Origin: Bacillota bacterium
Lineage (GTDB): Bacteria > Bacillota > Halanaerobiia > Halanaerobiales > M55B127
Length of the DNA stretch: 64,000 nt
NCBI GenBank assembly: GCA_051745185.1
Contig: JBNJDV010000001.1
Location: forward strand, 745 to 64,744
Direction of reading: 5' to 3'
Every line of letters starts with the position of its first letter. The first letter of the stretch is position 1. The notes beneath the pieces are model-generated. The model did not search any database. It saw only the letters and a program-made list of their open reading frames with translations, and was not told the origin of the DNA. This document shows, one piece after another, positions 1-64,000 of this stretch. A program made the position numbers and the translations under genes.

Positions 1-351
1 TCTCATTATTATACTTAATCCAAGTCCCATTATCCCTAAAATGAATAAACTAAAATATAATTTTGCAAATGAACTCTCAGCCATATTGAAGACACCGAAA
101 TATAGATATACAGTAAAAGCAAATGAAAAATATCTTCTGTACAGCACAAATCCTGGGATTAAATATCTGCTTCTAGGGTATTTTTTCCTGATAATTTTTA
201 CCAGCCAATCTGATATAAATACTGCTATTAACTGGATTATAAAAATGACAATTCCCCAGGGCCATAAATAAAAGGGATTTAAAATTGCAATTAAAATCAC
301 TGCTATAACTGAAAACAAAAGTGCATATTTATAAAATTCCCATTTGGGCAA
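1..351 (-). CDS. hypothetical membrane protein, N-terminal part (ORF runs off the window start)
   Basis: The minus-strand frame is open from 351 to 1 (117 codons). It is absent from the ORF track because there is no stop in the window. A TTG at 349-351 sits 9 nt after a GGAGG that overlaps the ligA stop. The translation KWEFYKYALLFSVIAVILIAILNPFYLWPWGIVIFIIQLIAVF... is strongly hydrophobic. The plus ORF 41..271 is its antisense shadow. Confidence 0.4.
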   Translation of the reverse strand, partial: MPKWEFYKYALLFSVIAVILIAILNPFYLWPWGIVIFIIQLIAVFISDWLVKIIRKKYPRSRYLIPGFVLYRRYFSFAFTVYLYFGVFNMAESSFAKLYFSLFILGIMGLGLSIIMR

Positions 352-353
352 GA

Positions 354-4545
<4,192 letters not shown>

Positions 4546-4546
<1 letters not shown>

Positions 4547-4986
4547 TAATTTTCCACTCCTGGTTTTATTATTCTATATTCTTGTTTAATTTGTTTAAGA
4601 TGTTTACTAAGATCAATTTTTTCTTTGGAGTATAATAAGTGTGATATACAGGCACAGTCACTTGAACCAAAACCCTTAATTGGCATTTTGAAATTGTCAC
4701 TTTCTTTTAAATTATTAAGCATATTACACTCAAGTGCTTTTTTAGCATTAAAGATTGCATATTCAACTATTATTGCTCTATCCAACAAATAGTCAATATG
4801 CCAGTGAAACTTTTTTTCTTTACTTAAATGCCTCTCTATTCTACTATTAAGATTTCTCTGAGCTGAACCAATGTAGAAATAATAACCCTTATTATATTTA
4901 AACTTACCTAATGCTCCTATTTTGATTATATCATCTTCTTTTAGATATATTTTTAATATATAAATCCCAGCATTAAAATCACTCAT
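4546..4986 (-). CDS. GIY-YIG nuclease superfamily protein, DUF123 type
   Basis: 146-aa ORF with GIYILKIY, YYFYIGSA, RIERH, HWHIDYL and GFGSSDCACISHLLY, the hallmark pattern of DUF123/Uri-type GIY-YIG proteins. Its TAA stop overlaps the pcrA ATG (TAATG). Confidence 0.8.
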
Positions 4987-5051
4987 TTATATATCTCCTA
5001 ACTAATTAACTTCTATAATTTTATTTATTAATCCTTCCCTTTCTACTAATC

Positions 5052-5080
5052 TTTACTAAAGATTTTTTTGATGATATAAT
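5052..5080 (+). promoter_or_regulatory. candidate sigma-A promoter for tRNA-Pro
   Basis: TTTACT (5052-5057), a 17-nt spacer, then TATAAT (5075-5080) with an extended -10 TGa. It lies about 35 nt upstream of the tRNA 5' end. Confidence 0.4.
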
Positions 5081-5115
5081 AAAAAAGGATGAAAGTATAA
5101 AAATTATTGTCAATT

Positions 5116-5192
5116 CTGGCTATAGCGCAGTTTGGTAGCGCGCTTGCTTCGGGAGCAAGAGGTCCCCGGTTCAAATCCGGGTAGCCAGACCA
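5116..5192 (+). tRNA. tRNA-Pro (anticodon CGG), CCA encoded
   Basis: Hand-folded cloverleaf. The acceptor stem CTGGCTA/TAGCCAG has C1:G72 and discriminator A73. D stem is GCGC/GCGC. Anticodon stem CTTGC/GCAAG carries the loop TTCGGGA (anticodon CGG, G37). T arm is CCCGG-TTCAAAT-CCGGG, and the 3' CCA is encoded. Confidence 0.9.
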
Positions 5193-5304
5193 TTTTATTT
5201 TCTATGACACTAAAATATTATAACATAAATAGGGCTAAAATGCATGTTTTGTAGGGATATCAACCCCTATTAATTATAGATATTATCATAAATATATTCA
5301 ACGT

Positions 5305-5347
5305 AAAAAGAGTGATAACTAACTTGAGTTAGGAATCACTCTTTTTA
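5305..5347. terminator. bidirectional rho-independent terminator (tRNA-Pro and peroxiredoxin gene)
   Basis: A long hairpin AGAGTGATAACTAACT-TG-AGTTAGGAATCACTCT is flanked by an A-run on one side and a T-run on the other. It lies between two convergent transcription units. Confidence 0.6.
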
Positions 5348-5362
5348 ATATCATCTGTTTTT

Positions 5363-5806
5363 TTAGTCAATATCTTTTAAATATTCAACTACTCTTTCTA
5401 CATGACCATCAATTTTAACTTTAGGAAACACTTTCATTATTTTTTGTTCTTTTGAAATAATAAAAGTAGATCTTTTATACATTCCAATCATGTTAACCAC
5501 ATCAAACTTTTTGGCAAGTTTTTTATCAACATCTGCAAGTAGTGGATAAGTTAAATCATATTCATCAGCGAATTTTTGATGAGATTCAACACTGTCACTA
5601 CTAACACCTACTACTTTTGTTTTTAACCCCTCCAGGGTTTTCAACTGCTTTTGAAAAGCAACTGCTTCCTTTTTTCAGCCCGAAGTATTATCTTTGATGT
5701 AGAAAAACATTACTAATCTCTTGTCTTTAAAATCTTCGCGGCAGTGTTCTTTACCATTTTGGTCATTTAAGCAAAAATCAGGTAACTTTTCTCCTACTCT
5801 AATCAT
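5363..5806 (-). CDS. Bcp/PrxQ-type peroxiredoxin with in-frame TGA at the peroxidatic position (candidate selenocysteine protein)
   Basis: The ORF track gives only a 93-aa TTG-started C-terminal fragment (5363..5644). The same frame continues upstream to an ATG at 5806 (SD GGAAGGG, 5-nt spacer): MIRVGEKLPDFCLNDQNGKEHCREDFKDKRLVMFFYIKDNTSG-TGA(5675-5677)-KKEAVAFQKQLKTLEG... The TGA falls exactly where Bcp has FYPKxxTPGC. Total length is 148 codons, the normal Bcp size. Confidence 0.8.
5625..5664 (-). promoter_or_regulatory. candidate SECIS-like hairpins downstream of the in-frame UGA
   Basis: Hairpin 1 is 11 nt after the UGA: CAGUUGCUUU-UCA-AAAGCAGUUG, a 10-bp stem including 2 G-U pairs. Hairpin 2 spans +36 to +50: AACCC-UGGAG-GGGUU, with a G-containing apical loop. 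Both were hand-folded, and which one acts as the SECIS (if either does) is unresolved. Confidence 0.35.
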
Positions 5807-5893
5807 CTTTACCCTTCCTTTCATAACAATACTTAAACTTATATATTATAGTTGTTTATTTTTAGATATAATCCTTCATTTTAAGGTTTTATA

Positions 5894-6685
5894 CTATAAA
5901 TTTGAACTGCTTGCTCCACCGTCTAATACAATTGATGCTCCATTTAAATAACTTGCTTTTTTAGAACATAAGAAGGTTACAAATTCACCTAATTCCATCG
6001 GTTCACCTAATCTTTTTAAGGGTATATTACTGCTTTTTGCATTTAATGCTTCTTCATAAGTTTTGAATTTGCCGTCTTTTACCTGTTTTTCTAAAAGATA
6101 TTTGACTCGATCTGTTTCATGCAGGCCTTGAAGAATTGCATTAACCCTTATTTTAGGACCCAATTCTTTAGTAAGGGTTTTCATTAAACCAATCACAGAC
6201 ATCCGTACTGAATTAGAAAGTACTAAATCTTCAATAGCTTCCTTTACACTTATTGATGTTAGGTTAACAATAGTACCCCCGTCCCCTTCTTTTAAATACT
6301 CAAGAGACTCTCTTACCAATCTCACTACACTCATAACTAAAAGATCAAATGACTTATACCAGTCTTCATCACTAGTTTCAACAAATGATTTACTGGGTGG
6401 CCCACCTGCTGATGTTACTAAATGATCTAATCTACCATAAGTACTATAGGTTTTTTCAACTAATTTTTTTATATCTTCTTTTTTAGTAATATCAGCTACC
6501 TGACCAACTACCTGACCTTTATTTAAACTTTTTAACTCTTGTACTGTATTGTTTAATCTCTCCTCATTACGCCCATTAACCACTACATTTACACCTTCCT
6601 TAACTAAAGCAGTTGCAACTGCTTTACCTAATCCACTGCTTGATGCAGTTATTAAAGCACTATTTCCCTTAATCTTTAAATCCAT
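5894..6685 (-). CDS. SDR-family oxidoreductase (3-oxoacyl-ACP reductase-like)
   Basis: Contains the Rossmann motif TASSSGLGKA and SDR-typical length and C-terminal GASIVLDGG. I moved the start to ATG 6685 (SD AAGGGGTG); the track start 6697 is a GTG inside that SD. Confidence 0.85.
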   Translation of the reverse strand: MDLKIKGNSALITASSSGLGKAVATALVKEGVNVVVNGRNEERLNNTVQELKSLNKGQVVGQVADITKKEDIKKLVEKTYSTYGRLDHLVTSAGGPPSKSFVETSDEDWYKSFDLLVMSVVRLVRESLEYLKEGDGGTIVNLTSISVKEAIEDLVLSNSVRMSVIGLMKTLTKELGPKIRVNAILQGLHETDRVKYLLEKQVKDGKFKTYEEALNAKSSNIPLKRLGEPMELGEFVTFLCSKKASYLNGASIVLDGGASSSNL

Positions 6686-6726
6686 AATATTTAACACCCC
6701 TTTATTTATGAAAATAAGTTAAGAAA

Positions 6727-7620
6727 TTAATTAAATATTTTATTAGCGGAATAAATTATTTTTTTAATTAACTCATTACCTTTTCTATTTTTATTAAAAG
6801 CAAGATAAAACTTGCGGGACAGATCCATTTCACTAACTTTAATTTCTTTTATTCTTCCATATTCATCTGCTTTACTAGAAGCAAACTTTGAAACAAATGA
6901 AATACCCAATCCTGCTTGAACAGCAGCTATAATCGCTTCTGTACTTCCTAATCTACATTTAATATTTAATTCATTATACTGAACACCTGCATTTTTAAAA
7001 CCCTCAAGCATTGCTTTTCTAGTGCCTGAACCAACTTCTCTGATTAATATACTTTCTGCTTTTAAATCCTGCATCTTTATTTTATCCTTCTTAGTTAAAC
7101 TATGCCCCAAAGGAGTTATTAACCTAAGCTCATCTTCAACTATTTCTATAGTTTCATATTTACTATTTGTGGGTTTAGAACCTACTAATATTACATCAAC
7201 TTCCCCTTTTTCTAACAATTCTATCATTTCTGCACTATCACCAACTTCAATACAAGACTTAATCTCTGGATCATTTTTAGAAAAATCAGCTAAGAGGTCT
7301 GGTAATATATATTCAGAAGGGATTGTACTAGAACCAATTATTATATTTTTATATAACTTATCCTTTTTGTTTTCAACATCTATTAAAAGTTTTTCCCACT
7401 TCTCTATTATATCTTTAGCATTTCTATATACAGCTTTACCGGAAGGCGTTAAATTAATATTTCCTTTTTCTTTATAGACAAGTTCTGTATCGAATCTTTC
7501 TTCTAATGCCTTGATCTGCATACTAATAGCTGGTTGAGTTAATTCCATTTTTTCTGCTGCTAATGAATAACTACCTGTATCGATTAAATTGACAAATATC
7601 TTTAATGTATTTATTTTCAT
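6727..7620 (-). CDS. LysR-family transcriptional regulator
   Basis: N-terminal wHTH (LKIFVNLIDTGSYSLAAEKMELTQPAISMQIKALEERF) plus a LysR substrate-binding domain. I set the start to ATG 7620 (SD AGGTG), which removes a 6-codon extension from the track ORF. Confidence 0.9.
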   Translation of the reverse strand: MKINTLKIFVNLIDTGSYSLAAEKMELTQPAISMQIKALEERFDTELVYKEKGNINLTPSGKAVYRNAKDIIEKWEKLLIDVENKKDKLYKNIIIGSSTIPSEYILPDLLADFSKNDPEIKSCIEVGDSAEMIELLEKGEVDVILVGSKPTNSKYETIEIVEDELRLITPLGHSLTKKDKIKMQDLKAESILIREVGSGTRKAMLEGFKNAGVQYNELNIKCRLGSTEAIIAAVQAGLGISFVSKFASSKADEYGRIKEIKVSEMDLSRKFYLAFNKNRKGNELIKKIIYSANKIFN

Positions 7621-7667
7621 CCTAACACCTACTTCCATAGTGTGGCTATTAAATCTTTTACAAATTT

Positions 7668-7841
7668 TTATTGCTTTTTAGAAAAGCTAAATAAATTCAT
7701 AAAGTAATCAATTATGTTTTTTATTAAACTATCATTTTTTTCTTTAATTTTTTTCTCTAGATCTTTACCAGTTTCTGTGGTTTCATACATATCTTCTTTA
7801 AATTCATCCATTATGTTTTTTAAATTTTTATCTTTACTCAT
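7668..7841 (-). CDS. small hypothetical protein (57 aa, K/E-rich)
   Basis: ORF with SD AGAGGTGG 5 nt before ATG 7841. I recognise no family. It is co-directional with the LysR gene and just upstream of it. Confidence 0.35.
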   Translation of the reverse strand: MSKDKNLKNIMDEFKEDMYETTETGKDLEKKIKEKNDSLIKNIIDYFMNLFSFSKKQ

Positions 7842-7989
7842 CACTTCCACCTCTTTTATAAGTTTTTCTTATATGTAATTATAATATATATTTATGATAA
7901 AAATCAATTTATTTAATCATTCAAAATACTTTTAATCTATTCGTTGGTGTTATATAATAAAAGTGTAACAAAAACAGGGAGGTGTAATA

Positions 7990-8142
7990 ATGTCTGCTAA
8001 AGGAAAAGGTCACGAGAAAGGTAAGTATAAATGTAAAAACTGTGGAAATGTTATAGTACTGGACTCCTTTTCAAATAGACTCCCTACATGCCCTGATTGT
8101 CAAAGCACAAAATACTCTAGAATTGGTAGTGAAAGACACTAG
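7990..8142 (+). CDS. small zinc-ribbon protein (50 aa), not in ORF track
   Basis: SD GGGAGGTG lies 6 nt before ATG 7990. Translation is MSAKGKGHEKGKYKCKNCGNVIVLDSFSNRLPTCPDCQSTKYSRIGSERH, with CxxC-x15-CxxC. A strong terminator follows 10 nt after the TAG. Confidence 0.6.
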   Translation: MSAKGKGHEKGKYKCKNCGNVIVLDSFSNRLPTCPDCQSTKYSRIGSERH

Positions 8143-8152
8143 TAAATAATAA

Positions 8153-8187
8153 AGCCGGGTTCATTTTGAACCCGGCTTCTTTTTTTT
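8153..8187. terminator. bidirectional rho-independent terminator
   Basis: Perfect 10-bp stem AGCCGGGTTC / GAACCCGGCT with a 5-nt loop and a T-run (8178-8187). It sits between the convergent zinc-ribbon ORF and pepF. Confidence 0.65.
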
Positions 8188-9961
8188 ATATTTTTTCTTC
8201 AGCTATCTTATTGAATTCATCAATATACTCTTTTATAACATCTAAAGAACTTAACCAAAACTCTTTTGACTGGATATCTATATCAACCATTTTTGCAACC
8301 TCTTTAACCTTGTTTTTCCCAGTTGCTTTTAATAATTTATTATACTGTGTCATAAAATCATCATTAGATTCCTTGCTTACCGCATATACTCCTAATCCAA
8401 AGAGTAACCCAAATGCATAAGGAAAATTATAGTAATTATTGCCAGCTGAATAATAATGAGGTTTGTTCAACCACATATAGGGATGTAAATATTCATGGTC
8501 TAATCCTTCTCCATAGGCTTTCTTTTGTGCTTCAACCATCATCTCTTTTAATTCATCTACACTTAAGGAACTGTTTTGTCTTTCCTCAAATAAGTTTTTT
8601 TCAAATGTAAATCTACTGTATATATCGACTATTACCTGGCCTGCAGTACCAATGAAATTTTCTAAAATTGAAAAAACCTGATCTTTATCTCCCACCTCTA
8701 AAGCTGCTTCAGTTACAATTGTTTCACTAAATATTGAAGCGGTTTCAGCAAGAGGCATTGGATAGTCAGAGTTTAAAATGCTTTCTTCTTCAAGACAGTG
8801 TCCGTGATAAGCATGTCCTAACTCATGAGCTAATGTAGTTACATCACTAAACGAACCGGTAAAGTTGCTTAAAATCCTGCTTTCTTTTATTGGATGAAGG
8901 TTATAACAAAAAGCTCCACCTCTTTTTCCTTCTTTGGGTTTAGCATCTATCCAGTTATTTTCAAATGCTTCTGTATATAATTCTGCCATTTCTGTACTGA
9001 AATTTTCAATGTTAGACACAATAAAATCTTTAGCTTCCTCATAACTAAACTCCATATCTTTGTCCCCAAGAGGAGCAAATAGGTCATAAAAGGGTAAACC
9101 ATTTTCATGTCCTAACATTTTAGCCTTAGTTTTATAAAATTCTCTAAACATAGGTAATCTTTCTTCTATAGCATTTATTAGGGCATCAAGAGTTTGTTGT
9201 TCCATTCTAGAATCCTTTAATGATTGCTCTAACGCAGAATCATAACCTTTGCGTTCTGTTAAAGTTATAACTTCACCCTTAATACCATTTAAAGCTGCTG
9301 CAACTCCTTCTTCTATTTTTTCATATGAATTTAATTCTGCATCATAGGCTGTTTTTCTGATTTTAGGATCTTTTTTATATGCCATATTTCTAACCACAGG
9401 TAGTGGAAGTTCCTTTTTTTCACCTTCAATTTCAATAGGTACTTGAAGAGTTGAGGTGAGTTTTTGCTGTAATTTAGTCCAGGCTGAAGAACCAGTTTGC
9501 TTCAGCTTTGCAATTATTTCTTCTTCGTTTTCATTTAATAAATAATTACTGTTTTCTACTAGTTCTTCTATAAAAAACCTGTGTTCATTTAATAGTTCGG
9601 ATTTTGAATATAATTTTCTTCTATCTTCAATATCACTTAACCATTTTTGGAAATTCACCATAACTTTTGTCATTTTTACTGATTGTTTATCTAACTTTTC
9701 AATCATTTTTAAGGCAGTATTATTTTGAGCATCTACACTTACTGTTAAATGACTATATGCATTTAACTTCATAGATAGGCTGTAGAATTCTTTTAATAAA
9801 TTTAAAAATTTTTCTGCTGTTTTGCTTTTTTGGTTGTCTTTATTATCAAACTTCCATTTTGATAATTTTGAAATTAACTTTTCAAACCTAGCTTTATCAT
9901 CCTTAAACTCTTTAGAATCAAATCCAGGATATAGTTCATTAAGACTCCAGTTTTCTTCCAT
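8186..9961 (-). CDS. pepF: oligoendopeptidase F (M3B metallopeptidase)
   Basis: Contains the HEXXH zinc motif HELGHAYH in M3B length and context. I set the start to ATG 9961 (MEENWSLNELYPGF, SD AGGAGTG). The track's 43-codon extension would overlap the upstream gene and its terminator. Confidence 0.9.
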   Translation of the reverse strand: MEENWSLNELYPGFDSKEFKDDKARFEKLISKLSKWKFDNKDNQKSKTAEKFLNLLKEFYSLSMKLNAYSHLTVSVDAQNNTALKMIEKLDKQSVKMTKVMVNFQKWLSDIEDRRKLYSKSELLNEHRFFIEELVENSNYLLNENEEEIIAKLKQTGSSAWTKLQQKLTSTLQVPIEIEGEKKELPLPVVRNMAYKKDPKIRKTAYDAELNSYEKIEEGVAAALNGIKGEVITLTERKGYDSALEQSLKDSRMEQQTLDALINAIEERLPMFREFYKTKAKMLGHENGLPFYDLFAPLGDKDMEFSYEEAKDFIVSNIENFSTEMAELYTEAFENNWIDAKPKEGKRGGAFCYNLHPIKESRILSNFTGSFSDVTTLAHELGHAYHGHCLEEESILNSDYPMPLAETASIFSETIVTEAALEVGDKDQVFSILENFIGTAGQVIVDIYSRFTFEKNLFEERQNSSLSVDELKEMMVEAQKKAYGEGLDHEYLHPYMWLNKPHYYSAGNNYYNFPYAFGLLFGLGVYAVSKESNDDFMTQYNKLLKATGKNKVKEVAKMVDIDIQSKEFWLSSLDVIKEYIDEFNKIAEEKI

Positions 9962-10040
9962 GATATTATTCACTCCTGTTGAAATATTTTTTTGTATATA
10001 AAACATAAACCGGGTTTTATCCCGGCTTTTATTTGTATAT

Positions 10041-10355
10041 TTATTTAATTTTGACAGCAGTTCCATAGGCAAGTATTTCAGCTGCACCACCCATGACCTG
10101 AGAAGTTGTAAATCTGAGATTCACTACTGCATCAGCATTTAATTTTTTAGCTTCCTCTTCCATTCTAATTAGTGCTTCTTCTCTTGCTTCACTGATCATT
10201 TGAGTATATTCTTTTACCTCACCACCAACAATATTTCTCAAACCAGCTACAATATCATTTCCTATATGTCGTGCTCTAATTGTATTACCCCGGACTAAAC
10301 CTAATACTTCAGTAATTTCTTTACCTTTAATCTCTTCAGTATTAACTGTAAACAT
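10041..10355 (-). CDS. YbjQ/UPF0145 family protein
   Basis: 104-aa ORF with the typical UPF0145 pattern (VLGLVRGNTIRARHIGNDIVAGLRNIVGGE...AVVNLRF...AYGTAVKI). Confidence 0.85.
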   Translation of the reverse strand: MFTVNTEEIKGKEITEVLGLVRGNTIRARHIGNDIVAGLRNIVGGEVKEYTQMISEAREEALIRMEEEAKKLNADAVVNLRFTTSQVMGGAAEILAYGTAVKIK

Positions 10356-10369
10356 AAATCTTCTCCTCC

Positions 10370-11047
10370 TTATATAGTATTATTTAATGGACATTTATTA
10401 CATAAAGGGGAGCTTTTTAAACAGTGCTCTTTTGCATGTTTTACTAACAATGCATGGTATTCATTAAATATTTTACAATCATTTACTAAGTTTTTTTCAA
10501 AAAGTGCTTTTAATTTATCATATGAAACATCTTCTGAAGTATAATCGATTCTAGAAAATATTCTTTTTGTATAGGTATCTACAACAAATACAGGTTTATT
10601 AAAAGCATATAGTAGAATTGAATCAGCAGTTTCAGGTCCTATACCATAAATATCTAGTAATTTTTTCCTTATTTTTTTGGGCTTCCCTTTACTTAACTTA
10701 TTTAAATTTAGATTATAATTATCATCTATATATGAAACAAATGATTTTAATTTCTTTGCTTTCATATTATAATATCCGGAAGGTTTTATCAATTCTGCCA
10801 GTCTTTTTTCTTTTACTTCTTTTAATTTTTTTAAACTAATTAAATCAGCTTCTTTTAGATTGGAAATTGCTTTTTCAACATTTGTCCAGTTTACGGATTG
10901 GGTTAATATCGCACCTATAATAACTTCAAGTGCACTGTCCGCCGGCCACCAATCTTGTGGACCATAATGGTCAAATAGTTGTTTATAGATAGTTTCCAAT
11001 CCTTCTCGTACATTATAGTTATCCTTAATATTATTACAGGGATACAT
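10370..11047 (-). CDS. endonuclease III-related HhH-GPD domain protein
   Basis: Contains DWWPADS...AILTQSVNW, an HhH region (IYGIGPETADSILLYA) and a C-terminal Cys cluster CLKSSPLCNKCPL. Confidence 0.8.
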   Translation of the reverse strand: MYPCNNIKDNYNVREGLETIYKQLFDHYGPQDWWPADSALEVIIGAILTQSVNWTNVEKAISNLKEADLISLKKLKEVKEKRLAELIKPSGYYNMKAKKLKSFVSYIDDNYNLNLNKLSKGKPKKIRKKLLDIYGIGPETADSILLYAFNKPVFVVDTYTKRIFSRIDYTSEDVSYDKLKALFEKNLVNDCKIFNEYHALLVKHAKEHCLKSSPLCNKCPLNNTI

Positions 11048-11048
11048 T

Positions 11049-12443
11049 TTATCCTTCCTTATTTAAAATATCTTTAGCAATTACAATCCCGGAGACTGAA
11101 GCCTGCATTAATCCTCTGGTAATACCTGCTCCATCACCTGCTGTATAAAGATTATTAACATTTGTTTCTAAGTTATTATTTACATCTAACCTGTTTGAAT
11201 AAAACTTAACTTCTACCCCATAAAGCAGGGTATCTCTTGAATAAAGACCAGGTGCTAAGTTATCCAATGCTTCAAGCATCTCAATTATTCCTTTAAGATG
11301 ACGATATGGAATTACTAAACTTAAATCCCCAGGAGTGGCTTCTTTTAAAGTTGGTTCAATTATTCCACGATCTATCCTAACCGGAGTTGAACGATGTCCA
11401 TCCAATAAGTCGCCAAGCCTTTGTACTAAAACTCCACCACCTAATAGATTAGCTAATTTTGCTATGTTTTTTCCATAAGTAATTGGTTCATGAAATGGTT
11501 CAGTAAATGTTTTACTAACTAATAATGCGAAATTAGTGTTCTCTGTTTTGATATCAGAGTGGCTGTGTCCGTTTACTGTTATTAACCCCTGATTGTTTTC
11601 ATTTACTACCTCACCATAGGGTGACATACAAAAAGTCCTTACCTTATCATCAAAAGTTGGTGTTTGGTAGATCAACTTTGATTCATAAAGATTTTCGGTC
11701 AGCTGTTCAGCAATTACCGCAGAGGTTTCTACTCTAACTCCTATATCAACAGGATTAATAGTAGTGTTAATATCCAATTTAGGTGCTAGTGAACCAAGCC
11801 AGGCTGCATTTTCTCGTCCAGGTGCTGTTATTACATATTTTGCATAATATTTTTCATCATTTTTAGTTTTAACACCAATTATTTTATCATCTTCTAGAAT
11901 AAAATCTTTAACATTTGTTTTAAACTTAATATCAACACCCTTACTTTCAATGAATTCCTTCATATTAGAAAGTACTGTTTTTGTATATCCTGTACCTAAA
12001 TGTCTTAACTTTGCTGGTATAAACTTTAATTGAGCTTTTATAGCCTTGGCTTTGATATCATCTAATTTTGATTCATCAACACCAAAGATTCTATCAGGAG
12101 CACCAAATCTTAAATACTCTTTATCAGCATATTTAATCAAATCTTTCAATCGTTGTAATCCAATATACTCCTCTAGATGTCCTCCTATTTTTGGAGAAAG
12201 AGATAGTTTGCCATCACTAAAAGCTCCGGCTCCTCCCCAACCAGATACAACTGAACAACTATCACAATTAATACATCCCATACCTGGATTTTGTTTCATT
12301 GGACATTCTCTTTTGGAAATGTCTTTACCTTTTTCAATCATTAAAATATTCAGGTTTTCATTATTTTTAATTAATTCTAACACAGAAAATATTCCAGTTG
12401 GTCCGGTTCCAACTACTATAACATCATAATTTTTATTACTCAT
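11049..12443 (-). CDS. FAD-dependent protein (COG2509-type NAD(FAD)-utilising dehydrogenase)
   Basis: N-terminal dinucleotide fold DVIVVGTGPTGIF and a Cys-rich insert CPMKQNPGMGCINCDSC. 464 aa. Confidence 0.8.
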   Translation of the reverse strand: MSNKNYDVIVVGTGPTGIFSVLELIKNNENLNILMIEKGKDISKRECPMKQNPGMGCINCDSCSVVSGWGGAGAFSDGKLSLSPKIGGHLEEYIGLQRLKDLIKYADKEYLRFGAPDRIFGVDESKLDDIKAKAIKAQLKFIPAKLRHLGTGYTKTVLSNMKEFIESKGVDIKFKTNVKDFILEDDKIIGVKTKNDEKYYAKYVITAPGRENAAWLGSLAPKLDINTTINPVDIGVRVETSAVIAEQLTENLYESKLIYQTPTFDDKVRTFCMSPYGEVVNENNQGLITVNGHSHSDIKTENTNFALLVSKTFTEPFHEPITYGKNIAKLANLLGGGVLVQRLGDLLDGHRSTPVRIDRGIIEPTLKEATPGDLSLVIPYRHLKGIIEMLEALDNLAPGLYSRDTLLYGVEVKFYSNRLDVNNNLETNVNNLYTAGDGAGITRGLMQASVSGIVIAKDILNKEG

Positions 12444-12458
12444 TTATTTACACTCCTA

Positions 12459-13994
12459 TTATTCCCATTCTATTGTTGCTGGTGGTTTGGAAGTAATATC
12501 ATAAACCACTCGGTTAACTTCTTTAACCTCATTTACAATTCTATTTGAAATCAGTTCTAAAAGACTATATGGAAGTTGGGCCCAATCGGCTGTCATAGCA
12601 TCATCGCTTTTTACTGCTCTTAAAATAATAGGGTATCCATAAGTTCTGTCATCACCCATTACTCCTACACTCCTTAAATCAGGTAAAACAGCAAATGACT
12701 GCCAGATCTCTCTACCTAAACCTGCTTCCCTTATTTCTTCTCTTAAAATTGCATCTGCATCTTGTAATATTTTTAGTTTTTTATCATCAACATCTCCAAT
12801 TATCCTAATTGCTAACCCTGGACCGGGAAAAGGTTGTCTCCATACGATTTCTTCAGGCAGTCCTAAAACTTCACCAATTTTTCTTACTTCATCTTTAAAA
12901 AGCATACGAAGCGGTTCAATTAGTTTGAAGTTCATGTCTTCCGGTAGACCACCTACATTATGGTGACTTTTGATTGTAGCTGCATGTTCATTGCCACTTT
13001 CAATAACATCTGAATATATAGTTCCCTGCACTAGATAACTAGCGTTTTCTATTTTTAATGCTTCTTCTTCAAATACCCTGATAAATTCTTCACCAATTAT
13101 TTTTCTTTTTTCTTCTGGATCAGATACATTTTCTAACTTTGATAAGAATCTATCTTTAGCATCAACATATATCAATGGAATATTAAACTCTTCACTAAAA
13201 GTTCTCCTAACTTCTTCAGCTTCGCCTTTTCTTAAAAGTCCGTGATCAACAAATATGCAGGTCAATTGATCTTTTATCGCCTTATATACTAATGCTGAAG
13301 CAACTGAAGAATCAACTCCACCGGAAAGTCCGCAAATTACTTGATCATCTTTAACTTCATTTTTGATTTTTTCAACCTCTTCATTTATGTAGTCTGCCAT
13401 TGTCCAATCTGCTTTTGCATTACATTCTCTAAATAGGAAGTTATGTAGTACCTCTTTTCCCTTTAAAGTATGTAGTACTTCGGGATGAAACTGAACTCCG
13501 TAATACTTTCTTTTAATATCAGCCATTACTGCAACATCAGTAACTTCTGTATGAGCAATATTTTCAAAACCATCCGGCATTTTTACAACTTGGTCTCCAT
13601 GGCTCATCCAAACCTGGGAATTATTTTCAATATCTTTTAATATACCAATTTTTTTATCAACACTTAATTTAGCTTTACCATATTCACCCTGTTTTGCTTT
13701 TTTTACTACTCCTCCGGGCATCATTTTGGCCATCAACTGCATCCCATAACAAATACCCAGTATAGGAATATCTAACCTTAATATCTCTGGGTCTATTTTA
13801 GGTGCATTTAAACTTGTTACACTATTTGGGCCACCAGAAAAGATAATTCCGATTGGATTAATTTCTTTAACTTCATCACTTTTTATACGATATGATTTTA
13901 TCATTGAATAGACATTAAACTCTCTAACTCTTCTTGCTATTAACTGACTATATTGTCCTCCAAAATCTAGTATTAATACTTTATTTTTGTCCAT
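12459..13994 (-). CDS. guaA: GMP synthase (glutamine-hydrolysing)
   Basis: 511 aa with a GATase domain (GICYGMQ), the ATP-PPase motif SGGVDSSV and the canonical C-terminus PPATIEWE. Confidence 0.97.
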
Positions 13995-14022
13995 TTAAAT
14001 CTCCTTTCAAAAATAGTCAAAT

Positions 14023-14051
14023 CACAGGTTATATTATATGGTAAATTGTTT
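14023..14051 (-). promoter_or_regulatory. candidate sigma-A promoter for guaA
   Basis: On the minus strand, TTTACA, a 17-nt spacer, then TATAAT, about 30 nt upstream of the guaA SD. Confidence 0.45.
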
Positions 14052-14061
14052 AAAATGTAAA

Positions 14062-14099
14062 TAAAAAAAGTGGTATACCCATTTAATAGGTACACCACT
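14062..14099 (-). terminator. rho-independent terminator of groES-groEL
   Basis: Minus-strand RNA reads AGUGGUGUACC-(9-nt loop)-GGUAUACCACU followed by U7. The single imperfect position is a G-U pair only on the minus-strand transcript. Confidence 0.65.
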
Positions 14100-14129
14100 T
14101 TATCATGTCTTTATTAAGCTAGATGGAAA

Positions 14130-15800
<1,671 letters not shown>

Positions 15801-15841
15801 TTAATAAACCCTCCTTAAAGAATTAGAAATTGTTAATGTAA

Positions 15842-16123
15842 TTAACCAATTACAGCAACAATGTCATCAATGTTTACTATTTTATATTCTACACCTTCAA
15901 CTGTTACTTCTGTGCCTGCGAATTTATCAAATACAACCATGTCTCCTTCGTTTAATTCAGCAGTTTCGTCTTCAGTATAGCAGTCTTTACCTACTGCATA
16001 CACTTCACCAGTTTGTGGCTTTTCCTTCTTAGCTGTATCTGGTATTACAATACCACCTTCTGTTTTTTCTTCTCTTTCCACTAATTTTACTGCAACTCTG
16101 TCACCTAACGGCTTAACACTCAT
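15842..16123 (-). CDS. groES: co-chaperonin GroES
   Basis: 93 aa, starting KPLGDRVAVKL, with mobile-loop and GroES-fold patterns. It lies directly upstream of groEL. Confidence 0.97.
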   Translation of the reverse strand: MSVKPLGDRVAVKLVEREEKTEGGIVIPDTAKKEKPQTGEVYAVGKDCYTEDETAELNEGDMVVFDKFAGTEVTVEGVEYKIVNIDDIVAVIG

Positions 16124-16174
16124 TTAATGTACCCCCTTTAATTTTATATATAATTATATAATTTATATCTGTTA

Positions 16175-16201
16175 TTAGCACTCATTTGAGTTGAGTGCTA
16201 A
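16175..16201 (-). promoter_or_regulatory. CIRCE operator (HrcA binding site)
   Basis: Exact match to the consensus TTAGCACTC-N9-GAGTGCTAA, between the promoter and the groES SD. Confidence 0.92.
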
Positions 16202-16215
16202 TAATTACTGTATTA

Positions 16216-16244
16216 ATAATATCTAAGTATCAAATTAAAATCAA
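16216..16244 (-). promoter_or_regulatory. candidate sigma-A promoter of groESL
   Basis: On the minus strand, TTGATT, a 17-nt spacer, then TATTAT, immediately upstream of CIRCE. Confidence 0.5.
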
Positions 16245-16336
16245 CCGTATATATAACATCTTAATGCCCTTTAAGTTAATTTAATGCTTAGATGCTTACG
16301 TATATTAACTTTTTCTCCCATAAGCTCTGTTATTCA

Positions 16337-17686
16337 TCAAATTATTTCAACTTCTATTCCAAGCTTTTTTTTAATCATTTTATAGTTATTACCAACCAAA
16401 TCATTATTGAACACATCATACATTATTTTAGGCAAAACAATTAGGTCAACAAAATGATTTGAATAGTTTTTGAAGAAATTAATTATATCATGGTTTGTAA
16501 GGAGACCTGCAGATAATATAGATCCTTTTAAATATGTGTTGTTAACTTTTTTTACTAATATGTTGTCATTATTTTTAAAGTTTAAATAATCATTTATGGT
16601 AAAGTTTATCAGTTCATACCCTAAATTAGATGTCAAAAAAAGAATTGATTTATCTTCATTATTATCAATAACCCTTTTAATTGAAGATATTTCATCTAAA
16701 GACAGATCATAATCTAAGATAATTCCTGATTTTTGATCTTTTTCTATTTTTAATTTTTTAGTTAGTATTTTATCTTTTCTTTTTATATCTAACACTGGAT
16801 TTTTTATAGACCTTATTTTGTTAAAAGCATCTACTCTAGTAATTACCTTTTTTTTGTCTACATTAATTATCTTATCCATGTACTTTATATTTGCTTTATC
16901 AGCCGGACTGTCTTTAATTACTCCAATAATTTCTTTAACAAAGTTTTTTAATTTTGGTGGTTCTATAATAACGGGTATATTATGATTAATATTAATCTTT
17001 TTTATTAGGTTATATAATTCACTATATACTTCGTTGAAATCAAATTTTAGTTCATCAGTAGTATTTTTAGTAAAACCAGGCATAAATATCCTTATACTCT
17101 GTGGGTTATATTCCATCATGTTAATAATTTCTTTTTCTAAAATTTCATATCCAACAACTTTTGGTAGTGCAACCATACTAAAATTATAATTTAAATTAAA
17201 CTTTTTTATTATTTTAAGGACATCTTTTATATTTTCATTACAGTTTTTCCCCATGATCTTTTTTCTTAACTTTGGATTTAAGTAATTAACCGATATATTT
17301 AATGTTAAATTTTTGATTTTTTTTAAAAAAACTAATAACTCATTGTCTAATAAATCTGCATTAGTAGTTATCTTTATTTCTGTATTTATATATTTTTTTC
17401 TTATCATATTAATTACTTCTTTAAAATATGGGTATAATAATGGTTCACCTTCAATTATTTTTGTAGCTGATTCACCGATAATAATTGGTCTGCTTGGATC
17501 TAAAAAATCAATTAATTCAAATATCTTTTTCTTTTTTAAACTACCTATACTTATTGCTTCAAAATCTGATGGATTTTGTTTATGACTACAAAAAATACAG
17601 GATAGATTACATTTTGATGTTAAAGGCAAAATGTTATCTTCCTGTACACTTTTATATATATAATATTGTTTTTCATTTTCAAACAT
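16337..17686 (-). CDS. radical SAM protein of unknown function
   Basis: Contains the CxxxCxxC motif CNLSCIFC near the N-terminus, plus EGEPLLYP. The C-terminal ~230 aa are N/K/I-rich and unrecognised. I set the start to ATG 17686 (SD AGGTGA overlapping the tsaD stop). Confidence 0.75.
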   Translation of the reverse strand: MFENEKQYYIYKSVQEDNILPLTSKCNLSCIFCSHKQNPSDFEAISIGSLKKKKIFELIDFLDPSRPIIIGESATKIIEGEPLLYPYFKEVINMIRKKYINTEIKITTNADLLDNELLVFLKKIKNLTLNISVNYLNPKLRKKIMGKNCNENIKDVLKIIKKFNLNYNFSMVALPKVVGYEILEKEIINMMEYNPQSIRIFMPGFTKNTTDELKFDFNEVYSELYNLIKKININHNIPVIIEPPKLKNFVKEIIGVIKDSPADKANIKYMDKIINVDKKKVITRVDAFNKIRSIKNPVLDIKRKDKILTKKLKIEKDQKSGIILDYDLSLDEISSIKRVIDNNEDKSILFLTSNLGYELINFTINDYLNFKNNDNILVKKVNNTYLKGSILSAGLLTNHDIINFFKNYSNHFVDLIVLPKIMYDVFNNDLVGNNYKMIKKKLGIEVEII

Positions 17687-17695
17687 TTCAATCAC

Positions 17696-18712
17696 CTAAA
17701 GTTTTAGATTAGGATCTGCATTTAAGTCGTGGTTTGCAAAATCCTTTTTTAAATACTGATAATATGCTACAGTACTTATCATTGCCGCATTATCAGTACA
17801 AAGCTTCATTTCGGGAAAATATAGTGGTATACCATGTTCTTTTAAACTACTTTTAAGGACTTCTCTAAACCTTTTATTTGCAGCAACTCCCCCGGATAAA
17901 ATAACACTTTCTGCATCTTTGCTCAATGCTGCTTTTATAGTTTTGTCAGTTAAAATATCAATTACAGCTTTTTGAAAGCTGGCAGCTATATCATTGATAT
18001 TCAGTTCTTTATTTTTTTGTTTTTGATTGTGTATATAGTTAATTACTGCAGTCTTTAAACCACTAAAACTAAAGTCATAGTTATCCTTATCAATAAAAGG
18101 TCTTGGAAAATCAATAGCTTTTTCATTACCATCTTTTGCTTTTTGTTCAATAACTGGGCCACCCGGATAACCAAGTCCTAAATATCTAGCAATTTTATCA
18201 AAAGCCTCTCCAGCTGCATCATCTTTAGTTCTTCCCAATATTTCATAGTCACCATATTCTTTAAAATACAGTAAGTCAGTATGTCCACCTGATACAGTAA
18301 GACATACAATCGGTGACTTTATATCTTCTTTTGAAATGAAATTCGCATAAATATGACCTGCAATATGGTTTACACCGATAAATGGTTTATCTAAAGCTAA
18401 GGAAAGTGCTTTAGCATAAGATAAGCCAACAAGTAATGAACCTACTAAACCAGGTCCATAGGTGGCTGCTATGGCATCAATATCTTTAAGTTTAAGGTTT
18501 GATTCTTCAACTGCTTTTTCAACAACAGGGGTTATAAACTCCATATGTTTACGTGAAGCTATTTCTGGTACAACTCCACCATATTTTTTATGCCAGTCTA
18601 TTTGTGATGCTACAACACTTGATAGTATATTAAGTCCATCTTCACTGACAGCTGCAGCAGTTTCATCACATGATGTTTCAATTGCAAGTATTTTAATATT
18701 TTTATCACTCAT
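17696..18712 (-). CDS. tsaD: tRNA N6-adenosine threonylcarbamoyltransferase TsaD
   Basis: 338 aa, with ILAIETSCDETAAAV and the HIAGH metal site (NHIAGHIYA), as in Kae1/TsaD. Confidence 0.95.
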   Translation of the reverse strand: MSDKNIKILAIETSCDETAAAVSEDGLNILSSVVASQIDWHKKYGGVVPEIASRKHMEFITPVVEKAVEESNLKLKDIDAIAATYGPGLVGSLLVGLSYAKALSLALDKPFIGVNHIAGHIYANFISKEDIKSPIVCLTVSGGHTDLLYFKEYGDYEILGRTKDDAAGEAFDKIARYLGLGYPGGPVIEQKAKDGNEKAIDFPRPFIDKDNYDFSFSGLKTAVINYIHNQKQKNKELNINDIAASFQKAVIDILTDKTIKAALSKDAESVILSGGVAANKRFREVLKSSLKEHGIPLYFPEMKLCTDNAAMISTVAYYQYLKKDFANHDLNADPNLKL

Positions 18713-19163
18713 TTTTTAACTCCTTTATCATTAATATAGCATCTTCTTTATTATCAAGATAGTAGTTGGGTACAATATTTGATTTGATAAAGTCTAACTT
18801 TTTATATAAATTTATAGCTTTTTCGTTAGATGCTCTCACTTCCAAAGTTATTTTATTAAAATTAATTGTTTCTGCCATATTAATAATTTCATTAATTAAA
18901 TAAGTCGCTATATTTTTTCTTCTGTATTCTTTTTTTATAGCCAGGTTTACAATATGTATTTCTTTTACATTGTCTTTGAACCAACAGCCTGCATATCCTA
19001 CAATTTTTTTATTGATTTTAGCAGTTAGATAAAGAGAAAATGTATTATAATTTAATTCTTCTCTGAAAAATTTTACATTCCAGGGATTGGAAAAAGCTTC
19101 TTTTTCAATTTTAATTATTTGATTAAGGTCAGCTTCTTTCATAACATCTAGAAATACTTCCAT
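18705..19163 (-). CDS. rimI: ribosomal-protein-alanine N-acetyltransferase (GNAT)
   Basis: GNAT fold pattern (IAIKKEYRRKNIATYLI). It lies between tsaB and tsaD, as in the conserved t6A operon. Confidence 0.85.
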   Translation of the reverse strand: MEVFLDVMKEADLNQIIKIEKEAFSNPWNVKFFREELNYNTFSLYLTAKINKKIVGYAGCWFKDNVKEIHIVNLAIKKEYRRKNIATYLINEIINMAETINFNKITLEVRASNEKAINLYKKLDFIKSNIVPNYYLDNKEDAILMIKELKNE

Positions 19164-19164
19164 C

Positions 19165-19884
19165 TTAATCCTCCCTTAAATACTTTTTCTCCCAATTTAT
19201 TCTCGCCTGAGGTTTTTTTAGATATTTTGGTGTTAGTTCTTCGATATTTGAAGAAATACCGTTTTTTAAATATCTATACCCTATTAAAGATAAATTAAAA
19301 CCACCATAGTTTTGAATGTTTTTAACAATTTTTATTTTGTCATCCTTAAGTTCAGAGAAATACCTATAATTATTATCAATACCTGATCCGAACAATATCA
19401 TCTTTTGTTTGAACTTTTTATTAAACTCCATGATATCAGCGATATTTACAGCCTGGTCTTTTTTTAGCCTTTTTAAAAACTCTTCATTACTAACATCTTT
19501 AAAAACTGCAGTATATACTCTTTGGTTGCGAGCATCAATAGTAGGTACTAAAATTGAGTTCTCATAATGCTCTGAAAGAACAAATGCCATATATTCTAAG
19601 GTTGAAATAGAATATATCGGAACATCTAAGGCCATCTTAAAAGCCTGTACTGTACTTAAACCTATCCTTAAACCGGTAAATGAACCCGGACCATTAGTTA
19701 CTACTATACCATCTAAATCATTTAATTTTAAACCTGTTTCAAATAAAAGTCTTTTTATAATTGGTAAAAGTCTTTCACTGTGCCTTCTTTTTAACTTTAT
19801 ATTTATTTCTCCAATAAACTTCCCTTTATTGTTTAATCCAACTGAGCAGATATCTGTACTTGTATCAATTCCTAAAATCAACAT
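19165..19884 (-). CDS. tsaB: tRNA threonylcarbamoyladenosine biosynthesis protein TsaB
   Basis: Starts [10 protein letters not shown] and contains GPGSFTGLRIG, the TsaB (YeaZ) pattern. Confidence 0.9.
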   Translation of the reverse strand: MLILGIDTSTDICSVGLNNKGKFIGEINIKLKRRHSERLLPIIKRLLFETGLKLNDLDGIVVTNGPGSFTGLRIGLSTVQAFKMALDVPIYSISTLEYMAFVLSEHYENSILVPTIDARNQRVYTAVFKDVSNEEFLKRLKKDQAVNIADIMEFNKKFKQKMILFGSGIDNNYRYFSELKDDKIKIVKNIQNYGGFNLSLIGYRYLKNGISSNIEELTPKYLKKPQARINWEKKYLRED

Positions 19885-20359
19885 TTGTTTTCAGTCCTTC
19901 AATTATTTTTTTACTAAGATTACCTTCAGCCTTTAATATTATTTTCCTTTCATTCTCTGACACTCTTTTGATTTTTATATATAAAAAGTCGTCTGAAATA
20001 TAATCAAAGACCAACTGGGGCCATTCGACTGCTTTTATATCATTTCTAGCAATATATTCTTCGATCCCTAAATCTAAAAGTTCTTCTTTAGTATCTATAC
20101 GATAAAAATCCATGTGTAACAAACCTGGATTGTTTTCATATTCATTGATCAAATTAAAAGTAGGGCTAGTAATTTCAAAATCAATACCCAAGCCCTCTGC
20201 AATACCTTTAACTAATACAGTTTTTCCGGCTCCAAGATCACCGGTTAAAAGAATAATCTGAGAAAAAAGATTCTTGTCTTTTTTTATTATTTCAGCAATT
20301 ATTCTACCTATTGATTTTGTTTTTTTAAAATCATTAGTTATTAATTCCAAAAATTTCAC
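19865..20359 (-). CDS. tsaE: tRNA threonylcarbamoyladenosine biosynthesis ATPase TsaE
   Basis: Contains Walker A GDLGAGKT and [10 protein letters not shown]...HMDFYR, the TsaE (YjeE) pattern. Confidence 0.9.
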
Positions 20360-20429
20360 TTCCTTAATTTCTTAACTGTATATTTATTAGCTATTAACAT
20401 TATACTTGAGAAAGTTTTTTAAATCAAGA

Positions 20430-20456
20430 AACCCCATATCAAATTGATATGGGGCT
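20430..20456 (-). terminator. rho-independent terminator after hydA
   Basis: Hairpin CCCCAUAUC-AAUUU-GAUAUGGGG followed by the U-rich UUUCUUGAUUU, about 27 nt after the hydA stop. Confidence 0.5.
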
Positions 20457-20482
20457 AAATAAACTATATTGCTCTATTTTTA

Positions 20483-22204
20483 CTAATTTTTGGCTCTCTC
20501 TTTAAACCCTGTATGAAGTAGTTGATGTGAAAGTTCACTATTTGGTTCTTTTAAATATTCATCATATAACTTTTTAATCATAGGATTTTCATGTGACTTT
20601 CTAACAACACTTTTTTCATCTGTATTTGCTAATCCTTGTCCTCTAAGTACTTTCTTTTCTTCACTTATTGGTAATGGTTGACCTCCACCACCGACACATC
20701 CGTGTGGACAGGCCATTACTTCAATAAAGTCATATTCTGATTTGTTTTCTCTTACTTCATCAAGTAGTTTTTCTGCATTTCTTAATCCATTTGCTATTGC
20801 AACTTTAACTACTTTATCTCCAATTTCAACTTCAGCACTATTTACACCTTTAAATCCTAGGTTAAGTCTCTCTAATTCTTCGCCAGTAACTTTTTCTTTT
20901 ACAGTTCTTACCGCAGCTTCTGCCACCCCACCAGTGGTACCAAAGATTGTTCCGGCACCAGTGTGTTTACCCATTAACTCATCATAATCATCATCTTTTA
21001 GATTTTTGAATTGAATTCCTACTTCTTTAATCATCCGAGCAAGTTCTCTAGTTGTTAATACTGCATCAGTATCTTTAAATTTAGTAGCATTAATCTCTTC
21101 TCTTTCTTTTTCAAACTTCTTAGCTGTACAGGGCATTATTGATACTGTATATATCTTTTCCGGATCAATACCGGTTTTTTCAGCATAGTAAGTCTTTGAT
21201 AATGCAGAAAACATCTGTTGTGGTGATTTTGCAGAAGATAAATGGTTTAATAAATCTGGATAGTTATGTTCTGCATATTTAACCCAACCTGGACAACATG
21301 ATGTTATATGTGGAAGGTTCTTATTTTCTGTAAGTCTTTTTAGAAATTCTGAACCCTCTTCTAAAATAGTTAGGTCAGCAGTAAATTCTGTAGAAAATAC
21401 ACTGTCAAAACCTAATTTTCTTAAAGCAGAAACTAACTTCCCAGTAACTACCGAACCTGGTTCATATCCAAATTCTTCACCAATTGTAGCCTGAATTGAA
21501 GGTGCTGTCTGAACAACCACATGTATATTATCATCTTCAAGAGCATGCCATACATTTTTGATTTCACTGACCTCTGTAATAGCACCCACTGGACAAACTG
21601 TTGCACATTGACCACAGTTGGCACAGTTAATTTCACTTTGCGGTAAATCAAATGCTGTAGTAACAATAGAATCAAAACCTCTATTACTAAACTGTAAGGC
21701 AGAAACTCCCTGAACTTCTTCACAGACCCTTACACATCTACCACATAAAATACATTTATTTGGATCTCTTTTTAAAGCTGGTCCAACTTCATCACGGGGT
21801 ACCTCCCGTACCTGACCTGCAATTTCATCTACATCTTCTCTGGCAATACCTAAACTGTGTGTTATATCCTGTAGTTCACAACTTCCATTACGATCACAAC
21901 CTAAACAATCATTAGGATGGTTAGCTAAAAGTAGTATTACATTTCTTCTTCTTGCTCTTCTAGCTTTCATGCTGGTTGTACTAATTTTCATCCCTTCAGT
22001 AACAGGTGTTACACATGAAGCAACTAATGAATTACTTTCTAAATCTTCTACAACACAAACCCGGCAAGCACCATGGAGTGTTAAATCTGGATGGTAACAT
22101 AGATATGGTACATCTATTCCAACTTCTTTAGCAGCTTCAAGTACTGATGTTCCTTTTTCTACTTCAACTTTTTGATCATCTATAATTAAACTTACTTTTT
22201 CCAT
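20483..22204 (-). CDS. hydA: [FeFe]-hydrogenase catalytic subunit (HydA of HydABC/Hnd type)
   Basis: 573 aa with an N-terminal 2Fe-2S ferredoxin-like domain, several 4Fe-4S motifs, and all three H-cluster motifs intact: TSCCPGW, MPCTAKKFE and EVMACPHGCVGGGGQP. Confidence 0.93.
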   Translation of the reverse strand: MEKVSLIIDDQKVEVEKGTSVLEAAKEVGIDVPYLCYHPDLTLHGACRVCVVEDLESNSLVASCVTPVTEGMKISTTSMKARRARRRNVILLLANHPNDCLGCDRNGSCELQDITHSLGIAREDVDEIAGQVREVPRDEVGPALKRDPNKCILCGRCVRVCEEVQGVSALQFSNRGFDSIVTTAFDLPQSEINCANCGQCATVCPVGAITEVSEIKNVWHALEDDNIHVVVQTAPSIQATIGEEFGYEPGSVVTGKLVSALRKLGFDSVFSTEFTADLTILEEGSEFLKRLTENKNLPHITSCCPGWVKYAEHNYPDLLNHLSSAKSPQQMFSALSKTYYAEKTGIDPEKIYTVSIMPCTAKKFEKEREEINATKFKDTDAVLTTRELARMIKEVGIQFKNLKDDDYDELMGKHTGAGTIFGTTGGVAEAAVRTVKEKVTGEELERLNLGFKGVNSAEVEIGDKVVKVAIANGLRNAEKLLDEVRENKSEYDFIEVMACPHGCVGGGGQPLPISEEKKVLRGQGLANTDEKSVVRKSHENPMIKKLYDEYLKEPNSELSHQLLHTGFKERAKN

Positions 22205-22222
22205 TTAGTATTTACCTCCTTT

Positions 22223-24025
22223 TTAACCCTGTGATATTGCATCAACCGGGCATTTTTTCTCACAAGCTCCACAAGAAATACAAACCGCTTCATCTATAAT
22301 ATAGTACTTTCCATCACCTTTACTAATTGCATCAACCGGACATACTTTAACACACTGTCCACAGGCAACACAAGCTTCAAAATTAATTTTATATGCTGAA
22401 GCTAATTCCTGACAGCTTCCAGCTGGGCATTTCTTGTCATTTATATGGGCTTCATATTCATTTCTAAAGTACTGAATAGTACTTAATACAGGATTAGGAG
22501 CAGTTTGTCCTAAGCCGCAAAGAGAAGTTCCTTTTATATGTTCACCTAGTTCTTCTAAAAGTTCAATATCTCCCTGTTTTCCTTCACCTTCACAGATTCT
22601 GTTAAGAATTTCTAACATCCTTTTAGTCCCTTCTCTACAGGGAGTGCATTTACCACAAGACTCACTTTGAGTAAAGGTTAAAAAGAATCTAGCAACATCT
22701 ACCATACAAGTGCTTTCATCCATTACAACCATACCACCTGAACCCATCATTGCTCCTACCTCGATTAATGAATCATAATCTATTGGTAAATCAAGGTATT
22801 CTTCAGGTATACATCCCCCTGATGGTCCACCGGTTTGAATAGCTTTATACTTCTTATCTTCAGTAAGTCCTCCACCTATGTCAAATACAACTTCTCGTAA
22901 TGTAGTACCCATTGGTACTTCTACAAGTCCTGTATTTTTTATTTTACCTGTTAATGCAAATACTTTAGTTCCTTTACTGTTTTCTGTACCAATAGATGAA
23001 AACATCTCAGAACCTTCATTTATTATATAGGGTATATTTGCAAATGTTTCAACATTGTTTATATTGGTCGGTTTACCCCATAATCCCTTTGTGGCAGGAT
23101 AAGGAGGTCTAGGGTTAGGCATACCTCTCTTGCCTTCTATTGATGCCATTAAGGCGGTCTCTTCACCACATACAAATGCTCCGGCTCCCTTTTTGATGTG
23201 TAATTCAAAGTTAAAGCCAGAACCAAAAATATCTGTACCTAAAAGTCCTAACTCTTTTGCATCATTAATAGCTTTTTTAAGTCTTTCGATTGCAAGTGGA
23301 TATTCGGCACGAACATATACATAACCTTCGTCTGCTCCGATTGCATAACCTGCAATAATCATTCCTTCTATTATTTTATGAGGGTCACCCTCTAAAATAC
23401 TACGGTCCATAAATGCACCCGGGTCACCTTCATCTGCATTACAAATTACATACTTTTTATCACTTTCACTATCAGATGCAAACTGCCATTTTAGGCCGGT
23501 GGGAAAACCTCCTCCACCACGTCCTCTAAGACCGGAATTTTTAACCTCTTCAATTATTTCTTCAGGTGTCATCTCAGTTAATGCTTTTCCTGCTGCTTCA
23601 TAACCGTTATTTGCTATGTATTCTTCTATACTTTCCGGGTTTATCTTTCCACAGTTAGAAAGTGCAATTCTGTGTTGCTTTTTATAGAAATCTATATCTG
23701 TATAAGAAGGGATGCTTTTTTCTGTTAATGGTTCTTTAAATAATAGTCTTTCAACAACTCTTCCCTTTAAGAGATGTTCATCTACTATTTCTGCTACATC
23801 TTCTTGTTTAACCTGACAGTAAAAAACTCCCTCAGGATAAATAACTAAAATTGGTCCTTTTTCACAAAAACCATGACAGCCAGTTTCAACGATTTTAATC
23901 TCATCTAGTAAGTTTTTATCTGCTAGTTCATCCTGTAATTCATGCTTGATCTTTTTTGAACCGGAAGAAACACAACCAGTACCGGTACAAATTAAGATAT
24001 GTGATCTATATATTGAATCCTTCAA
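22223..24025 (-). CDS. hydB: NuoF-like NAD(P)H-binding flavoprotein subunit of the hydrogenase (HydB)
   Basis: 600 aa with an N-terminal thioredoxin-like 2Fe-2S domain, the FMN/NADH site GLRGRGGGGFPTG, the N3 cluster ESCGKCTPCREG and a C-terminal 2x[4Fe-4S] ferredoxin. Confidence 0.93.
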   Translation of the reverse strand: MKDSIYRSHILICTGTGCVSSGSKKIKHELQDELADKNLLDEIKIVETGCHGFCEKGPILVIYPEGVFYCQVKQEDVAEIVDEHLLKGRVVERLLFKEPLTEKSIPSYTDIDFYKKQHRIALSNCGKINPESIEEYIANNGYEAAGKALTEMTPEEIIEEVKNSGLRGRGGGGFPTGLKWQFASDSESDKKYVICNADEGDPGAFMDRSILEGDPHKIIEGMIIAGYAIGADEGYVYVRAEYPLAIERLKKAINDAKELGLLGTDIFGSGFNFELHIKKGAGAFVCGEETALMASIEGKRGMPNPRPPYPATKGLWGKPTNINNVETFANIPYIINEGSEMFSSIGTENSKGTKVFALTGKIKNTGLVEVPMGTTLREVVFDIGGGLTEDKKYKAIQTGGPSGGCIPEEYLDLPIDYDSLIEVGAMMGSGGMVVMDESTCMVDVARFFLTFTQSESCGKCTPCREGTKRMLEILNRICEGEGKQGDIELLEELGEHIKGTSLCGLGQTAPNPVLSTIQYFRNEYEAHINDKKCPAGSCQELASAYKINFEACVACGQCVKVCPVDAISKGDGKYYIIDEAVCISCGACEKKCPVDAISQG

Positions 24026-24045
24026 TGTTATATACCTCCTTTATG

Positions 24046-24411
24046 TTATTCTTCTAACCTTGCTATAACAAGATCGTCTACAACATTTCCATTTATAATA
24101 TGATTTACAATAATTTTTTTAACATCATCTTTAGTTAAGTTCCCGTAAGTAATCCTGTCTTTTCCAGGTAGTTGAACATCCATTAACGGTTCTTTTTCAC
24201 ACATGCCGATACAACCTGTTTGGGTTACCTCTAGGTCTAAGTCTCTTTTATCAATCTCTTCCATTACAGTTTTTAAAATATCTCTAGCACCAGCAGCAAT
24301 ACCACAGGTACCCATACCAATTATTATCTTTGGTTTATTTAATCCTTTACGCATCTCAATATCTTTTTCTACTTTTTTCCTTAAGTCTCTTAATTCTTCT
24401 AATGATTTCAA
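24046..24411 (-). CDS. thioredoxin-like [2Fe-2S] ferredoxin domain protein
   Basis: 121 aa with the Cys pattern GTCGIAAGA...GCIGMCEKEP. It lies between the GHKL ATPase gene and hydB. Confidence 0.8.
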   Translation of the reverse strand: MKSLEELRDLRKKVEKDIEMRKGLNKPKIIIGMGTCGIAAGARDILKTVMEEIDKRDLDLEVTQTGCIGMCEKEPLMDVQLPGKDRITYGNLTKDDVKKIIVNHIINGNVVDDLVIARLEE

Positions 24412-24959
24412 TTATATTCACCTCCGCGAAGATTGCTTATATTTTCATCAATATATTCTTTTAACCAGTTAATTATTTTGCTGTTATGTATTTTTGTATC
24501 ATCTAATTTATTTTTGATTTCTTTAGTATCAAAGATAAAAACTTCATCATTAAAGATATGTTTATACTTAATATCAAACTCATTTTTCCAAAGTAACATT
24601 GAAATTATAGTCTGTGAAATATCACCTAGAGGAGCACGGTCAATATGATCATGTTCAAACACAGCTTTAATGTTCGTTCCATTTTTATTTGAACTAATTT
24701 TAAAGTCTCCATTACATCTTTGCGCTGCTGCTTTAAAAAGTGATAAACCGAGTCCAACCGGCCTAGTTTTTCTTGTTGTAACAAATGGATCTGTAATATT
24801 ATCTAATATATCTTTTTTTATACCGGTTCCATCATCTTTAATATTAATAGAAAAAATGTTTTTTTCAGTATCTTCAGTTATTGTAATATAAATATTATCT
24901 GCATCAGCCTTAATTGAGTTTTCAGCTATATCAAGAATATGTAAGGCTAATTCCTTCAT
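24408..24959 (-). CDS. stand-alone GHKL (histidine-kinase-like) ATPase domain protein
   Basis: 183 aa with N-box HILDIAENS, G1 DDGTGI and G2 GLGLSLFK. There is no HisKA/DHp domain, and the C-terminal ~80 aa are unrecognised. Both ends overlap the neighbouring genes (TGATG and ATGA). Confidence 0.75.
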   Translation of the reverse strand: MKELALHILDIAENSIKADADNIYITITEDTEKNIFSINIKDDGTGIKKDILDNITDPFVTTRKTRPVGLGLSLFKAAAQRCNGDFKISSNKNGTNIKAVFEHDHIDRAPLGDISQTIISMLLWKNEFDIKYKHIFNDEVFIFDTKEIKNKLDDTKIHNSKIINWLKEYIDENISNLRGGEYN

Positions 24960-25447
24960 CAGCTTTGGAAGTTCTTTAATATTTCAGGAACTTTTTCCGG
25001 AGTCATTCTACCGAATGTCTCATCATTAATCATAATTACTGGTGCTAGACCACATGCACCAATACAGGCTACAGTTTCTAAAGTAAAGTTTAAGTCCTCT
25101 GTTGTTTCCCCACTATCAATATTTAATTCAGCTTTTAATTGGTCTAAAACTTCAGCACCACCTCTAACATGACAGGCAGTTCCAGTACAAACTCTAACAA
25201 TATTTTCACCTCTTGGTTCTAGGTGAAATTGTGAGTAAAAGGTAACAACACCAAAAACTTGGCTTAATGATAAATCTAAATTACAAGCTATTTCTTTTAA
25301 TACTTCTTCTGGTAGATATCCATATTCATCTTGAGCATCTTGCAGGATTGGTATTAGATACTTCTCTTCTAGACTATAGTTTTTAAGTATTTCATCTAAC
25401 GGAGCTAAGTATTTATCCATATTTTTTTGATCACATCTACAAGGCAT
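24959..25447 (-). CDS. hydC: NuoE-like [2Fe-2S] subunit of the hydrogenase (HydC)
   Basis: 162 aa with the NuoE pattern CTGTACHVRG...CIGACGLAP. Confidence 0.9.
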   Translation of the reverse strand: MPCRCDQKNMDKYLAPLDEILKNYSLEEKYLIPILQDAQDEYGYLPEEVLKEIACNLDLSLSQVFGVVTFYSQFHLEPRGENIVRVCTGTACHVRGGAEVLDQLKAELNIDSGETTEDLNFTLETVACIGACGLAPVIMINDETFGRMTPEKVPEILKNFQS

Positions 25448-25509
25448 AATATATTGACCTCCTATCTTGTATTTAATTTATTTAGTCTATGTTAAATTAT
25501 ACACAAACT

Positions 25510-25538
25510 ATTATAAGTGAATATTTTCACTTTGTCAA
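25510..25538 (-). promoter_or_regulatory. consensus sigma-A promoter of the hydC...hydA operon
   Basis: On the minus strand, TTGACA (25533-25538), a 17-nt spacer, then TATAAT (25510-25515), about 60 nt upstream of the hydC ATG (SD GGAGG). Confidence 0.65.
25515..25532. promoter_or_regulatory. Rex-box-like palindromic operator inside the promoter spacer
   Basis: Perfect inverted repeat AAGTGAA-N4-TTCACTT. The core GTGAA-N6-TTCAC matches the Rex consensus TTGTGAA-N4-TTCACAA. It lies between the -35 and -10 boxes. Confidence 0.45.
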
Positions 25539-25559
25539 TGCTTCCATAAAAATTTTGTG

Positions 25560-26294
25560 CTAAAGTAAATATTCGGGATTATTATGTGTTTTGAAATATT
25601 GGAAAATATTATTTAAGGAAACTTTATCTGGTAAATATATCTCCATAGTTGGTTTTATTTGATTAAGATAATGACTATCTGAGTTTTTTAAAAAAATAAA
25701 TTTTTTTAGATATGGAAAGGTCTTATAGTAATAAGCTATTGATTTATTAAAACTCATTTCTATAAATGAAATCTCTAAATCATCAGGTATAAATCCTAAG
25801 TTTTTTATCAAACCAAAACTTCTATCTATATGTGAAGGGACACAAATTCCGTTGTTTTTATGTGTTAGGTCAACTAATCTATTAATACTTAAATCTGTTG
25901 AGTTTAATAATAGTTTTTCTTCCTTTTCTATAAATGTATCATTTTTATCTACAACAATTTGATATCCGAACTTCTCTTCATCATTTTTTATATCAGGAAG
26001 GTTATTATAGATAATTTTTGAGTAACTATTAAGATCATTAAGGCTTGCAAAATAACTTAAAAGATGAATTTCCTCTTTACTTTGAACTTCTATTCCCGGA
26101 ATTAGATATATATTTTTCTCCTTGGCAATCTCTAATGCACTGGCAATATTTTTAGCAGAATTGTGATCTGTAATTGATATTATATTTATTCCTTTTTTTG
26201 CAGCAGTTTCAATTATATTACCAGGTGTCATTGTAATATCTGCACAGGGAGATAAAACTGAATGGATATGTAAATCCAGTAGATATTTCTGCAT
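25560..26294 (-). CDS. PHP-domain phosphoesterase
   Basis: 244 aa with PHP metal-ligand motifs in order: DLHIHS, ITDHNS, GIEV...IHLL, PSHIDR and NSDSHYL. Confidence 0.8.
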   Translation of the reverse strand: MQKYLLDLHIHSVLSPCADITMTPGNIIETAAKKGINIISITDHNSAKNIASALEIAKEKNIYLIPGIEVQSKEEIHLLSYFASLNDLNSYSKIIYNNLPDIKNDEEKFGYQIVVDKNDTFIEKEEKLLLNSTDLSINRLVDLTHKNNGICVPSHIDRSFGLIKNLGFIPDDLEISFIEMSFNKSIAYYYKTFPYLKKFIFLKNSDSHYLNQIKPTMEIYLPDKVSLNNIFQYFKTHNNPEYLL

Positions 26295-26295
26295 A

Positions 26296-26646
26296 CTATA
26301 CTCCTAAGCTGGCTAACTTTTTTGCCAATTCATAAGCAGAAAGTTCAGATTTAAAGAGATTAACTTTTTTTTCTTTAGCCCTATTAACCGTTTTTTCATC
26401 TATTTCAATATCTTCACAAACAATCACACCTGAAACTTCAGTAAGTAAGGCTACTGCAATTACATTTTGATGGCCTTGAATAGTAATCCAAAGTTCACCA
26501 TCTTGTGCTCTAGCCATAACATTACTTAATAAATCACCGATATAGCAGCCGTTGACCTCTTTATTTAAATCAGCTTCATTAATTAAATCAAGTTGCAGTT
26601 GTTCCACAACATTTTTTAATATCAAATAACTCACCTCACTAATCAT
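26296..26646 (-). CDS. DRTGG-domain protein (paralog 2)
   Basis: It aligns by eye with the protein at 28423-28800: IGDLLSNVMA vs GADLMSDVLA, and AKEKKVNLFKSELSAYELAKKLASLGV vs AKEKGILLYMTDKPMFEACGILYNLGV. The start is uncertain: ATG 26646 overlaps the upstream stop by 8 nt, TTG 26625 has SD GAGGTGA, and the track start 26679 is less likely. Confidence 0.7.
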   Translation of the reverse strand: MISEVSYLILKNVVEQLQLDLINEADLNKEVNGCYIGDLLSNVMARAQDGELWITIQGHQNVIAVALLTEVSGVIVCEDIEIDEKTVNRAKEKKVNLFKSELSAYELAKKLASLGV

Positions 26647-27964
26647 TATTGTTGTTATTGTTATTATTCTCTTTATCATTCATAACCGGTGGCAGTTCAT
26701 GGGTTAAAAGTGAAAGTTGGTCTGCTAGGTCTCCAATTTCTTTTCTTAGTACAAATATACAGTCTGATTTTTTTGCAAGTCCGTTTACAACATCTTCTGC
26801 AAATGTTTCACAGTCTGGAGCTCCACATGCTGCACAGTCTAAACCGGGTAAACTTTCAATTAATTTTTCTAATTTATCTAGTTTATCTATTGCTTTTACA
26901 AAATCTTCATCTAATTTTTCTGCACTAATTTCTTTTATCTTCTCATCCAATTTAAAGTTATAGTCGTCTATGTTTTGTTTTATAAAATCTTTTTTGGATC
27001 TAGTGCTGCTTTTGATATTATATTTAGCTTGAAATGGATTACTTACATTAAAAATCCCTCCAACACAACCAGTTGGACAGGCTACAAGTTCCAAATATCT
27101 AATTCCTTTAAGATTACCTCTTGTTAATTCATCTAATGCTTTTTTAATATTATGTATACCGGAAACTGATAGAGTTTCAATAACTCCTTCATTGTTTAAT
27201 ATATCATTTTCACCACCACTTTGACCCCATGATATTCCTAAAAACGGTTGGTATTTTTGTTTTAACTTTACATTTTTTAAGTTGTTGTCTTTTATGATGT
27301 TCATGATTTTTGGATATACTTTTTCTACAGCAATAGCTCCAGTTAAGTTCGATTGGGGTCTACCTAATGGATTTTTAATTGCAGTTACCTTAGCTGGACA
27401 GGGAGTGATAAAAAAGATGCTGTAACTATTTTTCTTTTTTTGGTCTACTTTTTTATCAACATAGTCTGCCATTAAGTCCACAGGTGAATTAAAAGGTACT
27501 ATATTATCAATTAGTTCAGGATATAGTAAAGAAATTAATCTTACTATTACAGGACATGAAGATGAAATATGGGTTCCTTTATGTTCGGATAGAAACTGTT
27601 TTGTTTTTTTAGATACTGCTTCTGCTGCATAAGCAACATCCCAAACTTCATCAAAACCTAACTTATAGACTGCCTTTTTTATCTTTTCTGGGTTAAACTT
27701 TCTATCAAATTGACCATAAAAACTTGGTGCTAGAAGAGCTATGTTATAATCATAATTCTTTAGTTCGTCAAGATCATCTGTTTTTGCATACTTTGCATGA
27801 TATTGACAGGTTCTTATACATTCAGCACAGTCAATACATAAGTCTTCTTTTATGGTTGCTTTACCCTGATGGACACGAATTGCTTTTGTGGGGCAGTTTT
27901 TTACACAGTTTGTACAGCCCTCACATTTATCCTCTTTTAATAATACAGAATGTTTATTGCTCAT
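26639..27964 (-). CDS. HydS-like putative sensory [FeFe]-hydrogenase paralog (2x4Fe-4S + H-domain + C-terminal Cys4 extension)
   Basis: 441 aa. N-terminal CEGCTNCVKNCP and CIDCAECIRTCQ. The H-domain motifs are altered: SSSCPV (for TSCCPxW), TPCPAK (for MPCxxK) and ACPTGCVGG. The C-terminus carries CAACGAPDC-x16-C (Cx2Cx4Cx16C) and a poly-Asn tail. Confidence 0.85.
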   Translation of the reverse strand: MSNKHSVLLKEDKCEGCTNCVKNCPTKAIRVHQGKATIKEDLCIDCAECIRTCQYHAKYAKTDDLDELKNYDYNIALLAPSFYGQFDRKFNPEKIKKAVYKLGFDEVWDVAYAAEAVSKKTKQFLSEHKGTHISSSCPVIVRLISLLYPELIDNIVPFNSPVDLMADYVDKKVDQKKKNSYSIFFITPCPAKVTAIKNPLGRPQSNLTGAIAVEKVYPKIMNIIKDNNLKNVKLKQKYQPFLGISWGQSGGENDILNNEGVIETLSVSGIHNIKKALDELTRGNLKGIRYLELVACPTGCVGGIFNVSNPFQAKYNIKSSTRSKKDFIKQNIDDYNFKLDEKIKEISAEKLDEDFVKAIDKLDKLEKLIESLPGLDCAACGAPDCETFAEDVVNGLAKKSDCIFVLRKEIGDLADQLSLLTHELPPVMNDKENNNNNNNND

Positions 27965-27979
27965 TATTACACCCGCTTT

Positions 27980-28408
27980 TTACTTATCTATATTGATAAT
28001 AGCTTTTAATTTTGTATATTCTCCAAGTTCGCTTTCAACTTCAAGGTCATCAGAAAATCTTTTAACATTATTTAGACCCATTCCGGCTCCAAAACCTAAT
28101 TCTCTAATATCATCTGTTGCTGTTGAATATCCAGCTTTAAATGCTCTATTAATATCTTCTATACCCGGACCATCATCATCAGAAACAATACTGATTTGTT
28201 TTGTATCAATATATGCTTTTAATCTTCCACCATCTGAGTGGATTATTAAATTCATTTCAAGTTCATATGTAATTATTGAAGTTCTTCTTATATCCTTATT
28301 ATTTACTCCCAGTTTTCTTAATAGGCTTTTAAGTTTACTGGAAACTTCACCACCACTTGCAAAATCTCCTTTTTCAATCTCACTATCTATTATCTTTTTT
28401 TTCTTCAA
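27980..28408 (-). CDS. RsbW/SpoIIAB-like GHKL Ser/Thr kinase-type ATPase
   Basis: 142 aa with N-box YELEMNLIIHS, G1 DDGPGI and G2 GFGAGMGLNNV. Its size and layout match anti-sigma-factor-type kinases, but no STAS partner or sigma factor is nearby. Confidence 0.75.
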   Translation of the reverse strand: MKKKKIIDSEIEKGDFASGGEVSSKLKSLLRKLGVNNKDIRRTSIITYELEMNLIIHSDGGRLKAYIDTKQISIVSDDDGPGIEDINRAFKAGYSTATDDIRELGFGAGMGLNNVKRFSDDLEVESELGEYTKLKAIINIDK

Positions 28409-28422
28409 AATTTATCATCCAC

Positions 28423-28800
28423 CTACTCTATTTTAACCATTTTTTCGGGTTTAACCCCCAGATTATATAATATTCCACAGGCTTCAAACATCGGTTTATC
28501 TGTCATATATAAAAGTATTCCCTTCTCTTTTGCCAGTTCTACAGTTTCTTTAACAGGAGTTTTGCCGCGCACAAATATGATTATCTTTATTCCGATCATT
28601 TCCGAAGTCCTAACAACCTGTGGGTTGGTCAATCCAGTTATCAGCATGGTTTTAGCATTAGAAAATGCCAAAACATCACTCATTAAATCAGCTCCACAGG
28701 CAGTTTTTACATCTATATCTAATTTTTCAGGAACTTCAAAAATTTCCTTTAAATTTAAGTGCTCTTTAATTTGTTTTAACTTCATTTTTTTATTTACCAT
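28423..28800 (-). CDS. DRTGG-domain protein (paralog 1)
   Basis: 125 aa with a DRTGG-like core (MLITGLTNPQVVRT) and paralogy to 26296-26646. Its start overlaps the stop of the upstream amidohydrolase gene by 11 nt. Confidence 0.7.
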   Translation of the reverse strand: MVNKKMKLKQIKEHLNLKEIFEVPEKLDIDVKTACGADLMSDVLAFSNAKTMLITGLTNPQVVRTSEMIGIKIIIFVRGKTPVKETVELAKEKGILLYMTDKPMFEACGILYNLGVKPEKMVKIE

Positions 28801-29971
28801 CCTTTATGTTATCAACAATATTACCGTTAATTACCACCTTTTCAATGTTTGATGTGATATTAAGTGGATGTCCATTATAGATTACTAGATCAGCATCTTT
28901 ACCTACCTCTATACTACCAACCTTATCGTCTACACCTAAGATTTCAGCTGGATTAATAGTAATTGCTTTTAATGCTTCATTAGGATCTAAGCCTTCTTTT
29001 ATTGCCAAAGCAGCATAAACAGTTGCGTTTTTAGTAGGAATTACAGGATGATCACTCATCAGAGCAATTTTAACTCCCGCTTTTGCCAAAACCCCAGCAG
29101 TCTTAAAACTTAATTCGCTTAATTCAACCTTTACCCTACCTGTCATTGAAGGACCAACAACTGCAGGTATACCTGCCTCTGCAATTTCATCTGCTACTTT
29201 ATGACCTTCTGTACAGTGTTCTAAGGTTATATTAATATCAAATTCTTTGGCGATTCTTATTACAGTCATGATATCATCAGCACGATGTGCATGAACTTTA
29301 AGTGGAAGTTCTTTATTAATAACCCTAATCAGACTTTCCATTTTTATATCTCTATCAAATGGTTTATCTTCCTTTTTAGCATTTTCTTTTTTTTGTATGT
29401 AATCCTGTGCTTTCATTAGATTTTCTCTCATGATAGCTGCGATACCCATCCTAGTTGATGGTAGTTTATTTTGTTTATTATATACTCTTTTTGGATTTTC
29501 ACCAAAAGCAGCTTTTAGACCAGCAGGATTTTTTAAAACCATTTGATCAACTGTTTTACCATATGTTTTTATAACCAAACTTTCTCCACCAAGTACATTA
29601 GCACTTCCCGGACCAGTCATTATTGTTGTCACACCATTTTGCAGTGATTCTTTTAAGGCAAAATCATCTGGATTAACTGCATCTATAGCCCTTAAGTGGG
29701 GAGTTATTGGATCGGTCATCTCATTACAATCCTGACCTTCCCAACCCAAACCATCTTCTTCGATTCCCAGATGAGTATGAGCATCAATAATACCAGGTAT
29801 TACAGTTTTCCCTTTTCCATCAATTACTTCATACTCATCTTTAATTTCAATATATTCTGAAATTTCTGCTACTTTTCCATCTTTAACTAAGATTGACCCT
29901 TCTTGATAGTCTTTTCCCGACATTGTTAATATCTTAGCATCTTTAATTAATATCACAAGTTTACACTTCAC
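28790..29971 (-). CDS. metal-dependent amidohydrolase (COG1228-like)
   Basis: 393 aa with the metal motif IDAHTHLG, later His/Asp ligands (HAHRADD, TLEHC, SDHP) and DADLVI near the C-terminus. Confidence 0.85.
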   Translation of the reverse strand: MKCKLVILIKDAKILTMSGKDYQEGSILVKDGKVAEISEYIEIKDEYEVIDGKGKTVIPGIIDAHTHLGIEEDGLGWEGQDCNEMTDPITPHLRAIDAVNPDDFALKESLQNGVTTIMTGPGSANVLGGESLVIKTYGKTVDQMVLKNPAGLKAAFGENPKRVYNKQNKLPSTRMGIAAIMRENLMKAQDYIQKKENAKKEDKPFDRDIKMESLIRVINKELPLKVHAHRADDIMTVIRIAKEFDINITLEHCTEGHKVADEIAEAGIPAVVGPSMTGRVKVELSELSFKTAGVLAKAGVKIALMSDHPVIPTKNATVYAALAIKEGLDPNEALKAITINPAEILGVDDKVGSIEVGKDADLVIYNGHPLNITSNIEKVVINGNIVDNIKDGK

Positions 29972-30974
29972 TTTCTTTTAAAGTTATTATTTGTTCAATA
30001 TATCCCACTTTATGTTTGTGATGATTTTTAACTTCTGGTTTGATATATTTTTTTAATTTTTTTGTATTTTCTTTAGATAAGTACCCTAAATTTTTCAATA
30101 CCTCAATAATTACCGGAGGTATTGCTCTTGAATTACCATCTTCAATTTTAACACAGATTCCTGGACCTCCATTGTATAATCCTAGACAGAATACACCTTC
30201 TGCTCCCATTTTACCTGTCAGTTTACCACTCATTGCATCTATTAAGTCAGTATTAAATCTTTTTGTTCCTGCGATCATCTCGGGATATTCTTTAATACTT
30301 TCTGTTATTCTTTCAGCTGCTTGTTTATATTTATCAGAAAGGTATTCTGGATTAGCTAATTTTGCAAAACCCAGTGACATATTTTTTATTGAAAGACCAA
30401 AAACCACCACTCCACAACCATCTTCTCCCAAAAGAATATCATCTTTTTTTGTTTCAGTTATATCACAGATGGTCTTTAACATTAATTTTTGTACAGGATG
30501 ATCTTTATCTAAATAATTATCTAAATCCCAGTTATTATACTTGCAAAGTGCTAAAAGGGCAGCATGTTTACCAGAACAATTATTATGTATCTCAGTAGGC
30601 TTTTCACCAGACAAATATAGTTTGTGAGAAGCTTCTTTGTAATAGGGGTCATGAATCCCACACTGAAGTTTATCTTCACTTACATTAATTTTTTCTAAAA
30701 TACTTTTAACTGCTTTAATATGTATGTCTTCACCATTATGTGAAGCACACATAACTGCTATTTCTTTATTAGTAAAATTAAAATGGTCAGCTGCTTTTGA
30801 AGTAATAACCGGTAAAGTCTGAAAAGGTTTAGCCGCTGACCTTAAATATGTGATTTTATCAGGGTCTCCATGATAGTATAGAAGTTTCCCATCAGGTGCA
30901 GTTACAGAAATATCTCCTCTGTGTCTGCTTTCAATAAGATTACTGCGGTAGACATTAGCGATATAATCAGCCAT
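29961..30974 (-). CDS. asparaginase II family protein (PF06089-like)
   Basis: 337 aa with N-terminal SNLIESRHRGDISV, LRSAAKPFQ and NCSGKHAA, the pattern of the thermolabile asparaginase II family. It overlaps the amidohydrolase gene by 11 nt. Confidence 0.75.
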   Translation of the reverse strand: MADYIANVYRSNLIESRHRGDISVTAPDGKLLYYHGDPDKITYLRSAAKPFQTLPVITSKAADHFNFTNKEIAVMCASHNGEDIHIKAVKSILEKINVSEDKLQCGIHDPYYKEASHKLYLSGEKPTEIHNNCSGKHAALLALCKYNNWDLDNYLDKDHPVQKLMLKTICDITETKKDDILLGEDGCGVVVFGLSIKNMSLGFAKLANPEYLSDKYKQAAERITESIKEYPEMIAGTKRFNTDLIDAMSGKLTGKMGAEGVFCLGLYNGGPGICVKIEDGNSRAIPPVIIEVLKNLGYLSKENTKKLKKYIKPEVKNHHKHKVGYIEQIITLKESEV

Positions 30975-31013
30975 TTGTACACCCCTTATTTAAATATAGC
31001 ATAGAACTATGTA

Positions 31014-31376
31014 TTAAAGATTTACTAACCCTAAACTTATTCCAAGTGCCGTATCTACTCTTTCTAATATTTCACCATTTAACTTTGCCACTTCACTTTT
31101 TAGCCTTTTTTTGTCAATTGTTCTAATCTGTTCTAATAGTATTACTGAATCTCTTTCTAACCTTGAATCACCAGCAGAAATCTCAACATGTGTCGGCAAC
31201 TGCGCTTTATTAATTTTAGACGTTATAGCAGCCACTATAATTGTTGGACTATACTTGTTCCCAATATCATTTTGAATAATTAAAACAGGTCTGACCCCAC
31301 CCTGTTCTGAACCCACCACAGGGTTAAGGTCAGCATAATATACATCTCCTCTTTTTAAATCCATAAATTTACTCAC
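31014..31376 (-). CDS. mazF: type II toxin MazF/EndoA (PemK family endoribonuclease)
   Basis: 120 aa: [29 protein letters not shown]...ITSK...LPTHVEI, closely like Firmicutes EndoA/MazF. Confidence 0.9.
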
Positions 31377-31644
31377 ACTCCACTAAACATTTTTCATAAA
31401 TCTTTATCGAATTACTATCACACTTCAAACCTTCATGCGCTAATTCTAAATTAATATCACTCATTTCAATATAGCCTTTTTTAAGCTGTTCTCTTAGTTC
31501 AATCTTTTTGTGTTCACATAAATAATGAGTTACCGCATCTTTTATAAACTTATCCCTACTGACTCTACGGTATTTAATATAATCATCTACATCTTTTAAC
31601 AGTTCCTTGGAAATTTCAATAGTAATTTTATTTTTTTCTTCCAA
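31369..31644 (-). CDS. mazE: MazE/EndoAI-like RHH antitoxin
   Basis: 91 aa, with a TTG start after SD GGAGGTG. It has an RHH-like N-terminus and [14 protein letters not shown], resembling B. subtilis EndoAI (RGYMEMAKINL). It overlaps mazF by 8 nt. Confidence 0.75.
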
Positions 31645-31777
31645 TCACCGCACCTCCAGAAGTATTGAAATATTATAAAACAGATGGGGCAACACCCCAC
31701 CTGCAGACCACCTTATTTTTTAATATATATATTTTCCTAATTACTAGTATATCTTAAATTTTTAATTTATACAATAT

Positions 31778-34027
31778 CTAAAGTTGATAATATAAGCCTC
31801 TTTCTTTAATATATTCGATTAAATTTTTATAGGTTTCATTTTTTTCTATTGTAGAACTATCACCTATAATAATTAACTTTCTTTTTGCCCTTGTTAAAGC
31901 AACATTCAATCTTCTTAAGTCTCTTAAAAAACCTATATTATTATGAGTATTACTTCTCACTAATGAAATTAAAACAACTTCTTTTTCTCGGCCTTGAAAA
32001 CCATCAACAGTATTGATTTCTAGATTTTCGATGTTATTGTGTTTTTTAAATAAATCTACCTGATCTTTATAGGGTGCAATAACAGCAAGATCTTTTGCTT
32101 TTAATTTTGATTTTAAAGCTTCATCAACTATATCTAAAAGTATTTCCATTTCAACAGGGTTATCATATGAATTAGAGCCTTTTAATGACCTTTCATTGGC
32201 TGTCATCATTTTTGTGTCAATAAATACAATCGGTTTATCAGGGTTTAGGGATTTATCTGTAAAACACTCTTTCCCATTCATTTTATAACCTAAATCCTCT
32301 AATGTATGGCCAGCTACTTCAGGTGAACTTTCTAGTTTGTTATTATAAAACTCTTTATTAGAGAAATCCATGATATCATCATGCATTCTGTATTGTATTT
32401 GAAGCATAGACCTGATTTTTTTACCATAGATCTGATATAATCTTTCAAACATTGACTTATTTAAACCTTTTTTAGCAGCTTTTTTGTTTAAAATTGTTGG
32501 TGGCAGCTGTTTATGGTCACCAATTAATACTGCTTTTTTCCCTTTTATAAAAGGTATAAGGGCTGCTGGTTCAGTTGATTGAGTTGCTTCATCTATTACA
32601 ATTAAATCAAAATTATACTCAGATAAAAGTTCTGAACCTGCAGTTGAATTCGTTGCACAAACTACATCTGCTTTTTCTAATAAATCTCTAAGAGCTGTTT
32701 CCTCTAATCTGTTAATTTTATTAAACAGTTCATCGATCTCTTGCTGTAATTTTATCCAATTTGCCATCTCTTCAATTATAGCAGGTTTTACACCTCTTGC
32801 TCCTTTATTTTGTTCAGCTTTCTTTATAATTTTTTTATCGCTCATTCCTCTTCTTAATCTATCACCCGGGTGTTTATATTGGTCTTGTTTATCTAATAAT
32901 TTATTAGCTTTTTCTCTTAACTTTTCAGCTTCTTCATATTTTGGATGCTCCAATATTTTATAGTCAAGGGTGTGTTTTCTTAAAAGGGGTGTAACTCTTA
33001 TTGGATGACCCAGTCTTAAAACATCTGTACCCATATTAACTAATCTTTCAACAAGGTTATCAACAGCGACATTTGAATCAGCTGTAGCCAATACTTCTTT
33101 ATTCTTTTTAACTGCTTGATTAATGATTTCAATTGCAGTCATAGTTTTTCCTGTACCAGGTGGTCCCTGGATTAAATAAAAATCATTAGCTAATATAGCT
33201 GACTTTACAGCTTCTTTTTGAGAATTATTTAAATCCTCATTTATCCATTCAATCTCATCCTGTGATTTTTCTTTCCAGGATAGCTTTTCTAAACCAAGTA
33301 ATTTTTCCTGTAAATTACCGTATTTTGTATCTCGATTTGTGTTTTTAAACTTTTCGAGTGCATCAAGCATTCTTTGAAAGGTAACGTCATTTACATATAA
33401 GTCTAATCTTAAAGAATAACTGAATACAAATTTTGGTGGCTTTTCATCAAATACAACGGTCAAAGAATAGTTAGTCTTTTCTGAAACCGTTCCAGTTGGA
33501 TTATTATCATCAAGTGTTCTATTCTTACTAACCATAACTAAATCACCAATACTTATTTCAGTATCTGGTAATTTTTCTCCAACCTCTTTTTTCATAAACT
33601 TAACTTTGGGTTTATGGTCATAAGTATGACCATCCTTTTTACCCCTCATATCTAATAAGGCTCTTCCCTTTTTTTCTCTCTGTCTTGGAGTCAACCTTTT
33701 AATTTCAATTTCATGTCTTTCCATTTCTTCTTTTCTTTCCAACTCAACTAAATAAGTGTACTTATTATAATAATCATTAAGTTCACTTCTTCTTTCTGCA
33801 TCATTATCTATCTCTAAATGGACCTTTACTCCCCCAATTTTGTTGTTATTCATTACATTAATCACTTTATTGCAGACTTCATTTTTAACTTCTACTTCTG
33901 CAATATTATTTTTTATATTAATATTACCTATATCATTACTGCTAATATTGGCTTCATTTATAAAAGCACCAACAATATCGCCAGGACCAATATGCTTATC
34001 TATATCTTTAATAATGATATTTTGCAT
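31778..34027 (-). CDS. Upf1/IGHMBP2-like SF1B helicase with N-terminal DbpA-type RNA-binding domain
   Basis: 749 aa with Walker A GPPGTGKT, VIDEATQ, GDHKQLPP, QYRMH, TVDGFQGREKEV and LNVALTRAKRKL. The N-terminal ~75 aa (GPGDIVGAFINEANISSNDIGNINIKNNIAEVEV...KIGGVKVHLE) match the DbpA RBD pattern by eye. Confidence 0.85.
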   Translation of the reverse strand: MQNIIIKDIDKHIGPGDIVGAFINEANISSNDIGNINIKNNIAEVEVKNEVCNKVINVMNNNKIGGVKVHLEIDNDAERRSELNDYYNKYTYLVELERKEEMERHEIEIKRLTPRQREKKGRALLDMRGKKDGHTYDHKPKVKFMKKEVGEKLPDTEISIGDLVMVSKNRTLDDNNPTGTVSEKTNYSLTVVFDEKPPKFVFSYSLRLDLYVNDVTFQRMLDALEKFKNTNRDTKYGNLQEKLLGLEKLSWKEKSQDEIEWINEDLNNSQKEAVKSAILANDFYLIQGPPGTGKTMTAIEIINQAVKKNKEVLATADSNVAVDNLVERLVNMGTDVLRLGHPIRVTPLLRKHTLDYKILEHPKYEEAEKLREKANKLLDKQDQYKHPGDRLRRGMSDKKIIKKAEQNKGARGVKPAIIEEMANWIKLQQEIDELFNKINRLEETALRDLLEKADVVCATNSTAGSELLSEYNFDLIVIDEATQSTEPAALIPFIKGKKAVLIGDHKQLPPTILNKKAAKKGLNKSMFERLYQIYGKKIRSMLQIQYRMHDDIMDFSNKEFYNNKLESSPEVAGHTLEDLGYKMNGKECFTDKSLNPDKPIVFIDTKMMTANERSLKGSNSYDNPVEMEILLDIVDEALKSKLKAKDLAVIAPYKDQVDLFKKHNNIENLEINTVDGFQGREKEVVLISLVRSNTHNNIGFLRDLRRLNVALTRAKRKLIIIGDSSTIEKNETYKNLIEYIKERGLYYQL

Positions 34028-34089
34028 ATTAACACCTCCTAGTTATATTGTTTGCTGTTTTTAAAAGTATCTATTTTATAAACAACAAG

Positions 34090-34632
34090 CTATTTATCTT
34101 TATTTTCTGTATCTTCATAAACTTTACTTCCTACTGCTGTATCCTGACCTTGGTACTTTCCTTGGTAGGGAAATTCAGCTTTCCTGTCCATCTCTGCTAT
34201 AACTAATTGACAAATTCTTCTACCTGCTTTTAGTTTAATCGGCAAACGATTTGCATTGTATAATTCTAGTGTGATCTTGCCTGCAAAACCCGGATCCACC
34301 CAACCGGCATTTTGAATAAACAGTCCCATTCTTCCAATTGAACTTCTACCTTCTACAAAGGCAGTTAGATTATCTGGAAGCTTGATGAATTCTTCTGTAG
34401 TTGCAAGTAAGAATGAATGAGGTGGTATAACTATCTGTTCGCTGTTTATTTCATTATAGTTTAACTTATCCTCTAAGGTCATTATTTCCATTTGATTTTC
34501 ATCGATCTTTAAATAATGTGTACCTAACCTTAAATCAATTGAAGCAGGTTGTAATAAAACATCCTCAAAGGGGTCTATAACTAAATCACCTTTTTTTAAC
34601 AACTCTTTAATTGTACTATCAGAAATTATCAT
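34090..34632 (-). CDS. dcd: dCTP deaminase
   Basis: Contains LQPASIDLRLG and GRSSIGRMGLF...AGWVDPGF, the dcd pattern. I set the start to ATG 34632 (SD AAGGAGA, 7-nt spacer). The track start would overlap the CBS gene. Confidence 0.9.
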   Translation of the reverse strand: MIISDSTIKELLKKGDLVIDPFEDVLLQPASIDLRLGTHYLKIDENQMEIMTLEDKLNYNEINSEQIVIPPHSFLLATTEEFIKLPDNLTAFVEGRSSIGRMGLFIQNAGWVDPGFAGKITLELYNANRLPIKLKAGRRICQLVIAEMDRKAEFPYQGKYQGQDTAVGSKVYEDTENKDK

Positions 34633-34651
34633 CGAGATTCTCCTTGTTTTT

Positions 34652-35104
34652 TTATTCTGATGCAATGTGTTTTACAATATTATTTCTAGTAACAATTCCA
34701 ATCATCTGTCCCGCATTGTCTACTACTGGAATTCTATTTATATTCTTTTGGTGCATAAGTGTTGCTATATCTTCTACTGTATCCTCTGGACTTGCTGTTA
34801 TTACCTCTTTAGTCATAAGTTCCTTAACCTTTACTGCAGTAAATTTCTTAAACTCTTCTTCAAACTTTTTATAACTTTCAAGATAAATAATACCACCTAT
34901 AACATTAATATATTCTGGAAAGTGCAGCTTTTTATCTTTTATAATCAAATCATTTTCTGTCACAATTCCAACTAACTTATTGTCTCTAACAACAGGTAAA
35001 CCACTTATACCGTGTTCACTCATTATATTTGCAGCTTCTTTTACACTTGTTTCTGGATCCACTGTTATTACGTCAGTGGTCATTATTTCTTTGGCAATAA
35101 CCAT
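34652..35104 (-). CDS. CBS-domain pair protein
   Basis: 150 aa with two CBS repeats (IMTTDVITV...GLPVV and LMTKEVITA...RIPVV). Confidence 0.85.
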   Translation of the reverse strand: MVIAKEIMTTDVITVDPETSVKEAANIMSEHGISGLPVVRDNKLVGIVTENDLIIKDKKLHFPEYINVIGGIIYLESYKKFEEEFKKFTAVKVKELMTKEVITASPEDTVEDIATLMHQKNINRIPVVDNAGQMIGIVTRNNIVKHIASE

Positions 35105-35105
35105 T

Positions 35106-36611
35106 TTAGCACCCCCATTTTATTTTGGAAATAGCAGGAGGAATACTGTCTATTATATCTCCAGCTAAAAGCGAGTATTCACCCAATTTGATTTTAGCTG
35201 TATCTCCGGCTAATCCATGTAAATATGCACCTAAAACACCGCTTTGATACATATCTAAACCTTGTCCACTTAATGAAGCTATAATCCCTGTTAAAACATC
35301 ACCACTACCTGCTGTAGCCATTCCACTATTTCCGGTTGTGTTTATTGTAACTTTTCCATTTTTATCTGCTATTAATGTACTTGCTCCTTTAAGAAGTAAG
35401 TTTACTTTGTATTTTTTTGCAAATTCTCTTGTCATTTTAATTCTATTATCTTGTACTTCATTGATTGATTGTTCTATTAATCTGGCAAATTCACCGGGGT
35501 GTGGTGTTAAAACAACATCATTTTTCACCTTTTTTAAATCTGTTAGTTTCAAGTTATTTAAACCATCTGCGTCAATCACAATCGGACAGGTCGCATTTCT
35601 TATGATATAAGAAACTATTTTTTCTTGCCGTTTACCTTTACCTAAACCTGGTCCTAATGCAATTACATCAAAATCAGATATACTCTTTTTTAAGTTATCA
35701 ATGTTTAAGATGTCGGTAATTAGTTCTCGTTTTTTACAACTTACAGCTTGATATATTTCCTCAAATACCATTAACTTAACTAATCCAGAACCACTTTTAA
35801 GTGCACTTTCACCAGTTAAAAGTGCTGCTCCTTCATATCCAAATGACCCACCGATCACCAAAACTTTGCCAAATGTACCTTTATGACCGGTTGTAAATCT
35901 TATGGGTAATAACTTATTGGCCTCTTTTAATGATAGTACAGAGTGTTTATATTTGCTTTTCTCAATAAGTTTTTCTGGAAACCCTAAATCAACTATATAT
36001 AATTTATTAGTGTAAGCTCTTCCTGGATAAAGGTAATGACCAACCTTACTAAAGGCCATTGTTGCTGTAATATCAGCTTTAACGGCATCTTTTAAGATTT
36101 TACCATTACTTCCATCTATTCCAGTAGGTATATCAACAGATAATACTTGTTTTTCGCTTTCGTTAATCAACCTTACAATACTTAAAATTGGTTCTCTTAA
36201 ATTTCCTTTTAACCCTGTCCCCAACAAACTGTCAACTATTAAATCATAATTGGATATTTCATCCCTAAGTTCATCGAAATTATCTCCGTTAAAATATTTG
36301 ATATCAATATCTCTTAATTCACAAGTTTTAATGTTTTTTAAAGGGTCACCACTGATTTTTTCCTTTTTTCCTACTACTATTATTTTAACATGATAATTCC
36401 ATATATCAAGTAATCTAGCTATAACGAATCCATCTCCACCATTATTACCTGTTCCAGCTAATATTAATACTTTGTTTTCTTTATTGTAATTATCCTTAAT
36501 TATTTCTGCAGTCTGTCTACCAGCTGTTTCCATAAGTAATAGGGAAGGAAAGCCGTTATTTATAATTTTTTGGTCTAGGTCTTGCATTTCTTTAGGCTTT
36601 AAAACAATCAT
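35106..36611 (-). CDS. nnr: bifunctional NAD(P)H-hydrate repair enzyme Nnr (epimerase + ADP-dependent dehydratase)
   Basis: 501 aa with an N-terminal YjeF_N domain (GTGNNGGDG) and a C-terminal carbohydrate-kinase-like domain (GNSGMATAGSGDVLTG). Confidence 0.9.
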   Translation of the reverse strand: MIVLKPKEMQDLDQKIINNGFPSLLLMETAGRQTAEIIKDNYNKENKVLILAGTGNNGGDGFVIARLLDIWNYHVKIIVVGKKEKISGDPLKNIKTCELRDIDIKYFNGDNFDELRDEISNYDLIVDSLLGTGLKGNLREPILSIVRLINESEKQVLSVDIPTGIDGSNGKILKDAVKADITATMAFSKVGHYLYPGRAYTNKLYIVDLGFPEKLIEKSKYKHSVLSLKEANKLLPIRFTTGHKGTFGKVLVIGGSFGYEGAALLTGESALKSGSGLVKLMVFEEIYQAVSCKKRELITDILNIDNLKKSISDFDVIALGPGLGKGKRQEKIVSYIIRNATCPIVIDADGLNNLKLTDLKKVKNDVVLTPHPGEFARLIEQSINEVQDNRIKMTREFAKKYKVNLLLKGASTLIADKNGKVTINTTGNSGMATAGSGDVLTGIIASLSGQGLDMYQSGVLGAYLHGLAGDTAKIKLGEYSLLAGDIIDSIPPAISKIKWGC

Positions 36612-37012
36612 TATATCCGCCCCTTTAAAATTATATTGGCTACAACATAATTTTTTTCATGACTTAAGGAAACCAATATCTCAGTGACCTTTTTTTCTTC
36701 TGCTGCAATTTTTGCCTTACCATAAAGTTGTACTGTTGGTTTTTTATTTTCCTTTTTTTGTACTTCAATCTCTTTATATGCAATATTATAATTACTTTCA
36801 ACTGCTTTAATAAATGCTTCTTTTGCACTGTATCTTACAGCAAAAGACTCCACTGATCTTTTTTTAAAACTGCAGTAATCAATTTCAGATTCAGTAAATA
36901 TTCTTTTTAAAAATGTATCCCCTTTTTTATTAATGATTTTTTTAATTCTATCAACTTCTAAAATATCAATCCCGATTCCAATCACTGCACTGTGGTGATT
37001 ATTATCTGACAT
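36611..37012 (-). CDS. acpS: holo-[acyl-carrier-protein] synthase
   Basis: 133 aa with IGIGIDILEV, FAVRYSAKEAFIKA and LSLSHEKNYVVA, the AcpS pattern. Confidence 0.9.
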   Translation of the reverse strand: MSDNNHHSAVIGIGIDILEVDRIKKIINKKGDTFLKRIFTESEIDYCSFKKRSVESFAVRYSAKEAFIKAVESNYNIAYKEIEVQKKENKKPTVQLYGKAKIAAEEKKVTEILVSLSHEKNYVVANIILKGRI

Positions 37013-37130
37013 TTTAATTTCTCCTTTTGAAAAGAAAGATATTTCAATATCTTAACACAATATAATAGTTATTAATTAATAATAATTTCAAAACCAATTT
37101 AATGAATAAATTATCCCGATTAAATAGTAA

Positions 37131-37161
37131 CAAAAAAGGGAGAGAGAAAGTCTCCCCCTCC
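37131..37161 (-). terminator. rho-independent terminator after glmS
   Basis: Minus-strand RNA reads GGGAGGGGG-AGACUUU-CUCUCUCCC (9 bp including 2 G-U pairs) followed by U6. It starts 8 nt after the glmS stop. Confidence 0.55.
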
Positions 37162-37168
37162 CATATAT

Positions 37169-38995
37169 TTATTCTACAGTTACACTTTTTGCTAAGTTTC
37201 TTGGTTGGTCAATATCACAGCCTCTAATTAAAGCAGTATAATATGCTAAAAGCTGTAATGGAACAATTGTAAGTACCCCACTAAAATGATCATTAACTTC
37301 AGGAATATATATTACATGATCTACTACTTCTTCAATATCATATGCATTTTTGTGTACAACTGCAGTAACATCTGCTCCTCTTGCTTTAACTTCAGTAATA
37401 TTACTTAATGTTTTTTCAAAAACGTCTTTTCTAGTAGCTAAGGCAACAACTGGTACATCTTCTTCTATTAAAGCTAAAGTACCATGTTTAAGTTCTCCAG
37501 CGGGATAAGCTTCAGCATGTATATATGAAATCTCCTTTAATTTTAAGGCTCCTTCCATAGCAAGTGTATAGTCAGAATGTCTTCCTATAAAGAAAGCATG
37601 GTCACTTTTGGCATACTCTTTTGCTCTATCTTTCATAACTGATTCACATTCTTTTATCATTTGATCTAAAAGATCCGGTATTTTGATTAATTCCCTTGTT
37701 AGATTTAAGTACTCATTATCTTTTACTTTGTTTTTCCTTTTGGCTAAATATAGAGAGAAAATATAGAAAGCCACAACCATATTCAAATATGCTTTTGTAG
37801 ATGCAACAGAAATTTCCGGTCCAGCTTTAAGTAACATTACATCATCTGCTTCTCTTGCAATACTACTCCCTCTGGAATTGGTAAAGGCAATAACTTTTGC
37901 ACCTTTCTTTTTTGCTAGCCTTAAACTTGCTAAAGTATCACTGGTCTCTCCAGATTGACTTACTGCTATCACTAAATCATTTTCTTTAATCGGTACATTT
38001 CTATATCTATACTCACTAGCAACATCTACTTCTACATTAAGTTCTATTAAGTCCTCTAACAGATACTTTCCAATTAAACCTGAATGATAAGCAGTACCAC
38101 ATGCTATAATGTGGACCTTATTCAAGTTATCAATAAATTCTTGACTTAAATTAAGTTCTTCTAAATTAATACCCTCTGGTGTTACCCGATTTGCCATTAG
38201 TCTTCTTACTGCATCAGGTTGTTCATATATTTCTTTTAACATATAGTGGTCATAACCCTGTTTTTCTGCCATTTCCGGATCCCAGTCAACATGATATACT
38301 TCTTTATCTATTTCAGCTAGTTGAAAATCATATAGTTTAACACTATCTTTATCAATTACGGCAAACTCACCATCTTCTAAAATATAGAAGTCTTTTGTCT
38401 TTTCTAGAAATGCCGGGATATCTGAAGCAATATAGTTTTCATCTTCACCTAAACCAATTATTAAAGGACTATCTTTTCTAGCTACAAATATTTTACCTGG
38501 TTCATGTTTTGTTAAAATAGTAAGTGCATATGAACCTTCTAACTTTTGAATCGTCAATCTTAAGGCTTCTAATACATTACCTTTGTAGTTTTCTTCAATA
38601 AGATGAGCAATTACTTCAGTATCTGTTTCAGAATTAAATTTATGACCTTTTTCTTTTAAGACCTTTTTTATATCCTGAAAGTTTTCGATTATACCGTTAT
38701 GAGCAATTACAAAATTATTGTTACAATCAGTATGAGGATGAGAATTAAAATCTGATGGTTTCCCATGTGTTGCCCATCTAGTATGCCCGATACCTATTTT
38801 ACCACCATTTATATCGTCTTTAATACTCTCTTTTAAAAACTCAATTTTACCTTTTTTCTTCACTACATCTATATTTAAACCATCATTAACTGCTATACCC
38901 GAAGAATCATAACCTCTGTACTCTAATTTCTTCAATCCATCATAAAGAATTGATGCTGCTTTATTTTCTCCAACATAACCTACAATACCACACAT
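37169..38995 (-). CDS. glmS: glutamine--fructose-6-phosphate aminotransferase
   Basis: 608 aa with an N-terminal MCGIVGY nucleophile, two SIS domains and the C-terminus LAKSVTVE. Confidence 0.97.
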   Translation of the reverse strand: MCGIVGYVGENKAASILYDGLKKLEYRGYDSSGIAVNDGLNIDVVKKKGKIEFLKESIKDDINGGKIGIGHTRWATHGKPSDFNSHPHTDCNNNFVIAHNGIIENFQDIKKVLKEKGHKFNSETDTEVIAHLIEENYKGNVLEALRLTIQKLEGSYALTILTKHEPGKIFVARKDSPLIIGLGEDENYIASDIPAFLEKTKDFYILEDGEFAVIDKDSVKLYDFQLAEIDKEVYHVDWDPEMAEKQGYDHYMLKEIYEQPDAVRRLMANRVTPEGINLEELNLSQEFIDNLNKVHIIACGTAYHSGLIGKYLLEDLIELNVEVDVASEYRYRNVPIKENDLVIAVSQSGETSDTLASLRLAKKKGAKVIAFTNSRGSSIAREADDVMLLKAGPEISVASTKAYLNMVVAFYIFSLYLAKRKNKVKDNEYLNLTRELIKIPDLLDQMIKECESVMKDRAKEYAKSDHAFFIGRHSDYTLAMEGALKLKEISYIHAEAYPAGELKHGTLALIEEDVPVVALATRKDVFEKTLSNITEVKARGADVTAVVHKNAYDIEEVVDHVIYIPEVNDHFSGVLTIVPLQLLAYYTALIRGCDIDQPRNLAKSVTVE

Positions 38996-39064
38996 ATATA
39001 TTTACCTCCATTGAATTTATATTTATTTATATCATTATTTATTTTAAATTAATTATCATGATAT

Positions 39065-39210
39065 GTATTTCTGATTTTTTTGTCCCGGCAATTACTTGCT
39101 GGATTTGTAAAATCAGTTGAGGTTTAATACCAAAACCTGGAAAGATCCGCCGATGGTTCGATAACTTTCCACCTCGTCAGCTTTTTATTTAAAAAGCCCG
39201 GGCGCTTTTA
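39065..39210 (-). ncRNA. glmS ribozyme (GlcN6P-dependent self-cleaving riboswitch)
   Basis: The minus strand reads A|GCGCCCGGGCUUUUUAAAUAAAAAGCUGACGAGGUGGAAAGUUAUCGAACCAUCGGCGGAUCUUUCCAGG... This contains the conserved AGCGCC cleavage-site core, GACGAGG and GUUAUCGAA...UCGGCGGAU, enclosed by the UGGAAAG/CUUUCCA helix. It lies in the glmS 5' leader. The 3' boundary is approximate. Confidence 0.85.
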
Positions 39211-39236
39211 ATTATAATTATTTTCCACCTCCTTAT

Positions 39237-40583
39237 TTAGTTTAGTTCTTCTTTTATTACTTTTTTTACCCTCCCTTCCCATTTTTTTATCATATCTTCA
39301 TTTTTAGCTTCTAACATAACCCTAACAATAGGTTCTGTTCCAGATGCTCTTACAAAAACTCTACCCTGGTCACTGTAGTCATCTTCTATTTCTTTTATAA
39401 TACCTTTAATCCTTTTATTTTTATCTAAACTAGATTTATTTTTAACTTTTATATTAATTAACTTCTGCGGCCAGGGTTTAAACATATCATTGATATAACT
39501 TAACTTTAAATTATTCTTCTTTAAGTACTCTACAACTTTAAGTGATGTTAAAATCCCATCACCGGTTTTATTATAGTCTAACATTATGATATGACCGGAT
39601 TTTTCTCCTCCAAGATTATATCCATTTTCGAGTAGTTTTTGTAAAACATAGCGGTCACCATTTTTTGCTTTTTTTACTTTAATATCATTTTTATAAAGAA
39701 GTTCATCTAAACCTAAGTTAGTATACCTTGTAGTAACTAAGGTATTATTGTTTAGTTTATCTTCTTTTTTCATATTTAAGGCTAAAAGAGCCATGATTTG
39801 GTCTCCATCAATTATGTTTCCTAATTCATCAACCATAATTAGACGGTCTGCATCTCCATCATAAGCAATCCCTAAATCTGCTTTGTGTTTCTTTACTTCA
39901 TTAACGATTGTGGAAGGCTTTGTAGAACCACAGTCAAGATTTATCTCATGTCCGTTTGCTATATTATTGACTGCTACAACATCTGCTTTTAGTTTATTAA
40001 ATATTCTTGGAGCTATCTCATATGCAGCACCATTTGCACAGTCTAATACAATTTTATAATCTTTAAAATTAACATCAACGATATCAAAAAGATAATCTTC
40101 ATACTGTTTTAATAATCTCTCTCTTTTTATAATATCTCCCACACCAGTACCAATTGGTTTTGATATTTCCTTGCCATTTAAAATATATTCTTCAATTTTT
40201 AGTTCTTCATTATCTTTTAACTTAAATCCATCCTTATTAAAAAACTTAATACCATTATCTTCTATAGGATTGTGCGAAGCAGATATCATAACTCCACCAA
40301 TTGCATCTGTATTATTTGTAAGAAAAGATACTGCAGGTGTTGAAACTATACCTAATTTAATAACATTTACACCTACTGAATTAAAACCAGCAATTAAAGC
40401 TGATTCAAGCATACTTCCTGAAATTCTAGTGTCTTTACCAATTAACACAAAAAAATATTGTGCTTTTTGGCTCTTGTTTTTTAAAAACACTCCACCTGCT
40501 TTACCTAATTTCAAAGATAATTCAGGAGTTAATTCTTGATTTGCTATACCTCTTACACCATCTGTTCCAAAGATCTGTCCCAT
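39237..40583 (-). CDS. glmM: phosphoglucosamine mutase
   Basis: Starts MGQIFGTDGVRG and has the active-site loop SASHNP. I set the start to ATG 40583 (SD GAGGTGG). Confidence 0.95.
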   Translation of the reverse strand: MGQIFGTDGVRGIANQELTPELSLKLGKAGGVFLKNKSQKAQYFFVLIGKDTRISGSMLESALIAGFNSVGVNVIKLGIVSTPAVSFLTNNTDAIGGVMISASHNPIEDNGIKFFNKDGFKLKDNEELKIEEYILNGKEISKPIGTGVGDIIKRERLLKQYEDYLFDIVDVNFKDYKIVLDCANGAAYEIAPRIFNKLKADVVAVNNIANGHEINLDCGSTKPSTIVNEVKKHKADLGIAYDGDADRLIMVDELGNIIDGDQIMALLALNMKKEDKLNNNTLVTTRYTNLGLDELLYKNDIKVKKAKNGDRYVLQKLLENGYNLGGEKSGHIIMLDYNKTGDGILTSLKVVEYLKKNNLKLSYINDMFKPWPQKLINIKVKNKSSLDKNKRIKGIIKEIEDDYSDQGRVFVRASGTEPIVRVMLEAKNEDMIKKWEGRVKKVIKEELN

Positions 40584-40620
40584 TAATTCCACCTCTATTT
40601 ATATTATATAATTTGTTTAT

Positions 40621-41034
40621 TTAATTTGTTTCAGTTTCTTGGGTTTCTTCTTTATAAGAAGTTATTGTTACTCTTACATAAGAAGGTTCTTTTAAATTAA
40701 TCTTTATACCCTGAGGGGTCCTAATATTTACTATCCTTAAATTATCTCCAATCTGTACATCACTTAAATCAATATATGCTTCAAAGTCATCTTTACTATA
40801 AGCATTAAAAAACCGATATCCTTCAGGTTCAATTAATACTGATTCTTCAGAAATATCTAATACTATGAGATTATCTGCAAGATTTTCATATTGGATTTCT
40901 AGTCTGAATTGATTATTGCTCAAGTTTAAGTTGCTCTGTAAATTACCTTCCTGATAATTTACATAAAGCCACAAAACGGCTGCAATCATTACTGCTATTA
41001 TTAATATTTTATATCTTTTATAGAAATCCCTCAT
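40621..41034 (-). CDS. cdaR: short CdaR-like protein (N-terminal TM helix + single YbbR-like domain)
   Basis: 137 aa with TM segment ILIIAVMIAAVLWLYV and a C-terminal FEAYIDLSDVQIGDNLRIVNIRTPQGIKINLKEPSYVRVTI that resembles one YbbR repeat. Its position between cdaA and glmM is conserved in Firmicutes. Confidence 0.6.
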   Translation of the reverse strand: MRDFYKRYKILIIAVMIAAVLWLYVNYQEGNLQSNLNLSNNQFRLEIQYENLADNLIVLDISEESVLIEPEGYRFFNAYSKDDFEAYIDLSDVQIGDNLRIVNIRTPQGIKINLKEPSYVRVTITSYKEETQETETN

Positions 41035-41071
41035 AATAAATTCCCTCTTTTATTAGGATATATATGTTGAT

Positions 41072-41839
41072 TTAAGAAAAAATATCAGTTCTTTTCTTTG
41101 AAATAAACTCTTTAGTAAGTATTTCTCTAAGTTTAGACTTATCTAAATACCTTATCAGCTCTCCATCTTGGGCTAATGAAATTACACCACTTTCCTCTGA
41201 AACTACAATTGCTAGAGCATCAGATTCTTCAGTAACTCCTATTGCTGCTCTGTGTCTTGTACCGAGCTTAGGATTAATACCTGGTTTATTTGATAAATTT
41301 AATAAACAGCCTGCAGCTTTTATTGATCCTTCACCTATTATGACAGCCCCATCATGAAGCGGTGCAGATTTATAAAAAAGATTTTCTAAAAGTTCTTTGC
41401 TTATTTTTGCTTCTATCTCTGTACCGGTTTCAATATAATTTCTTAGACCAACTTTGTTTTCCAGCACAATTAATGCACCGGTCTTTTTTTCAGCTAACTC
41501 ATCGGCAGCCATTATTATTTCATTGATATCTTTTGCTGACCATTTATGAACTATTTGATTTTGTAGAAATCCACCACGGCCAACTTGCTCTAGTGCTCTT
41601 CTTAATTCAGGGTGAAATACTATCGGTAAAGCTACAATTAACATAGTAAGTACACTACGCAAAAACCAGTGAACTGTATTTAAATTGAAAAGCTGACTTA
41701 TTACCGAAGCAATAAAGATCAAAACAAGGCCTTTAATTAACTGTACAGCTCTAGTACCTTTTATTAAGTTTAATAGAAAGTATATAATAATCCCAACAAT
41801 TAAAAGATCTATAATATTAGCAATAACTGACCAAACCAA
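41072..41839 (-). CDS. cdaA: diadenylate cyclase CdaA
   Basis: 255 aa with three N-terminal TM helices and a DAC domain carrying LHDGAVII and GTRHRAAIG. Confidence 0.9.
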   Translation of the reverse strand: MVWSVIANIIDLLIVGIIIYFLLNLIKGTRAVQLIKGLVLIFIASVISQLFNLNTVHWFLRSVLTMLIVALPIVFHPELRRALEQVGRGGFLQNQIVHKWSAKDINEIIMAADELAEKKTGALIVLENKVGLRNYIETGTEIEAKISKELLENLFYKSAPLHDGAVIIGEGSIKAAGCLLNLSNKPGINPKLGTRHRAAIGVTEESDALAIVVSEESGVISLAQDGELIRYLDKSKLREILTKEFISKKRTDIFS

Positions 41840-41949
41840 CTTTTATTCACCCCTTTTAGCCATCATTATCTTTATTATATATGTTATAAAGCTAATAATA
41901 AAGAAGGATTTTACTTATTTACAAAGAAAATAAAAAGAGGTGATCAGAA

Positions 41950-42672
41950 ATGACTAATAATAAATGGATAACAAAAATTAATTATAAAGATATCATAATC
42001 ATTTACACACTTTGGTTTTCTACTATTTTATTTACTCAATACTTTAACTTTACATCTTTTATGCAAATATCTGATTTAGGCGGCTTTTTTGATATATTAT
42101 TTTTCTTTGCAGCCCGCTTGATTTTTTTAAGTTTAATGTTTTTATACTTTGTTTTCTTATATGACCTTTCTTTTGATCAACTTGGTGTTAAGTTTAAACC
42201 TTTAGTAAGATCATTTTTCAAGTTAATGATTTATATAGTAATTATACTTTTATTGGTAATCTTTTTGATTAACATACCTTTAAACACTATAAATATTACA
42301 AACTCCTTTAATCCCTTATATGAGATAAATTCTGTTCAGAGCCTTGTTCACAGTATATTACCGTTAATATTGGTATTCCCAATATTTTTTATTATTGTAT
42401 TAAGTGAACAGTTTATGTTAAATCTTTTTGTTTATGAAGTTTTTAACTTTAAATTACCTAAATTATTATCAAAAATTTTAGCAGCTCTTTTCTTTTCTTT
42501 TCTTATCTATCAACTAAATCCTGGTAAAATTATTATCTATTTCTTTTATGCTTTAATTTCAGTTTTAATATATGAGAAATCAGAAAAATCTATATTAGTT
42601 CCTGCTTTTTTAGGAGCAGCCTTTTACGGTATTTATACTTTTTATATTTACGGATGGACCTTTGTATATTAA
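41950..42672 (+). CDS. polytopic membrane protein, possibly a degenerate CPBP/Abi-like fold
   Basis: 240 aa with 6-7 predicted hydrophobic segments, and SD AAGAGGTG before ATG 41950. The C-terminal half has the spacing of CPBP motifs, but the catalytic residues are substituted (SEQFMLN for EExxxR, FSFLIY for FxxxH, no HxxxN). This is a by-eye assessment only. Confidence 0.55.
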   Translation: MTNNKWITKINYKDIIIIYTLWFSTILFTQYFNFTSFMQISDLGGFFDILFFFAARLIFLSLMFLYFVFLYDLSFDQLGVKFKPLVRSFFKLMIYIVIILLLVIFLINIPLNTINITNSFNPLYEINSVQSLVHSILPLILVFPIFFIIVLSEQFMLNLFVYEVFNFKLPKLLSKILAALFFSFLIYQLNPGKIIIYFFYALISVLIYEKSEKSILVPAFLGAAFYGIYTFYIYGWTFVY

Positions 42673-43658
42673 TAGTTTAGGATTTGTTTTCCACATTTAG
42701 GACATTTCCCATCTTTTAAGTGATTTTGGGTATTAAAATAATGTCTTGATATAACTTCATAACCACAGTCTGGGCAGTAAGTATTCTGCCCTTTTTTTGT
42801 TCTTATATTTCCTATATACACATACTTTAAATATTTCTTTGCAAGACTATAGGCTTCTTCCATTTTTTGTTCTTTTGTTGCTGGTTCATCCATTTTATAG
42901 TTTGGAAAGTATCTTGAAAGATGGACTGGCATATCCTCATTTACATCGGCTATCCATTTAAATATTTCCTCTAATTCCTGCTTAGAATCATTGTTGTTAG
43001 TCACAATTAATGTTGTAAGTTCAAGATGGATTTTATTATTTAAATATTTAATCGTCTCCAATACCGGTTCTATACTACCACCACATATTTTTTTATAAAA
43101 ATCATTGTTAAAAGATTTTAAATCAATATTGGCTGCATCTAAATATTTAGATAATTTTTTAAGTGGTTTTTGATTTATATAACCATTTGAAACCAGAACA
43201 TTCTTCAAGCCGGCATTTTTAGCCTTCTTGGCTGTTTCATATACATATTCATACCAAACCACTGGCTCAGAGTAAGTATAGGCTATACCCATCAAATTTC
43301 TCTCTTGAGCGTGTTTTATAATTTCATCAGGAATTTGTTCAGTTGTCTTAGGTTTCTCTTGGCTGATTCGATAGTTTTGACAAAAAAGACAGCTGAAATT
43401 ACATCCGTAAGTACCTAGAGATAAGATTCCATTAGAAGGATAAAAATGATAAAGCGGTTTTTTCTCTATTGGATCTACACCCATTGAGGTGATCTCACCA
43501 TAATTTTCACTATAAAGTACTCCTCCTTGATTAAACCGCACCCTGCAGATACCTGTTTTACCTTCTTTAATTTTACAGTTGTGAGGACATAACAAACATT
43601 CTACAGTTCCATCACCCTTTTTTTCATAAAACATAGCTTCTTTTAGTTTATTCTTCAT
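42669..43658 (-). CDS. amrS: AmmeMemoRadiSam system radical SAM enzyme
   Basis: 329 aa with an N-terminal Cys cluster CLLCPHNCKIKEGKTGIC, the radical SAM motif CNFSCLFCQN and a C-terminal zinc ribbon CPDCG...CPKCG. It is adjacent to an AMMECR1 gene. Confidence 0.85.
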   Translation of the reverse strand: MKNKLKEAMFYEKKGDGTVECLLCPHNCKIKEGKTGICRVRFNQGGVLYSENYGEITSMGVDPIEKKPLYHFYPSNGILSLGTYGCNFSCLFCQNYRISQEKPKTTEQIPDEIIKHAQERNLMGIAYTYSEPVVWYEYVYETAKKAKNAGLKNVLVSNGYINQKPLKKLSKYLDAANIDLKSFNNDFYKKICGGSIEPVLETIKYLNNKIHLELTTLIVTNNNDSKQELEEIFKWIADVNEDMPVHLSRYFPNYKMDEPATKEQKMEEAYSLAKKYLKYVYIGNIRTKKGQNTYCPDCGYEVISRHYFNTQNHLKDGKCPKCGKQILNY

Positions 43659-44163
43659 AACGTTCTACCTTAAATCTTTTGATTTCATATTCTTCATCAG
43701 GATATATTCCTGCTTTTTTACAGGCAATATCTAACTGTTTGTCAACAGTATCTACACCTTCTAAGTTTGGTAAAAGCAAGCCTACTCTTGAATTCCTTTT
43801 AACTATTACTCCATATTTTTTGGGGTCGAGTTTTGAAACATCTTCAATTTTTTCTTTCGGCCCTAATATATCGACCGAAATGTCAATATCTGATAACTCA
43901 TCTTCGGTTATTGGATTAAATCTGGGATCTCTTGTCGATGCACTAACAGCATTTTCAATAATTTCTTGACCTAAATTGTCTCTAGTTGGTTCAATTGTAC
44001 CTATACAACCTCTTAACTGTCCATCTTTTTTTATAGATACAAAAGTACCTGCTTTTTTATCAAATCCCTCTTTGTTTTGAGGGGGTTTTACTCTTTTATT
44101 TTCCTTAATGTATTTTTCAATAGTTTCCCTGGCCAAACTTACATATCCATATTTATCATTCAT
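43648..44163 (-). CDS. amrA: AMMECR1-domain protein (AmmeMemoRadiSam system protein A)
   Basis: 171 aa with GTFVSIKKDGQLRGCIGT and ASTRDPRFNP, the AMMECR1 signature. Confidence 0.85.
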   Translation of the reverse strand: MNDKYGYVSLARETIEKYIKENKRVKPPQNKEGFDKKAGTFVSIKKDGQLRGCIGTIEPTRDNLGQEIIENAVSASTRDPRFNPITEDELSDIDISVDILGPKEKIEDVSKLDPKKYGVIVKRNSRVGLLLPNLEGVDTVDKQLDIACKKAGIYPDEEYEIKRFKVERYEE

Positions 44164-44983
44164 TAGAAATACCTCCTGAGATAACTTTGAAGCTTGCTAC
44201 TGCATAGCCGACACCAAAAGGACCTTCATAGGATTTTAGGTCGGTTTCAATTTCATAATCAGAAAGTATACCAGATAAAATTACCATTGGGCGATGTCCA
44301 CATTCTCCTGCCCGATGAATCAATCCGTTATCCATATCCTTAATTAAATCCAGTTCATTATTTTTAATATGGTTAACTAAAGTTTCATCATAATTTACTG
44401 CATTTGCATCATATCCGGCCGGTGCTCCTGGTTTCAATCGATGTGAGAGATCTCCACTTGCAATAACCACAGTTTTCAAATTTTCCTCTTTTATTGTTTC
44501 ATTGATTACCCTGCCGAAATCATAAAGTTTATGGTAGTCCCAAAAAGCAATATTAATAGGTACTATAGGGATATCTTTTAATCCTGCTTCTTTAAGATAA
44601 TATAGTGGTACTAAAACACCGTGATCTAATATTGTACCTTCCCTGTCATTTAAGCTTATAGTATGAAGGCCTTCACTTAAAGCGTTCTTTTTTAAAAGAT
44701 CAACAAAACGAGTATCAACTTCCATCTCAAAAGCAATATTCTTAAATCCAAACTCTCTAAAATTACCCCTTGTTTTTTCCTCATCAATAATTGATATAGA
44801 TTCTTTCATAACCAGTCCATGTGGACTTATTGTAATTAATAGTTCGGGATCACTTTCAACTACCTCATTAGCCAATTCTTTTAAGCTGTTTATTGTATCA
44901 GATACTTCCTTGATATTATCCCTTCCAATATCAGGAATAGCTAATGGGGGATGGGGACTGAAACCTGCCATTAAAAGACTCAC
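44156..44983 (-). CDS. Memo/LigB-fold (class III extradiol dioxygenase-like) protein, third member of the AMMECR1 cluster
   Basis: 275 aa with SPHPPLAIP, ISPHG, LDHGVLVPL, ASGDLSHRL and AGECGHRP, which are LigB/Memo-type metal-site patterns. It overlaps the AMMECR1 gene by 8 nt. Confidence 0.7.
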   Translation of the reverse strand: MSLLMAGFSPHPPLAIPDIGRDNIKEVSDTINSLKELANEVVESDPELLITISPHGLVMKESISIIDEEKTRGNFREFGFKNIAFEMEVDTRFVDLLKKNALSEGLHTISLNDREGTILDHGVLVPLYYLKEAGLKDIPIVPINIAFWDYHKLYDFGRVINETIKEENLKTVVIASGDLSHRLKPGAPAGYDANAVNYDETLVNHIKNNELDLIKDMDNGLIHRAGECGHRPMVILSGILSDYEIETDLKSYEGPFGVGYAVASFKVISGGISNE

Positions 44984-45058
44984 TGTAATCCCTCCTGTTT
45001 AATTTATTTATATATAAATTTCAATAAATAAAATAATAATCCTTTTTTATATAGAAAT

Positions 45059-45083
45059 AAAAAAAAGAGAGGTAAAACCTCCC
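45059..45083 (-). terminator. rho-independent terminator after rpsI
   Basis: Minus-strand RNA reads GGGAGGU-UUU-ACCUCUC followed by U8. One pair is G-U only on the minus transcript. Confidence 0.6.
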
Positions 45084-45115
45084 TTTTACTAGTATATAGA
45101 TATTGTATTGTAAGA

Positions 45116-45511
45116 TTATCTTTTTGAGAACTGTGGAGATTTACGAGCTTTTTTGTGTCCGTATTTTCTTCTTTCTTTCATTCTTGGATCTCTAGTTAGA
45201 TAACCAGCATCTTTAAGAGGTTTTCTGTAATCAGCATCAACTTCTAATAAAGCACGGGCGATTCCTAATCTAACCGCTCCAGCTTGTCCTGAAAGCCCAC
45301 CTCCATTAACATTTACTAAAACATCTAAATTATCAGTTGTATTGGTAACCTCTAATGGAGAGGTTAAATCCTGTATTAGAGACTTACGGTTAAAGTATTC
45401 TTCAACATTAGTATCATTAATAACTATCTTTCCGTTCCCAGGAACTAGTCTAACTCTTGCAACAGCAGTTTTACGTCTGCCTGTTCCCCAATATTGTACT
45501 TCTGCAGCCAT
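45116..45511 (-). CDS. rpsI: 30S ribosomal protein S9
   Basis: 131 aa with [12 protein letters not shown] and the C-terminus [11 protein letters not shown]. Confidence 0.97.
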
Positions 45512-45536
45512 ATTTATTCCTCCTTTCCAGAATAAA

Positions 45537-45965
45537 TTATACTTCTAATTCTTCCGGTTTTTGTGCTTGGTGCGGATGATCCGGACCAGCATATATTTTA
45601 AGCTTTTTCATCATTTTTTTACCTAATTTATTGTTTGGTACCATACCATCTACAGCGTGTCTAATGATCTCTTGAGGATTTTTATCTCTTAATTCACCAT
45701 AAGTTTTAGTCTTTAATCCACCTGGATACTGACTATGCTTGTAATGAATTTTTTGATCCCACTTATTTCCAGTTAATTTTACTTTCTCTGAGTTTACAAC
45801 TATTACAAAATCACCTGTATCAACATGTGGTGTATATTCAGGTTTATGTTTTCCTCTCAATACAGTAGCTATTCTGGAGGCTATTCTACCTAAAGTTTTA
45901 TCTTCAGCATCAACGACATACCATTTTTTATCCACTTCATCAGGTTTTGCCATATATGTTGTCAT
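45537..45965 (-). CDS. rplM: 50S ribosomal protein L13
   Basis: 142 aa with [17 protein letters not shown] and the conserved rplM-rpsI pairing. Confidence 0.97.
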
Positions 45966-46030
45966 CTTTATCCCCCCTTATTATCTATAAATTAATATTT
46001 ATATTAAATTCATAAAATTTATTCACATTA

Positions 46031-46059
46031 ATTCTATTACAATTTAAATTTATTGTCAA
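46031..46059 (-). promoter_or_regulatory. sigma-A promoter of rplM-rpsI
   Basis: On the minus strand, TTGACA (46054-46059), a 17-nt spacer, then TAGAAT (46031-46036), about 65 nt upstream of the rplM ATG. Confidence 0.55.
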
Positions 46060-46063
46060 GAAT

Positions 46064-46801
46064 CTAATAATAGACTTTCATTAAGGTTAAACCTTTTGCA
46101 GGAGCTGTAAAACCGGCTCTGCACCTATCTCTAGATTCTAAGATCTCTGTTAAACTTTCCAACTCCATTTTCCCCTGACCAATTTCGATAAAGGTACCCA
46201 TTATTATACGCACCATATTGTATAAAAAACCACTACCTTTAATATCAAAACGATATTCATCATTTACTTTATATATCTTTATTTCCTTTAAAGTTCTTAC
46301 CGTTTCAAAAATATCACTACCACTATTTTGAAAAGATGCAAAATCATGAGTACCAACCAGTAACGGGGCTGCCTTTTTTATTTTCTCAAAATCTAACTTG
46401 TCCCTAATATTATATACATAATTGCGTGTAAAAACAGATGGAAACTTATTATTGCTTAATCTATAGCGGTAAAACTTTCCCTGAGCGTCATAACGGGCAT
46501 GAAACTCAGAATCAACTATTTTTGCATCCTTACAGATGATATCTCTAGGTAAAAGACTATTTAAAGCAAATGGCATTCTTGGTTCAGGAATATCTACATC
46601 TAGTTCAAAATGAACTATCTGCTCTTTTGCATGTACACCAGCATCAGTTCTTCCTGCAGATATCGCCAGCACATAACTTTTATTAATTTTGGTTAATTTT
46701 TCTTCTAAAATTTGTTGAATAGTTAAATTTGTATTTTTTTGCCTCTGCCAGCCGCTGTACTTTGTGCCGTCATAGGCTAAAGTTATTTTATAAATACTCA
46801 T
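46064..46801 (-). CDS. truA: tRNA pseudouridine(38-40) synthase TruA
   Basis: 245 aa with YDGTKYSGWQRQ and the catalytic GRTDAGVHA. Confidence 0.95.
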   Translation of the reverse strand: MSIYKITLAYDGTKYSGWQRQKNTNLTIQQILEEKLTKINKSYVLAISAGRTDAGVHAKEQIVHFELDVDIPEPRMPFALNSLLPRDIICKDAKIVDSEFHARYDAQGKFYRYRLSNNKFPSVFTRNYVYNIRDKLDFEKIKKAAPLLVGTHDFASFQNSGSDIFETVRTLKEIKIYKVNDEYRFDIKGSGFLYNMVRIIMGTFIEIGQGKMELESLTEILESRDRCRAGFTAPAKGLTLMKVYY

Positions 46802-46812
46802 TATTTAATCTC

Positions 46813-47604
46813 CTAAAAAAAACTTACTAAAACAGCTAATGCTATAGAAAGTATTAAAGATATAATATCTCTATTTTTTACTTTCATGATGTGTAATCTT
46901 GTGCGTTTTTTGCCACCCTGGTAACATCTTGATTCCATTGCCAAAGCTAATTCATCAGCTCTTCTGAAAGCACTAATAAAAAGTGGTACTAACAAAGGTA
47001 TAAGGTTTTTAGCTCTTTGAATTAAATTACCGCTTTCAAAGTCTGCACCCCTTGCCTTTTGTGCCTTCATAATTTTTTCTGCTTCTTCCATTAGTGTTGG
47101 TATAAATCTAAGTGCAATTGTCATCATCATAGAAATTTCACTTGCTGGTACACCAATTTTTTTAAGTGGTTTTAAAATATATTCAATACCATCAGTTAAC
47201 TGTAGTGGTGAAGTAGTTAATGTTAATAGAGAAGTAAACATAATTAATAAAAGTATTCTACTGGCCATAAATGTACCAGTATATAATCCTTCACTTTCTA
47301 TTCTAATGAACTTCCAGTGAAAAAGTACTTCTCCTCCACGTGTCATAAATATATGAAGTATAACTGTAAGCATAACTAAAAATAATATCGGTTTTAGACC
47401 ATTTAAAACCTTTTTTAATGGAAGTTTTGACAACCAAATAATTGAAATATTAAATAATAGAAATATCGCAAATCCCCAGAAATTTGCTATCAAGAATAAA
47501 CTAGTAATTAAAATTATAGTATTTATTATTTTAACTCTTGGATCTAAAATATGTACAATAGAATCACCATGTACATATTGGCCTATTGTGATATCAGTTA
47601 ACAT
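46813..47604 (-). CDS. ecfT: ECF transporter transmembrane component EcfT
   Basis: 263-aa membrane protein with the ARG motif (KARGADF). It follows the two ecfA genes. Confidence 0.9.
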   Translation of the reverse strand: MLTDITIGQYVHGDSIVHILDPRVKIINTIILITSLFLIANFWGFAIFLLFNISIIWLSKLPLKKVLNGLKPILFLVMLTVILHIFMTRGGEVLFHWKFIRIESEGLYTGTFMASRILLLIMFTSLLTLTTSPLQLTDGIEYILKPLKKIGVPASEISMMMTIALRFIPTLMEEAEKIMKAQKARGADFESGNLIQRAKNLIPLLVPLFISAFRRADELALAMESRCYQGGKKRTRLHIMKVKNRDIISLILSIALAVLVSFF

Positions 47605-48454
47605 CTTTTTGGCTCCCTATTACCTTAATTATTTCTTCAACTGCTTCTTCTGCTGTAAATATATCTGTTCTAATATCACAACCTCTTTCTTTTAATCGAA
47701 AGAGTATTTCTGTAATTTCTGGTAATTCCAAAGATAAACTTTCCAGTTTTTCTTTATGGCTAAATACTTCTCTAGGTGAACCATTTAGCACAATTTTACC
47801 ATGATCCATTACAATCACTCTACTTGAAAGTTGGGTTATCTCTTCCATTCGATGTGATATTAATATAATGGTTATGTTGTAAGATTCATGTAATCTTTTT
47901 AATAGGACCTTTAACTTTTCTCTTCCCTGCGGATCCAAACCAGCTGAAGGTTCATCTAGAATCAAAACTCTAGGCCGCATTGCTAATACACCAGCTATTG
48001 CAACCCTCCGCTGTTGGCCGCCAGAAAGATTAAAAGGAGACCTATCTTTAAACTCTTCAAAATTTAATCCAACTAAATCTAAAGCAACTTTTACCCTTTT
48101 ATCTACTTCTTCTTTATCTAATTTTAGATTTCTAGGACCAAAAGCTACATCATCATAAATAGTTTCTTCAAATAGTTGATGTTCAGGGTATTGAAAGACC
48201 AAACCAACGGTTTGTCTTACATGCTTTAAGTTAGCTTTTTTTTCTGTTGTTTTGATACCATCTACATAAATTTCACCAGAAGTAGGTTTAATCAAACTAT
48301 TAAACATCTGAACCAGAGTAGTTTTGCCTGATCCAGTATGTCCTACTATTCCAATAAATTCATGTTCATCTATCTCAAGATTTACATTATCAAGTGCTCT
48401 TATACTTTGTTCCTGGTCATATATATGGGTTACGTTTTTTAATTCGATTAACAT
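47594..48454 (-). CDS. ecfA2: ECF transporter ATPase EcfA2
   Basis: ABC ATPase with GHTGSGKT, LSGGQQRR and LILDEP. It is the second of a tandem pair. Confidence 0.9.
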   Translation of the reverse strand: MLIELKNVTHIYDQEQSIRALDNVNLEIDEHEFIGIVGHTGSGKTTLVQMFNSLIKPTSGEIYVDGIKTTEKKANLKHVRQTVGLVFQYPEHQLFEETIYDDVAFGPRNLKLDKEEVDKRVKVALDLVGLNFEEFKDRSPFNLSGGQQRRVAIAGVLAMRPRVLILDEPSAGLDPQGREKLKVLLKRLHESYNITIILISHRMEEITQLSSRVIVMDHGKIVLNGSPREVFSHKEKLESLSLELPEITEILFRLKERGCDIRTDIFTAEEAVEEIIKVIGSQKDVN

Positions 48455-49263
48455 AATGCATCCACCAACCCATCAATAGTTAGAATATCGGGAATATTAA
48501 TACCCTTTTTTCTCAAACCATTTGCTAATTCCATAACTACAGGAACATCTAGATTTATACTTCGTAAGTAATCTATCTCTTCAAATACTTTAGCAGGTGT
48601 TCCCTGAGACTGTATTTCTCCCCTGTTCATGACATATACCTTATCTGATATAGAAGCCTCTTCCATAAAATGTGTAATTAAAATAATTGTTATATTTTTT
48701 TCTTTATTTAAAAAATTAATGGTTTCAATTACTTCTTTTCTTCCCTGTGGATCTAACATAGCTGTGGGCTCATCTAAAACAATACAGCTTGGTTCCATTG
48801 CAATGATACCAGCAATGGCCAGTCTCTGTTTTTGTCCACCAGATAACTTATGAGTTTCATGGGTTTTATATTCAGTTAAATCAACTAATTCTAGCGCATG
48901 GTCAACTCTTCCTCTAATTTCTTTAGATGGAACTGCTATATTTTCCAGCCCAAAAGCAACATCATCTTCAACCATCGTTGCTACAATTTGGTTATCTGGG
49001 TTTTGAAAAACCATACCAACATTTTTTCTGATATCCCAGATTTTATCTTTATTTTTTGTATTAATGTCTTCTACAATAATATCACCTTTATTGGGTCTTA
49101 GCAGTACATTAAGAAGTTTAGCTAAAGTTGATTTGCCTGATCCGTTAGCTCCAATAATCGAAACAAAATCGCCTTTATTAACTTCAAAACTAATATCTTT
49201 TAAAGCTAGTTCGTTTTGACCATGGTATTTAAATTCTACATCTTTTACTTTAATTAAACTCAT
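48448..49263 (-). CDS. ecfA1: ECF transporter ATPase EcfA1
   Basis: ABC ATPase with GANGSGKST, LSGGQKQR and IVLDEP. It is the first of a tandem pair, downstream of rplQ. Confidence 0.9.
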   Translation of the reverse strand: MSLIKVKDVEFKYHGQNELALKDISFEVNKGDFVSIIGANGSGKSTLAKLLNVLLRPNKGDIIVEDINTKNKDKIWDIRKNVGMVFQNPDNQIVATMVEDDVAFGLENIAVPSKEIRGRVDHALELVDLTEYKTHETHKLSGGQKQRLAIAGIIAMEPSCIVLDEPTAMLDPQGRKEVIETINFLNKEKNITIILITHFMEEASISDKVYVMNRGEIQSQGTPAKVFEEIDYLRSINLDVPVVMELANGLRKKGINIPDILTIDGLVDALC

Positions 49264-49295
49264 AAATTACACCCACTAATTTTATTTATCAATTA

Positions 49296-49643
49296 TTACT
49301 CTTCTTCAACCAGCTTTATTAAAGCCATTTCAGAAGCATCTCCACGTCTGGGATAAAGCTTTATAATTCTTGTATAGCCACCTGGTCTATCATTATAGCG
49401 AGGTGCTATAACATCAAAAAGCTTTTCAACAGTATCCTTATCATTTAATACACCCATAGCCTGTCTTCTTGCGTTCAAATCATTCTTTTTTGCTTTAGTA
49501 ATTAATTTTTCCGCAATTGGTCTTAATTCTTTGGCTTTAGGTAAGGTAGTTTTAATCTGTTCATTTTTATATAAACTAATTAATTGATTTTTAAAGATAG
49601 CTTTACGGTGTGAACCTTTCTTACCTAACTTACGCTTTCCCAT
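49296..49643 (-). CDS. rplQ: 50S ribosomal protein L17
   Basis: 115 aa with the L17 pattern (RPGGYTRI). It follows rpoA. Confidence 0.96.
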   Translation of the reverse strand: MGKRKLGKKGSHRKAIFKNQLISLYKNEQIKTTLPKAKELRPIAEKLITKAKKNDLNARRQAMGVLNDKDTVEKLFDVIAPRYNDRPGGYTRIIKLYPRRGDASEMALIKLVEEE

Positions 49644-49658
49644 TTAAATCACCCTCCT

Positions 49659-50603
49659 TTAAACCTCTGGTTCTTGTAAACTGAGATCTAATTCATCTAA
49701 TTTATCTTTAATTTCTTGTAATGATTTCTTTCCTAAGTTTCTAACATTCATTAATTCATCTTCAGTTTTATCTGTAAGTTCACCTACATCATTAATTCCA
49801 GCACGTTTTAAACAGTTTGATGAGCGAACAGAAAGTTCTAACTCTTCAATAGTTGTCTCTAATACCTTATTTTGCTCTTCTTCTTCTTGTTCAACCATGA
49901 TTTCAACATCTTCGATCTCATCAGTTAAATTCTTAAAGAGTTCAAGATGTTCGATCATTATTTTAGCAGCTAAACTAATTGCATCATCAGGTGTAATACT
50001 ACCATTAGTTTGAACCTCAATAACTAATCTATCATAATCAGTAACCTGTCCTACTCTTGTGTTTTCAACTCTAAAATTAGCTCTATCAATAGGACTATAT
50101 GAAGAATCTATAGGTATTAAGCCTATTATTTTATCAAAATGTTCTTTATTTTCTTCAGCCACTGCATAACCTCTACCGCTTTCTACAGTTACTTCCATCA
50201 TTATTTTACCACCCTCAGCAAGGGTTGCAATATGATGGTCGGTGTTTATTACTTCTACTTCACCTGAAGTTCTAAAATCACCAGCAGTAACTTCTCCTTT
50301 TCCCTCAACATTTAAATTCATTGTCTGCATTTCTTCACCTTTATAGCGCAAAACAACTTCCTTTAAATTTAATATTATCTCAGTAACATCCTCTTTAACA
50401 CCTTCAATTGAAGAAAACTCATGTCTTACTCCTTCAATTTTTACAGATGTAATAGCTGCACCGGGTAAAGAAGAAAGTAGTATCCTGCGTAGAGAGTTGC
50501 CTAGGGTTGTTCCGTAACCTCTCTCTAATGGAGAGATTTCAAATTCACCGTATTTATCTGAACTTTTTAGCCTCTCTATTTGAGGTTTTTCTATTTCTAT
50601 CAT
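49659..50603 (-). CDS. rpoA: DNA-directed RNA polymerase subunit alpha
   Basis: 314 aa with [16 protein letters not shown] and a C-terminal domain containing [12 protein letters not shown]. Confidence 0.97.
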
Positions 50604-50653
50604 TAAATTTAAAACCTCCTTCTTTCTTGTCTATAACATTTCTGAGGACTATA

Positions 50654-51286
50654 TTATCTTGAATAGTACTCAACAATTAAGTGTTCTTCAACAGGATATT
50701 CAATATCTTCTCTAGTAGGCATAGATACTACTGTACCTTCCCCTTTTTCTAGATCAACAGTAACCCATTCTGGTGGGGTTAAGTTAGAATTTATATCAAA
50801 TATTTCCTGGAATGTATCTTTCTTTCTGCTAGCTTCCTTAACAACTATTTGGTCATTCTCAGAAATTTTATAAGATGGAATGTTTACTCTTTTTCCATTA
50901 ACTTCAATGTGACCATGTAGAACAAATTGTCTTGCTTCATTTCTGGAACGAGAAAAACCCATTCTATAAACAACATTATCCAGTCTTCTTTCTAATAATT
51001 GTAAGAATACTTCACCTGTAATACCATTGTCATTTTCTGCTTCTTTAAAGTATCTTAAGAATTTGTTTTCTTGTAAACCATATATTCTTCTAACTTTTTG
51101 TTTTTCTCTTAACTGTAATCCATATTCTGATACCTTTCTTCTCCTTCTACCTTGACCTTGTTCACCTGGAGAAGATGGTTTTCTCTCATATGCACACTTA
51201 TCACTATAGCAGCGTGCTCCTTTTAGATATAATTTTTCACCTTCAGTACGGCATAATTTACATACTGAACCTGTATATCTTGACAT
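50654..51286 (-). CDS. rpsD: 30S ribosomal protein S4 (Cys4 zinc-ribbon form)
   Basis: Starts MSRYTGSVCKLCRTEG...CYSDKC and contains LDNVVYRMGF. I set the start to ATG 51286 (SD GGAGGTG), removing a 22-codon track extension that overlaps rpsK. Confidence 0.95.
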   Translation of the reverse strand: MSRYTGSVCKLCRTEGEKLYLKGARCYSDKCAYERKPSSPGEQGQGRRRRKVSEYGLQLREKQKVRRIYGLQENKFLRYFKEAENDNGITGEVFLQLLERRLDNVVYRMGFSRSRNEARQFVLHGHIEVNGKRVNIPSYKISENDQIVVKEASRKKDTFQEIFDINSNLTPPEWVTVDLEKGEGTVVSMPTREDIEYPVEEHLIVEYYSR

Positions 51287-51321
51287 TGTTACACCTCCAA
51301 GTTCTTGTTTGTTTATTATTT

Positions 51322-51726
51322 TTATACACGACGTCTTTTTGGCGGACGACAACCATTATGTGGAATGGGTGTTATATCTTTAATTAAAGTTACATCCAAA
51401 CCAGTCGCCTGAATTGATCTTATAGCTGATTCTCTACCTGATCCAGGTCCTTTTACATATATTTCAACTGACTTTAATCCTAAATCTTTTGCTTCTTCAG
51501 CCGCTTCTTCTGCTGCAATTTGAGCTGCAAAAGGTGTACTTTTCCTTGAACCTTTATATCCAGCTTTACCAGAACTGTGCCAAAGGATTACATTTCCTTC
51601 TTTATCAGTTACTGTAATAATTGTATTGTTAAATGTTGACTTAATATGAACTATACCGCTATCAACATTTATCTTCTTTTTCTTTACACGGCCTCTTTTG
51701 TTACCTTTTTTCTTGGCTTTAGCCAT
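51322..51726 (-). CDS. rpsK: 30S ribosomal protein S11
   Basis: 134 aa with [18 protein letters not shown] and the C-terminus [13 protein letters not shown]. Confidence 0.97.
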
Positions 51727-51749
51727 CTATATACCTCCTAACAACTTAA

Positions 51750-52136
51750 TTATTTTGCTGTTTTAGTTTTGCTACCGCGTTTAGCACCAACAGTCTTTTT
51801 AGGGCCTTTACGTGTTCTCGCATTAGTTCTTGTTCTTTGCCCTCTTACTGGTAAACCTCTGCGGTGGCGCAATCCACGATAACTACCTATATCTTTTAAT
51901 CTTTTAATGTTTGCTCTCACTTCACGACGAAGTTCACCTTCAACAGGGTGTTTATCGATTTCTTGTCTAATTTTACTAATTTCAGCTTCAGTTAAATCTT
52001 TCACCCTTGTATCCCGGTCTACTCCCGCGTTATCTAAAATATCTTGTGATGTAGAACGACCTATACCATAGATATAAGTTAAGCCAATTTCTACTCTCTT
52101 ATTTCTTGGTAAATCAACACCTTCAATACGTGCCAA
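51750..52136 (-). CDS. rpsM: 30S ribosomal protein S13
   Basis: 128 aa starting [15 protein letters not shown], with [21 protein letters not shown]. Confidence 0.97.
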
Positions 52137-52162
52137 TATTATACACCTCCAACATTTATATT

Positions 52163-52276
52163 TTAACCTTGACGCTGTTTATGCTTTGGATTTTCACAAA
52201 TAACCATAACTTTGCCATTTCGTCTAATTACCTTACATTTATCACAAATAGGTTTAACAGATGGTCTTACCTTCAC
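52163..52276 (-). CDS. rpmJ: 50S ribosomal protein L36 (not in ORF track)
   Basis: A GTG start after SD GGAGGG. Translation is [37 protein letters not shown] (37 aa, zinc-binding form), in the conserved slot between infA and rpsM. Confidence 0.93.
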
Positions 52277-52298
52277 CTAACATCCCTCCTTAAGCAAA

Positions 52299-52523
52299 TT
52301 ATTTTGCTTTATGACGGTAAGTAATTCTACCACGACTTAAATCATAAGGTGAAAGTTCAACAGTTACTTTGTCACCAGGTAAAATTCTAATATAATTCAT
52401 CCGCATTTTACCTGAAACATGTGCTAATACCTTATGACCATTTTCCAATTCAACTCTAAATTTGGCATTTGGTAAAGGCTCAATAACTGTACCTTGAACT
52501 TCAATAGGTTCTTCCTTAGCCAT
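52299..52523 (-). CDS. infA: translation initiation factor IF-1
   Basis: 74 aa with [34 protein letters not shown]. Confidence 0.97.
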
Positions 52524-52607
52524 ATATTTGATAAGCCTCCTTGTTTTTGTTACTCAATAAGCCCAAATTTTATTATACCACAGATCACACTTTTTACACA
52601 AATTGTT

Positions 52608-53357
52608 TTAAACCTTACTTAATATTTCAGGCCCGTTTTTAGTAATTGCAATTGTGTTTTCAAAATGAGCCGACAAACTTCCGTCTTTTGTTACTACCGT
52701 CCAATTATCATCTAAAGTCTTAACCTTATAATCTCCAACATTTACCATGGGTTCAATTGCCAGTGTCATTCCTTCTTTTAAGATAGGACCGTGGCCAGGT
52801 GATCCGAAATTTGGAATTTGTGGGGGTTCATGCATATCTCGACCGATGCCATGTCCCACATATTCTCTTACAACCGAGAAATTATTTTTTTCTACATAGC
52901 TTTGTACTGCATTAGATATATCTGATAAATGGTTTTTATATAATGCTTTCTTGATAGCCTTTTCGAGAGAAACTCTTGTTACATCGATTAACTTTTGTGC
53001 CTCTTTTGAAACTTTTCCTACCGGAAAAGTTCTAGCTGCATCTCCATTAAAGCCTTTATAGAAAGTACCTATATCTAAACTTACAATATCCCCTTCTTTT
53101 AAAAATCTATCTGATCTAGGAATACCATGAACTACTTCATCATTTATAGAAACACAAACTGAAGCGGGATATCCCCTATAACCTTTAAAAGATGGTTCAG
53201 CACCATGTTTTCTTATGAACTCATCACCCTTTTTGTCTATTTCAGCAGTTGAAATACCGGGCTTGATGATTTCACTTAAATATTGATGAGTTTCTGCAAC
53301 TATTTTATTTGCATCTCTCATAATATTTAACTCTCTCGATGATTTAATGCTTATCAT
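52608..53357 (-). CDS. map: type I methionine aminopeptidase
   Basis: 249 aa with the metal-ligand pattern D...D...H...E...E (VSLDIG, GDAARTF, GHGIG, AIEP, HFENT). Confidence 0.95.
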   Translation of the reverse strand: MISIKSSRELNIMRDANKIVAETHQYLSEIIKPGISTAEIDKKGDEFIRKHGAEPSFKGYRGYPASVCVSINDEVVHGIPRSDRFLKEGDIVSLDIGTFYKGFNGDAARTFPVGKVSKEAQKLIDVTRVSLEKAIKKALYKNHLSDISNAVQSYVEKNNFSVVREYVGHGIGRDMHEPPQIPNFGSPGHGPILKEGMTLAIEPMVNVGDYKVKTLDDNWTVVTKDGSLSAHFENTIAITKNGPEILSKV

Positions 53358-54007
53358 AACACCTGCTCCTCAACAATATTAACAATTTTAGCAAATACTT
53401 CATCGATTCCTGCATCACTTTTTACCATAGCAAGCTTACCTTTTTTTTCATAAAAGTTAACTAAACTCATTATTTTTTCTTCATTCACTTTTAATCTTTC
53501 TTTTACTACTTCTTCTTTATCATCAGTGCGTTGGATTAACTTTCCACCACATTTATCACATATACCTTCTTTTTTAGGTGGATTATATTCTAAATGATAT
53601 ATAGCTCCACAGTTACTACATGTTCTTCTTAATGTTAATCTTTTTATTAATTCTTCTTTAGTGACATTTATATATAAAGCTAAATCTAATGACCGATTCA
53701 TTTCATCGAGCATATTATCTAATGCTTCTGCTTGATTTATAGTTCTGGGGAATCCGTCTAGAATAAATCCTGCCTTACAATCTTTTTCTTTTAGTCTTTC
53801 TCTCACAATATTATTAGTAATTTCATCCGGCACTAGACCGCCAGAATCAATTATCTCTTTGGCTTTTTTACCGAGTTCTGTTTCATCTTTTATTGCAGTT
53901 CTAAATATGTCTCCTGTTGAAATATGGGGTATATTATATTTATTGCTTAATTTTTTGGCTTGTGTACCTTTACCTGCACCCGGCAAACCAAGCATTATAA
54001 GATTCAT
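53354..54007 (-). CDS. adk: adenylate kinase (Cys4 zinc lid)
   Basis: 217 aa with P-loop GLPGAGKGTQ and lid CSNCG...CDKCG. Confidence 0.97.
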   Translation of the reverse strand: MNLIMLGLPGAGKGTQAKKLSNKYNIPHISTGDIFRTAIKDETELGKKAKEIIDSGGLVPDEITNNIVRERLKEKDCKAGFILDGFPRTINQAEALDNMLDEMNRSLDLALYINVTKEELIKRLTLRRTCSNCGAIYHLEYNPPKKEGICDKCGGKLIQRTDDKEEVVKERLKVNEEKIMSLVNFYEKKGKLAMVKSDAGIDEVFAKIVNIVEEQVL

Positions 54008-54028
54008 CTTCTTCCCCCTTTGTTTATA

Positions 54029-55297
54029 TTATTTCATAAAGCCTTCATAGTGTCTCATTAATAGATGTGATTCAATTTGTTGCATTGTTTGTAATGCTAC
54101 ACCGGTCATAATCAATACTGATGTACCACCGAAACTGATGTTTACACCTGTCAATGGACCCATTGCAAAAGGTAACATAGCAACTATTGTTAAGAAAAAT
54201 GCTCCAGCTAATGTTACTCTTACTAGTATTTTATCTAAATAATTTATTGTCGCTTTACCTGGTCTTATTCCTGGAATAAATCCACCATTTTTCTGCATGT
54301 TTTCTGCTACCTCTTCTGGATTGAATGTAATAGCAGTATAAAAATATGTGAAAAAGAGGATCATTAAACCATATAATATCAGATAAAGTGTTGAACCTGG
54401 TTGTATCAATGTTGATATGCTTTGTGCCCAATCAAATGGTAACACTTGTGCAATAACTCCTGGGAACATTAGTACAGATGAAGCAAATATTACTGGAATA
54501 ACTCCAGCCTGGTTTACTTTCATTGGTATATGAGTACTTCTTCCACCATATACCTTTCTACCTACAATTCTCTTTGAATATTGAACCGGAATTCTTCTTT
54601 CACCTTCTTGTACAAATATAATTCCAGCAACAATAGCAATTGCTAATACTACAAAAAGTAATATGTTTAAAATAGAAATACTTCCAGCTTGAAATAATCT
54701 ATATGTGCTAACTATTTCTCCAGGGAATCTTGAAATAATTGATGTAAAAATTATAATAGAAATACCGTTACCGATACCCTTATCATTAATTTGCTCACCA
54801 AGCCACATCAAGAAAGCTGTTCCTGCTGTTAAAGTAACAACTATTAAAAATAGATCAAAAAATGTAGGATTAGGTATTGCACCAAAACGATTAATATATG
54901 ATGTTATACCAACCCCCTGAATAACAGCTAATACAATTGTTCCATACCTAGTATACTGAGCAATTTTTTTTCTTCCTTCAGCACCTTGTTTAGATAGTTC
55001 TTCTAATTTAGGTATTACAACAGTTAATAGGTTTAGAATAATTGAAGCTGTAATATATGGTGTGATACTCATTGCAAAAACTGTAAAGTTTCTTAAAGCA
55101 CCACCAGCAAATAAATCAAGAAAATCAAATACTCCTCCAATTCCACCTTGGAATAGTCTTTCCTGTAAAATACCAACATCTACTCCAGGAACCGGTATAT
55201 GAGCACCTAATCTATATACTACCATCATAGCTAAAACAAATAGTACTTTTTTCCTAAGTTCTTTTACCTTAAAAATGTTTTTAAAAGTCTGTAACAA
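54029..55297 (-). CDS. secY: preprotein translocase subunit SecY
   Basis: 422-aa 10-TM protein in the conserved spc-operon position. Confidence 0.97.
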   Translation of the reverse strand: MLQTFKNIFKVKELRKKVLFVLAMMVVYRLGAHIPVPGVDVGILQERLFQGGIGGVFDFLDLFAGGALRNFTVFAMSITPYITASIILNLLTVVIPKLEELSKQGAEGRKKIAQYTRYGTIVLAVIQGVGITSYINRFGAIPNPTFFDLFLIVVTLTAGTAFLMWLGEQINDKGIGNGISIIIFTSIISRFPGEIVSTYRLFQAGSISILNILLFVVLAIAIVAGIIFVQEGERRIPVQYSKRIVGRKVYGGRSTHIPMKVNQAGVIPVIFASSVLMFPGVIAQVLPFDWAQSISTLIQPGSTLYLILYGLMILFFTYFYTAITFNPEEVAENMQKNGGFIPGIRPGKATINYLDKILVRVTLAGAFFLTIVAMLPFAMGPLTGVNISFGGTSVLIMTGVALQTMQQIESHLLMRHYEGFMK

Positions 55298-55298
55298 C

Positions 55299-55742
55299 TT
55301 AAATCACCTCAGCCTTTCCACCAGCATTTTCGATCTTTTCAACGGCAGATTTACTGAAGGCGTGTGCTTTTACAGTTAAATCTTTGGTGATAGCACCTTT
55401 GGCTAGTACTTTAACGCCATTTTTTGCAATATTATCAATTAATCCTTTTTCTTGTAGTAATTCGGGAGTAATTTCTGTGCCCTCATCAAAGTTATTTAAC
55501 TGATAAACATTTACAACACTGTACTGCTTTTTAAAAATATTATTAAATCCGCGTTTTGGAAGCTTTCTAAACAATGGTGTCTGTCCACCTTCAAAAGTTG
55601 GTCTAATTTTATTACCAGATCTAGAATTTTGTCCGTTAGCTCCGCGTCCTGAAGTATAACCTCTTCCAGAACCAGTACCACGTCCTACTCTTCTTTTTCT
55701 TTTTTTAGAACCTTTCGCGGGTTTTAAGTCATGTAAGTTCAT
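55299..55742 (-). CDS. rplO: 50S ribosomal protein L15
   Basis: Starts [12 protein letters not shown], with [10 protein letters not shown] set the start to ATG 55742; the track's GTG lies inside the SD GGAGGTG. Confidence 0.95.
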
Positions 55743-55762
55743 AACGTTGCGCACCTCCTTAA

Positions 55763-56263
55763 TTATCCAAGAATTTCTTCTACTGTTTTTCCTCTTAATC
55801 TTGCTACATCTTCTGCTGATTTTAATTCTTTTAAACCAGTCATTGTAGCATTAACCATATTTATAGGATTTGAAGAACCAAGTGATTTTGTTAAAATATC
55901 GTTGATTCCTGCTAATTCTATTACCGCACGTACTGGACCACCGGCAATAACACCTGTACCCTCAACAGCAGGTTTTAATAGAACTCTTCCTGCTCCGAAT
56001 ACTCCTGTTATTTCATGTGGAATAGTAGTTTCGACAATAGGCACTTTGATTAAGTGCTTTTTAGCATCATCTACACCTTTTCTTATTGCTTCTGGTACTT
56101 CATTTGCTTTTCCAATGCCTGCTCCAACATGGCCGTTTGAATCTCCAACAACCACTAGAGCGCTAAAGCTAAAGTTACGTCCACCTTTTACAACTTTAGC
56201 AACACGATTTATATTAACTACTCTTTCGTCTAAATCCAATTTATTCGGATCAATCTTGCTCAT
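55763..56263 (-). CDS. rpsE: 30S ribosomal protein S5
   Basis: 166 aa with [27 protein letters not shown]. Confidence 0.97.
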
Positions 56264-56279
56264 GGATTCGCCTCCTTCG

Positions 56280-56636
56280 TTAAAATTTTAATCCTTCTTC
56301 TCTTGCTGCTTCTGCAACTGCTTTAACTCGTCCGTGATATTTATATCCGGCTCTATCAAAAACAACCTCATTAATGTCATTTTCTAATGCTCTTTTTGCA
56401 ACCAATTCTCCAACTTTTTTAGCAGCTTCTACATTACCGCTGTAGTCTAATTGGCTGCGTAATTTTTCATCTTCTGTAGATGCAGCAACAAGAGTATGTC
56501 CAGTTAAATCATTTATAATCTGAACGTACATATTTTTCAAACTCCTGTTTACAACCATTCTTGGTTTGTTAGGAGTACCTGTAATTTTATTTCTAATTCT
56601 GAAGTGCCTTCTTTTTCTGGCAGACCTCTTATCCAC
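56280..56636 (-). CDS. rplR: 50S ribosomal protein L18
   Basis: Contains [32 protein letters not shown] and YHGRVKA. The start is ambiguous: I chose GTG 56636 (SD AAGGGAG, 8-nt spacer). The track's TTG 56654 abuts the rplF stop and lacks an SD. Confidence 0.9.
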
Positions 56637-56654
56637 AATTATCACTCCCTTCAA

Positions 56655-57185
56655 TTAACCGGTTTTACCAACTTTTCTTCTAATGTGTTCACCTACATAT
56701 TTAACACCTTTACCTTTATATGGTTCAGGTTTTCTTGTTTCTCTTATATTAGCTGCGACATCGCCGACTAACTGTTTATCATAACCAGATACAGTTATTA
56801 TATTTTTTTCCACATCAAATTTGATGCCATCATGTGCTTCAAATTTAATCGGATGTGAATATCCTACTTCAAGTACAAGAGTACTTCCTTGGACTTTTGC
56901 ATTATATCCAACACCTACCAATTCTAATTTTTTAGTAAATCCTTCAGTTACACCTTCTACCATTCCTTCAATCAAACTACGAATTAATCCATGTTGAGAA
57001 CGGTCATCTTTGCTATCTGAAGGTCTTTTTACAACAACAGCTTCATCTTCAATATTTATATCAAATAAGGGATTGAACTCCCTAGTGATTTCTCCCTTTG
57101 GTCCTTTAACAGTTACCTTGCTTCCATCTATATTAACATCAACTTTTTCCGGAATGTCAACAGGTTGTTTACCTATACGGGACAT
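56655..57185 (-). CDS. rplF: 50S ribosomal protein L6
   Basis: Starts MSRIGKQPVDIP. I set the start to ATG 57185 (SD GGAGGTG). Confidence 0.96.
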   Translation of the reverse strand: MSRIGKQPVDIPEKVDVNIDGSKVTVKGPKGEITREFNPLFDINIEDEAVVVKRPSDSKDDRSQHGLIRSLIEGMVEGVTEGFTKKLELVGVGYNAKVQGSTLVLEVGYSHPIKFEAHDGIKFDVEKNIITVSGYDKQLVGDVAANIRETRKPEPYKGKGVKYVGEHIRRKVGKTG

Positions 57186-57224
57186 TAAATTCACCTCCAG
57201 CTATTTTCTAGAAAAATCGTATCT

Positions 57225-57623
57225 TTACCATACGTAGCAGAGAACTTCTCCACCCACGCCTTCTTTGCGAGCTTCTTTATCAGTTAATACTCCTCGAGAT
57301 GTTGAAATAACAGCTATTCCTAAACCTCCGAGTACTCTTGGTATTTCATCTTTATTAACATATACTCTTAATCCAGGTTTACTTATTCTTTTGATTCCGG
57401 TAATAACTTTTTCATTGTCTTTTCCATACTTCAAATAAACTCTAACTTTATTTTGAGGATAATTATCTATAATTTTATATTCTTTGATAAAACCTTCATC
57501 TTTTAAAGTTTTTGCAATATTAATTTTTAAATTCGAAGCAGGTATATCGACAACATCTTTATTTACACTATTGGCATTACGGACACGTGTTAACATATCT
57601 GCAATCGGATCAGTAATATTCAT
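57225..57623 (-). CDS. rpsH: 30S ribosomal protein S8
   Basis: Starts [18 protein letters not shown] set the start to ATG 57623 (SD GGAAGGAGG), removing a 19-codon track extension that overlaps rpsN. Confidence 0.96.
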
Positions 57624-57645
57624 TAAGCCATCCTCCTTCCTGATT

Positions 57646-57831
57646 TTACCAACTTGCTTTTTTAACTCCGGGTATTTCACCTTTATGTGCTAATTCTCTG
57701 AAACAAATTCTACAGAGATCAAATTTTCTCATATAACCACGAGCTCTTCCACATCTACTACATCTATTAACTTTTCTAGTAGAATATTTAGGCTCTTTGT
57801 TTGCTTTCTCGACTAATGCCTTACGGGCCAT
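57646..57831 (-). CDS. rpsN: 30S ribosomal protein S14, short zinc-binding (type Z) form
   Basis: 61 aa with CSRCGR...LCRIC. Confidence 0.96.
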
Positions 57832-57857
57832 AAAATTAATCCCTCCTTATTATTGGA

Positions 57858-58397
57858 CTACTTTTTAAATGGCATACCCATTAATCTTAATAATTCAAAG
57901 GCTTCTTCATCAGTTTCTGCTGATGTAACTATTGTAGCTTCAACACCATGAACCTTATCTACATCATCAATTTTGATTTCTGGGAATACAATATGTTCAT
58001 TCAGTCCAAGACTATAATTTCCTCTACCATCAAACGCATCCGGAGAAATACCTCTAAAGTCTCTTACACGTGGATAAGTAATATTGATTAACTTATATAG
58101 AAACTCATACATATATTCACCACGCAAAGTTACTTTAACACCGATCGGCATTCCCTCACGTATTTTAAAGTTCGCTATAGCTTTTTTAGCTCTAGTTACT
58201 GTTGGTTGTTGCCCAGTAATTCTAGCGACATTTTCTACAACTTGATCTAACAGTTTGGGATCTTCTTTTGCATCTCCAATCCCAACGTTAACAACTATCT
58301 TTTCTACCTTAGGTGCTTCCATTACATTATTGTAATTAAATTTTTCAACTAATTGAGGTAATATTTCTTCCCTAAATTGTTCGGCTAAAACAGACAT
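57858..58397 (-). CDS. rplE: 50S ribosomal protein L5
   Basis: 179 aa with the L5 pattern ([26 protein letters not shown]). Confidence 0.97.
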
Positions 58398-58421
58398 CCA
58401 ATAACCTCCTTCCAGTTAAAT

Positions 58422-58736
58422 CTATTTATCTATTACTTCGTCACAGCTTTTACATACTCTTACTTTTTTCCCGCTGTCTAAAACATCTACACCGACACGA
58501 GATCTTTCGTCACAGCGAGGGCATACGAGCATAACGTTAGAAATATGAATTGGGGCTTCATTTTCAATAATTCCGCCCTGTGGCATATCCTGGGTAGGAC
58601 GCATATGTCTACTGACAATATTAATTCCTTCCACGATAACACGATCTTCATCACGATCTACATTTAAAACTTTACCTCGTTTGCCTTTATCTTTACCATA
58701 TATAACTTCAACAGTGTCATCTTTTTTAATTCTCAT
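58422..58736 (-). CDS. rplX: 50S ribosomal protein L24 (with C-terminal CxxC-x19-CxxC)
   Basis: 104 aa with a KOW motif (KKDDTVEVIYGKDKGKRGKV). The C-terminal part carries CPRC and CKSC. Confidence 0.96.
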   Translation of the reverse strand: MRIKKDDTVEVIYGKDKGKRGKVLNVDRDEDRVIVEGINIVSRHMRPTQDMPQGGIIENEAPIHISNVMLVCPRCDERSRVGVDVLDSGKKVRVCKSCDEVIDK

Positions 58737-58749
58737 TAAACTCCCCCCT

Positions 58750-59118
58750 CTATAATACCTCAGGTGCTAAGGAGATAATTTTCATATAATTTTTATCTCT
58801 CAATTCACGTGTTACAGGTCCAAAAATACGGGTACCTGTTGGATTATCATTATTATCTATAATTACAGCTGCATTTTCGTCAAATTTTATATATGAACCG
58901 TCTTTTCTTTTCATTTCCTTTTTAGTTCTTACAATTAAAGCAGTCACTACTTCGCCTTTTTTTACCATACCGTCTGGTATTGCTTCTTTAACAGAAGCTA
59001 TTATTTTGTCACCGATACCGGCATATCTTTTTCTTGAACCACCCAGTACTTTTATACATAAAAGTTCACGGGCTCCAGAGTTATCGGCAACCTTAAGTCT
59101 ACTTTCAGACTGAATCAT
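58750..59118 (-). CDS. rplN: 50S ribosomal protein L14
   Basis: 122 aa starting [18 protein letters not shown]. Confidence 0.97.
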
Positions 59119-59146
59119 TTAGAACCCTCCTCATCTATAATGAACA

Positions 59147-59407
59147 TTATTTTGCTTTTTCGATAATTTCTAAAACTCTCCATCTTTTTGACTTACTTAA
59201 AGGACGAGTTTCTATAATACGTACTTTGTCACCCTCATTACACTCATTCTTTTCATCATGTACTTTATATTTTTTTGTTTGTTTTACAACTCTTTTATAT
59301 AAAGGGTGCTGAGTTTTACGTTCAACAGCAACTGTGACAGTTTTATCCATCTTGTCACTGGCCACAAAACCAGTACGTATTTTTTTATTTGTATTAATTT
59401 CTGCCAT
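59147..59407 (-). CDS. rpsQ: 30S ribosomal protein S17
   Basis: Contains [18 protein letters not shown] and [16 protein letters not shown] set the start to ATG 59407 (SD AAGGAGA). Confidence 0.95.
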
Positions 59408-59431
59408 AATCAATCTCCTTTCTTAAACAAT

Positions 59432-59635
59432 CTATGCTTGGTTAATTCCAAGTTCTTGTTCGCGTTTTATAGTTTTAATGCGAGCAATTATTCTCTTAAC
59501 CTCACGAATTCTAGTAGGATTATCTAATTGTGCAGTCGCATGTTGAAATCTTAGATTAAACAACTCTTCTTTGAATTCTCTCAACTTTTGATCTAATTCA
59601 ACATCAGTTAAATTTCTCAATTCATCAGCTCTCAT
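59432..59635 (-). CDS. rpmC: 50S ribosomal protein L29
   Basis: Starts [18 protein letters not shown], with [16 protein letters not shown] chose ATG 59635 by alignment with typical L29 N-termini, which overlaps the rplP 3' end by 11 nt. The track start 59656 is less likely. Confidence 0.9.
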
Positions 59636-60059
59636 TGGACTCACCATCCGTTTCATCTCGTTTCACAAATTTAGTTTTTATTGGTAGTTTATGAGCAGCA
59701 AGCCTCATAGCTTCCTTAGCAACTTCTTCTGGTACACCCGCTAATTCAAACATAATCCTACCGGGTTTTACAACAGCTACCCACTTTTCAGGGGCACCTT
59801 TACCACTACCCATTCTTGTTTCTGCAGGTTTGGAGGTTACAGGTTTATCAGGAAATATTTTAACCCAAACCTTTCCACCTCTTTTTATATATCTAGTTAA
59901 AGCAACACGAGCAGCCTCTATCTGGCGATTAGTAATCCAGTGAGGTTCAAGTGCACGCAGTCCGAATTCACCAAATGAAATATCGGTTCCTCTTACTGCT
60001 TTACCTCTCATTCTGCCTCTCTGCTGTTTACGATGCTTAACCCTTTTAGGTACTAACAT
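59625..60059 (-). CDS. rplP: 50S ribosomal protein L16
   Basis: 144 aa starting [19 protein letters not shown]. Confidence 0.97.
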
Positions 60060-60086
60060 TTAGAGACCTCCTTTCAAACATTTCTA

Positions 60087-60731
60087 TTATTCATTATCTA
60101 CTTCAGGTAATATTTCGCCTTTATTAATCCAAACTTTAACACCTATTTTACCGTATGTTGTATCTGCTTCAGCAAAACCATAATCTATATCGGCTCTTAG
60201 AGTATGAAGAGGTACACTACCTTCTTGATAACCTTCTTTTCTAGCCATTTCAGCTCCACCTAAACGGCCACTACTCATTATTTTAAAACCTTCAGCTCCC
60301 ATTTTCATTGCTCTATCCATCGCTTTTTTCATAGCTCTCCTAAAAGAAACTCTTCTTAAAAGTTGTTGAGCAATGTTTTCGGAAACTAACTGAGCATTAA
60401 GTTCTGGTTTATCAACTTCTACAACATTTATTTGAACAGTTTTTCCTGTCATATTTTCAATTTCTTTTCTCAATGCATCAACTTCAGAACCACCTCTACC
60501 AATAACCATACCTGGACGGGCAGTATGAACATCAATCTTAAGTCTATTTGCAGCTCTTTCAATTACTACTCTAGAAATTCCAGCTTCGAACATCTTCTTT
60601 TTTATATGTTCTCTAATTTCTATATCTTCATGCAGTAGTTTTGCATAATTATCTTTATTAGCATACCATTTGGCATCCCAATCTTTTATTACTCCTACAC
60701 GAAGACCATGTGGATTTACTTTTTGACCCAA
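60087..60731 (-). CDS. rpsC: 30S ribosomal protein S3
   Basis: 214 aa starting [13 protein letters not shown], with a KH domain. Confidence 0.97.
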
Positions 60732-60733
60732 AT

Positions 60734-61075
60734 TTAACCCTCCTTCTTCTCTTCAAGAATTACGGTAACATGGCTTGTCCTTTTGTTTATTGGACTTGCC
60801 TGTCCCATTGCTCTCGGACGAAACCTTTTCATTGTAGGTCCTTCGTCAACAAAACATTTTGATACATATAAATCATCAACAAACATATCGTGATTGTTCT
60901 CTGCATTTGCAATCGCTGAGTTAAGAACTTTTTCTATAATTTTTGAAGATTTATTAGGTGTGTTTTTTAATATACCTATTGCCTCTCCAATATCTTTCCC
61001 TCTTATTAAGTCAATTACTCTTCTAGATTTACGCGGGGAAACTCTCACATATTTGGCAACAGCTTTAGCTTCCAT
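60734..61075 (-). CDS. rplV: 50S ribosomal protein L22
   Basis: 113 aa with [21 protein letters not shown]. Confidence 0.97.
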
Positions 61076-61097
61076 AATATAAACCCCCCTTTAGTGT

Positions 61098-61382
61098 TTA
61101 TTTAAGTGTAGTAGAGCGTTCAGTATGTCTACTATGCCCTCTAAATATTCTAGTAGGTGCAAATTCTCCTAATTTATGTCCTACCATTTCTTCAGTTATA
61201 AATACTGGTACATGTTTTCTGCCATCATGGACCGCTATTGTATGACCAACCATATTGGGAAAGATGGTTGAACTGCGTGACCATGTTTTTATAACTTCTT
61301 TTTTTCCAGATTCATTTAATTCTTCTATCTTTTCCATAAGTTTCTCTTGAACAAATGGTCTTTTATTAACAGATCTAGCCAT
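61098..61382 (-). CDS. rpsS: 30S ribosomal protein S19
   Basis: 94 aa with [27 protein letters not shown]. Confidence 0.97.
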
Positions 61383-61404
61383 AAAATTATACCTCCTTTA
61401 ACCT

Positions 61405-62238
61405 CTATCTTTTCTTGGTCTTGCGGGACCTGATAATATACTTATCAGATTTTTTTGTTTTTCGCGTCTTTTTACCCATAGTTTTTTGTCCCCAAGGAGT
61501 AACTGGATGACGTCCTGCAGGTGATTTACCTTCACCACCACCGTGTGGGTGATCATGAGGATTCATAACAACACCGCGTACAGAAGGTCTTTTTCCTTTC
61601 CATCTACTACGGCCAGCTTTTCCCAGGGTAATATTTTCATGATTAATATTACCGACCTGTCCTATAGTAGCTTTACACTCTTGTCTGATTAAGCGAACTT
61701 CACTTGAAGGCATTTTAACATGAGCAAATTTTCCTTCTTTAGCCAAAATTTGTGCATTAACACCAGCTGATCTAGCAATTTGTCCACCTTTACCAGGTTG
61801 TAGCTCCACATTGTGTACTATTGTACCAACAGGTATATTCTTTAACTTTAAAGAATTACCAGGAACTATATCTATATTTTCTCCAGAAATTATTTCATCT
61901 CCAACAGATAATTTATCTGGAGCTAAAATATATCTTTTTTCTCCATCTGCATATGTTAGTAACGCTATTCTTGCAGTTCTGTTTGGATCATATTCGATTG
62001 CAGCTACTTTTGCAGGTATATTATCTTTGTCTCTCTTAAAATCTATTATTCTATAACGTCTTTTATGTCCTCCACCTCTTCTTCTTGAGGTGATCCTTCC
62101 ATTTACATTACGTCCACCAGTTTTATGAAGTTTAGCAAGTAAACTTTTTTCTGGTTCTTTTTTTGTAATTTCTTCAAAAGAAGAAACAGTCATATATCTC
62201 CTGGAAGGAGTTGTAGGTTTAAAGGTCTTGATAGCCAT
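61405..62238 (-). CDS. rplB: 50S ribosomal protein L2
   Basis: 277 aa with [19 protein letters not shown] and [13 protein letters not shown]. Confidence 0.97.
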
Positions 62239-62264
62239 TGTGTCCCCTCCTTTAACAATAAATA

Positions 62265-62555
62265 TTAGAGTCCTTCAAATATTTCTATTGAATCTCCTTC
62301 GGCTAATCTAACCAAAGCTTTTTTCCAGCTTGCGGTTTTTCCTTCATTTCTACCAAGTCTACGTTTTTTTCCACGCATATTCATGGTATTAACATTGTCT
62401 ACTTTCACATTAAAAATTTCTTCAATAGCTTTTCTTATTTCAACTTTATTAGCATTTTTAGCAACTTTAAAAGTATAAGTATTACTTTCTTCCATTTTCA
62501 ACATGCTGTTTTCAGTTATCACAGGTTTAATTAAAACATCTCTAGGATCTTTCAT
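62265..62555 (-). CDS. rplW: 50S ribosomal protein L23
   Basis: 96 aa with [25 protein letters not shown]. Confidence 0.96.
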
Positions 62556-63181
62556 TCTCCCAGCACCTCCTCAATCTTTCTAACAGCCTCTTCTGACATC
62601 AAAATTACTTCATTGTTTAAAAGATCGTAAGTGTTTAACCCATCTAGGACTAATGTCTTAACATGAGGAATATTACGTGCTGATAAATATGTTTTTTCAT
62701 CTTTACCAGGAAGTACAATAAGTACTTTTTTATCTTTTAAACCTAACTCTTCTAATAAATTAACCATGTTTTTTGTTTTAACTTCATCCATTTTAAGCTC
62801 ATCTAAAATCATAATTCCATCATTTTGTAATTTATCACTTAAAACAGATCTTACAGCTAATTTTTTCATTTTTTTGTTAACTTTTTTATTATAAGAACGT
62901 GGTCTGGGTCCAAAAGTAATACCACCGCCAACCCATAATGGGGAGCGAATACTACCATGTCTCGCACGGCCTGTACCTTTTTGTCTCCAAGGTTTTCTAC
63001 CGCCACCTCTTACTTCACTTCTGGTTTTAGTAGAAGCATTACCACCTCTTATCTTTGCTAACTGAGCTGTAACTACTTGATGTACAACATCTTCTTTTAT
63101 ATCACTATTAAATATATCATCTGATAAATCAATATCAGCTATTTTTTCACCATTGGTGTTATATTTAACTGCCTGAGGCAT
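62552..63181 (-). CDS. rplD: 50S ribosomal protein L4
   Basis: 209 aa with RGGGRKPWRQKGTGRAR. Confidence 0.97.
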   Translation of the reverse strand: MPQAVKYNTNGEKIADIDLSDDIFNSDIKEDVVHQVVTAQLAKIRGGNASTKTRSEVRGGGRKPWRQKGTGRARHGSIRSPLWVGGGITFGPRPRSYNKKVNKKMKKLAVRSVLSDKLQNDGIMILDELKMDEVKTKNMVNLLEELGLKDKKVLIVLPGKDEKTYLSARNIPHVKTLVLDGLNTYDLLNNEVILMSEEAVRKIEEVLGE

Positions 63182-63211
63182 TGTAAGTCCTCCTTTCTAT
63201 CCATCAACTTT

Positions 63212-63832
63212 TTACTTTTCTAGTCCAATAAGTGACACTAAAGTTTTTTTCGGACCAGGTACTGATCCCTTAATTAAAATAACTTTTCTTTCTGTATCAA
63301 CTTTCACAACTTCTAAATTATGAACAGTAGTCATATCATGACCCATTCTCCCGGGCATTTTCTGACCTTTAAATACTCTAGAAGCATCAACTGCTCCTAT
63401 AGATCCAGGTGCTCTATGAAAATGTGAACCGTGAGTTTTTGGTCCCACACTTTGGTTCCATCTCTGAATATTTCCAGAAAAACCTTTTCCTTTTGAAACC
63501 CCTTGTACTTTCACCAGTTCTCCTTCTTCAAAGATGTCTACTGTTACTTCATCACCAATTTCAATATCTTGATCAAAATTTCTAAATTCCACCAAATATC
63601 TTTTAGGCTTTAAACCATGTTTCTTATACTGACCTAATTCTGGTTTTGTTAACTTTCTTTCTTTTATATCTTCAAAGCCTAATTGAACGGCTTGATATCC
63701 GTCTTTTTCTACAGTACGTTTTTCAGTAACAACACAAGGGCCTGCTTCAATAACAGTTACCGGAATCATATTGTCATTTTCATCAAATACTTGTGTCATT
63801 CCTACTTTCTTACCTAATAATCCTTTAGCCAT
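63212..63832 (-). CDS. rplC: 50S ribosomal protein L3
   Basis: 206 aa with [13 protein letters not shown] and [12 protein letters not shown]. Confidence 0.97.
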
Positions 63833-63853
63833 CTCTTAGTACACCTCCTGACC

Positions 63854-64000
63854 TTATAATTTAATCTCAATATCAACACCGGCAGGTAAATCTAATCTCA
63901 TTAATGAGTCTACCGTTTTTGAAGTTGGATCAAGAATATCTATCAATCTCTTATGAGTTCTCATCTCAAACTGTTCTCTTGCATCTTTGTGAACATGAGG
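63854..64000 (-). CDS. rpsJ: 30S ribosomal protein S10, C-terminal part (gene continues past the window end)
   Basis: The minus frame is open from 64000 and reads [48 protein letters not shown], ending at a TAA (63854-63856). It is not in the ORF track because the start lies outside the window. Confidence 0.93.

Follow-up and report, generated by a model that had tools for sequence, protein, structure and literature searches.

The analysed window is a stretch of 64,000 nucleotides from a Bacillota bacterium, and all positions are counted from its first letter. The minus strand of the window carries at 5363..5806 a coding sequence for a putative selenoprotein, a peroxiredoxin of the BCP/PrxQ type, which according to its translation consists of 147 codons and a TAA stop. 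The ATG at 5804-5806, the TGA at 5675-5677 and the TAA belong to one frame of 147 codons, which contains no stops other than this TGA and no frameshifts. The TGA (5675..5677, minus strand) is codon 44 and corresponds to the peroxidatic position in T41-S-G-U44, as follows from alignment to the peroxidatic cysteine (CP) of BCP structures. A Shine-Dalgarno (SD) region, AAGGAAGGG (5812..5820, minus strand), is read from the sequence 5 nt upstream of the ATG. In the mechanical ORF list the gene is split into a 93-aa ORF with a TTG start (5363-5644) and another of 49 aa that stops at the TGA. The first-pass annotation had started from the TTG-initiated 93-aa ORF, opened its frame upstream through the single TGA to the ATG preceded by GGAAGGG (5812-5818), and joined both parts into a 147-residue product with no further stop or frameshift; the ORF list, the sequence and the translation confirm each of these steps.

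An intrinsic terminator, represented by a long hairpin and a U-run, is located downstream of the stop codon (5304..5347, minus strand; RNAfold dG -20.4 kcal/mol). The z-score of this hairpin is -5.5, and none of 200 shuffled sequences was equally stable. A simple terminator scan returned zero matches and missed it. The terminator is possibly shared with a convergent tRNA-Pro gene. Downstream synteny is universal in the Halanaerobiales loci: the convergent tRNA-Pro(CGG) is followed by DUF123, pcrA and ligA. Upstream of the peroxiredoxin gene, on the same strand, lie genes for an SDR-family oxidoreductase (5894..6697, minus strand; Pfam adh_short_C2, E=1e-49) and a LysR-family regulator (6727..7638, minus strand; Pfam HTH_1 and LysR_substrate). 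The three genes had been suggested to form a redox-stress unit. The co-directional upstream position of the LysR and SDR genes is correct for the window, and both also adjoin the peroxiredoxin gene in loci L002, L003, L013 and L096; in the other loci they are displaced, present as remnants or undetected, and L004 has pepF instead. Since this adjacency is patchy, such a unit is only weakly suggested.

The product, with U written as C, matches the Pfam family AhpC-TSA (PF00578) over residues 4-125 (E=4e-35; 120.9 bits at a gathering cut-off of 26). Crystal structures of BCP proteins align with it end to end, including 5enu (E=6e-23), and the TGA stands opposite the Cys of the ...NTPGC... motif, which bears out the full-length Bcp-type alignment with the TGA at the peroxidatic Cys proposed earlier from the sequence. 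The best 12 PDB sequence matches all belong to BCP/PrxQ, as do the best 19 Foldseek PDB matches of an AF2 model (TM 0.90-0.95). This model was built on a 32-sequence alignment and has a pLDDT of 95.1 and a pTM of 0.90; AF2 on a shallow alignment gave a pLDDT of 60 and was set aside in favor of the deeper one. The model has the thioredoxin-like peroxiredoxin fold; residue 44 belongs to the first helical turn of residues 42-53, close to the N-terminus of helix alpha2. The top NCBIfam models are PrxQ (NF053650, 108.7 bits, cut-off 260) and Bcp (NF006960, 94.3 bits, cut-off 140), both scores being below the equivalog cut-off. Judged by its sequence, the window protein is a divergent BCP/PrxQ and an equivalog of neither characterised enzyme. 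A relationship to PrxU was also considered and ruled out, the corresponding model (NCBIfam NF040737) giving 38.5 bits at a cut-off of 270.

The conserved active-site arginine of peroxiredoxins is Arg112 (codon 5471..5473, minus strand), opposite which BCP structures have the Arg of ...ERSTF... Both Thr41 and Arg112 are invariant (alignment A6). Comparison with homologs shows that the Pro of the PxxxTxxC motif is replaced by Ile37 (codon ATC, 5696..5698, minus strand). At this position Ile is found in all 15 examined genes of the clade to which the window gene belongs (the FFYI type), and Pro in 78 of 79 homologs with Cys at the catalytic position; the Pro is absent from approximately 10 of 150 Cys-type relatives as well. 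Coupling of the Ile-for-Pro replacement to selenocysteine (Sec) was ruled out: four TGA-bearing BCPs retain the Pro and about 10 Cys-type BCPs do without it. Ile37 is thus not specifically tied to Sec. The window protein has Val at CP+5, the site of the resolving Cys in most of its close Cys homologs; the lack of a resolving Cys there, noticed at first reading, applies to the whole clade. No Cys residue is conserved throughout the clade, Cys12 and Cys22 each being absent from several members.

The ortholog set was enlarged by a metagenome scan and by look-ups of exact proteins. The first-pass annotation had left it to orthologs to show whether this codon is Cys or TGA, and both states were found at different distances. 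Besides the window gene, 18 related genes among those examined carry the TGA of codon 44, and their products share approximately 38-97% protein identity; 14 of them are of the Ile type (L001-L008, L010-L014, L096) and four are of the Pro type (L097-L100). Seventy-nine more distant homologs have TGC or TGT at the same position. The corresponding motifs are FFYI[KR]DNT[PS]G-TGA in 13 loci, L096 and the window, and YFYPKDxT[PS]G-TG[CT] in the 79 Cys homologs. The Pro-type genes L097-L100 encode divergent BCPs which retain the motif Pro, their TGA being confirmed in DNA. A scan of one genome per species revealed eight Halanaerobiales MAG loci with 69-90% protein identity, and TGA was present in 8/8. 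A homolog from Chloroflexota (38% identity) has TGC at this codon.

Purifying selection is similar on both sides of the TGA: by the Nei-Gojobori method, 11 orthologs gave a dN/dS of 0.126 before it (codons 2-43) and of 0.114 after it (codons 45-146). An SD of the GAAAGGAAGG/AAGGAG type and the N-terminal start codon are conserved in every ortholog, and no ortholog contains stops or frameshifts beyond the TGA. The N-terminal part is intact in the orthologs, a degraded or missing one having been named earlier as a sign of a true pseudogene. Together with the other TGA codons of the window, which serve as normal stops, these data indicate that the 43 codons before the TGA are translated into the N-terminal part of the protein.

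Two hairpins are predicted downstream of the UGA, and RNAfold reproduces them exactly where they had been placed at first reading. Hairpin 1 (5642..5664, minus strand; +11..+33 after the UGA) has a 10-bp stem and a small U-rich loop without G. Hairpin 2 (5625..5639, minus strand; +36..+50) has the structure AACCCU-GGA-GGGGUU with the GGA loop at 5631-5633. Both are found in every member of the clade. Their folding energies are unexceptional compared to shuffled sequences (z = -0.8 to -1.3, RNAfold) and are therefore not counted as evidence.

The DNA following the TGA is unusually conserved among orthologs. The pairwise fraction of synonymous differences is 0.13 at codons 57-62 and 0.41 gene-wide. 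Hairpin 2 is invariant including third codon positions (ACC CTG GAR GGG), so that ACC, CTG and GGG, codons of four- or sixfold degeneracy, remain unchanged despite the AT-rich genome. The RNAalifold consensus of 14 sequences consists of hairpin 2 only. The GGA loop occupies +42..+44 in 15/15 aligned sequences, which corresponds to +41..+45 for the U-GGA-R loop. Three of the seven pairs of hairpin 2 show double (compensatory) changes in the set of 15 sequences. These changes are contributed by L097 (47% identity) and L100, in which C-G is replaced by U-A, A-U by G-C and an outer A-U by C-G. The covariation score of hairpin 2 was reached by none of 500 shuffles, and slid controls scored lower.

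Hairpin 1 is more variable. In the ortholog comparison 82.5% of its cells are paired; there is a compensatory replacement of U-A by C-G in L001/L003, as well as G-U to G-C and U-G to U-A changes. In the divergent L010, L011, L097 and L100 this hairpin is present with its register shifted by 2 nt. A single register of hairpin 1 for all sequences fails because of this shift between subclades, and the RNAalifold consensus omits the hairpin. Its loops vary (UCA, CUUUC, AUUUA, CUUUA) and contain no G. Two independent Sec-type BCPs possess a single hairpin at the canonical distance from the UGA: L099 with a U-GGA-G loop at +21..+25, and L098 with an A-G-U-U loop at +17..+20.

Taken together, the data indicate that 5363-5806 (minus strand) is very probably a real selenoprotein gene, encoding a BCP/PrxQ peroxiredoxin in which Sec (U44) replaces the peroxidatic Cys. 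The same conclusion, a Sec-decoded enzyme and not a pseudogene, had been put forward in the first-pass annotation, and it is supported by conservation of the TGA, dN/dS, the SD and start codon, the covarying hairpin, the stop function of TGA elsewhere in the window, and a lineage which uses Sec. The lineage is documented in published surveys. Halanaerobiales are listed as Sec users (PMC5029168; PMC5330540); five selenoproteins are reported for Halanaerobium praevalens, four for H. saccharolyticum, three for Halobacteroides halobius and eight for Acetohalobium arabaticum (PMC5029168 Table S2), and tRNA-Sec is predicted in H. praevalens (PMC5330540). Profile and tRNA scans of the 64-kb window, covering 20 large ORFs, revealed none of selA, selB, selC (tRNA-Sec) and selD, and no other split selenoprotein genes occur in it. 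The only tRNA in the window is tRNA-Pro, and tRNA scans of 19 related loci likewise gave tRNA-Pro only. No mention of this protein was found in the Halanaerobium proteomics literature.

The proposed sequence of events is as follows. Translation would begin at the ATG at 5806. With the UGA (5677-5675) in the A site, a downstream SECIS element in the coding region could recruit SelB and Sec-tRNA(Sec), and Sec would be incorporated where translation would otherwise end. Thr41 and Arg112 would activate the selenolate of U44, which could reduce H2O2 or organic peroxides and would become a selenenic acid. Since the clade has no conserved resolving Cys, peroxiredoxin chemistry suggests that the enzyme would act as a '1-Sec' peroxiredoxin, recycled by an external thiol reductant such as thioredoxin or a similar one.

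The bacterial SECIS (bSECIS) model includes an apical loop of 3-9 nt, a stem of 4-16 bp, G in the first two loop positions, a loop pattern N1-G-[G|U]-N-N2 in which N1 pairs with N2, a distance of 16-37 nt from the UGA to the loop and a folding energy of <= -7.5 kcal/mol; a subset of elements lies outside this model (PMC13188914). Hairpin 2 agrees with the model in its stem of 5-9 bp and in its loop, since U-GGA-R corresponds to N1-G-G-N-N2. It departs from the model in spacing: the loop begins 40 nt from the UGA if UGGAG is considered, or 41 nt if GGA is. The folding energy in orthologs is -5.0 to -7.6 kcal/mol for hairpin 2 alone and -12.0 to -24.5 kcal/mol for the two-hairpin module. Hairpin 1 agrees with the model in spacing only (approximately 20 nt), its loop having no G. 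Rfam, searched with gathering thresholds over the whole window, gave no match to a SECIS family. A covariance-model search around the UGA, which had been recommended as a check, provided no support: Rfam with permissive E-values on 5560-5720 produced only chance matches, with E of at least 1. A literature search found no paper on two-hairpin or distal bSECIS elements.

Most likely, hairpin 2 is the SelB-binding SECIS element, and hairpin 1 is probably a folded spacer or bridge. Hairpin 1 is located at the canonical SECIS position, and its folding could draw hairpin 2 close enough to be contacted by the factor on the ribosome. A stricter version of this proposal can be offered tentatively: the clade may use a distal bSECIS 40 nt past the UGA, functional only when the intervening hairpin 1 places hairpin 2 at the mRNA entrance of the ribosome. 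If true, the distal two-hairpin layout would represent a distinct architectural class of bSECIS, and the distal SECIS would fix the enzyme residues L58-E59-G60 as a by-product.

The roles of the two hairpins could also be distributed in the opposite way within the same selenoprotein gene. The minimal SECIS of E. coli fdhF is located approximately 11 nt after the UGA. Hairpin 1 begins 11 nt past the UGA, at the site of this minimal element, and a hairpin occupies this position in every clade member; L098 and L099 carry their only SECIS hairpin there, and the loop of hairpin 2 exceeds the range of 16-37 nt (PMC13188914). Binding of SelB to hairpin 1 would leave hairpin 2 with another role, such as ribosome pausing, mRNA stability or assistance in the folding of hairpin 1. 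Such a distribution is rather unlikely, however, because the variable loop of hairpin 1 has no G, which the bSECIS consensus requires, and its register moves by 2 nt between subclades, whereas the invariant U-GGA-R loop, the strongest synonymous constraint and the covariation are all found in hairpin 2. Besides, the only hairpin of L099 bears a U-GGA-G loop. Hairpin 2 therefore remains the preferred SelB-binding candidate.

The remaining alternatives do without Sec. The UGA could be read as a standard amino acid, either in a reassigned code (table 4 or 25, with Trp or Gly) or by near-cognate read-through (Trp or Cys). Many database entries which look full-length (P0001-P0018) do show W at codon 44, but this is due to the choice of genetic code 4 by gene callers on short contigs. 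Of the 77 long ORFs in the window, 10 have TGA as their stop; one of these is rimI, in which the family profile runs exactly to the stop codon. The standard bacterial code (code 11) is therefore in use. An enzyme with Trp or Gly as its peroxidatic residue would be inactive, which does not agree with the strong purifying selection; a conserved SECIS-type hairpin would be needless; and the use of Sec is documented for the lineage (PMC5029168). This explanation is accordingly very improbable.

Even less can be said for a pseudogene, in which a nonsense mutation in the codon of the catalytic Cys would have inactivated a BCP gene. One substitution is enough to turn TGC or TGT into TGA, and public gene callers do report split ORFs of 43 and 80 aa. 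A nonsense mutation is, nevertheless, at odds with a TGA shared with 18 other genes at protein identities down to about 38%, with dN/dS of approximately 0.12 on both sides of it, with orthologs free of further stops and frameshifts, and with the conserved SD, start codon and downstream RNA structure. Conservation among orthologs thus effectively refutes the pseudogene. Scarcely any credit can be given to the idea that the locus makes an N-terminal peptide of 43 aa and, as an independent product with its own initiation, a C-terminal fragment of thioredoxin fold: the 93-aa TTG-initiated ORF appears in the list of ORF callers, but the C-terminal piece has neither a conserved start codon nor an SD, its called starts vary among orthologs, it lacks beta1-beta3 and the catalytic residue, and a confident model is obtained only for one chain.

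A selenoprotein of this kind is not unexpected. 'Peroxiredoxin (Prx), COG1225 (Bcp), TxxU' is an established family of bacterial selenoproteins in the Zhang/Gladyshev catalogues (PMC9312934; PMC13188914; PMC1794560), the Prx selenoprotein family numbers 91 genes in 78 organisms (PMC5029168 Table 3), and several independent Cys-to-Sec conversions have been described in it (PMC1794560 Table 1). The window protein shares with the COG1225 family the Bcp-type AhpC/TSA domain, Sec at the peroxidatic position in T-x-x-U, widespread Cys homologs and occurrence in anaerobes. The window clade differs in that Ile stands for Pro, the resolving Cys is missing, and the candidate SECIS consists of two hairpins, with the consensus-type loop 40 nt from the UGA. 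As Bcp-type Sec-peroxiredoxins have already been catalogued, the gene joins a known family and does not overturn current understanding.

PrxU of Eubacterium acidaminophilum (Sohling et al. 2001; NF040737) likewise comes from a strictly anaerobic Firmicute and has Sec at the peroxidatic position. It belongs, however, to another peroxiredoxin subfamily, the PrxU model having 233 positions compared to the 147 residues of the window protein. Cys-type BCP/PrxQ enzymes (E. coli Bcp; Xanthomonas campestris PrxQ, 5iiz/3gkm; Burkholderia, 5enu; Sulfolobus Bcp1, 3drn) resemble the window protein in fold (TM 0.90-0.95, approximately 30-37% identity), and in the Thr and Arg residues; in both, the catalytic residue lies close to the N-terminus of helix alpha2. 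Unlike them, the window protein has Sec for Cys, Val at CP+5 and Ile for Pro, and its loop before the Arg is 7 residues shorter.

Compared to the canonical SECIS (E. coli fdhF type; bSECISearch consensus, PMC13188914), the element of the window clade is also a stem-loop in the coding region downstream of the UGA, and in its hairpin 2 a small apical loop, whose second and third positions are G-G, is closed by an N1-N2 pair on top of an upper stem of 5-9 bp. The differences are the distance of the hairpin 2 loop from the UGA (40 nt instead of the consensus 16-37), the second conserved hairpin between them, and the energy of hairpin 2 alone, which in most orthologs is slightly weaker than -7.5 kcal/mol. 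A modest degree of novelty may be seen in this single feature, the candidate two-hairpin SECIS with an out-of-range loop and its imprint on L58-E59-G60. The two-hairpin element offers a testable example of a bacterial SECIS slightly beyond the consensus used by prediction tools, and the codons of hairpin 2 exemplify how an RNA signal could constrain a protein sequence. The gene itself adds a well-supported example of Sec in place of Cys, found in a 1-Cys-type BCP from a strictly anaerobic hypersaline lineage.

Public data mis-annotate this gene systematically, either as ORFs of 43 aa and 80-93 aa or as a protein with Trp at the active site. Gene callers regularly divide or mistranslate members of this selenoprotein class. 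With the annotation corrected, the proteome of halophilic fermentative anaerobes regains a complete antioxidant enzyme. One NCBI MAG annotation divides the gene into 43-aa and 80-aa ORFs, and the C-terminal fragments deposited in databases have inconsistent starts, with products of 80, 81, 84, 93 and 95 aa.

In the TGA-bearing clade of BCP/PrxQ-type peroxiredoxins, residues L58-E59-G60 are invariant, and this invariance is found only there; the Cys homologs, with TGC or TGT at the peroxidatic codon, vary at the same residues. The corresponding codons, CUG GAR GGG, form the loop and the 3' stem of hairpin 2, the candidate SECIS (window 5625-5639, minus strand, codons 57-61). This difference between the Cys homologs and the TGA-bearing clade suggests that the RNA signal restricts the protein sequence at this site.

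In the Halanaerobiales-type clade, the protein alignment (A6) shows that Ile replaces Pro of the PxxxTxxC motif (Ile37, window 5696-5698), and the loop preceding Arg112 is 7 residues shorter. This Pro is also absent in approximately 10 of 150 Cys-type BCP relatives, which carry V, S, L, K or H instead.

TGA at the peroxidatic codon occurs independently in two further BCP lineages (L099:163-606 and L098:511-978), both of which keep the Pro. Each has one SECIS-like hairpin at the canonical distance, with the loop U-GGA-G in L099 and A-G-U-U in L098. Another Sec-BCP relative, on a contig from soda-lake sediment (L100:1002-2935), has the TGA and the two-hairpin element intact; its homology ends past approximately residue 113, adjoining a DDE_Tnp_1 transposase gene, and it looks like an IS-disrupted copy.

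The TGA-bearing family is systematically mis-annotated in public gene calls, as seen in protein database entries P0001-P0018, P0021 and P0022 and in the related locus L093:9800-10243. Some calls render the TGA as Trp (genetic code 4 being picked on short contigs); others cut the gene into ORFs of 43 aa and 80-95 aa.

In the window, the peroxiredoxin gene faces a convergent tRNA-Pro(CGG) gene (5116-5192, plus strand), and the arrangement recurs in all Halanaerobiales ortholog loci (L001-L008, L013, L014, L093, L095, L096). The long hairpin between the two genes (5304-5347) may serve as a terminator for both transcripts. The DUF123 gene (4546-4986, minus strand), which shares base 4546 with the pcrA start, is placed upstream of pcrA and ligA in all orthologous loci.

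ORF co-orientation in the window (1-64000) is extreme, with 76 of 77 long ORFs on the minus strand. The co-oriented stretch takes in DNA repair genes, groEL, a [FeFe]-hydrogenase group A6 cluster (~20.5-24.4 kb) and, at ~45-64 kb, what we take from position only to be a ribosomal-protein region. The 464-aa ORF at 11049-12443 (minus strand) had no NCBIfam match at 1e-10, and its ortholog in L093 gave only PF21688 (FAD-depend_C) and faint FAD-oxidoreductase matches. A glmS ribozyme (39061-39217, minus strand; Rfam, 111 bits) lies upstream of a 608-aa ORF (37169-38995), presumably glmS.

Follow-up and report, generated by a model that had tools for sequence, protein, structure and literature searches.

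That HydS-type genes are linked to hydABC and to a gene for a kinase-like ATPase has already been published, as has the hypothesis that the bifurcating enzyme is under H2-responsive regulation by a group D hydrogenase and the kinases encoded upstream; the earlier authors took this regulation to be transcriptional. A precedent for HydS acting with adjacent partners is the group C system hfsABCD, for which there is genetic evidence of regulation via an adjacent kinase/phosphatase pair. TamHydS, the characterised group D enzyme, turns over H2, slowly. In C. subterraneus, HydD co-purifies with HydABC, and a synthetic operon with tte0891 (Ke, below) but none of the upstream cassette genes yielded active HydABCD in E. 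coli. A sequence-only reading of the locus described here held that the roles of the genes beside such a sensor had not been worked out. This stands for the DRTGG, PHP, and GHKL partners, for which we found no functional study in the searchable literature, but the cluster itself and the idea of H2-dependent regulation were already in print.

Organization of the hydrogenase locus

We analyzed a 64,000-nucleotide stretch of DNA (the window) from a bacterium of the Halanaerobiales. Its open reading frames, derived again, fall exactly where they were first described, all on the minus strand, and are listed in transcription order with their associated signals:

28423–28800, minus strand: D1, divergent small single-domain DRTGG protein (125-aa ORF; probable start ATG 28785)
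27980–28408, minus strand: Ks, 142-aa SpoIIAB/RsbW-class GHKL ATPase or serine-kinase homologue (HATPase_c 1.2e-07)
26639–27964, minus strand: HydS-type group D (M2e) [FeFe]-hydrogenase paralogue, 441 aa (two Fer4, Fe_hyd_lg_C, PF04060)
26296–26646 (ORF to 26679), minus strand: D2, second small DRTGG protein (116 aa from ATG 26646; Pfam DRTGG)
25560–26294, minus strand: PHP-family metal-dependent phosphoesterase, 244 aa (Pfam PHP 6.4e-10)
25489–25538, minus strand: hydC promoter and operator region (consensus promoter and Rex-like sites within the 112-nt gap)
24959–25447, minus strand: HydC, NuoE-like [2Fe-2S] subunit (PF01257 2e-55; NuoE/HoxE models match)
24408–24959, minus strand: Ke, 183-aa GHKL ATPase with a C-terminal alpha/beta subdomain (HATPase_c 3.8e-15)
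24046–24411, minus strand: HydD, small thioredoxin-like ferredoxin subunit (PF01257 1.6e-06)
22223–24025, minus strand: HydB, NuoF-like FMN/NADH subunit (Complex1_51K 1e-49; nuoF_fam 534 bits)
20483–22204, minus strand: HydA, catalytic group A [FeFe]-hydrogenase, NADH-dependent/bifurcating type (NF040763, 826.7 bits against a cut-off of 765; Fe_hyd_lg_C 1e-100; Fe_hyd_SSU)
20430–20456, minus strand: terminator-like hairpin 3′ of hydA (12-pair stem, then a T-rich tail)

The junctions along the string are 14 nt, 15 nt, an 8-nt overlap (D2 ATG at 26646), 1 nt, and 112 nt (PHP to hydC), reproducing the claimed five-gene arrangement. The string is not isolated upstream, where an amidohydrolase gene (28790–29971) abuts or overlaps its 5′ end.

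The first domain calls survive Pfam and NCBIfam HMM searches with the exception of D1, which by itself falls below acceptance for Pfam DRTGG (E = 0.055, 13.8 bits). We call D1 a DRTGG protein because it is a paralogue of D2 (BLASTP 4e-07), its family profile matches the DRTGG structures 3L2B and 2IOJ, and one of its orthologues does pass the Pfam model. Translation of D1 probably starts from the ATG at 28785, the point at which the consensus of the family sets in. The same HMM searches gave zero matches to HisKA, receiver, STAS, sigma-factor, or HTH models in the six proteins, and across about 80 neighbourhoods no sigma factor, transcription factor, or DNA-binding component is conserved among the neighbours, bearing out the earlier statement that DHp, receiver, STAS, sigma, and DNA-binding parts are absent.

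A proposed sensor-swappable cassette beside NADH/ferredoxin complexes

Among loci taken from the best-scoring 80 of each scan, whose percentages are not an unbiased census, the order D1–Ks–HydS–D2–PHP is complete in 62 of the 72 with enough flank and recurs in several phyla, which argues that the string is more than chance. Complete cassettes occur in Halanaerobiales, many Clostridia, Negativicutes, Thermoanaerobacterales, Atribacterota, and Desulfobacterota. D1 lies upstream of Ks in 70/76 loci, Ks upstream of HydS in 74/76, and D2 downstream of HydS in 69/78; the median spacing of adjacent cassette genes is −4 to −1 nt, apart from the 22 nt that separate Ks and HydS. The proposed linkage to hydABC is borne out by the 40 complete cassettes flanked on each side by 7 kb or more: HydC/HydB accompany 33, HydA 30, and Ke 34. 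In three loci (L025, L056, and L059) the cassette is inserted between hydC and Ke-hydD-hydB-hydA. The module is not hydrogenase-specific, however, as in several genomes it stands directly ahead of rnfCDGEAB.

Fusions of three types, GHKL–HydS, DRTGG–HydS, and HydS–DRTGG, are each found repeatedly, on contigs independent of one another, with D2 joined to the HydS C-terminus in four independent protein clusters; Ks is fused in other genomes to HydS, to CBS pairs, or to D1 (the last in L018). Given these natural fusions, HydS, Ks, D1, and D2 most likely form one physical complex. The idea that HydS is the obligatory core of the module does not hold, since Ke-anchored loci may carry a CBS pair fused to Ks instead, or no HydS. 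CBS–CBS–Ks fusions without HydS exist, as do bare cassettes without a sensor, and minimal variants of the form PHP–hydC–Ke–hydD–hydB–hydA carry none either; from these gene contents, HydS looks like an optional input, one of several that are interchangeable. HydABC enzymes also function in organisms lacking the cassette.

Tentatively, we favour reading D1–Ks–sensor–D2–PHP–Ke as one conserved accessory cassette, sensor-swappable and partner-switching-like, that would act post-translationally on NADH/ferredoxin complexes, mostly HydABC and sometimes Rnf; its mechanism we infer as follows. The sensor slot, filled here by a group D [FeFe]-hydrogenase and elsewhere by paired CBS domains joined to Ks or left empty, would in this locus report H2 or redox state through the H-cluster and a C-terminal [4Fe-4S] cluster. 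The module would work much as a partner-switching system does, with the DRTGG proteins standing in for STAS proteins as antagonists or substrates of Ks. The serine of the family-specific DL[LM]S motif common to D1 and D2 is a candidate contact or acceptor site, although we know of no role for DRTGG domains as kinase substrates. The PHP phosphoesterase would reset the state, and Ke, whose translation is coupled to that of HydC and HydD, would deliver the output to the enzyme complex. If so, electron flow among NADH, ferredoxin, and H2 would be tuned by H2 level or energy charge.

Ks and the hydC promoter

The earlier comparison of Ks with SpoIIAB/RsbW is supported. Ks matches HATPase_c at 32.6 bits (cut-off 26.4), its best PDB matches are SpoIIAB (3e-12), the closest solved relative, and RsbW (1.4e-4), and its N, G1, and G2 boxes (ATP-binding motifs) are intact; on the SpoIIAB equivalog model TIGR01925 it scores 42.8 bits, far under the 135-bit cut-off. 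E49, N53, H57, D78-G-P-G82, and GFGAGMGL are invariant in the family alignment.

Upstream of hydC, on the minus strand, TTGACA (25538–25533) and TATAAT (25515–25510) are separated by 17 nt and make up the sole 12/12 sigma-70 consensus match in the 12 kb between 19800 and 32000. The spacer holds a perfect 18-bp palindrome, AAGTGAAAATATTCACTT (25532–25515), which is followed by a second Rex-like site, TTGTGTATAATTTAACAT (25506–25489), and by a GGAGG ribosome-binding site (25462–25458); the sole exact occurrence of GTGAA-N4-TTCAC in the window is in this operator region. Across loci, the gap between PHP and hydC has a median of 136 nt, and Rex-like sites with at most two mismatches precede hydC in 17 of 59, compared with 1.3% of background windows; a rex gene is adjacent in six. 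Judged by these motifs, hydC is served by a consensus promoter of its own that bears Rex-like operators and is under predicted independent transcriptional control, making co-transcription with the string doubtful.

These observations bear on the possibility that the cassette acts on transcription, with Ks as an anti-sigma factor or controller of a remote regulator, D1 and D2 as anti-anti-sigma analogues, and HydS making hyd or rnf expression H2-responsive. The kinship of Ks with the anti-sigma F factor SpoIIAB, the assumption of the earlier authors, and H2-dependent changes in T. tengcongensis NADH-hydrogenase activity, reported through a citing paper, all lean this way. We nevertheless consider it unlikely: the roughly 80 neighbourhoods contain no conserved sigma factor or dedicated DNA-binding protein, the hydC promoter is a perfect sigma-70 consensus and of no alternative-sigma type, the recognisable regulator is Rex, and Ke is translationally coupled with structural subunits.

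Ke as a member of the cassette

Ke overlaps both of its neighbours (its start overlaps hydC by 1 nt and its stop hydD by 4 nt), and HydD adjoins it in every hydABC context examined. Its description as an embedded orphan is contradicted by other genomes: of 31 Ke-anchored loci, 28 also carry PHP, Ke directly follows PHP in many loci, and in L162, L163, and L165 it lies immediately 3′ of PHP and before rnfC; it also accompanies the cassette ahead of Rnf with no hydABC nearby. On this gene-order evidence, Ke is a cassette member, behaving elsewhere as its last gene. Residues 7–102 match histidine-kinase CA domains (KinB 8e-16), and the AlphaFold2 model (pLDDT 86.7) aligns with N-terminal fragments of MutL/PMS2 across some 175 columns; at full length the model is as MutL/GyrB-type as it is histidine-kinase CA-like, and Ke may therefore be something other than a kinase. 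That Ke is unreported in published HydABCD purifications fits a transient regulator and no stable subunit.

A MutL/Hsp90/GyrB-type Ke would also suit a role in assembly, activation, or repair, in which the GHKL pair, two DRTGG scaffolds, and PHP hydrolase would help to mature, or return to activity, the flavin/FeS NADH module that HydB shares with RnfC, the HydS-like protein being a redox partner. Such a role would accommodate the cassette's position beside both HydABC and Rnf, which have the Complex1_51K NADH/FMN module in common, as well as the likeness of PHP to nucleotide and nucleic-acid hydrolases and the minimal variants devoid of any sensor. It appears improbable, because swappable sensor domains (HydS, CBS) fused to a SpoIIAB-like Ks are typical of signalling and not of maturation, and the C. 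subterraneus enzyme was active without the upstream genes, although Ke was included.

The PHP phosphoesterase and DRTGG proteins

The PHP protein scores 40 bits on Pfam PHP (cut-off 26.4) with a complete metal-ligand set; D7, H9, H11, C17, D43, H44, E69, H77, H155, D206, and H208 are invariant, as is the HSxLSPC motif. By sequence, its closest solved relatives are EndoQ, 3E0F, RNase AM, and TM0559, and a Foldseek search with the AlphaFold2 model (pLDDT 94.9) agrees. By sequence and by predicted fold its nearest relatives also include pAp phosphatase and the PHP domains of Pol III. It falls among phosphoesterases of nucleic acids and nucleotides (EndoQ, RNase AM, Cv1693) and has no match to CpsB/YwqE by sequence or predicted fold; the protein-phosphatase role first proposed for it is therefore unsupported. 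D2 passes Pfam DRTGG (1.2e-08, 35.2 bits; cut-off 25.2), and D38, S41, D42, R78, G79, and K80 are invariant in the D1 family alignment.

The PHP relationships raise the prospect of a circuit whose currency is not protein phosphoserine: PHP would degrade a small nucleotide signal (e.g., pAp, Ap4A, or a dinucleotide, whether cyclic or linear) or remove a nucleotidyl group, and DRTGG or CBS domains would read the signal. DRTGG and CBS domains do co-occur in CBS-pyrophosphatases regulated by adenine nucleotides or Ap4A, and CBS pairs take the place of HydS in the cassette. Against this, the cassette and its neighbouring genes include no conserved nucleotide cyclase or synthetase. The DRTGG domain itself, moreover, is not known to bind nucleotides; the case is an indirect one, and we regard such a circuit as decidedly unlikely.

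The HydS-type paralogue as a putative sensor

The 441-aa paralogue contains two Fer4 motifs, Fe_hyd_lg_C (1e-31), and a C-terminal PF04060 FeS domain (3e-11), with no PAS domain found, and its sequence marks it as a putative H2/redox sensor of the same group D (M2e) as TamHydS. That it is merely an extra catalytic hydrogenase among unrelated small genes is highly improbable given the cross-phylum gene order and the HydS fusions with GHKL and DRTGG, even though its FeS motifs and four H-cluster cysteines (C137, C189, C296, and C300, all invariant) are intact and TamHydS slowly turns over H2. SSSCP and TPCP motifs stand in place of Cys299 and Met353, so that the proton-pathway cysteine is lost and Met353 becomes Thr, the changes described for the low-activity M2e enzymes. 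The C-terminal cysteines, C377-x2-C380-x4-C385-x16-C402, are likewise invariant.

Gene content and domain calls

The ORFs described in the sequence-only reading are all present on the minus strand with unchanged boundaries, and the packing it described was reproduced: consecutive genes of the cassette are separated by 14 nt, by 15 nt, by an 8-nt overlap (ATG at 26646) and by 1 nt, after which a 112-nt gap leads to hydC. HMM scans upheld its domain calls for Ks, HydS, D2, PHP and Ke, but not for D1, which fails against Pfam when taken alone.

Genes of the cassette and of the hydrogenase operon, with the profile matches found
D1, minus: small DRTGG protein; 13.8 bits (E=0.055) against Pfam DRTGG, below the cut-off of 25.2
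Ks, 27980-28408, minus: SpoIIAB-like GHKL ATPase of 142 aa; HATPase_c, 32.6 bits
HydS, 26639-27964, minus: [FeFe]-hydrogenase paralogue of 441 aa (accession MGM0444792.1 by cluster look-up); two Fer4 domains, Fe_hyd_lg_C (1e-31) and a C-terminal PF04060 FeS domain
D2, minus: DRTGG protein; PF07085, 35.2 bits against a cut-off of 25.2
PHP, 25560-26294, minus: phosphoesterase of 244 aa; PF02811, 40 bits against a cut-off of 26.4
hydC, minus: NuoE-like; matches the NuoE model
Ke, 24408-24959, minus: embedded GHKL protein of 183 aa, between hydC and hydD
HydD, 24046-24411, minus: small thioredoxin-like ferredoxin
hydB, minus: NuoF-like; matches the NuoF model
HydA, minus: NADH-dependent group A6 hydrogenase model NF040763, 826.7 bits against a cut-off of 765

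A HydA of the NADH-dependent group, a NuoF-like HydB and a NuoE-like HydC thus lie in one operon, as required of the HydABC type, and these matches identify the window hydABC as a predicted electron-bifurcating [FeFe]-hydrogenase. HydD has just three conserved cysteines (C36, C67, C71) and a conserved His104 in the window protein and 50 homologues; four cysteines are expected of a thioredoxin-like [2Fe-2S] ferredoxin, so a 3Cys/1His cluster or another arrangement is possible.

HMM scans returned no HisKA, receiver, STAS, sigma or HTH domain, in agreement with the sequence-only reading. Its view that the set is not a two-component system holds, since Ks and Ke consist of the ATP-binding domain only, with no match to HisKA or Response_reg, and so does its view that this is not classical partner switching, given that the locus has no STAS antagonist, PP2C phosphatase or sigma factor.

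HydS has the hallmarks of group D, the putatively sensory hydrogenases

Among 49 members of the HydS family, the H-cluster cysteines C137, C189, C296 and C300 are invariant. The N-terminus of HydS carries eight cysteines, for two [4Fe-4S] clusters, its C-terminus carries a Cx2Cx4Cx16C motif (C377-x2-C380-x4-C385-x16-C402), and a Pfam scan found no PAS domain. HydS reads SSSCP instead of TSCCP, and so lacks the proton-pathway Cys299, and it reads ITPCP instead of MPC, which puts Thr at the position of Met353. The published hallmarks of group D (M2e) are two N-terminal [4Fe-4S] clusters, a C-terminal Cx2Cx4Cx16C, no PAS domain, absence of Cys299 and replacement of Met353 by Ser or Thr, with TamHydS as the type enzyme. 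HydS agrees with group D in all three respects tested (H-cluster cysteines, FeS architecture without PAS, and the Cys299 and Met353 changes), and we assign it by sequence to the group D (M2e) [FeFe]-hydrogenases as a putative H2 sensor.

By published features, TamHydS of Thermoanaerobacter mathranii resembles the window protein in its two N-terminal [4Fe-4S] motifs, its H-domain, its Cx2Cx4Cx16C motif without PAS, its loss of Cys299 and its hydroxyl residue in place of Met353. The gene is likewise located upstream of a bifurcating hydABC, beside a histidine-kinase-like ATPase. The difference lies in what is described, as the published work concerns the enzyme alone and states its partners and signal path to be unknown. 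With 337 clusters at 50% identity at E<=1e-30, the HydS family is a large one, and in a representative search most of the wider family was 30-45% identical to the window HydS, which is a Halanaerobiales-like homologue. The C-terminus of the window protein (26639-26670) ends in a poly-asparagine tail, ENNNNNNND, past the last family-conserved residues.

The cassette is conserved around HydS and its components are fused

A HydS-anchored scan of one genome per species gave the best-scoring 80 loci, which we then searched with HMMs built from the window proteins; the fractions below are accordingly indicative and not a census. These loci came from Halanaerobiales, many Clostridia families, Negativicutes, Thermoanaerobacteraceae, Thermosediminibacteraceae, Atribacterota, Desulfobulbaceae, Syntrophorhabdus and spirochaetes; no Thermotogae locus ranked in the best 80. 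Component counts rest on a domain-level search, simple ORF calling masking D1 or D2 in about 11 loci through antisense or over-extended ORFs.

Order of components in HydS-anchored loci
Ks directly upstream of HydS: 74 of 76 testable loci
D1 upstream of Ks: 70 of 76
D2 downstream of HydS: 69 of 78
PHP downstream of D2: 68 of 78
All five in order: 62 of 72

Spacing is tight throughout, with median gaps of -4 nt (D1-Ks), 22 nt (Ks-HydS), -2.5 nt (HydS-D2) and -1 nt (D2-PHP). Linkage of the block to hydABC, which the sequence-only reading had left to comparative genomics, extends to other genomes: 40 of the complete cassettes have 7 kb or more of flank on either side, and in these HydC was found in 33, Ke in 34, HydD in 30, HydB in 33, HydA in 30 and Rnf in 4. 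The cassette is either co-directional with hydABC, as in the window, or divergent from it; in three loci (L025, L056, L059) it sits between hydC and Ke-hydD-hydB-hydA, and a further arrangement is PHP-Ke-hydD-hydC-hydB-hydA. Spirochaete loci and a few others retain just the Ks-HydS pair. In one Clostridia MAG (L007, 9050-11299), a CheW-like gene immediately precedes the pair in an apparent chemotaxis cluster, and no DRTGG or PHP genes follow.

The best 150 cluster representatives in the HydS family include a GHKL-HydS fusion in the usual hydC-Ke-hydD-hydB-hydA context (P0145), two DRTGG-HydS fusions (P0175, P0205) and four HydS-DRTGG fusions (P0126, P0160, P0226, P0242). Full-length fusions recur on independent contigs, the 607-aa form on six, the 534-aa form on six and the others on two to three, and one locus (L018) encodes a Pfam-confirmed D1-Ks fusion. 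Apparent HydS-domain fusions inside HydB proved to be Fer4 cross-matches, and the fusion search of the loci revealed none involving PHP or Ke. Fusions among HydS, Ks, D1 and D2 are the strongest evidence available for one working complex, and they imply that these four proteins are probably physically coupled within it.

Sensor inputs are exchanged and the cassette also accompanies Rnf

From the 80 best-scoring loci of a Ke-anchored metagenome scan we classified the 31 with at least 4.5 kb upstream of Ke; these fractions, too, are indicative.

Classes of Ke-anchored loci
Ks and HydS: 12 of 31
CBS-CBS-Ks fusion, no HydS: 6 of 31 (L087, L089, L109, L121, L123, L130; the first two placed here after sequence inspection)
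D1-Ks-D2-PHP, no sensor: 5 of 31 (L102, L112, L131, L135, L149)
PHP only, ahead of hydC-Ke-hydD-hydB-hydA: about 5 of 31 (human-gut contigs)
Neither class: 3 of 31

PHP is present alongside Ke in 28 of the 31 loci, and the description of Ke as an orphan GHKL protein embedded in the structural operon has to be given up: it goes with the cassette. In four human-gut metagenome loci (L111, L122, L124, L126) the order is PHP-hydC-Ke-hydD-hydB-hydA, with D1, Ks, D2 and HydS absent within 10 kb upstream; PHP and Ke thus persist without the sensory half.

Named genomes extend the range of neighbours. In Clostridium formicaceticum and Alkaliphilus peptidifermentans, D1-Ks-D2-PHP-Ke stands immediately ahead of rnfCDGEAB; Caloranaerobacter ferrireducens has D1-Ks-HydS-D2-PHP-Ke-rnfCDGEAB and Halobacteroides halobius D1-Ks-HydS-D2-PHP-rnfCDGEAB, while in Desulfatiferula the cassette is divergent from NuoE/NuoF/molybdopterin genes. 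Taken together, the Ke-anchored classes and these contexts indicate that HydS is an optional input, that Ke is part of the cassette and not of the enzyme, and that the targets are NADH/ferredoxin complexes generally. In three metagenome loci (L090, L092, L094) rnfCDGEAB comes immediately after the full cassette plus hydC-Ke-hydD-hydB, and no hydA was detected between them.

A model for signalling by the cassette

These data show a conserved cassette with interchangeable sensor inputs, associated with HydABC and Rnf and having no dedicated DNA-binding output. We propose that Ks would act on or with the DRTGG proteins in an ATP-dependent, partner-switching-like manner, with free-standing DRTGG proteins in place of STAS partners and PHP in place of PP2C. 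PHP would reset the state, and Ke would carry the output post-translationally to the enzyme complex; the quantity sensed would be H2 or redox state through HydS and adenine nucleotides through CBS. That the cassette is regulatory and functionally tied to NADH/ferredoxin complexes we rate much higher than a post-translational, partner-switching-like mode of signalling, to which we give slightly less than an even chance. More tentative again is the complete proposal, in which D1-Ks-D2-PHP-Ke would be an undescribed cassette with a swappable sensor (HydS, a CBS pair or none) that uses DRTGG for STAS and PHP for PP2C and switches HydABC or Rnf post-translationally.

The nearest relatives of PHP are EndoQ and its kin, not CpsB/YwqE

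The sequence-only reading had suggested that PHP could act as a phosphatase, noting that some PHP-family enzymes (CpsB/YwqE type) are protein phosphatases. On sequence and predicted fold we reject a CpsB/YwqE-type protein-tyrosine phosphatase identity: the PDB profile search gave no such chain at E<=0.01, and none is among the 50 best Foldseek matches listed. The nearest solved proteins by profile are EndoQ (2.6e-13, both halves), 3E0F, RNase AM, TM0559, Cv1693 and PolC, and Foldseek with the AlphaFold2 model (pLDDT 94.9) gave the same ranking, with EndoQ at TM 0.71 among the matches listed. By both profile and fold, therefore, the closest relatives are the EndoQ, RNase AM and COG0613-COG1379 PHP phosphoesterases. 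EndoQ differs in having a Zn-ribbon and C-terminal domains, whereas the window protein is a PHP barrel only; EndoQ acts in the context of DNA repair, and the window PHP lies among redox enzymes and has a motif of its own.

Residues H9, H11, D43, H44, E69, H77, H155, D206 and H208 are invariant, and the metal-ligand set appears complete, ligand roles being assigned from motifs. The family-specific motif, HSxLSPC, is invariant and includes Cys17, which may serve beside the metal site in redox switching or as an additional metal ligand. Its LSPC portion (residues 14-17) comes right after the HxH metal motif, where EndoQ has YSKA. Among the alternatives to our model, a circuit that works through a nucleotide signal is somewhat favoured by this result for PHP.

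D1, D2 and Ks

Several lines of comparison identify D1 as a probable DRTGG protein: it is a paralogue of D2 (BLASTP 4e-07), its family profile matches the DRTGG structures 3L2B and 2IOJ, and its orthologue in L018 passes Pfam DRTGG with 39.6 bits. Its start is likely the ATG at 28785. A DL[LM]S motif common to D1 and D2 is absent from AF_1212; both proteins lack the canonical TGGDR, and D1 has an invariant FVRGKxP motif. The match to 3L2B places them in the fold family of the CBS-DRTGG inserts of family II (CBS-) pyrophosphatases, and the CBS pairs in the cassette of other genomes recall the same regulatory inserts. In CBS-pyrophosphatases, however, DRTGG is internal to one enzyme; D1 and D2 are free-standing, without TGGDR and with motifs of their own.

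The best PDB relatives of the Ks family profile are SpoIIAB (3e-12) and RsbW (1.4e-4). E49, N53, H57, DxGPGI and GFGAGMGL are invariant, and the N, G1 and G2 boxes are conserved. The window protein scores 25.2 bits against HATPase_c_2 (cut-off 27.4) and 42.8 bits against the SpoIIAB equivalog TIGR01925, far under the cut-off of 135. Ks is, by these comparisons, a stand-alone GHKL protein homologous to SpoIIAB/RsbW, but does not score as a SpoIIAB equivalog. The cassette resembles the SpoIIAB-SpoIIAA-SpoIIE and RsbW-RsbV-RsbU modules in combining a small GHKL protein with small single-domain proteins and a hydrolase. Those modules differ in their STAS antagonist, PP2C phosphatase and sigma factor; none of these was detected in Pfam scans of the cassette or in the conserved neighbour clusters of 82 loci.

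Ke, the candidate output element

Residues 7-102 of Ke match histidine-kinase CA domains (KinB 8e-16), whereas its last 80 residues, opening with a conserved HIDRxPLG motif, had no sequence match. In the AlphaFold2 model (pLDDT 86.7), some 175 columns align with N-terminal fragments of MutL/PMS2, with Topo VI-B and with GyrB (TM about 0.5), and the model aligns with CA domains too; because both types match, Ke could be either a kinase or a GHL-type ATPase. Tte0891, the embedded GHKL gene of C. subterraneus, was included in a synthetic operon and was not reported among the co-purifying subunits. A role of the cassette in assembly or activation of the complexes is a second alternative to post-translational switching.

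PDK and BCKDK are GHKL-fold kinases docked on 2-oxoacid dehydrogenase complexes, whose activity they switch by phosphorylating serine in response to NADH/NAD+ and ATP/ADP, and they have phosphatase partners. They offer a functional analogy only to Ke, whose profile has weak matches to BCKDK and whose Foldseek list includes PDK1; the similarity is weak, and PDKs have an N-terminal helical domain that Ke lacks. HydABC and Rnf are not known to be phosphorylated.

Relation to other sensory systems

Both the cluster and the idea of an H2 sensor are already known. Verbeke 2013, citing Calusinska 2010, states that in all Thermoanaerobacter the genes upstream of the bifurcating hydrogenase include a group D hydrogenase and a histidine kinase, and for Halanaerobium hydrogeniformans Mormile 2014 gives a putative operon of the same ten genes. 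In the proposal of Rydzak 2012, kinases, phosphatases or PAS sensors encoded upstream would adjust bifurcating hydrogenases in response to H2. Land 2020 (PMC8163306) characterised TamHydS, drew attention to the kinase-like ATPase beside it and posed the route of signal transduction as a question, and a 2026 follow-up (PMC13104023) still cites "limited knowledge" of TamHydS complexes. The partners are uncharacterised: our check of open-access papers and bioRxiv preprints for a prior functional characterisation of the gene set located no published function for them, and a full-text search of the same sources found no role of DRTGG in hydrogenase or Rnf regulation. The elements that appear new are the definition of a D1-Ks-D2-PHP-Ke core, the fusions, the exchange of sensor inputs, the association with Rnf and the re-assignment of PHP and the embedded GHKL protein.

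Two other systems invite comparison. In group C HydS/hfsABCD systems (T. maritima HydS, R. albus HydS, T. saccharolyticum HfsB with HfsC/HfsD), a low-activity paralogue lies near a kinase/phosphatase pair and a bifurcating hydrogenase, as in the window, and genetic evidence shows fermentation to be under the control of the sensor together with its kinase/phosphatase partners. The signal there exits through a fused PAS domain and the neighbouring pair; the window cassette has neither PAS nor PP2C, and has two DRTGG proteins, PHP and a second GHKL protein instead. The phosphatase of the group C pair is of the PP2C type. HoxBC-HoxJ-HoxA of Cupriavidus necator also couples a low-activity hydrogenase paralogue, as H2 sensor, to a GHKL kinase, but it is of the [NiFe] class and employs a true histidine kinase with PAS and a response-regulator transcription factor, neither of which occurs in the window cassette.

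For group D, signal output has been a question without even a PAS domain as a pointer, and signalling by "sensory" [FeFe]-hydrogenases was explicitly unresolved in Land 2020 and still in 2026. Defining the cassette makes this question directly testable, as the comparative data provide testable partners (Ks, D1 and D2, fused to HydS in some genomes) and point to Ke as a likely output element and to the NADH/ferredoxin complexes HydABC and Rnf as the likely class of target; the same machinery can accept an adenine-nucleotide input (CBS) in place of H2. Were the cassette to switch HydABC or Rnf, it would be the missing output pathway of the group D "sensory" hydrogenases. The model would then describe a new post-translational balancing of NADH, ferredoxin and H2 in anaerobes, bearing on interspecies hydrogen transfer, gut fermentation, acetogenesis and the engineering of H2/ethanol yield, and would give the first signalling roles to DRTGG proteins and to this PHP subfamily.

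Transcription of hydC

The 112-nt gap ahead of hydC contains the following element.
25489-25538, minus: hydC promoter region, with a perfect sigma-70 consensus (TTGACA-17-TATAAT)

It is the only 12/12 sigma-70 match within 12 kb. Its spacer is filled by an 18-bp perfect palindrome, AAGTGAAAATATTCACTT, whose GTGAA-N4-TTCAC core has its sole exact match in the 64 kb here, and a second Rex-like site, TTGTGTATAATTTAACAT (25506-25489), lies just downstream of the -10 element with 2 mismatches to the consensus. The Rex consensus used, TTGT[GT]AA-N4-TT[CA]ACAA with at most 2 mismatches allowed, was drawn in part from a published table. Across the HydS-anchored loci (L002-L081), the 300 nt ahead of hydC contain a Rex-like site in 17 of 59 cases, compared with 1.3% of background windows; ahead of the cassette the figure is 4 of 76. 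Six loci (L018, L021, L023, L024, L030, L041) have a rex gene next to the cluster; the 64-kb window has none.

The PHP-hydC gap is the one junction that is long across loci (median 136 nt; 20 nt or less in only 3%). There is no terminator-like site between PHP and hydC, so read-through is possible, and no riboswitch or other known RNA element was detected in the gap at Rfam gathering thresholds. The remaining alternative, transcriptional control through a trans-encoded sigma factor, finds no extra conserved sigma factor or transcription factor among the conserved neighbours, where rex, in its six loci, is the only one.

Neighbouring genes in the window

An amidohydrolase gene (28790-29971) adjoins D1 on its upstream side and, with an L-asparaginase II gene (29961-30974), is packed against it with an overlap or a 4-nt gap. 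This neighbourhood is not kept at other loci, where valS-folC is often upstream. A MazF/PemK toxin gene (31014-31376) follows a ribbon-helix-helix antitoxin-like gene (31369-31644), and a strong terminator-like hairpin (31680-31704) lies ahead of the pair. Positions 31778-34027 encode a 749-aa superfamily-1 helicase (AAA_11/AAA_12) with a DbpA RNA-binding domain at its N-terminus. The only Rfam matches in the window at gathering score are a glmS ribozyme/riboswitch (39061-39217, minus, 111 bits) and a tRNA gene (5116-5189, plus).
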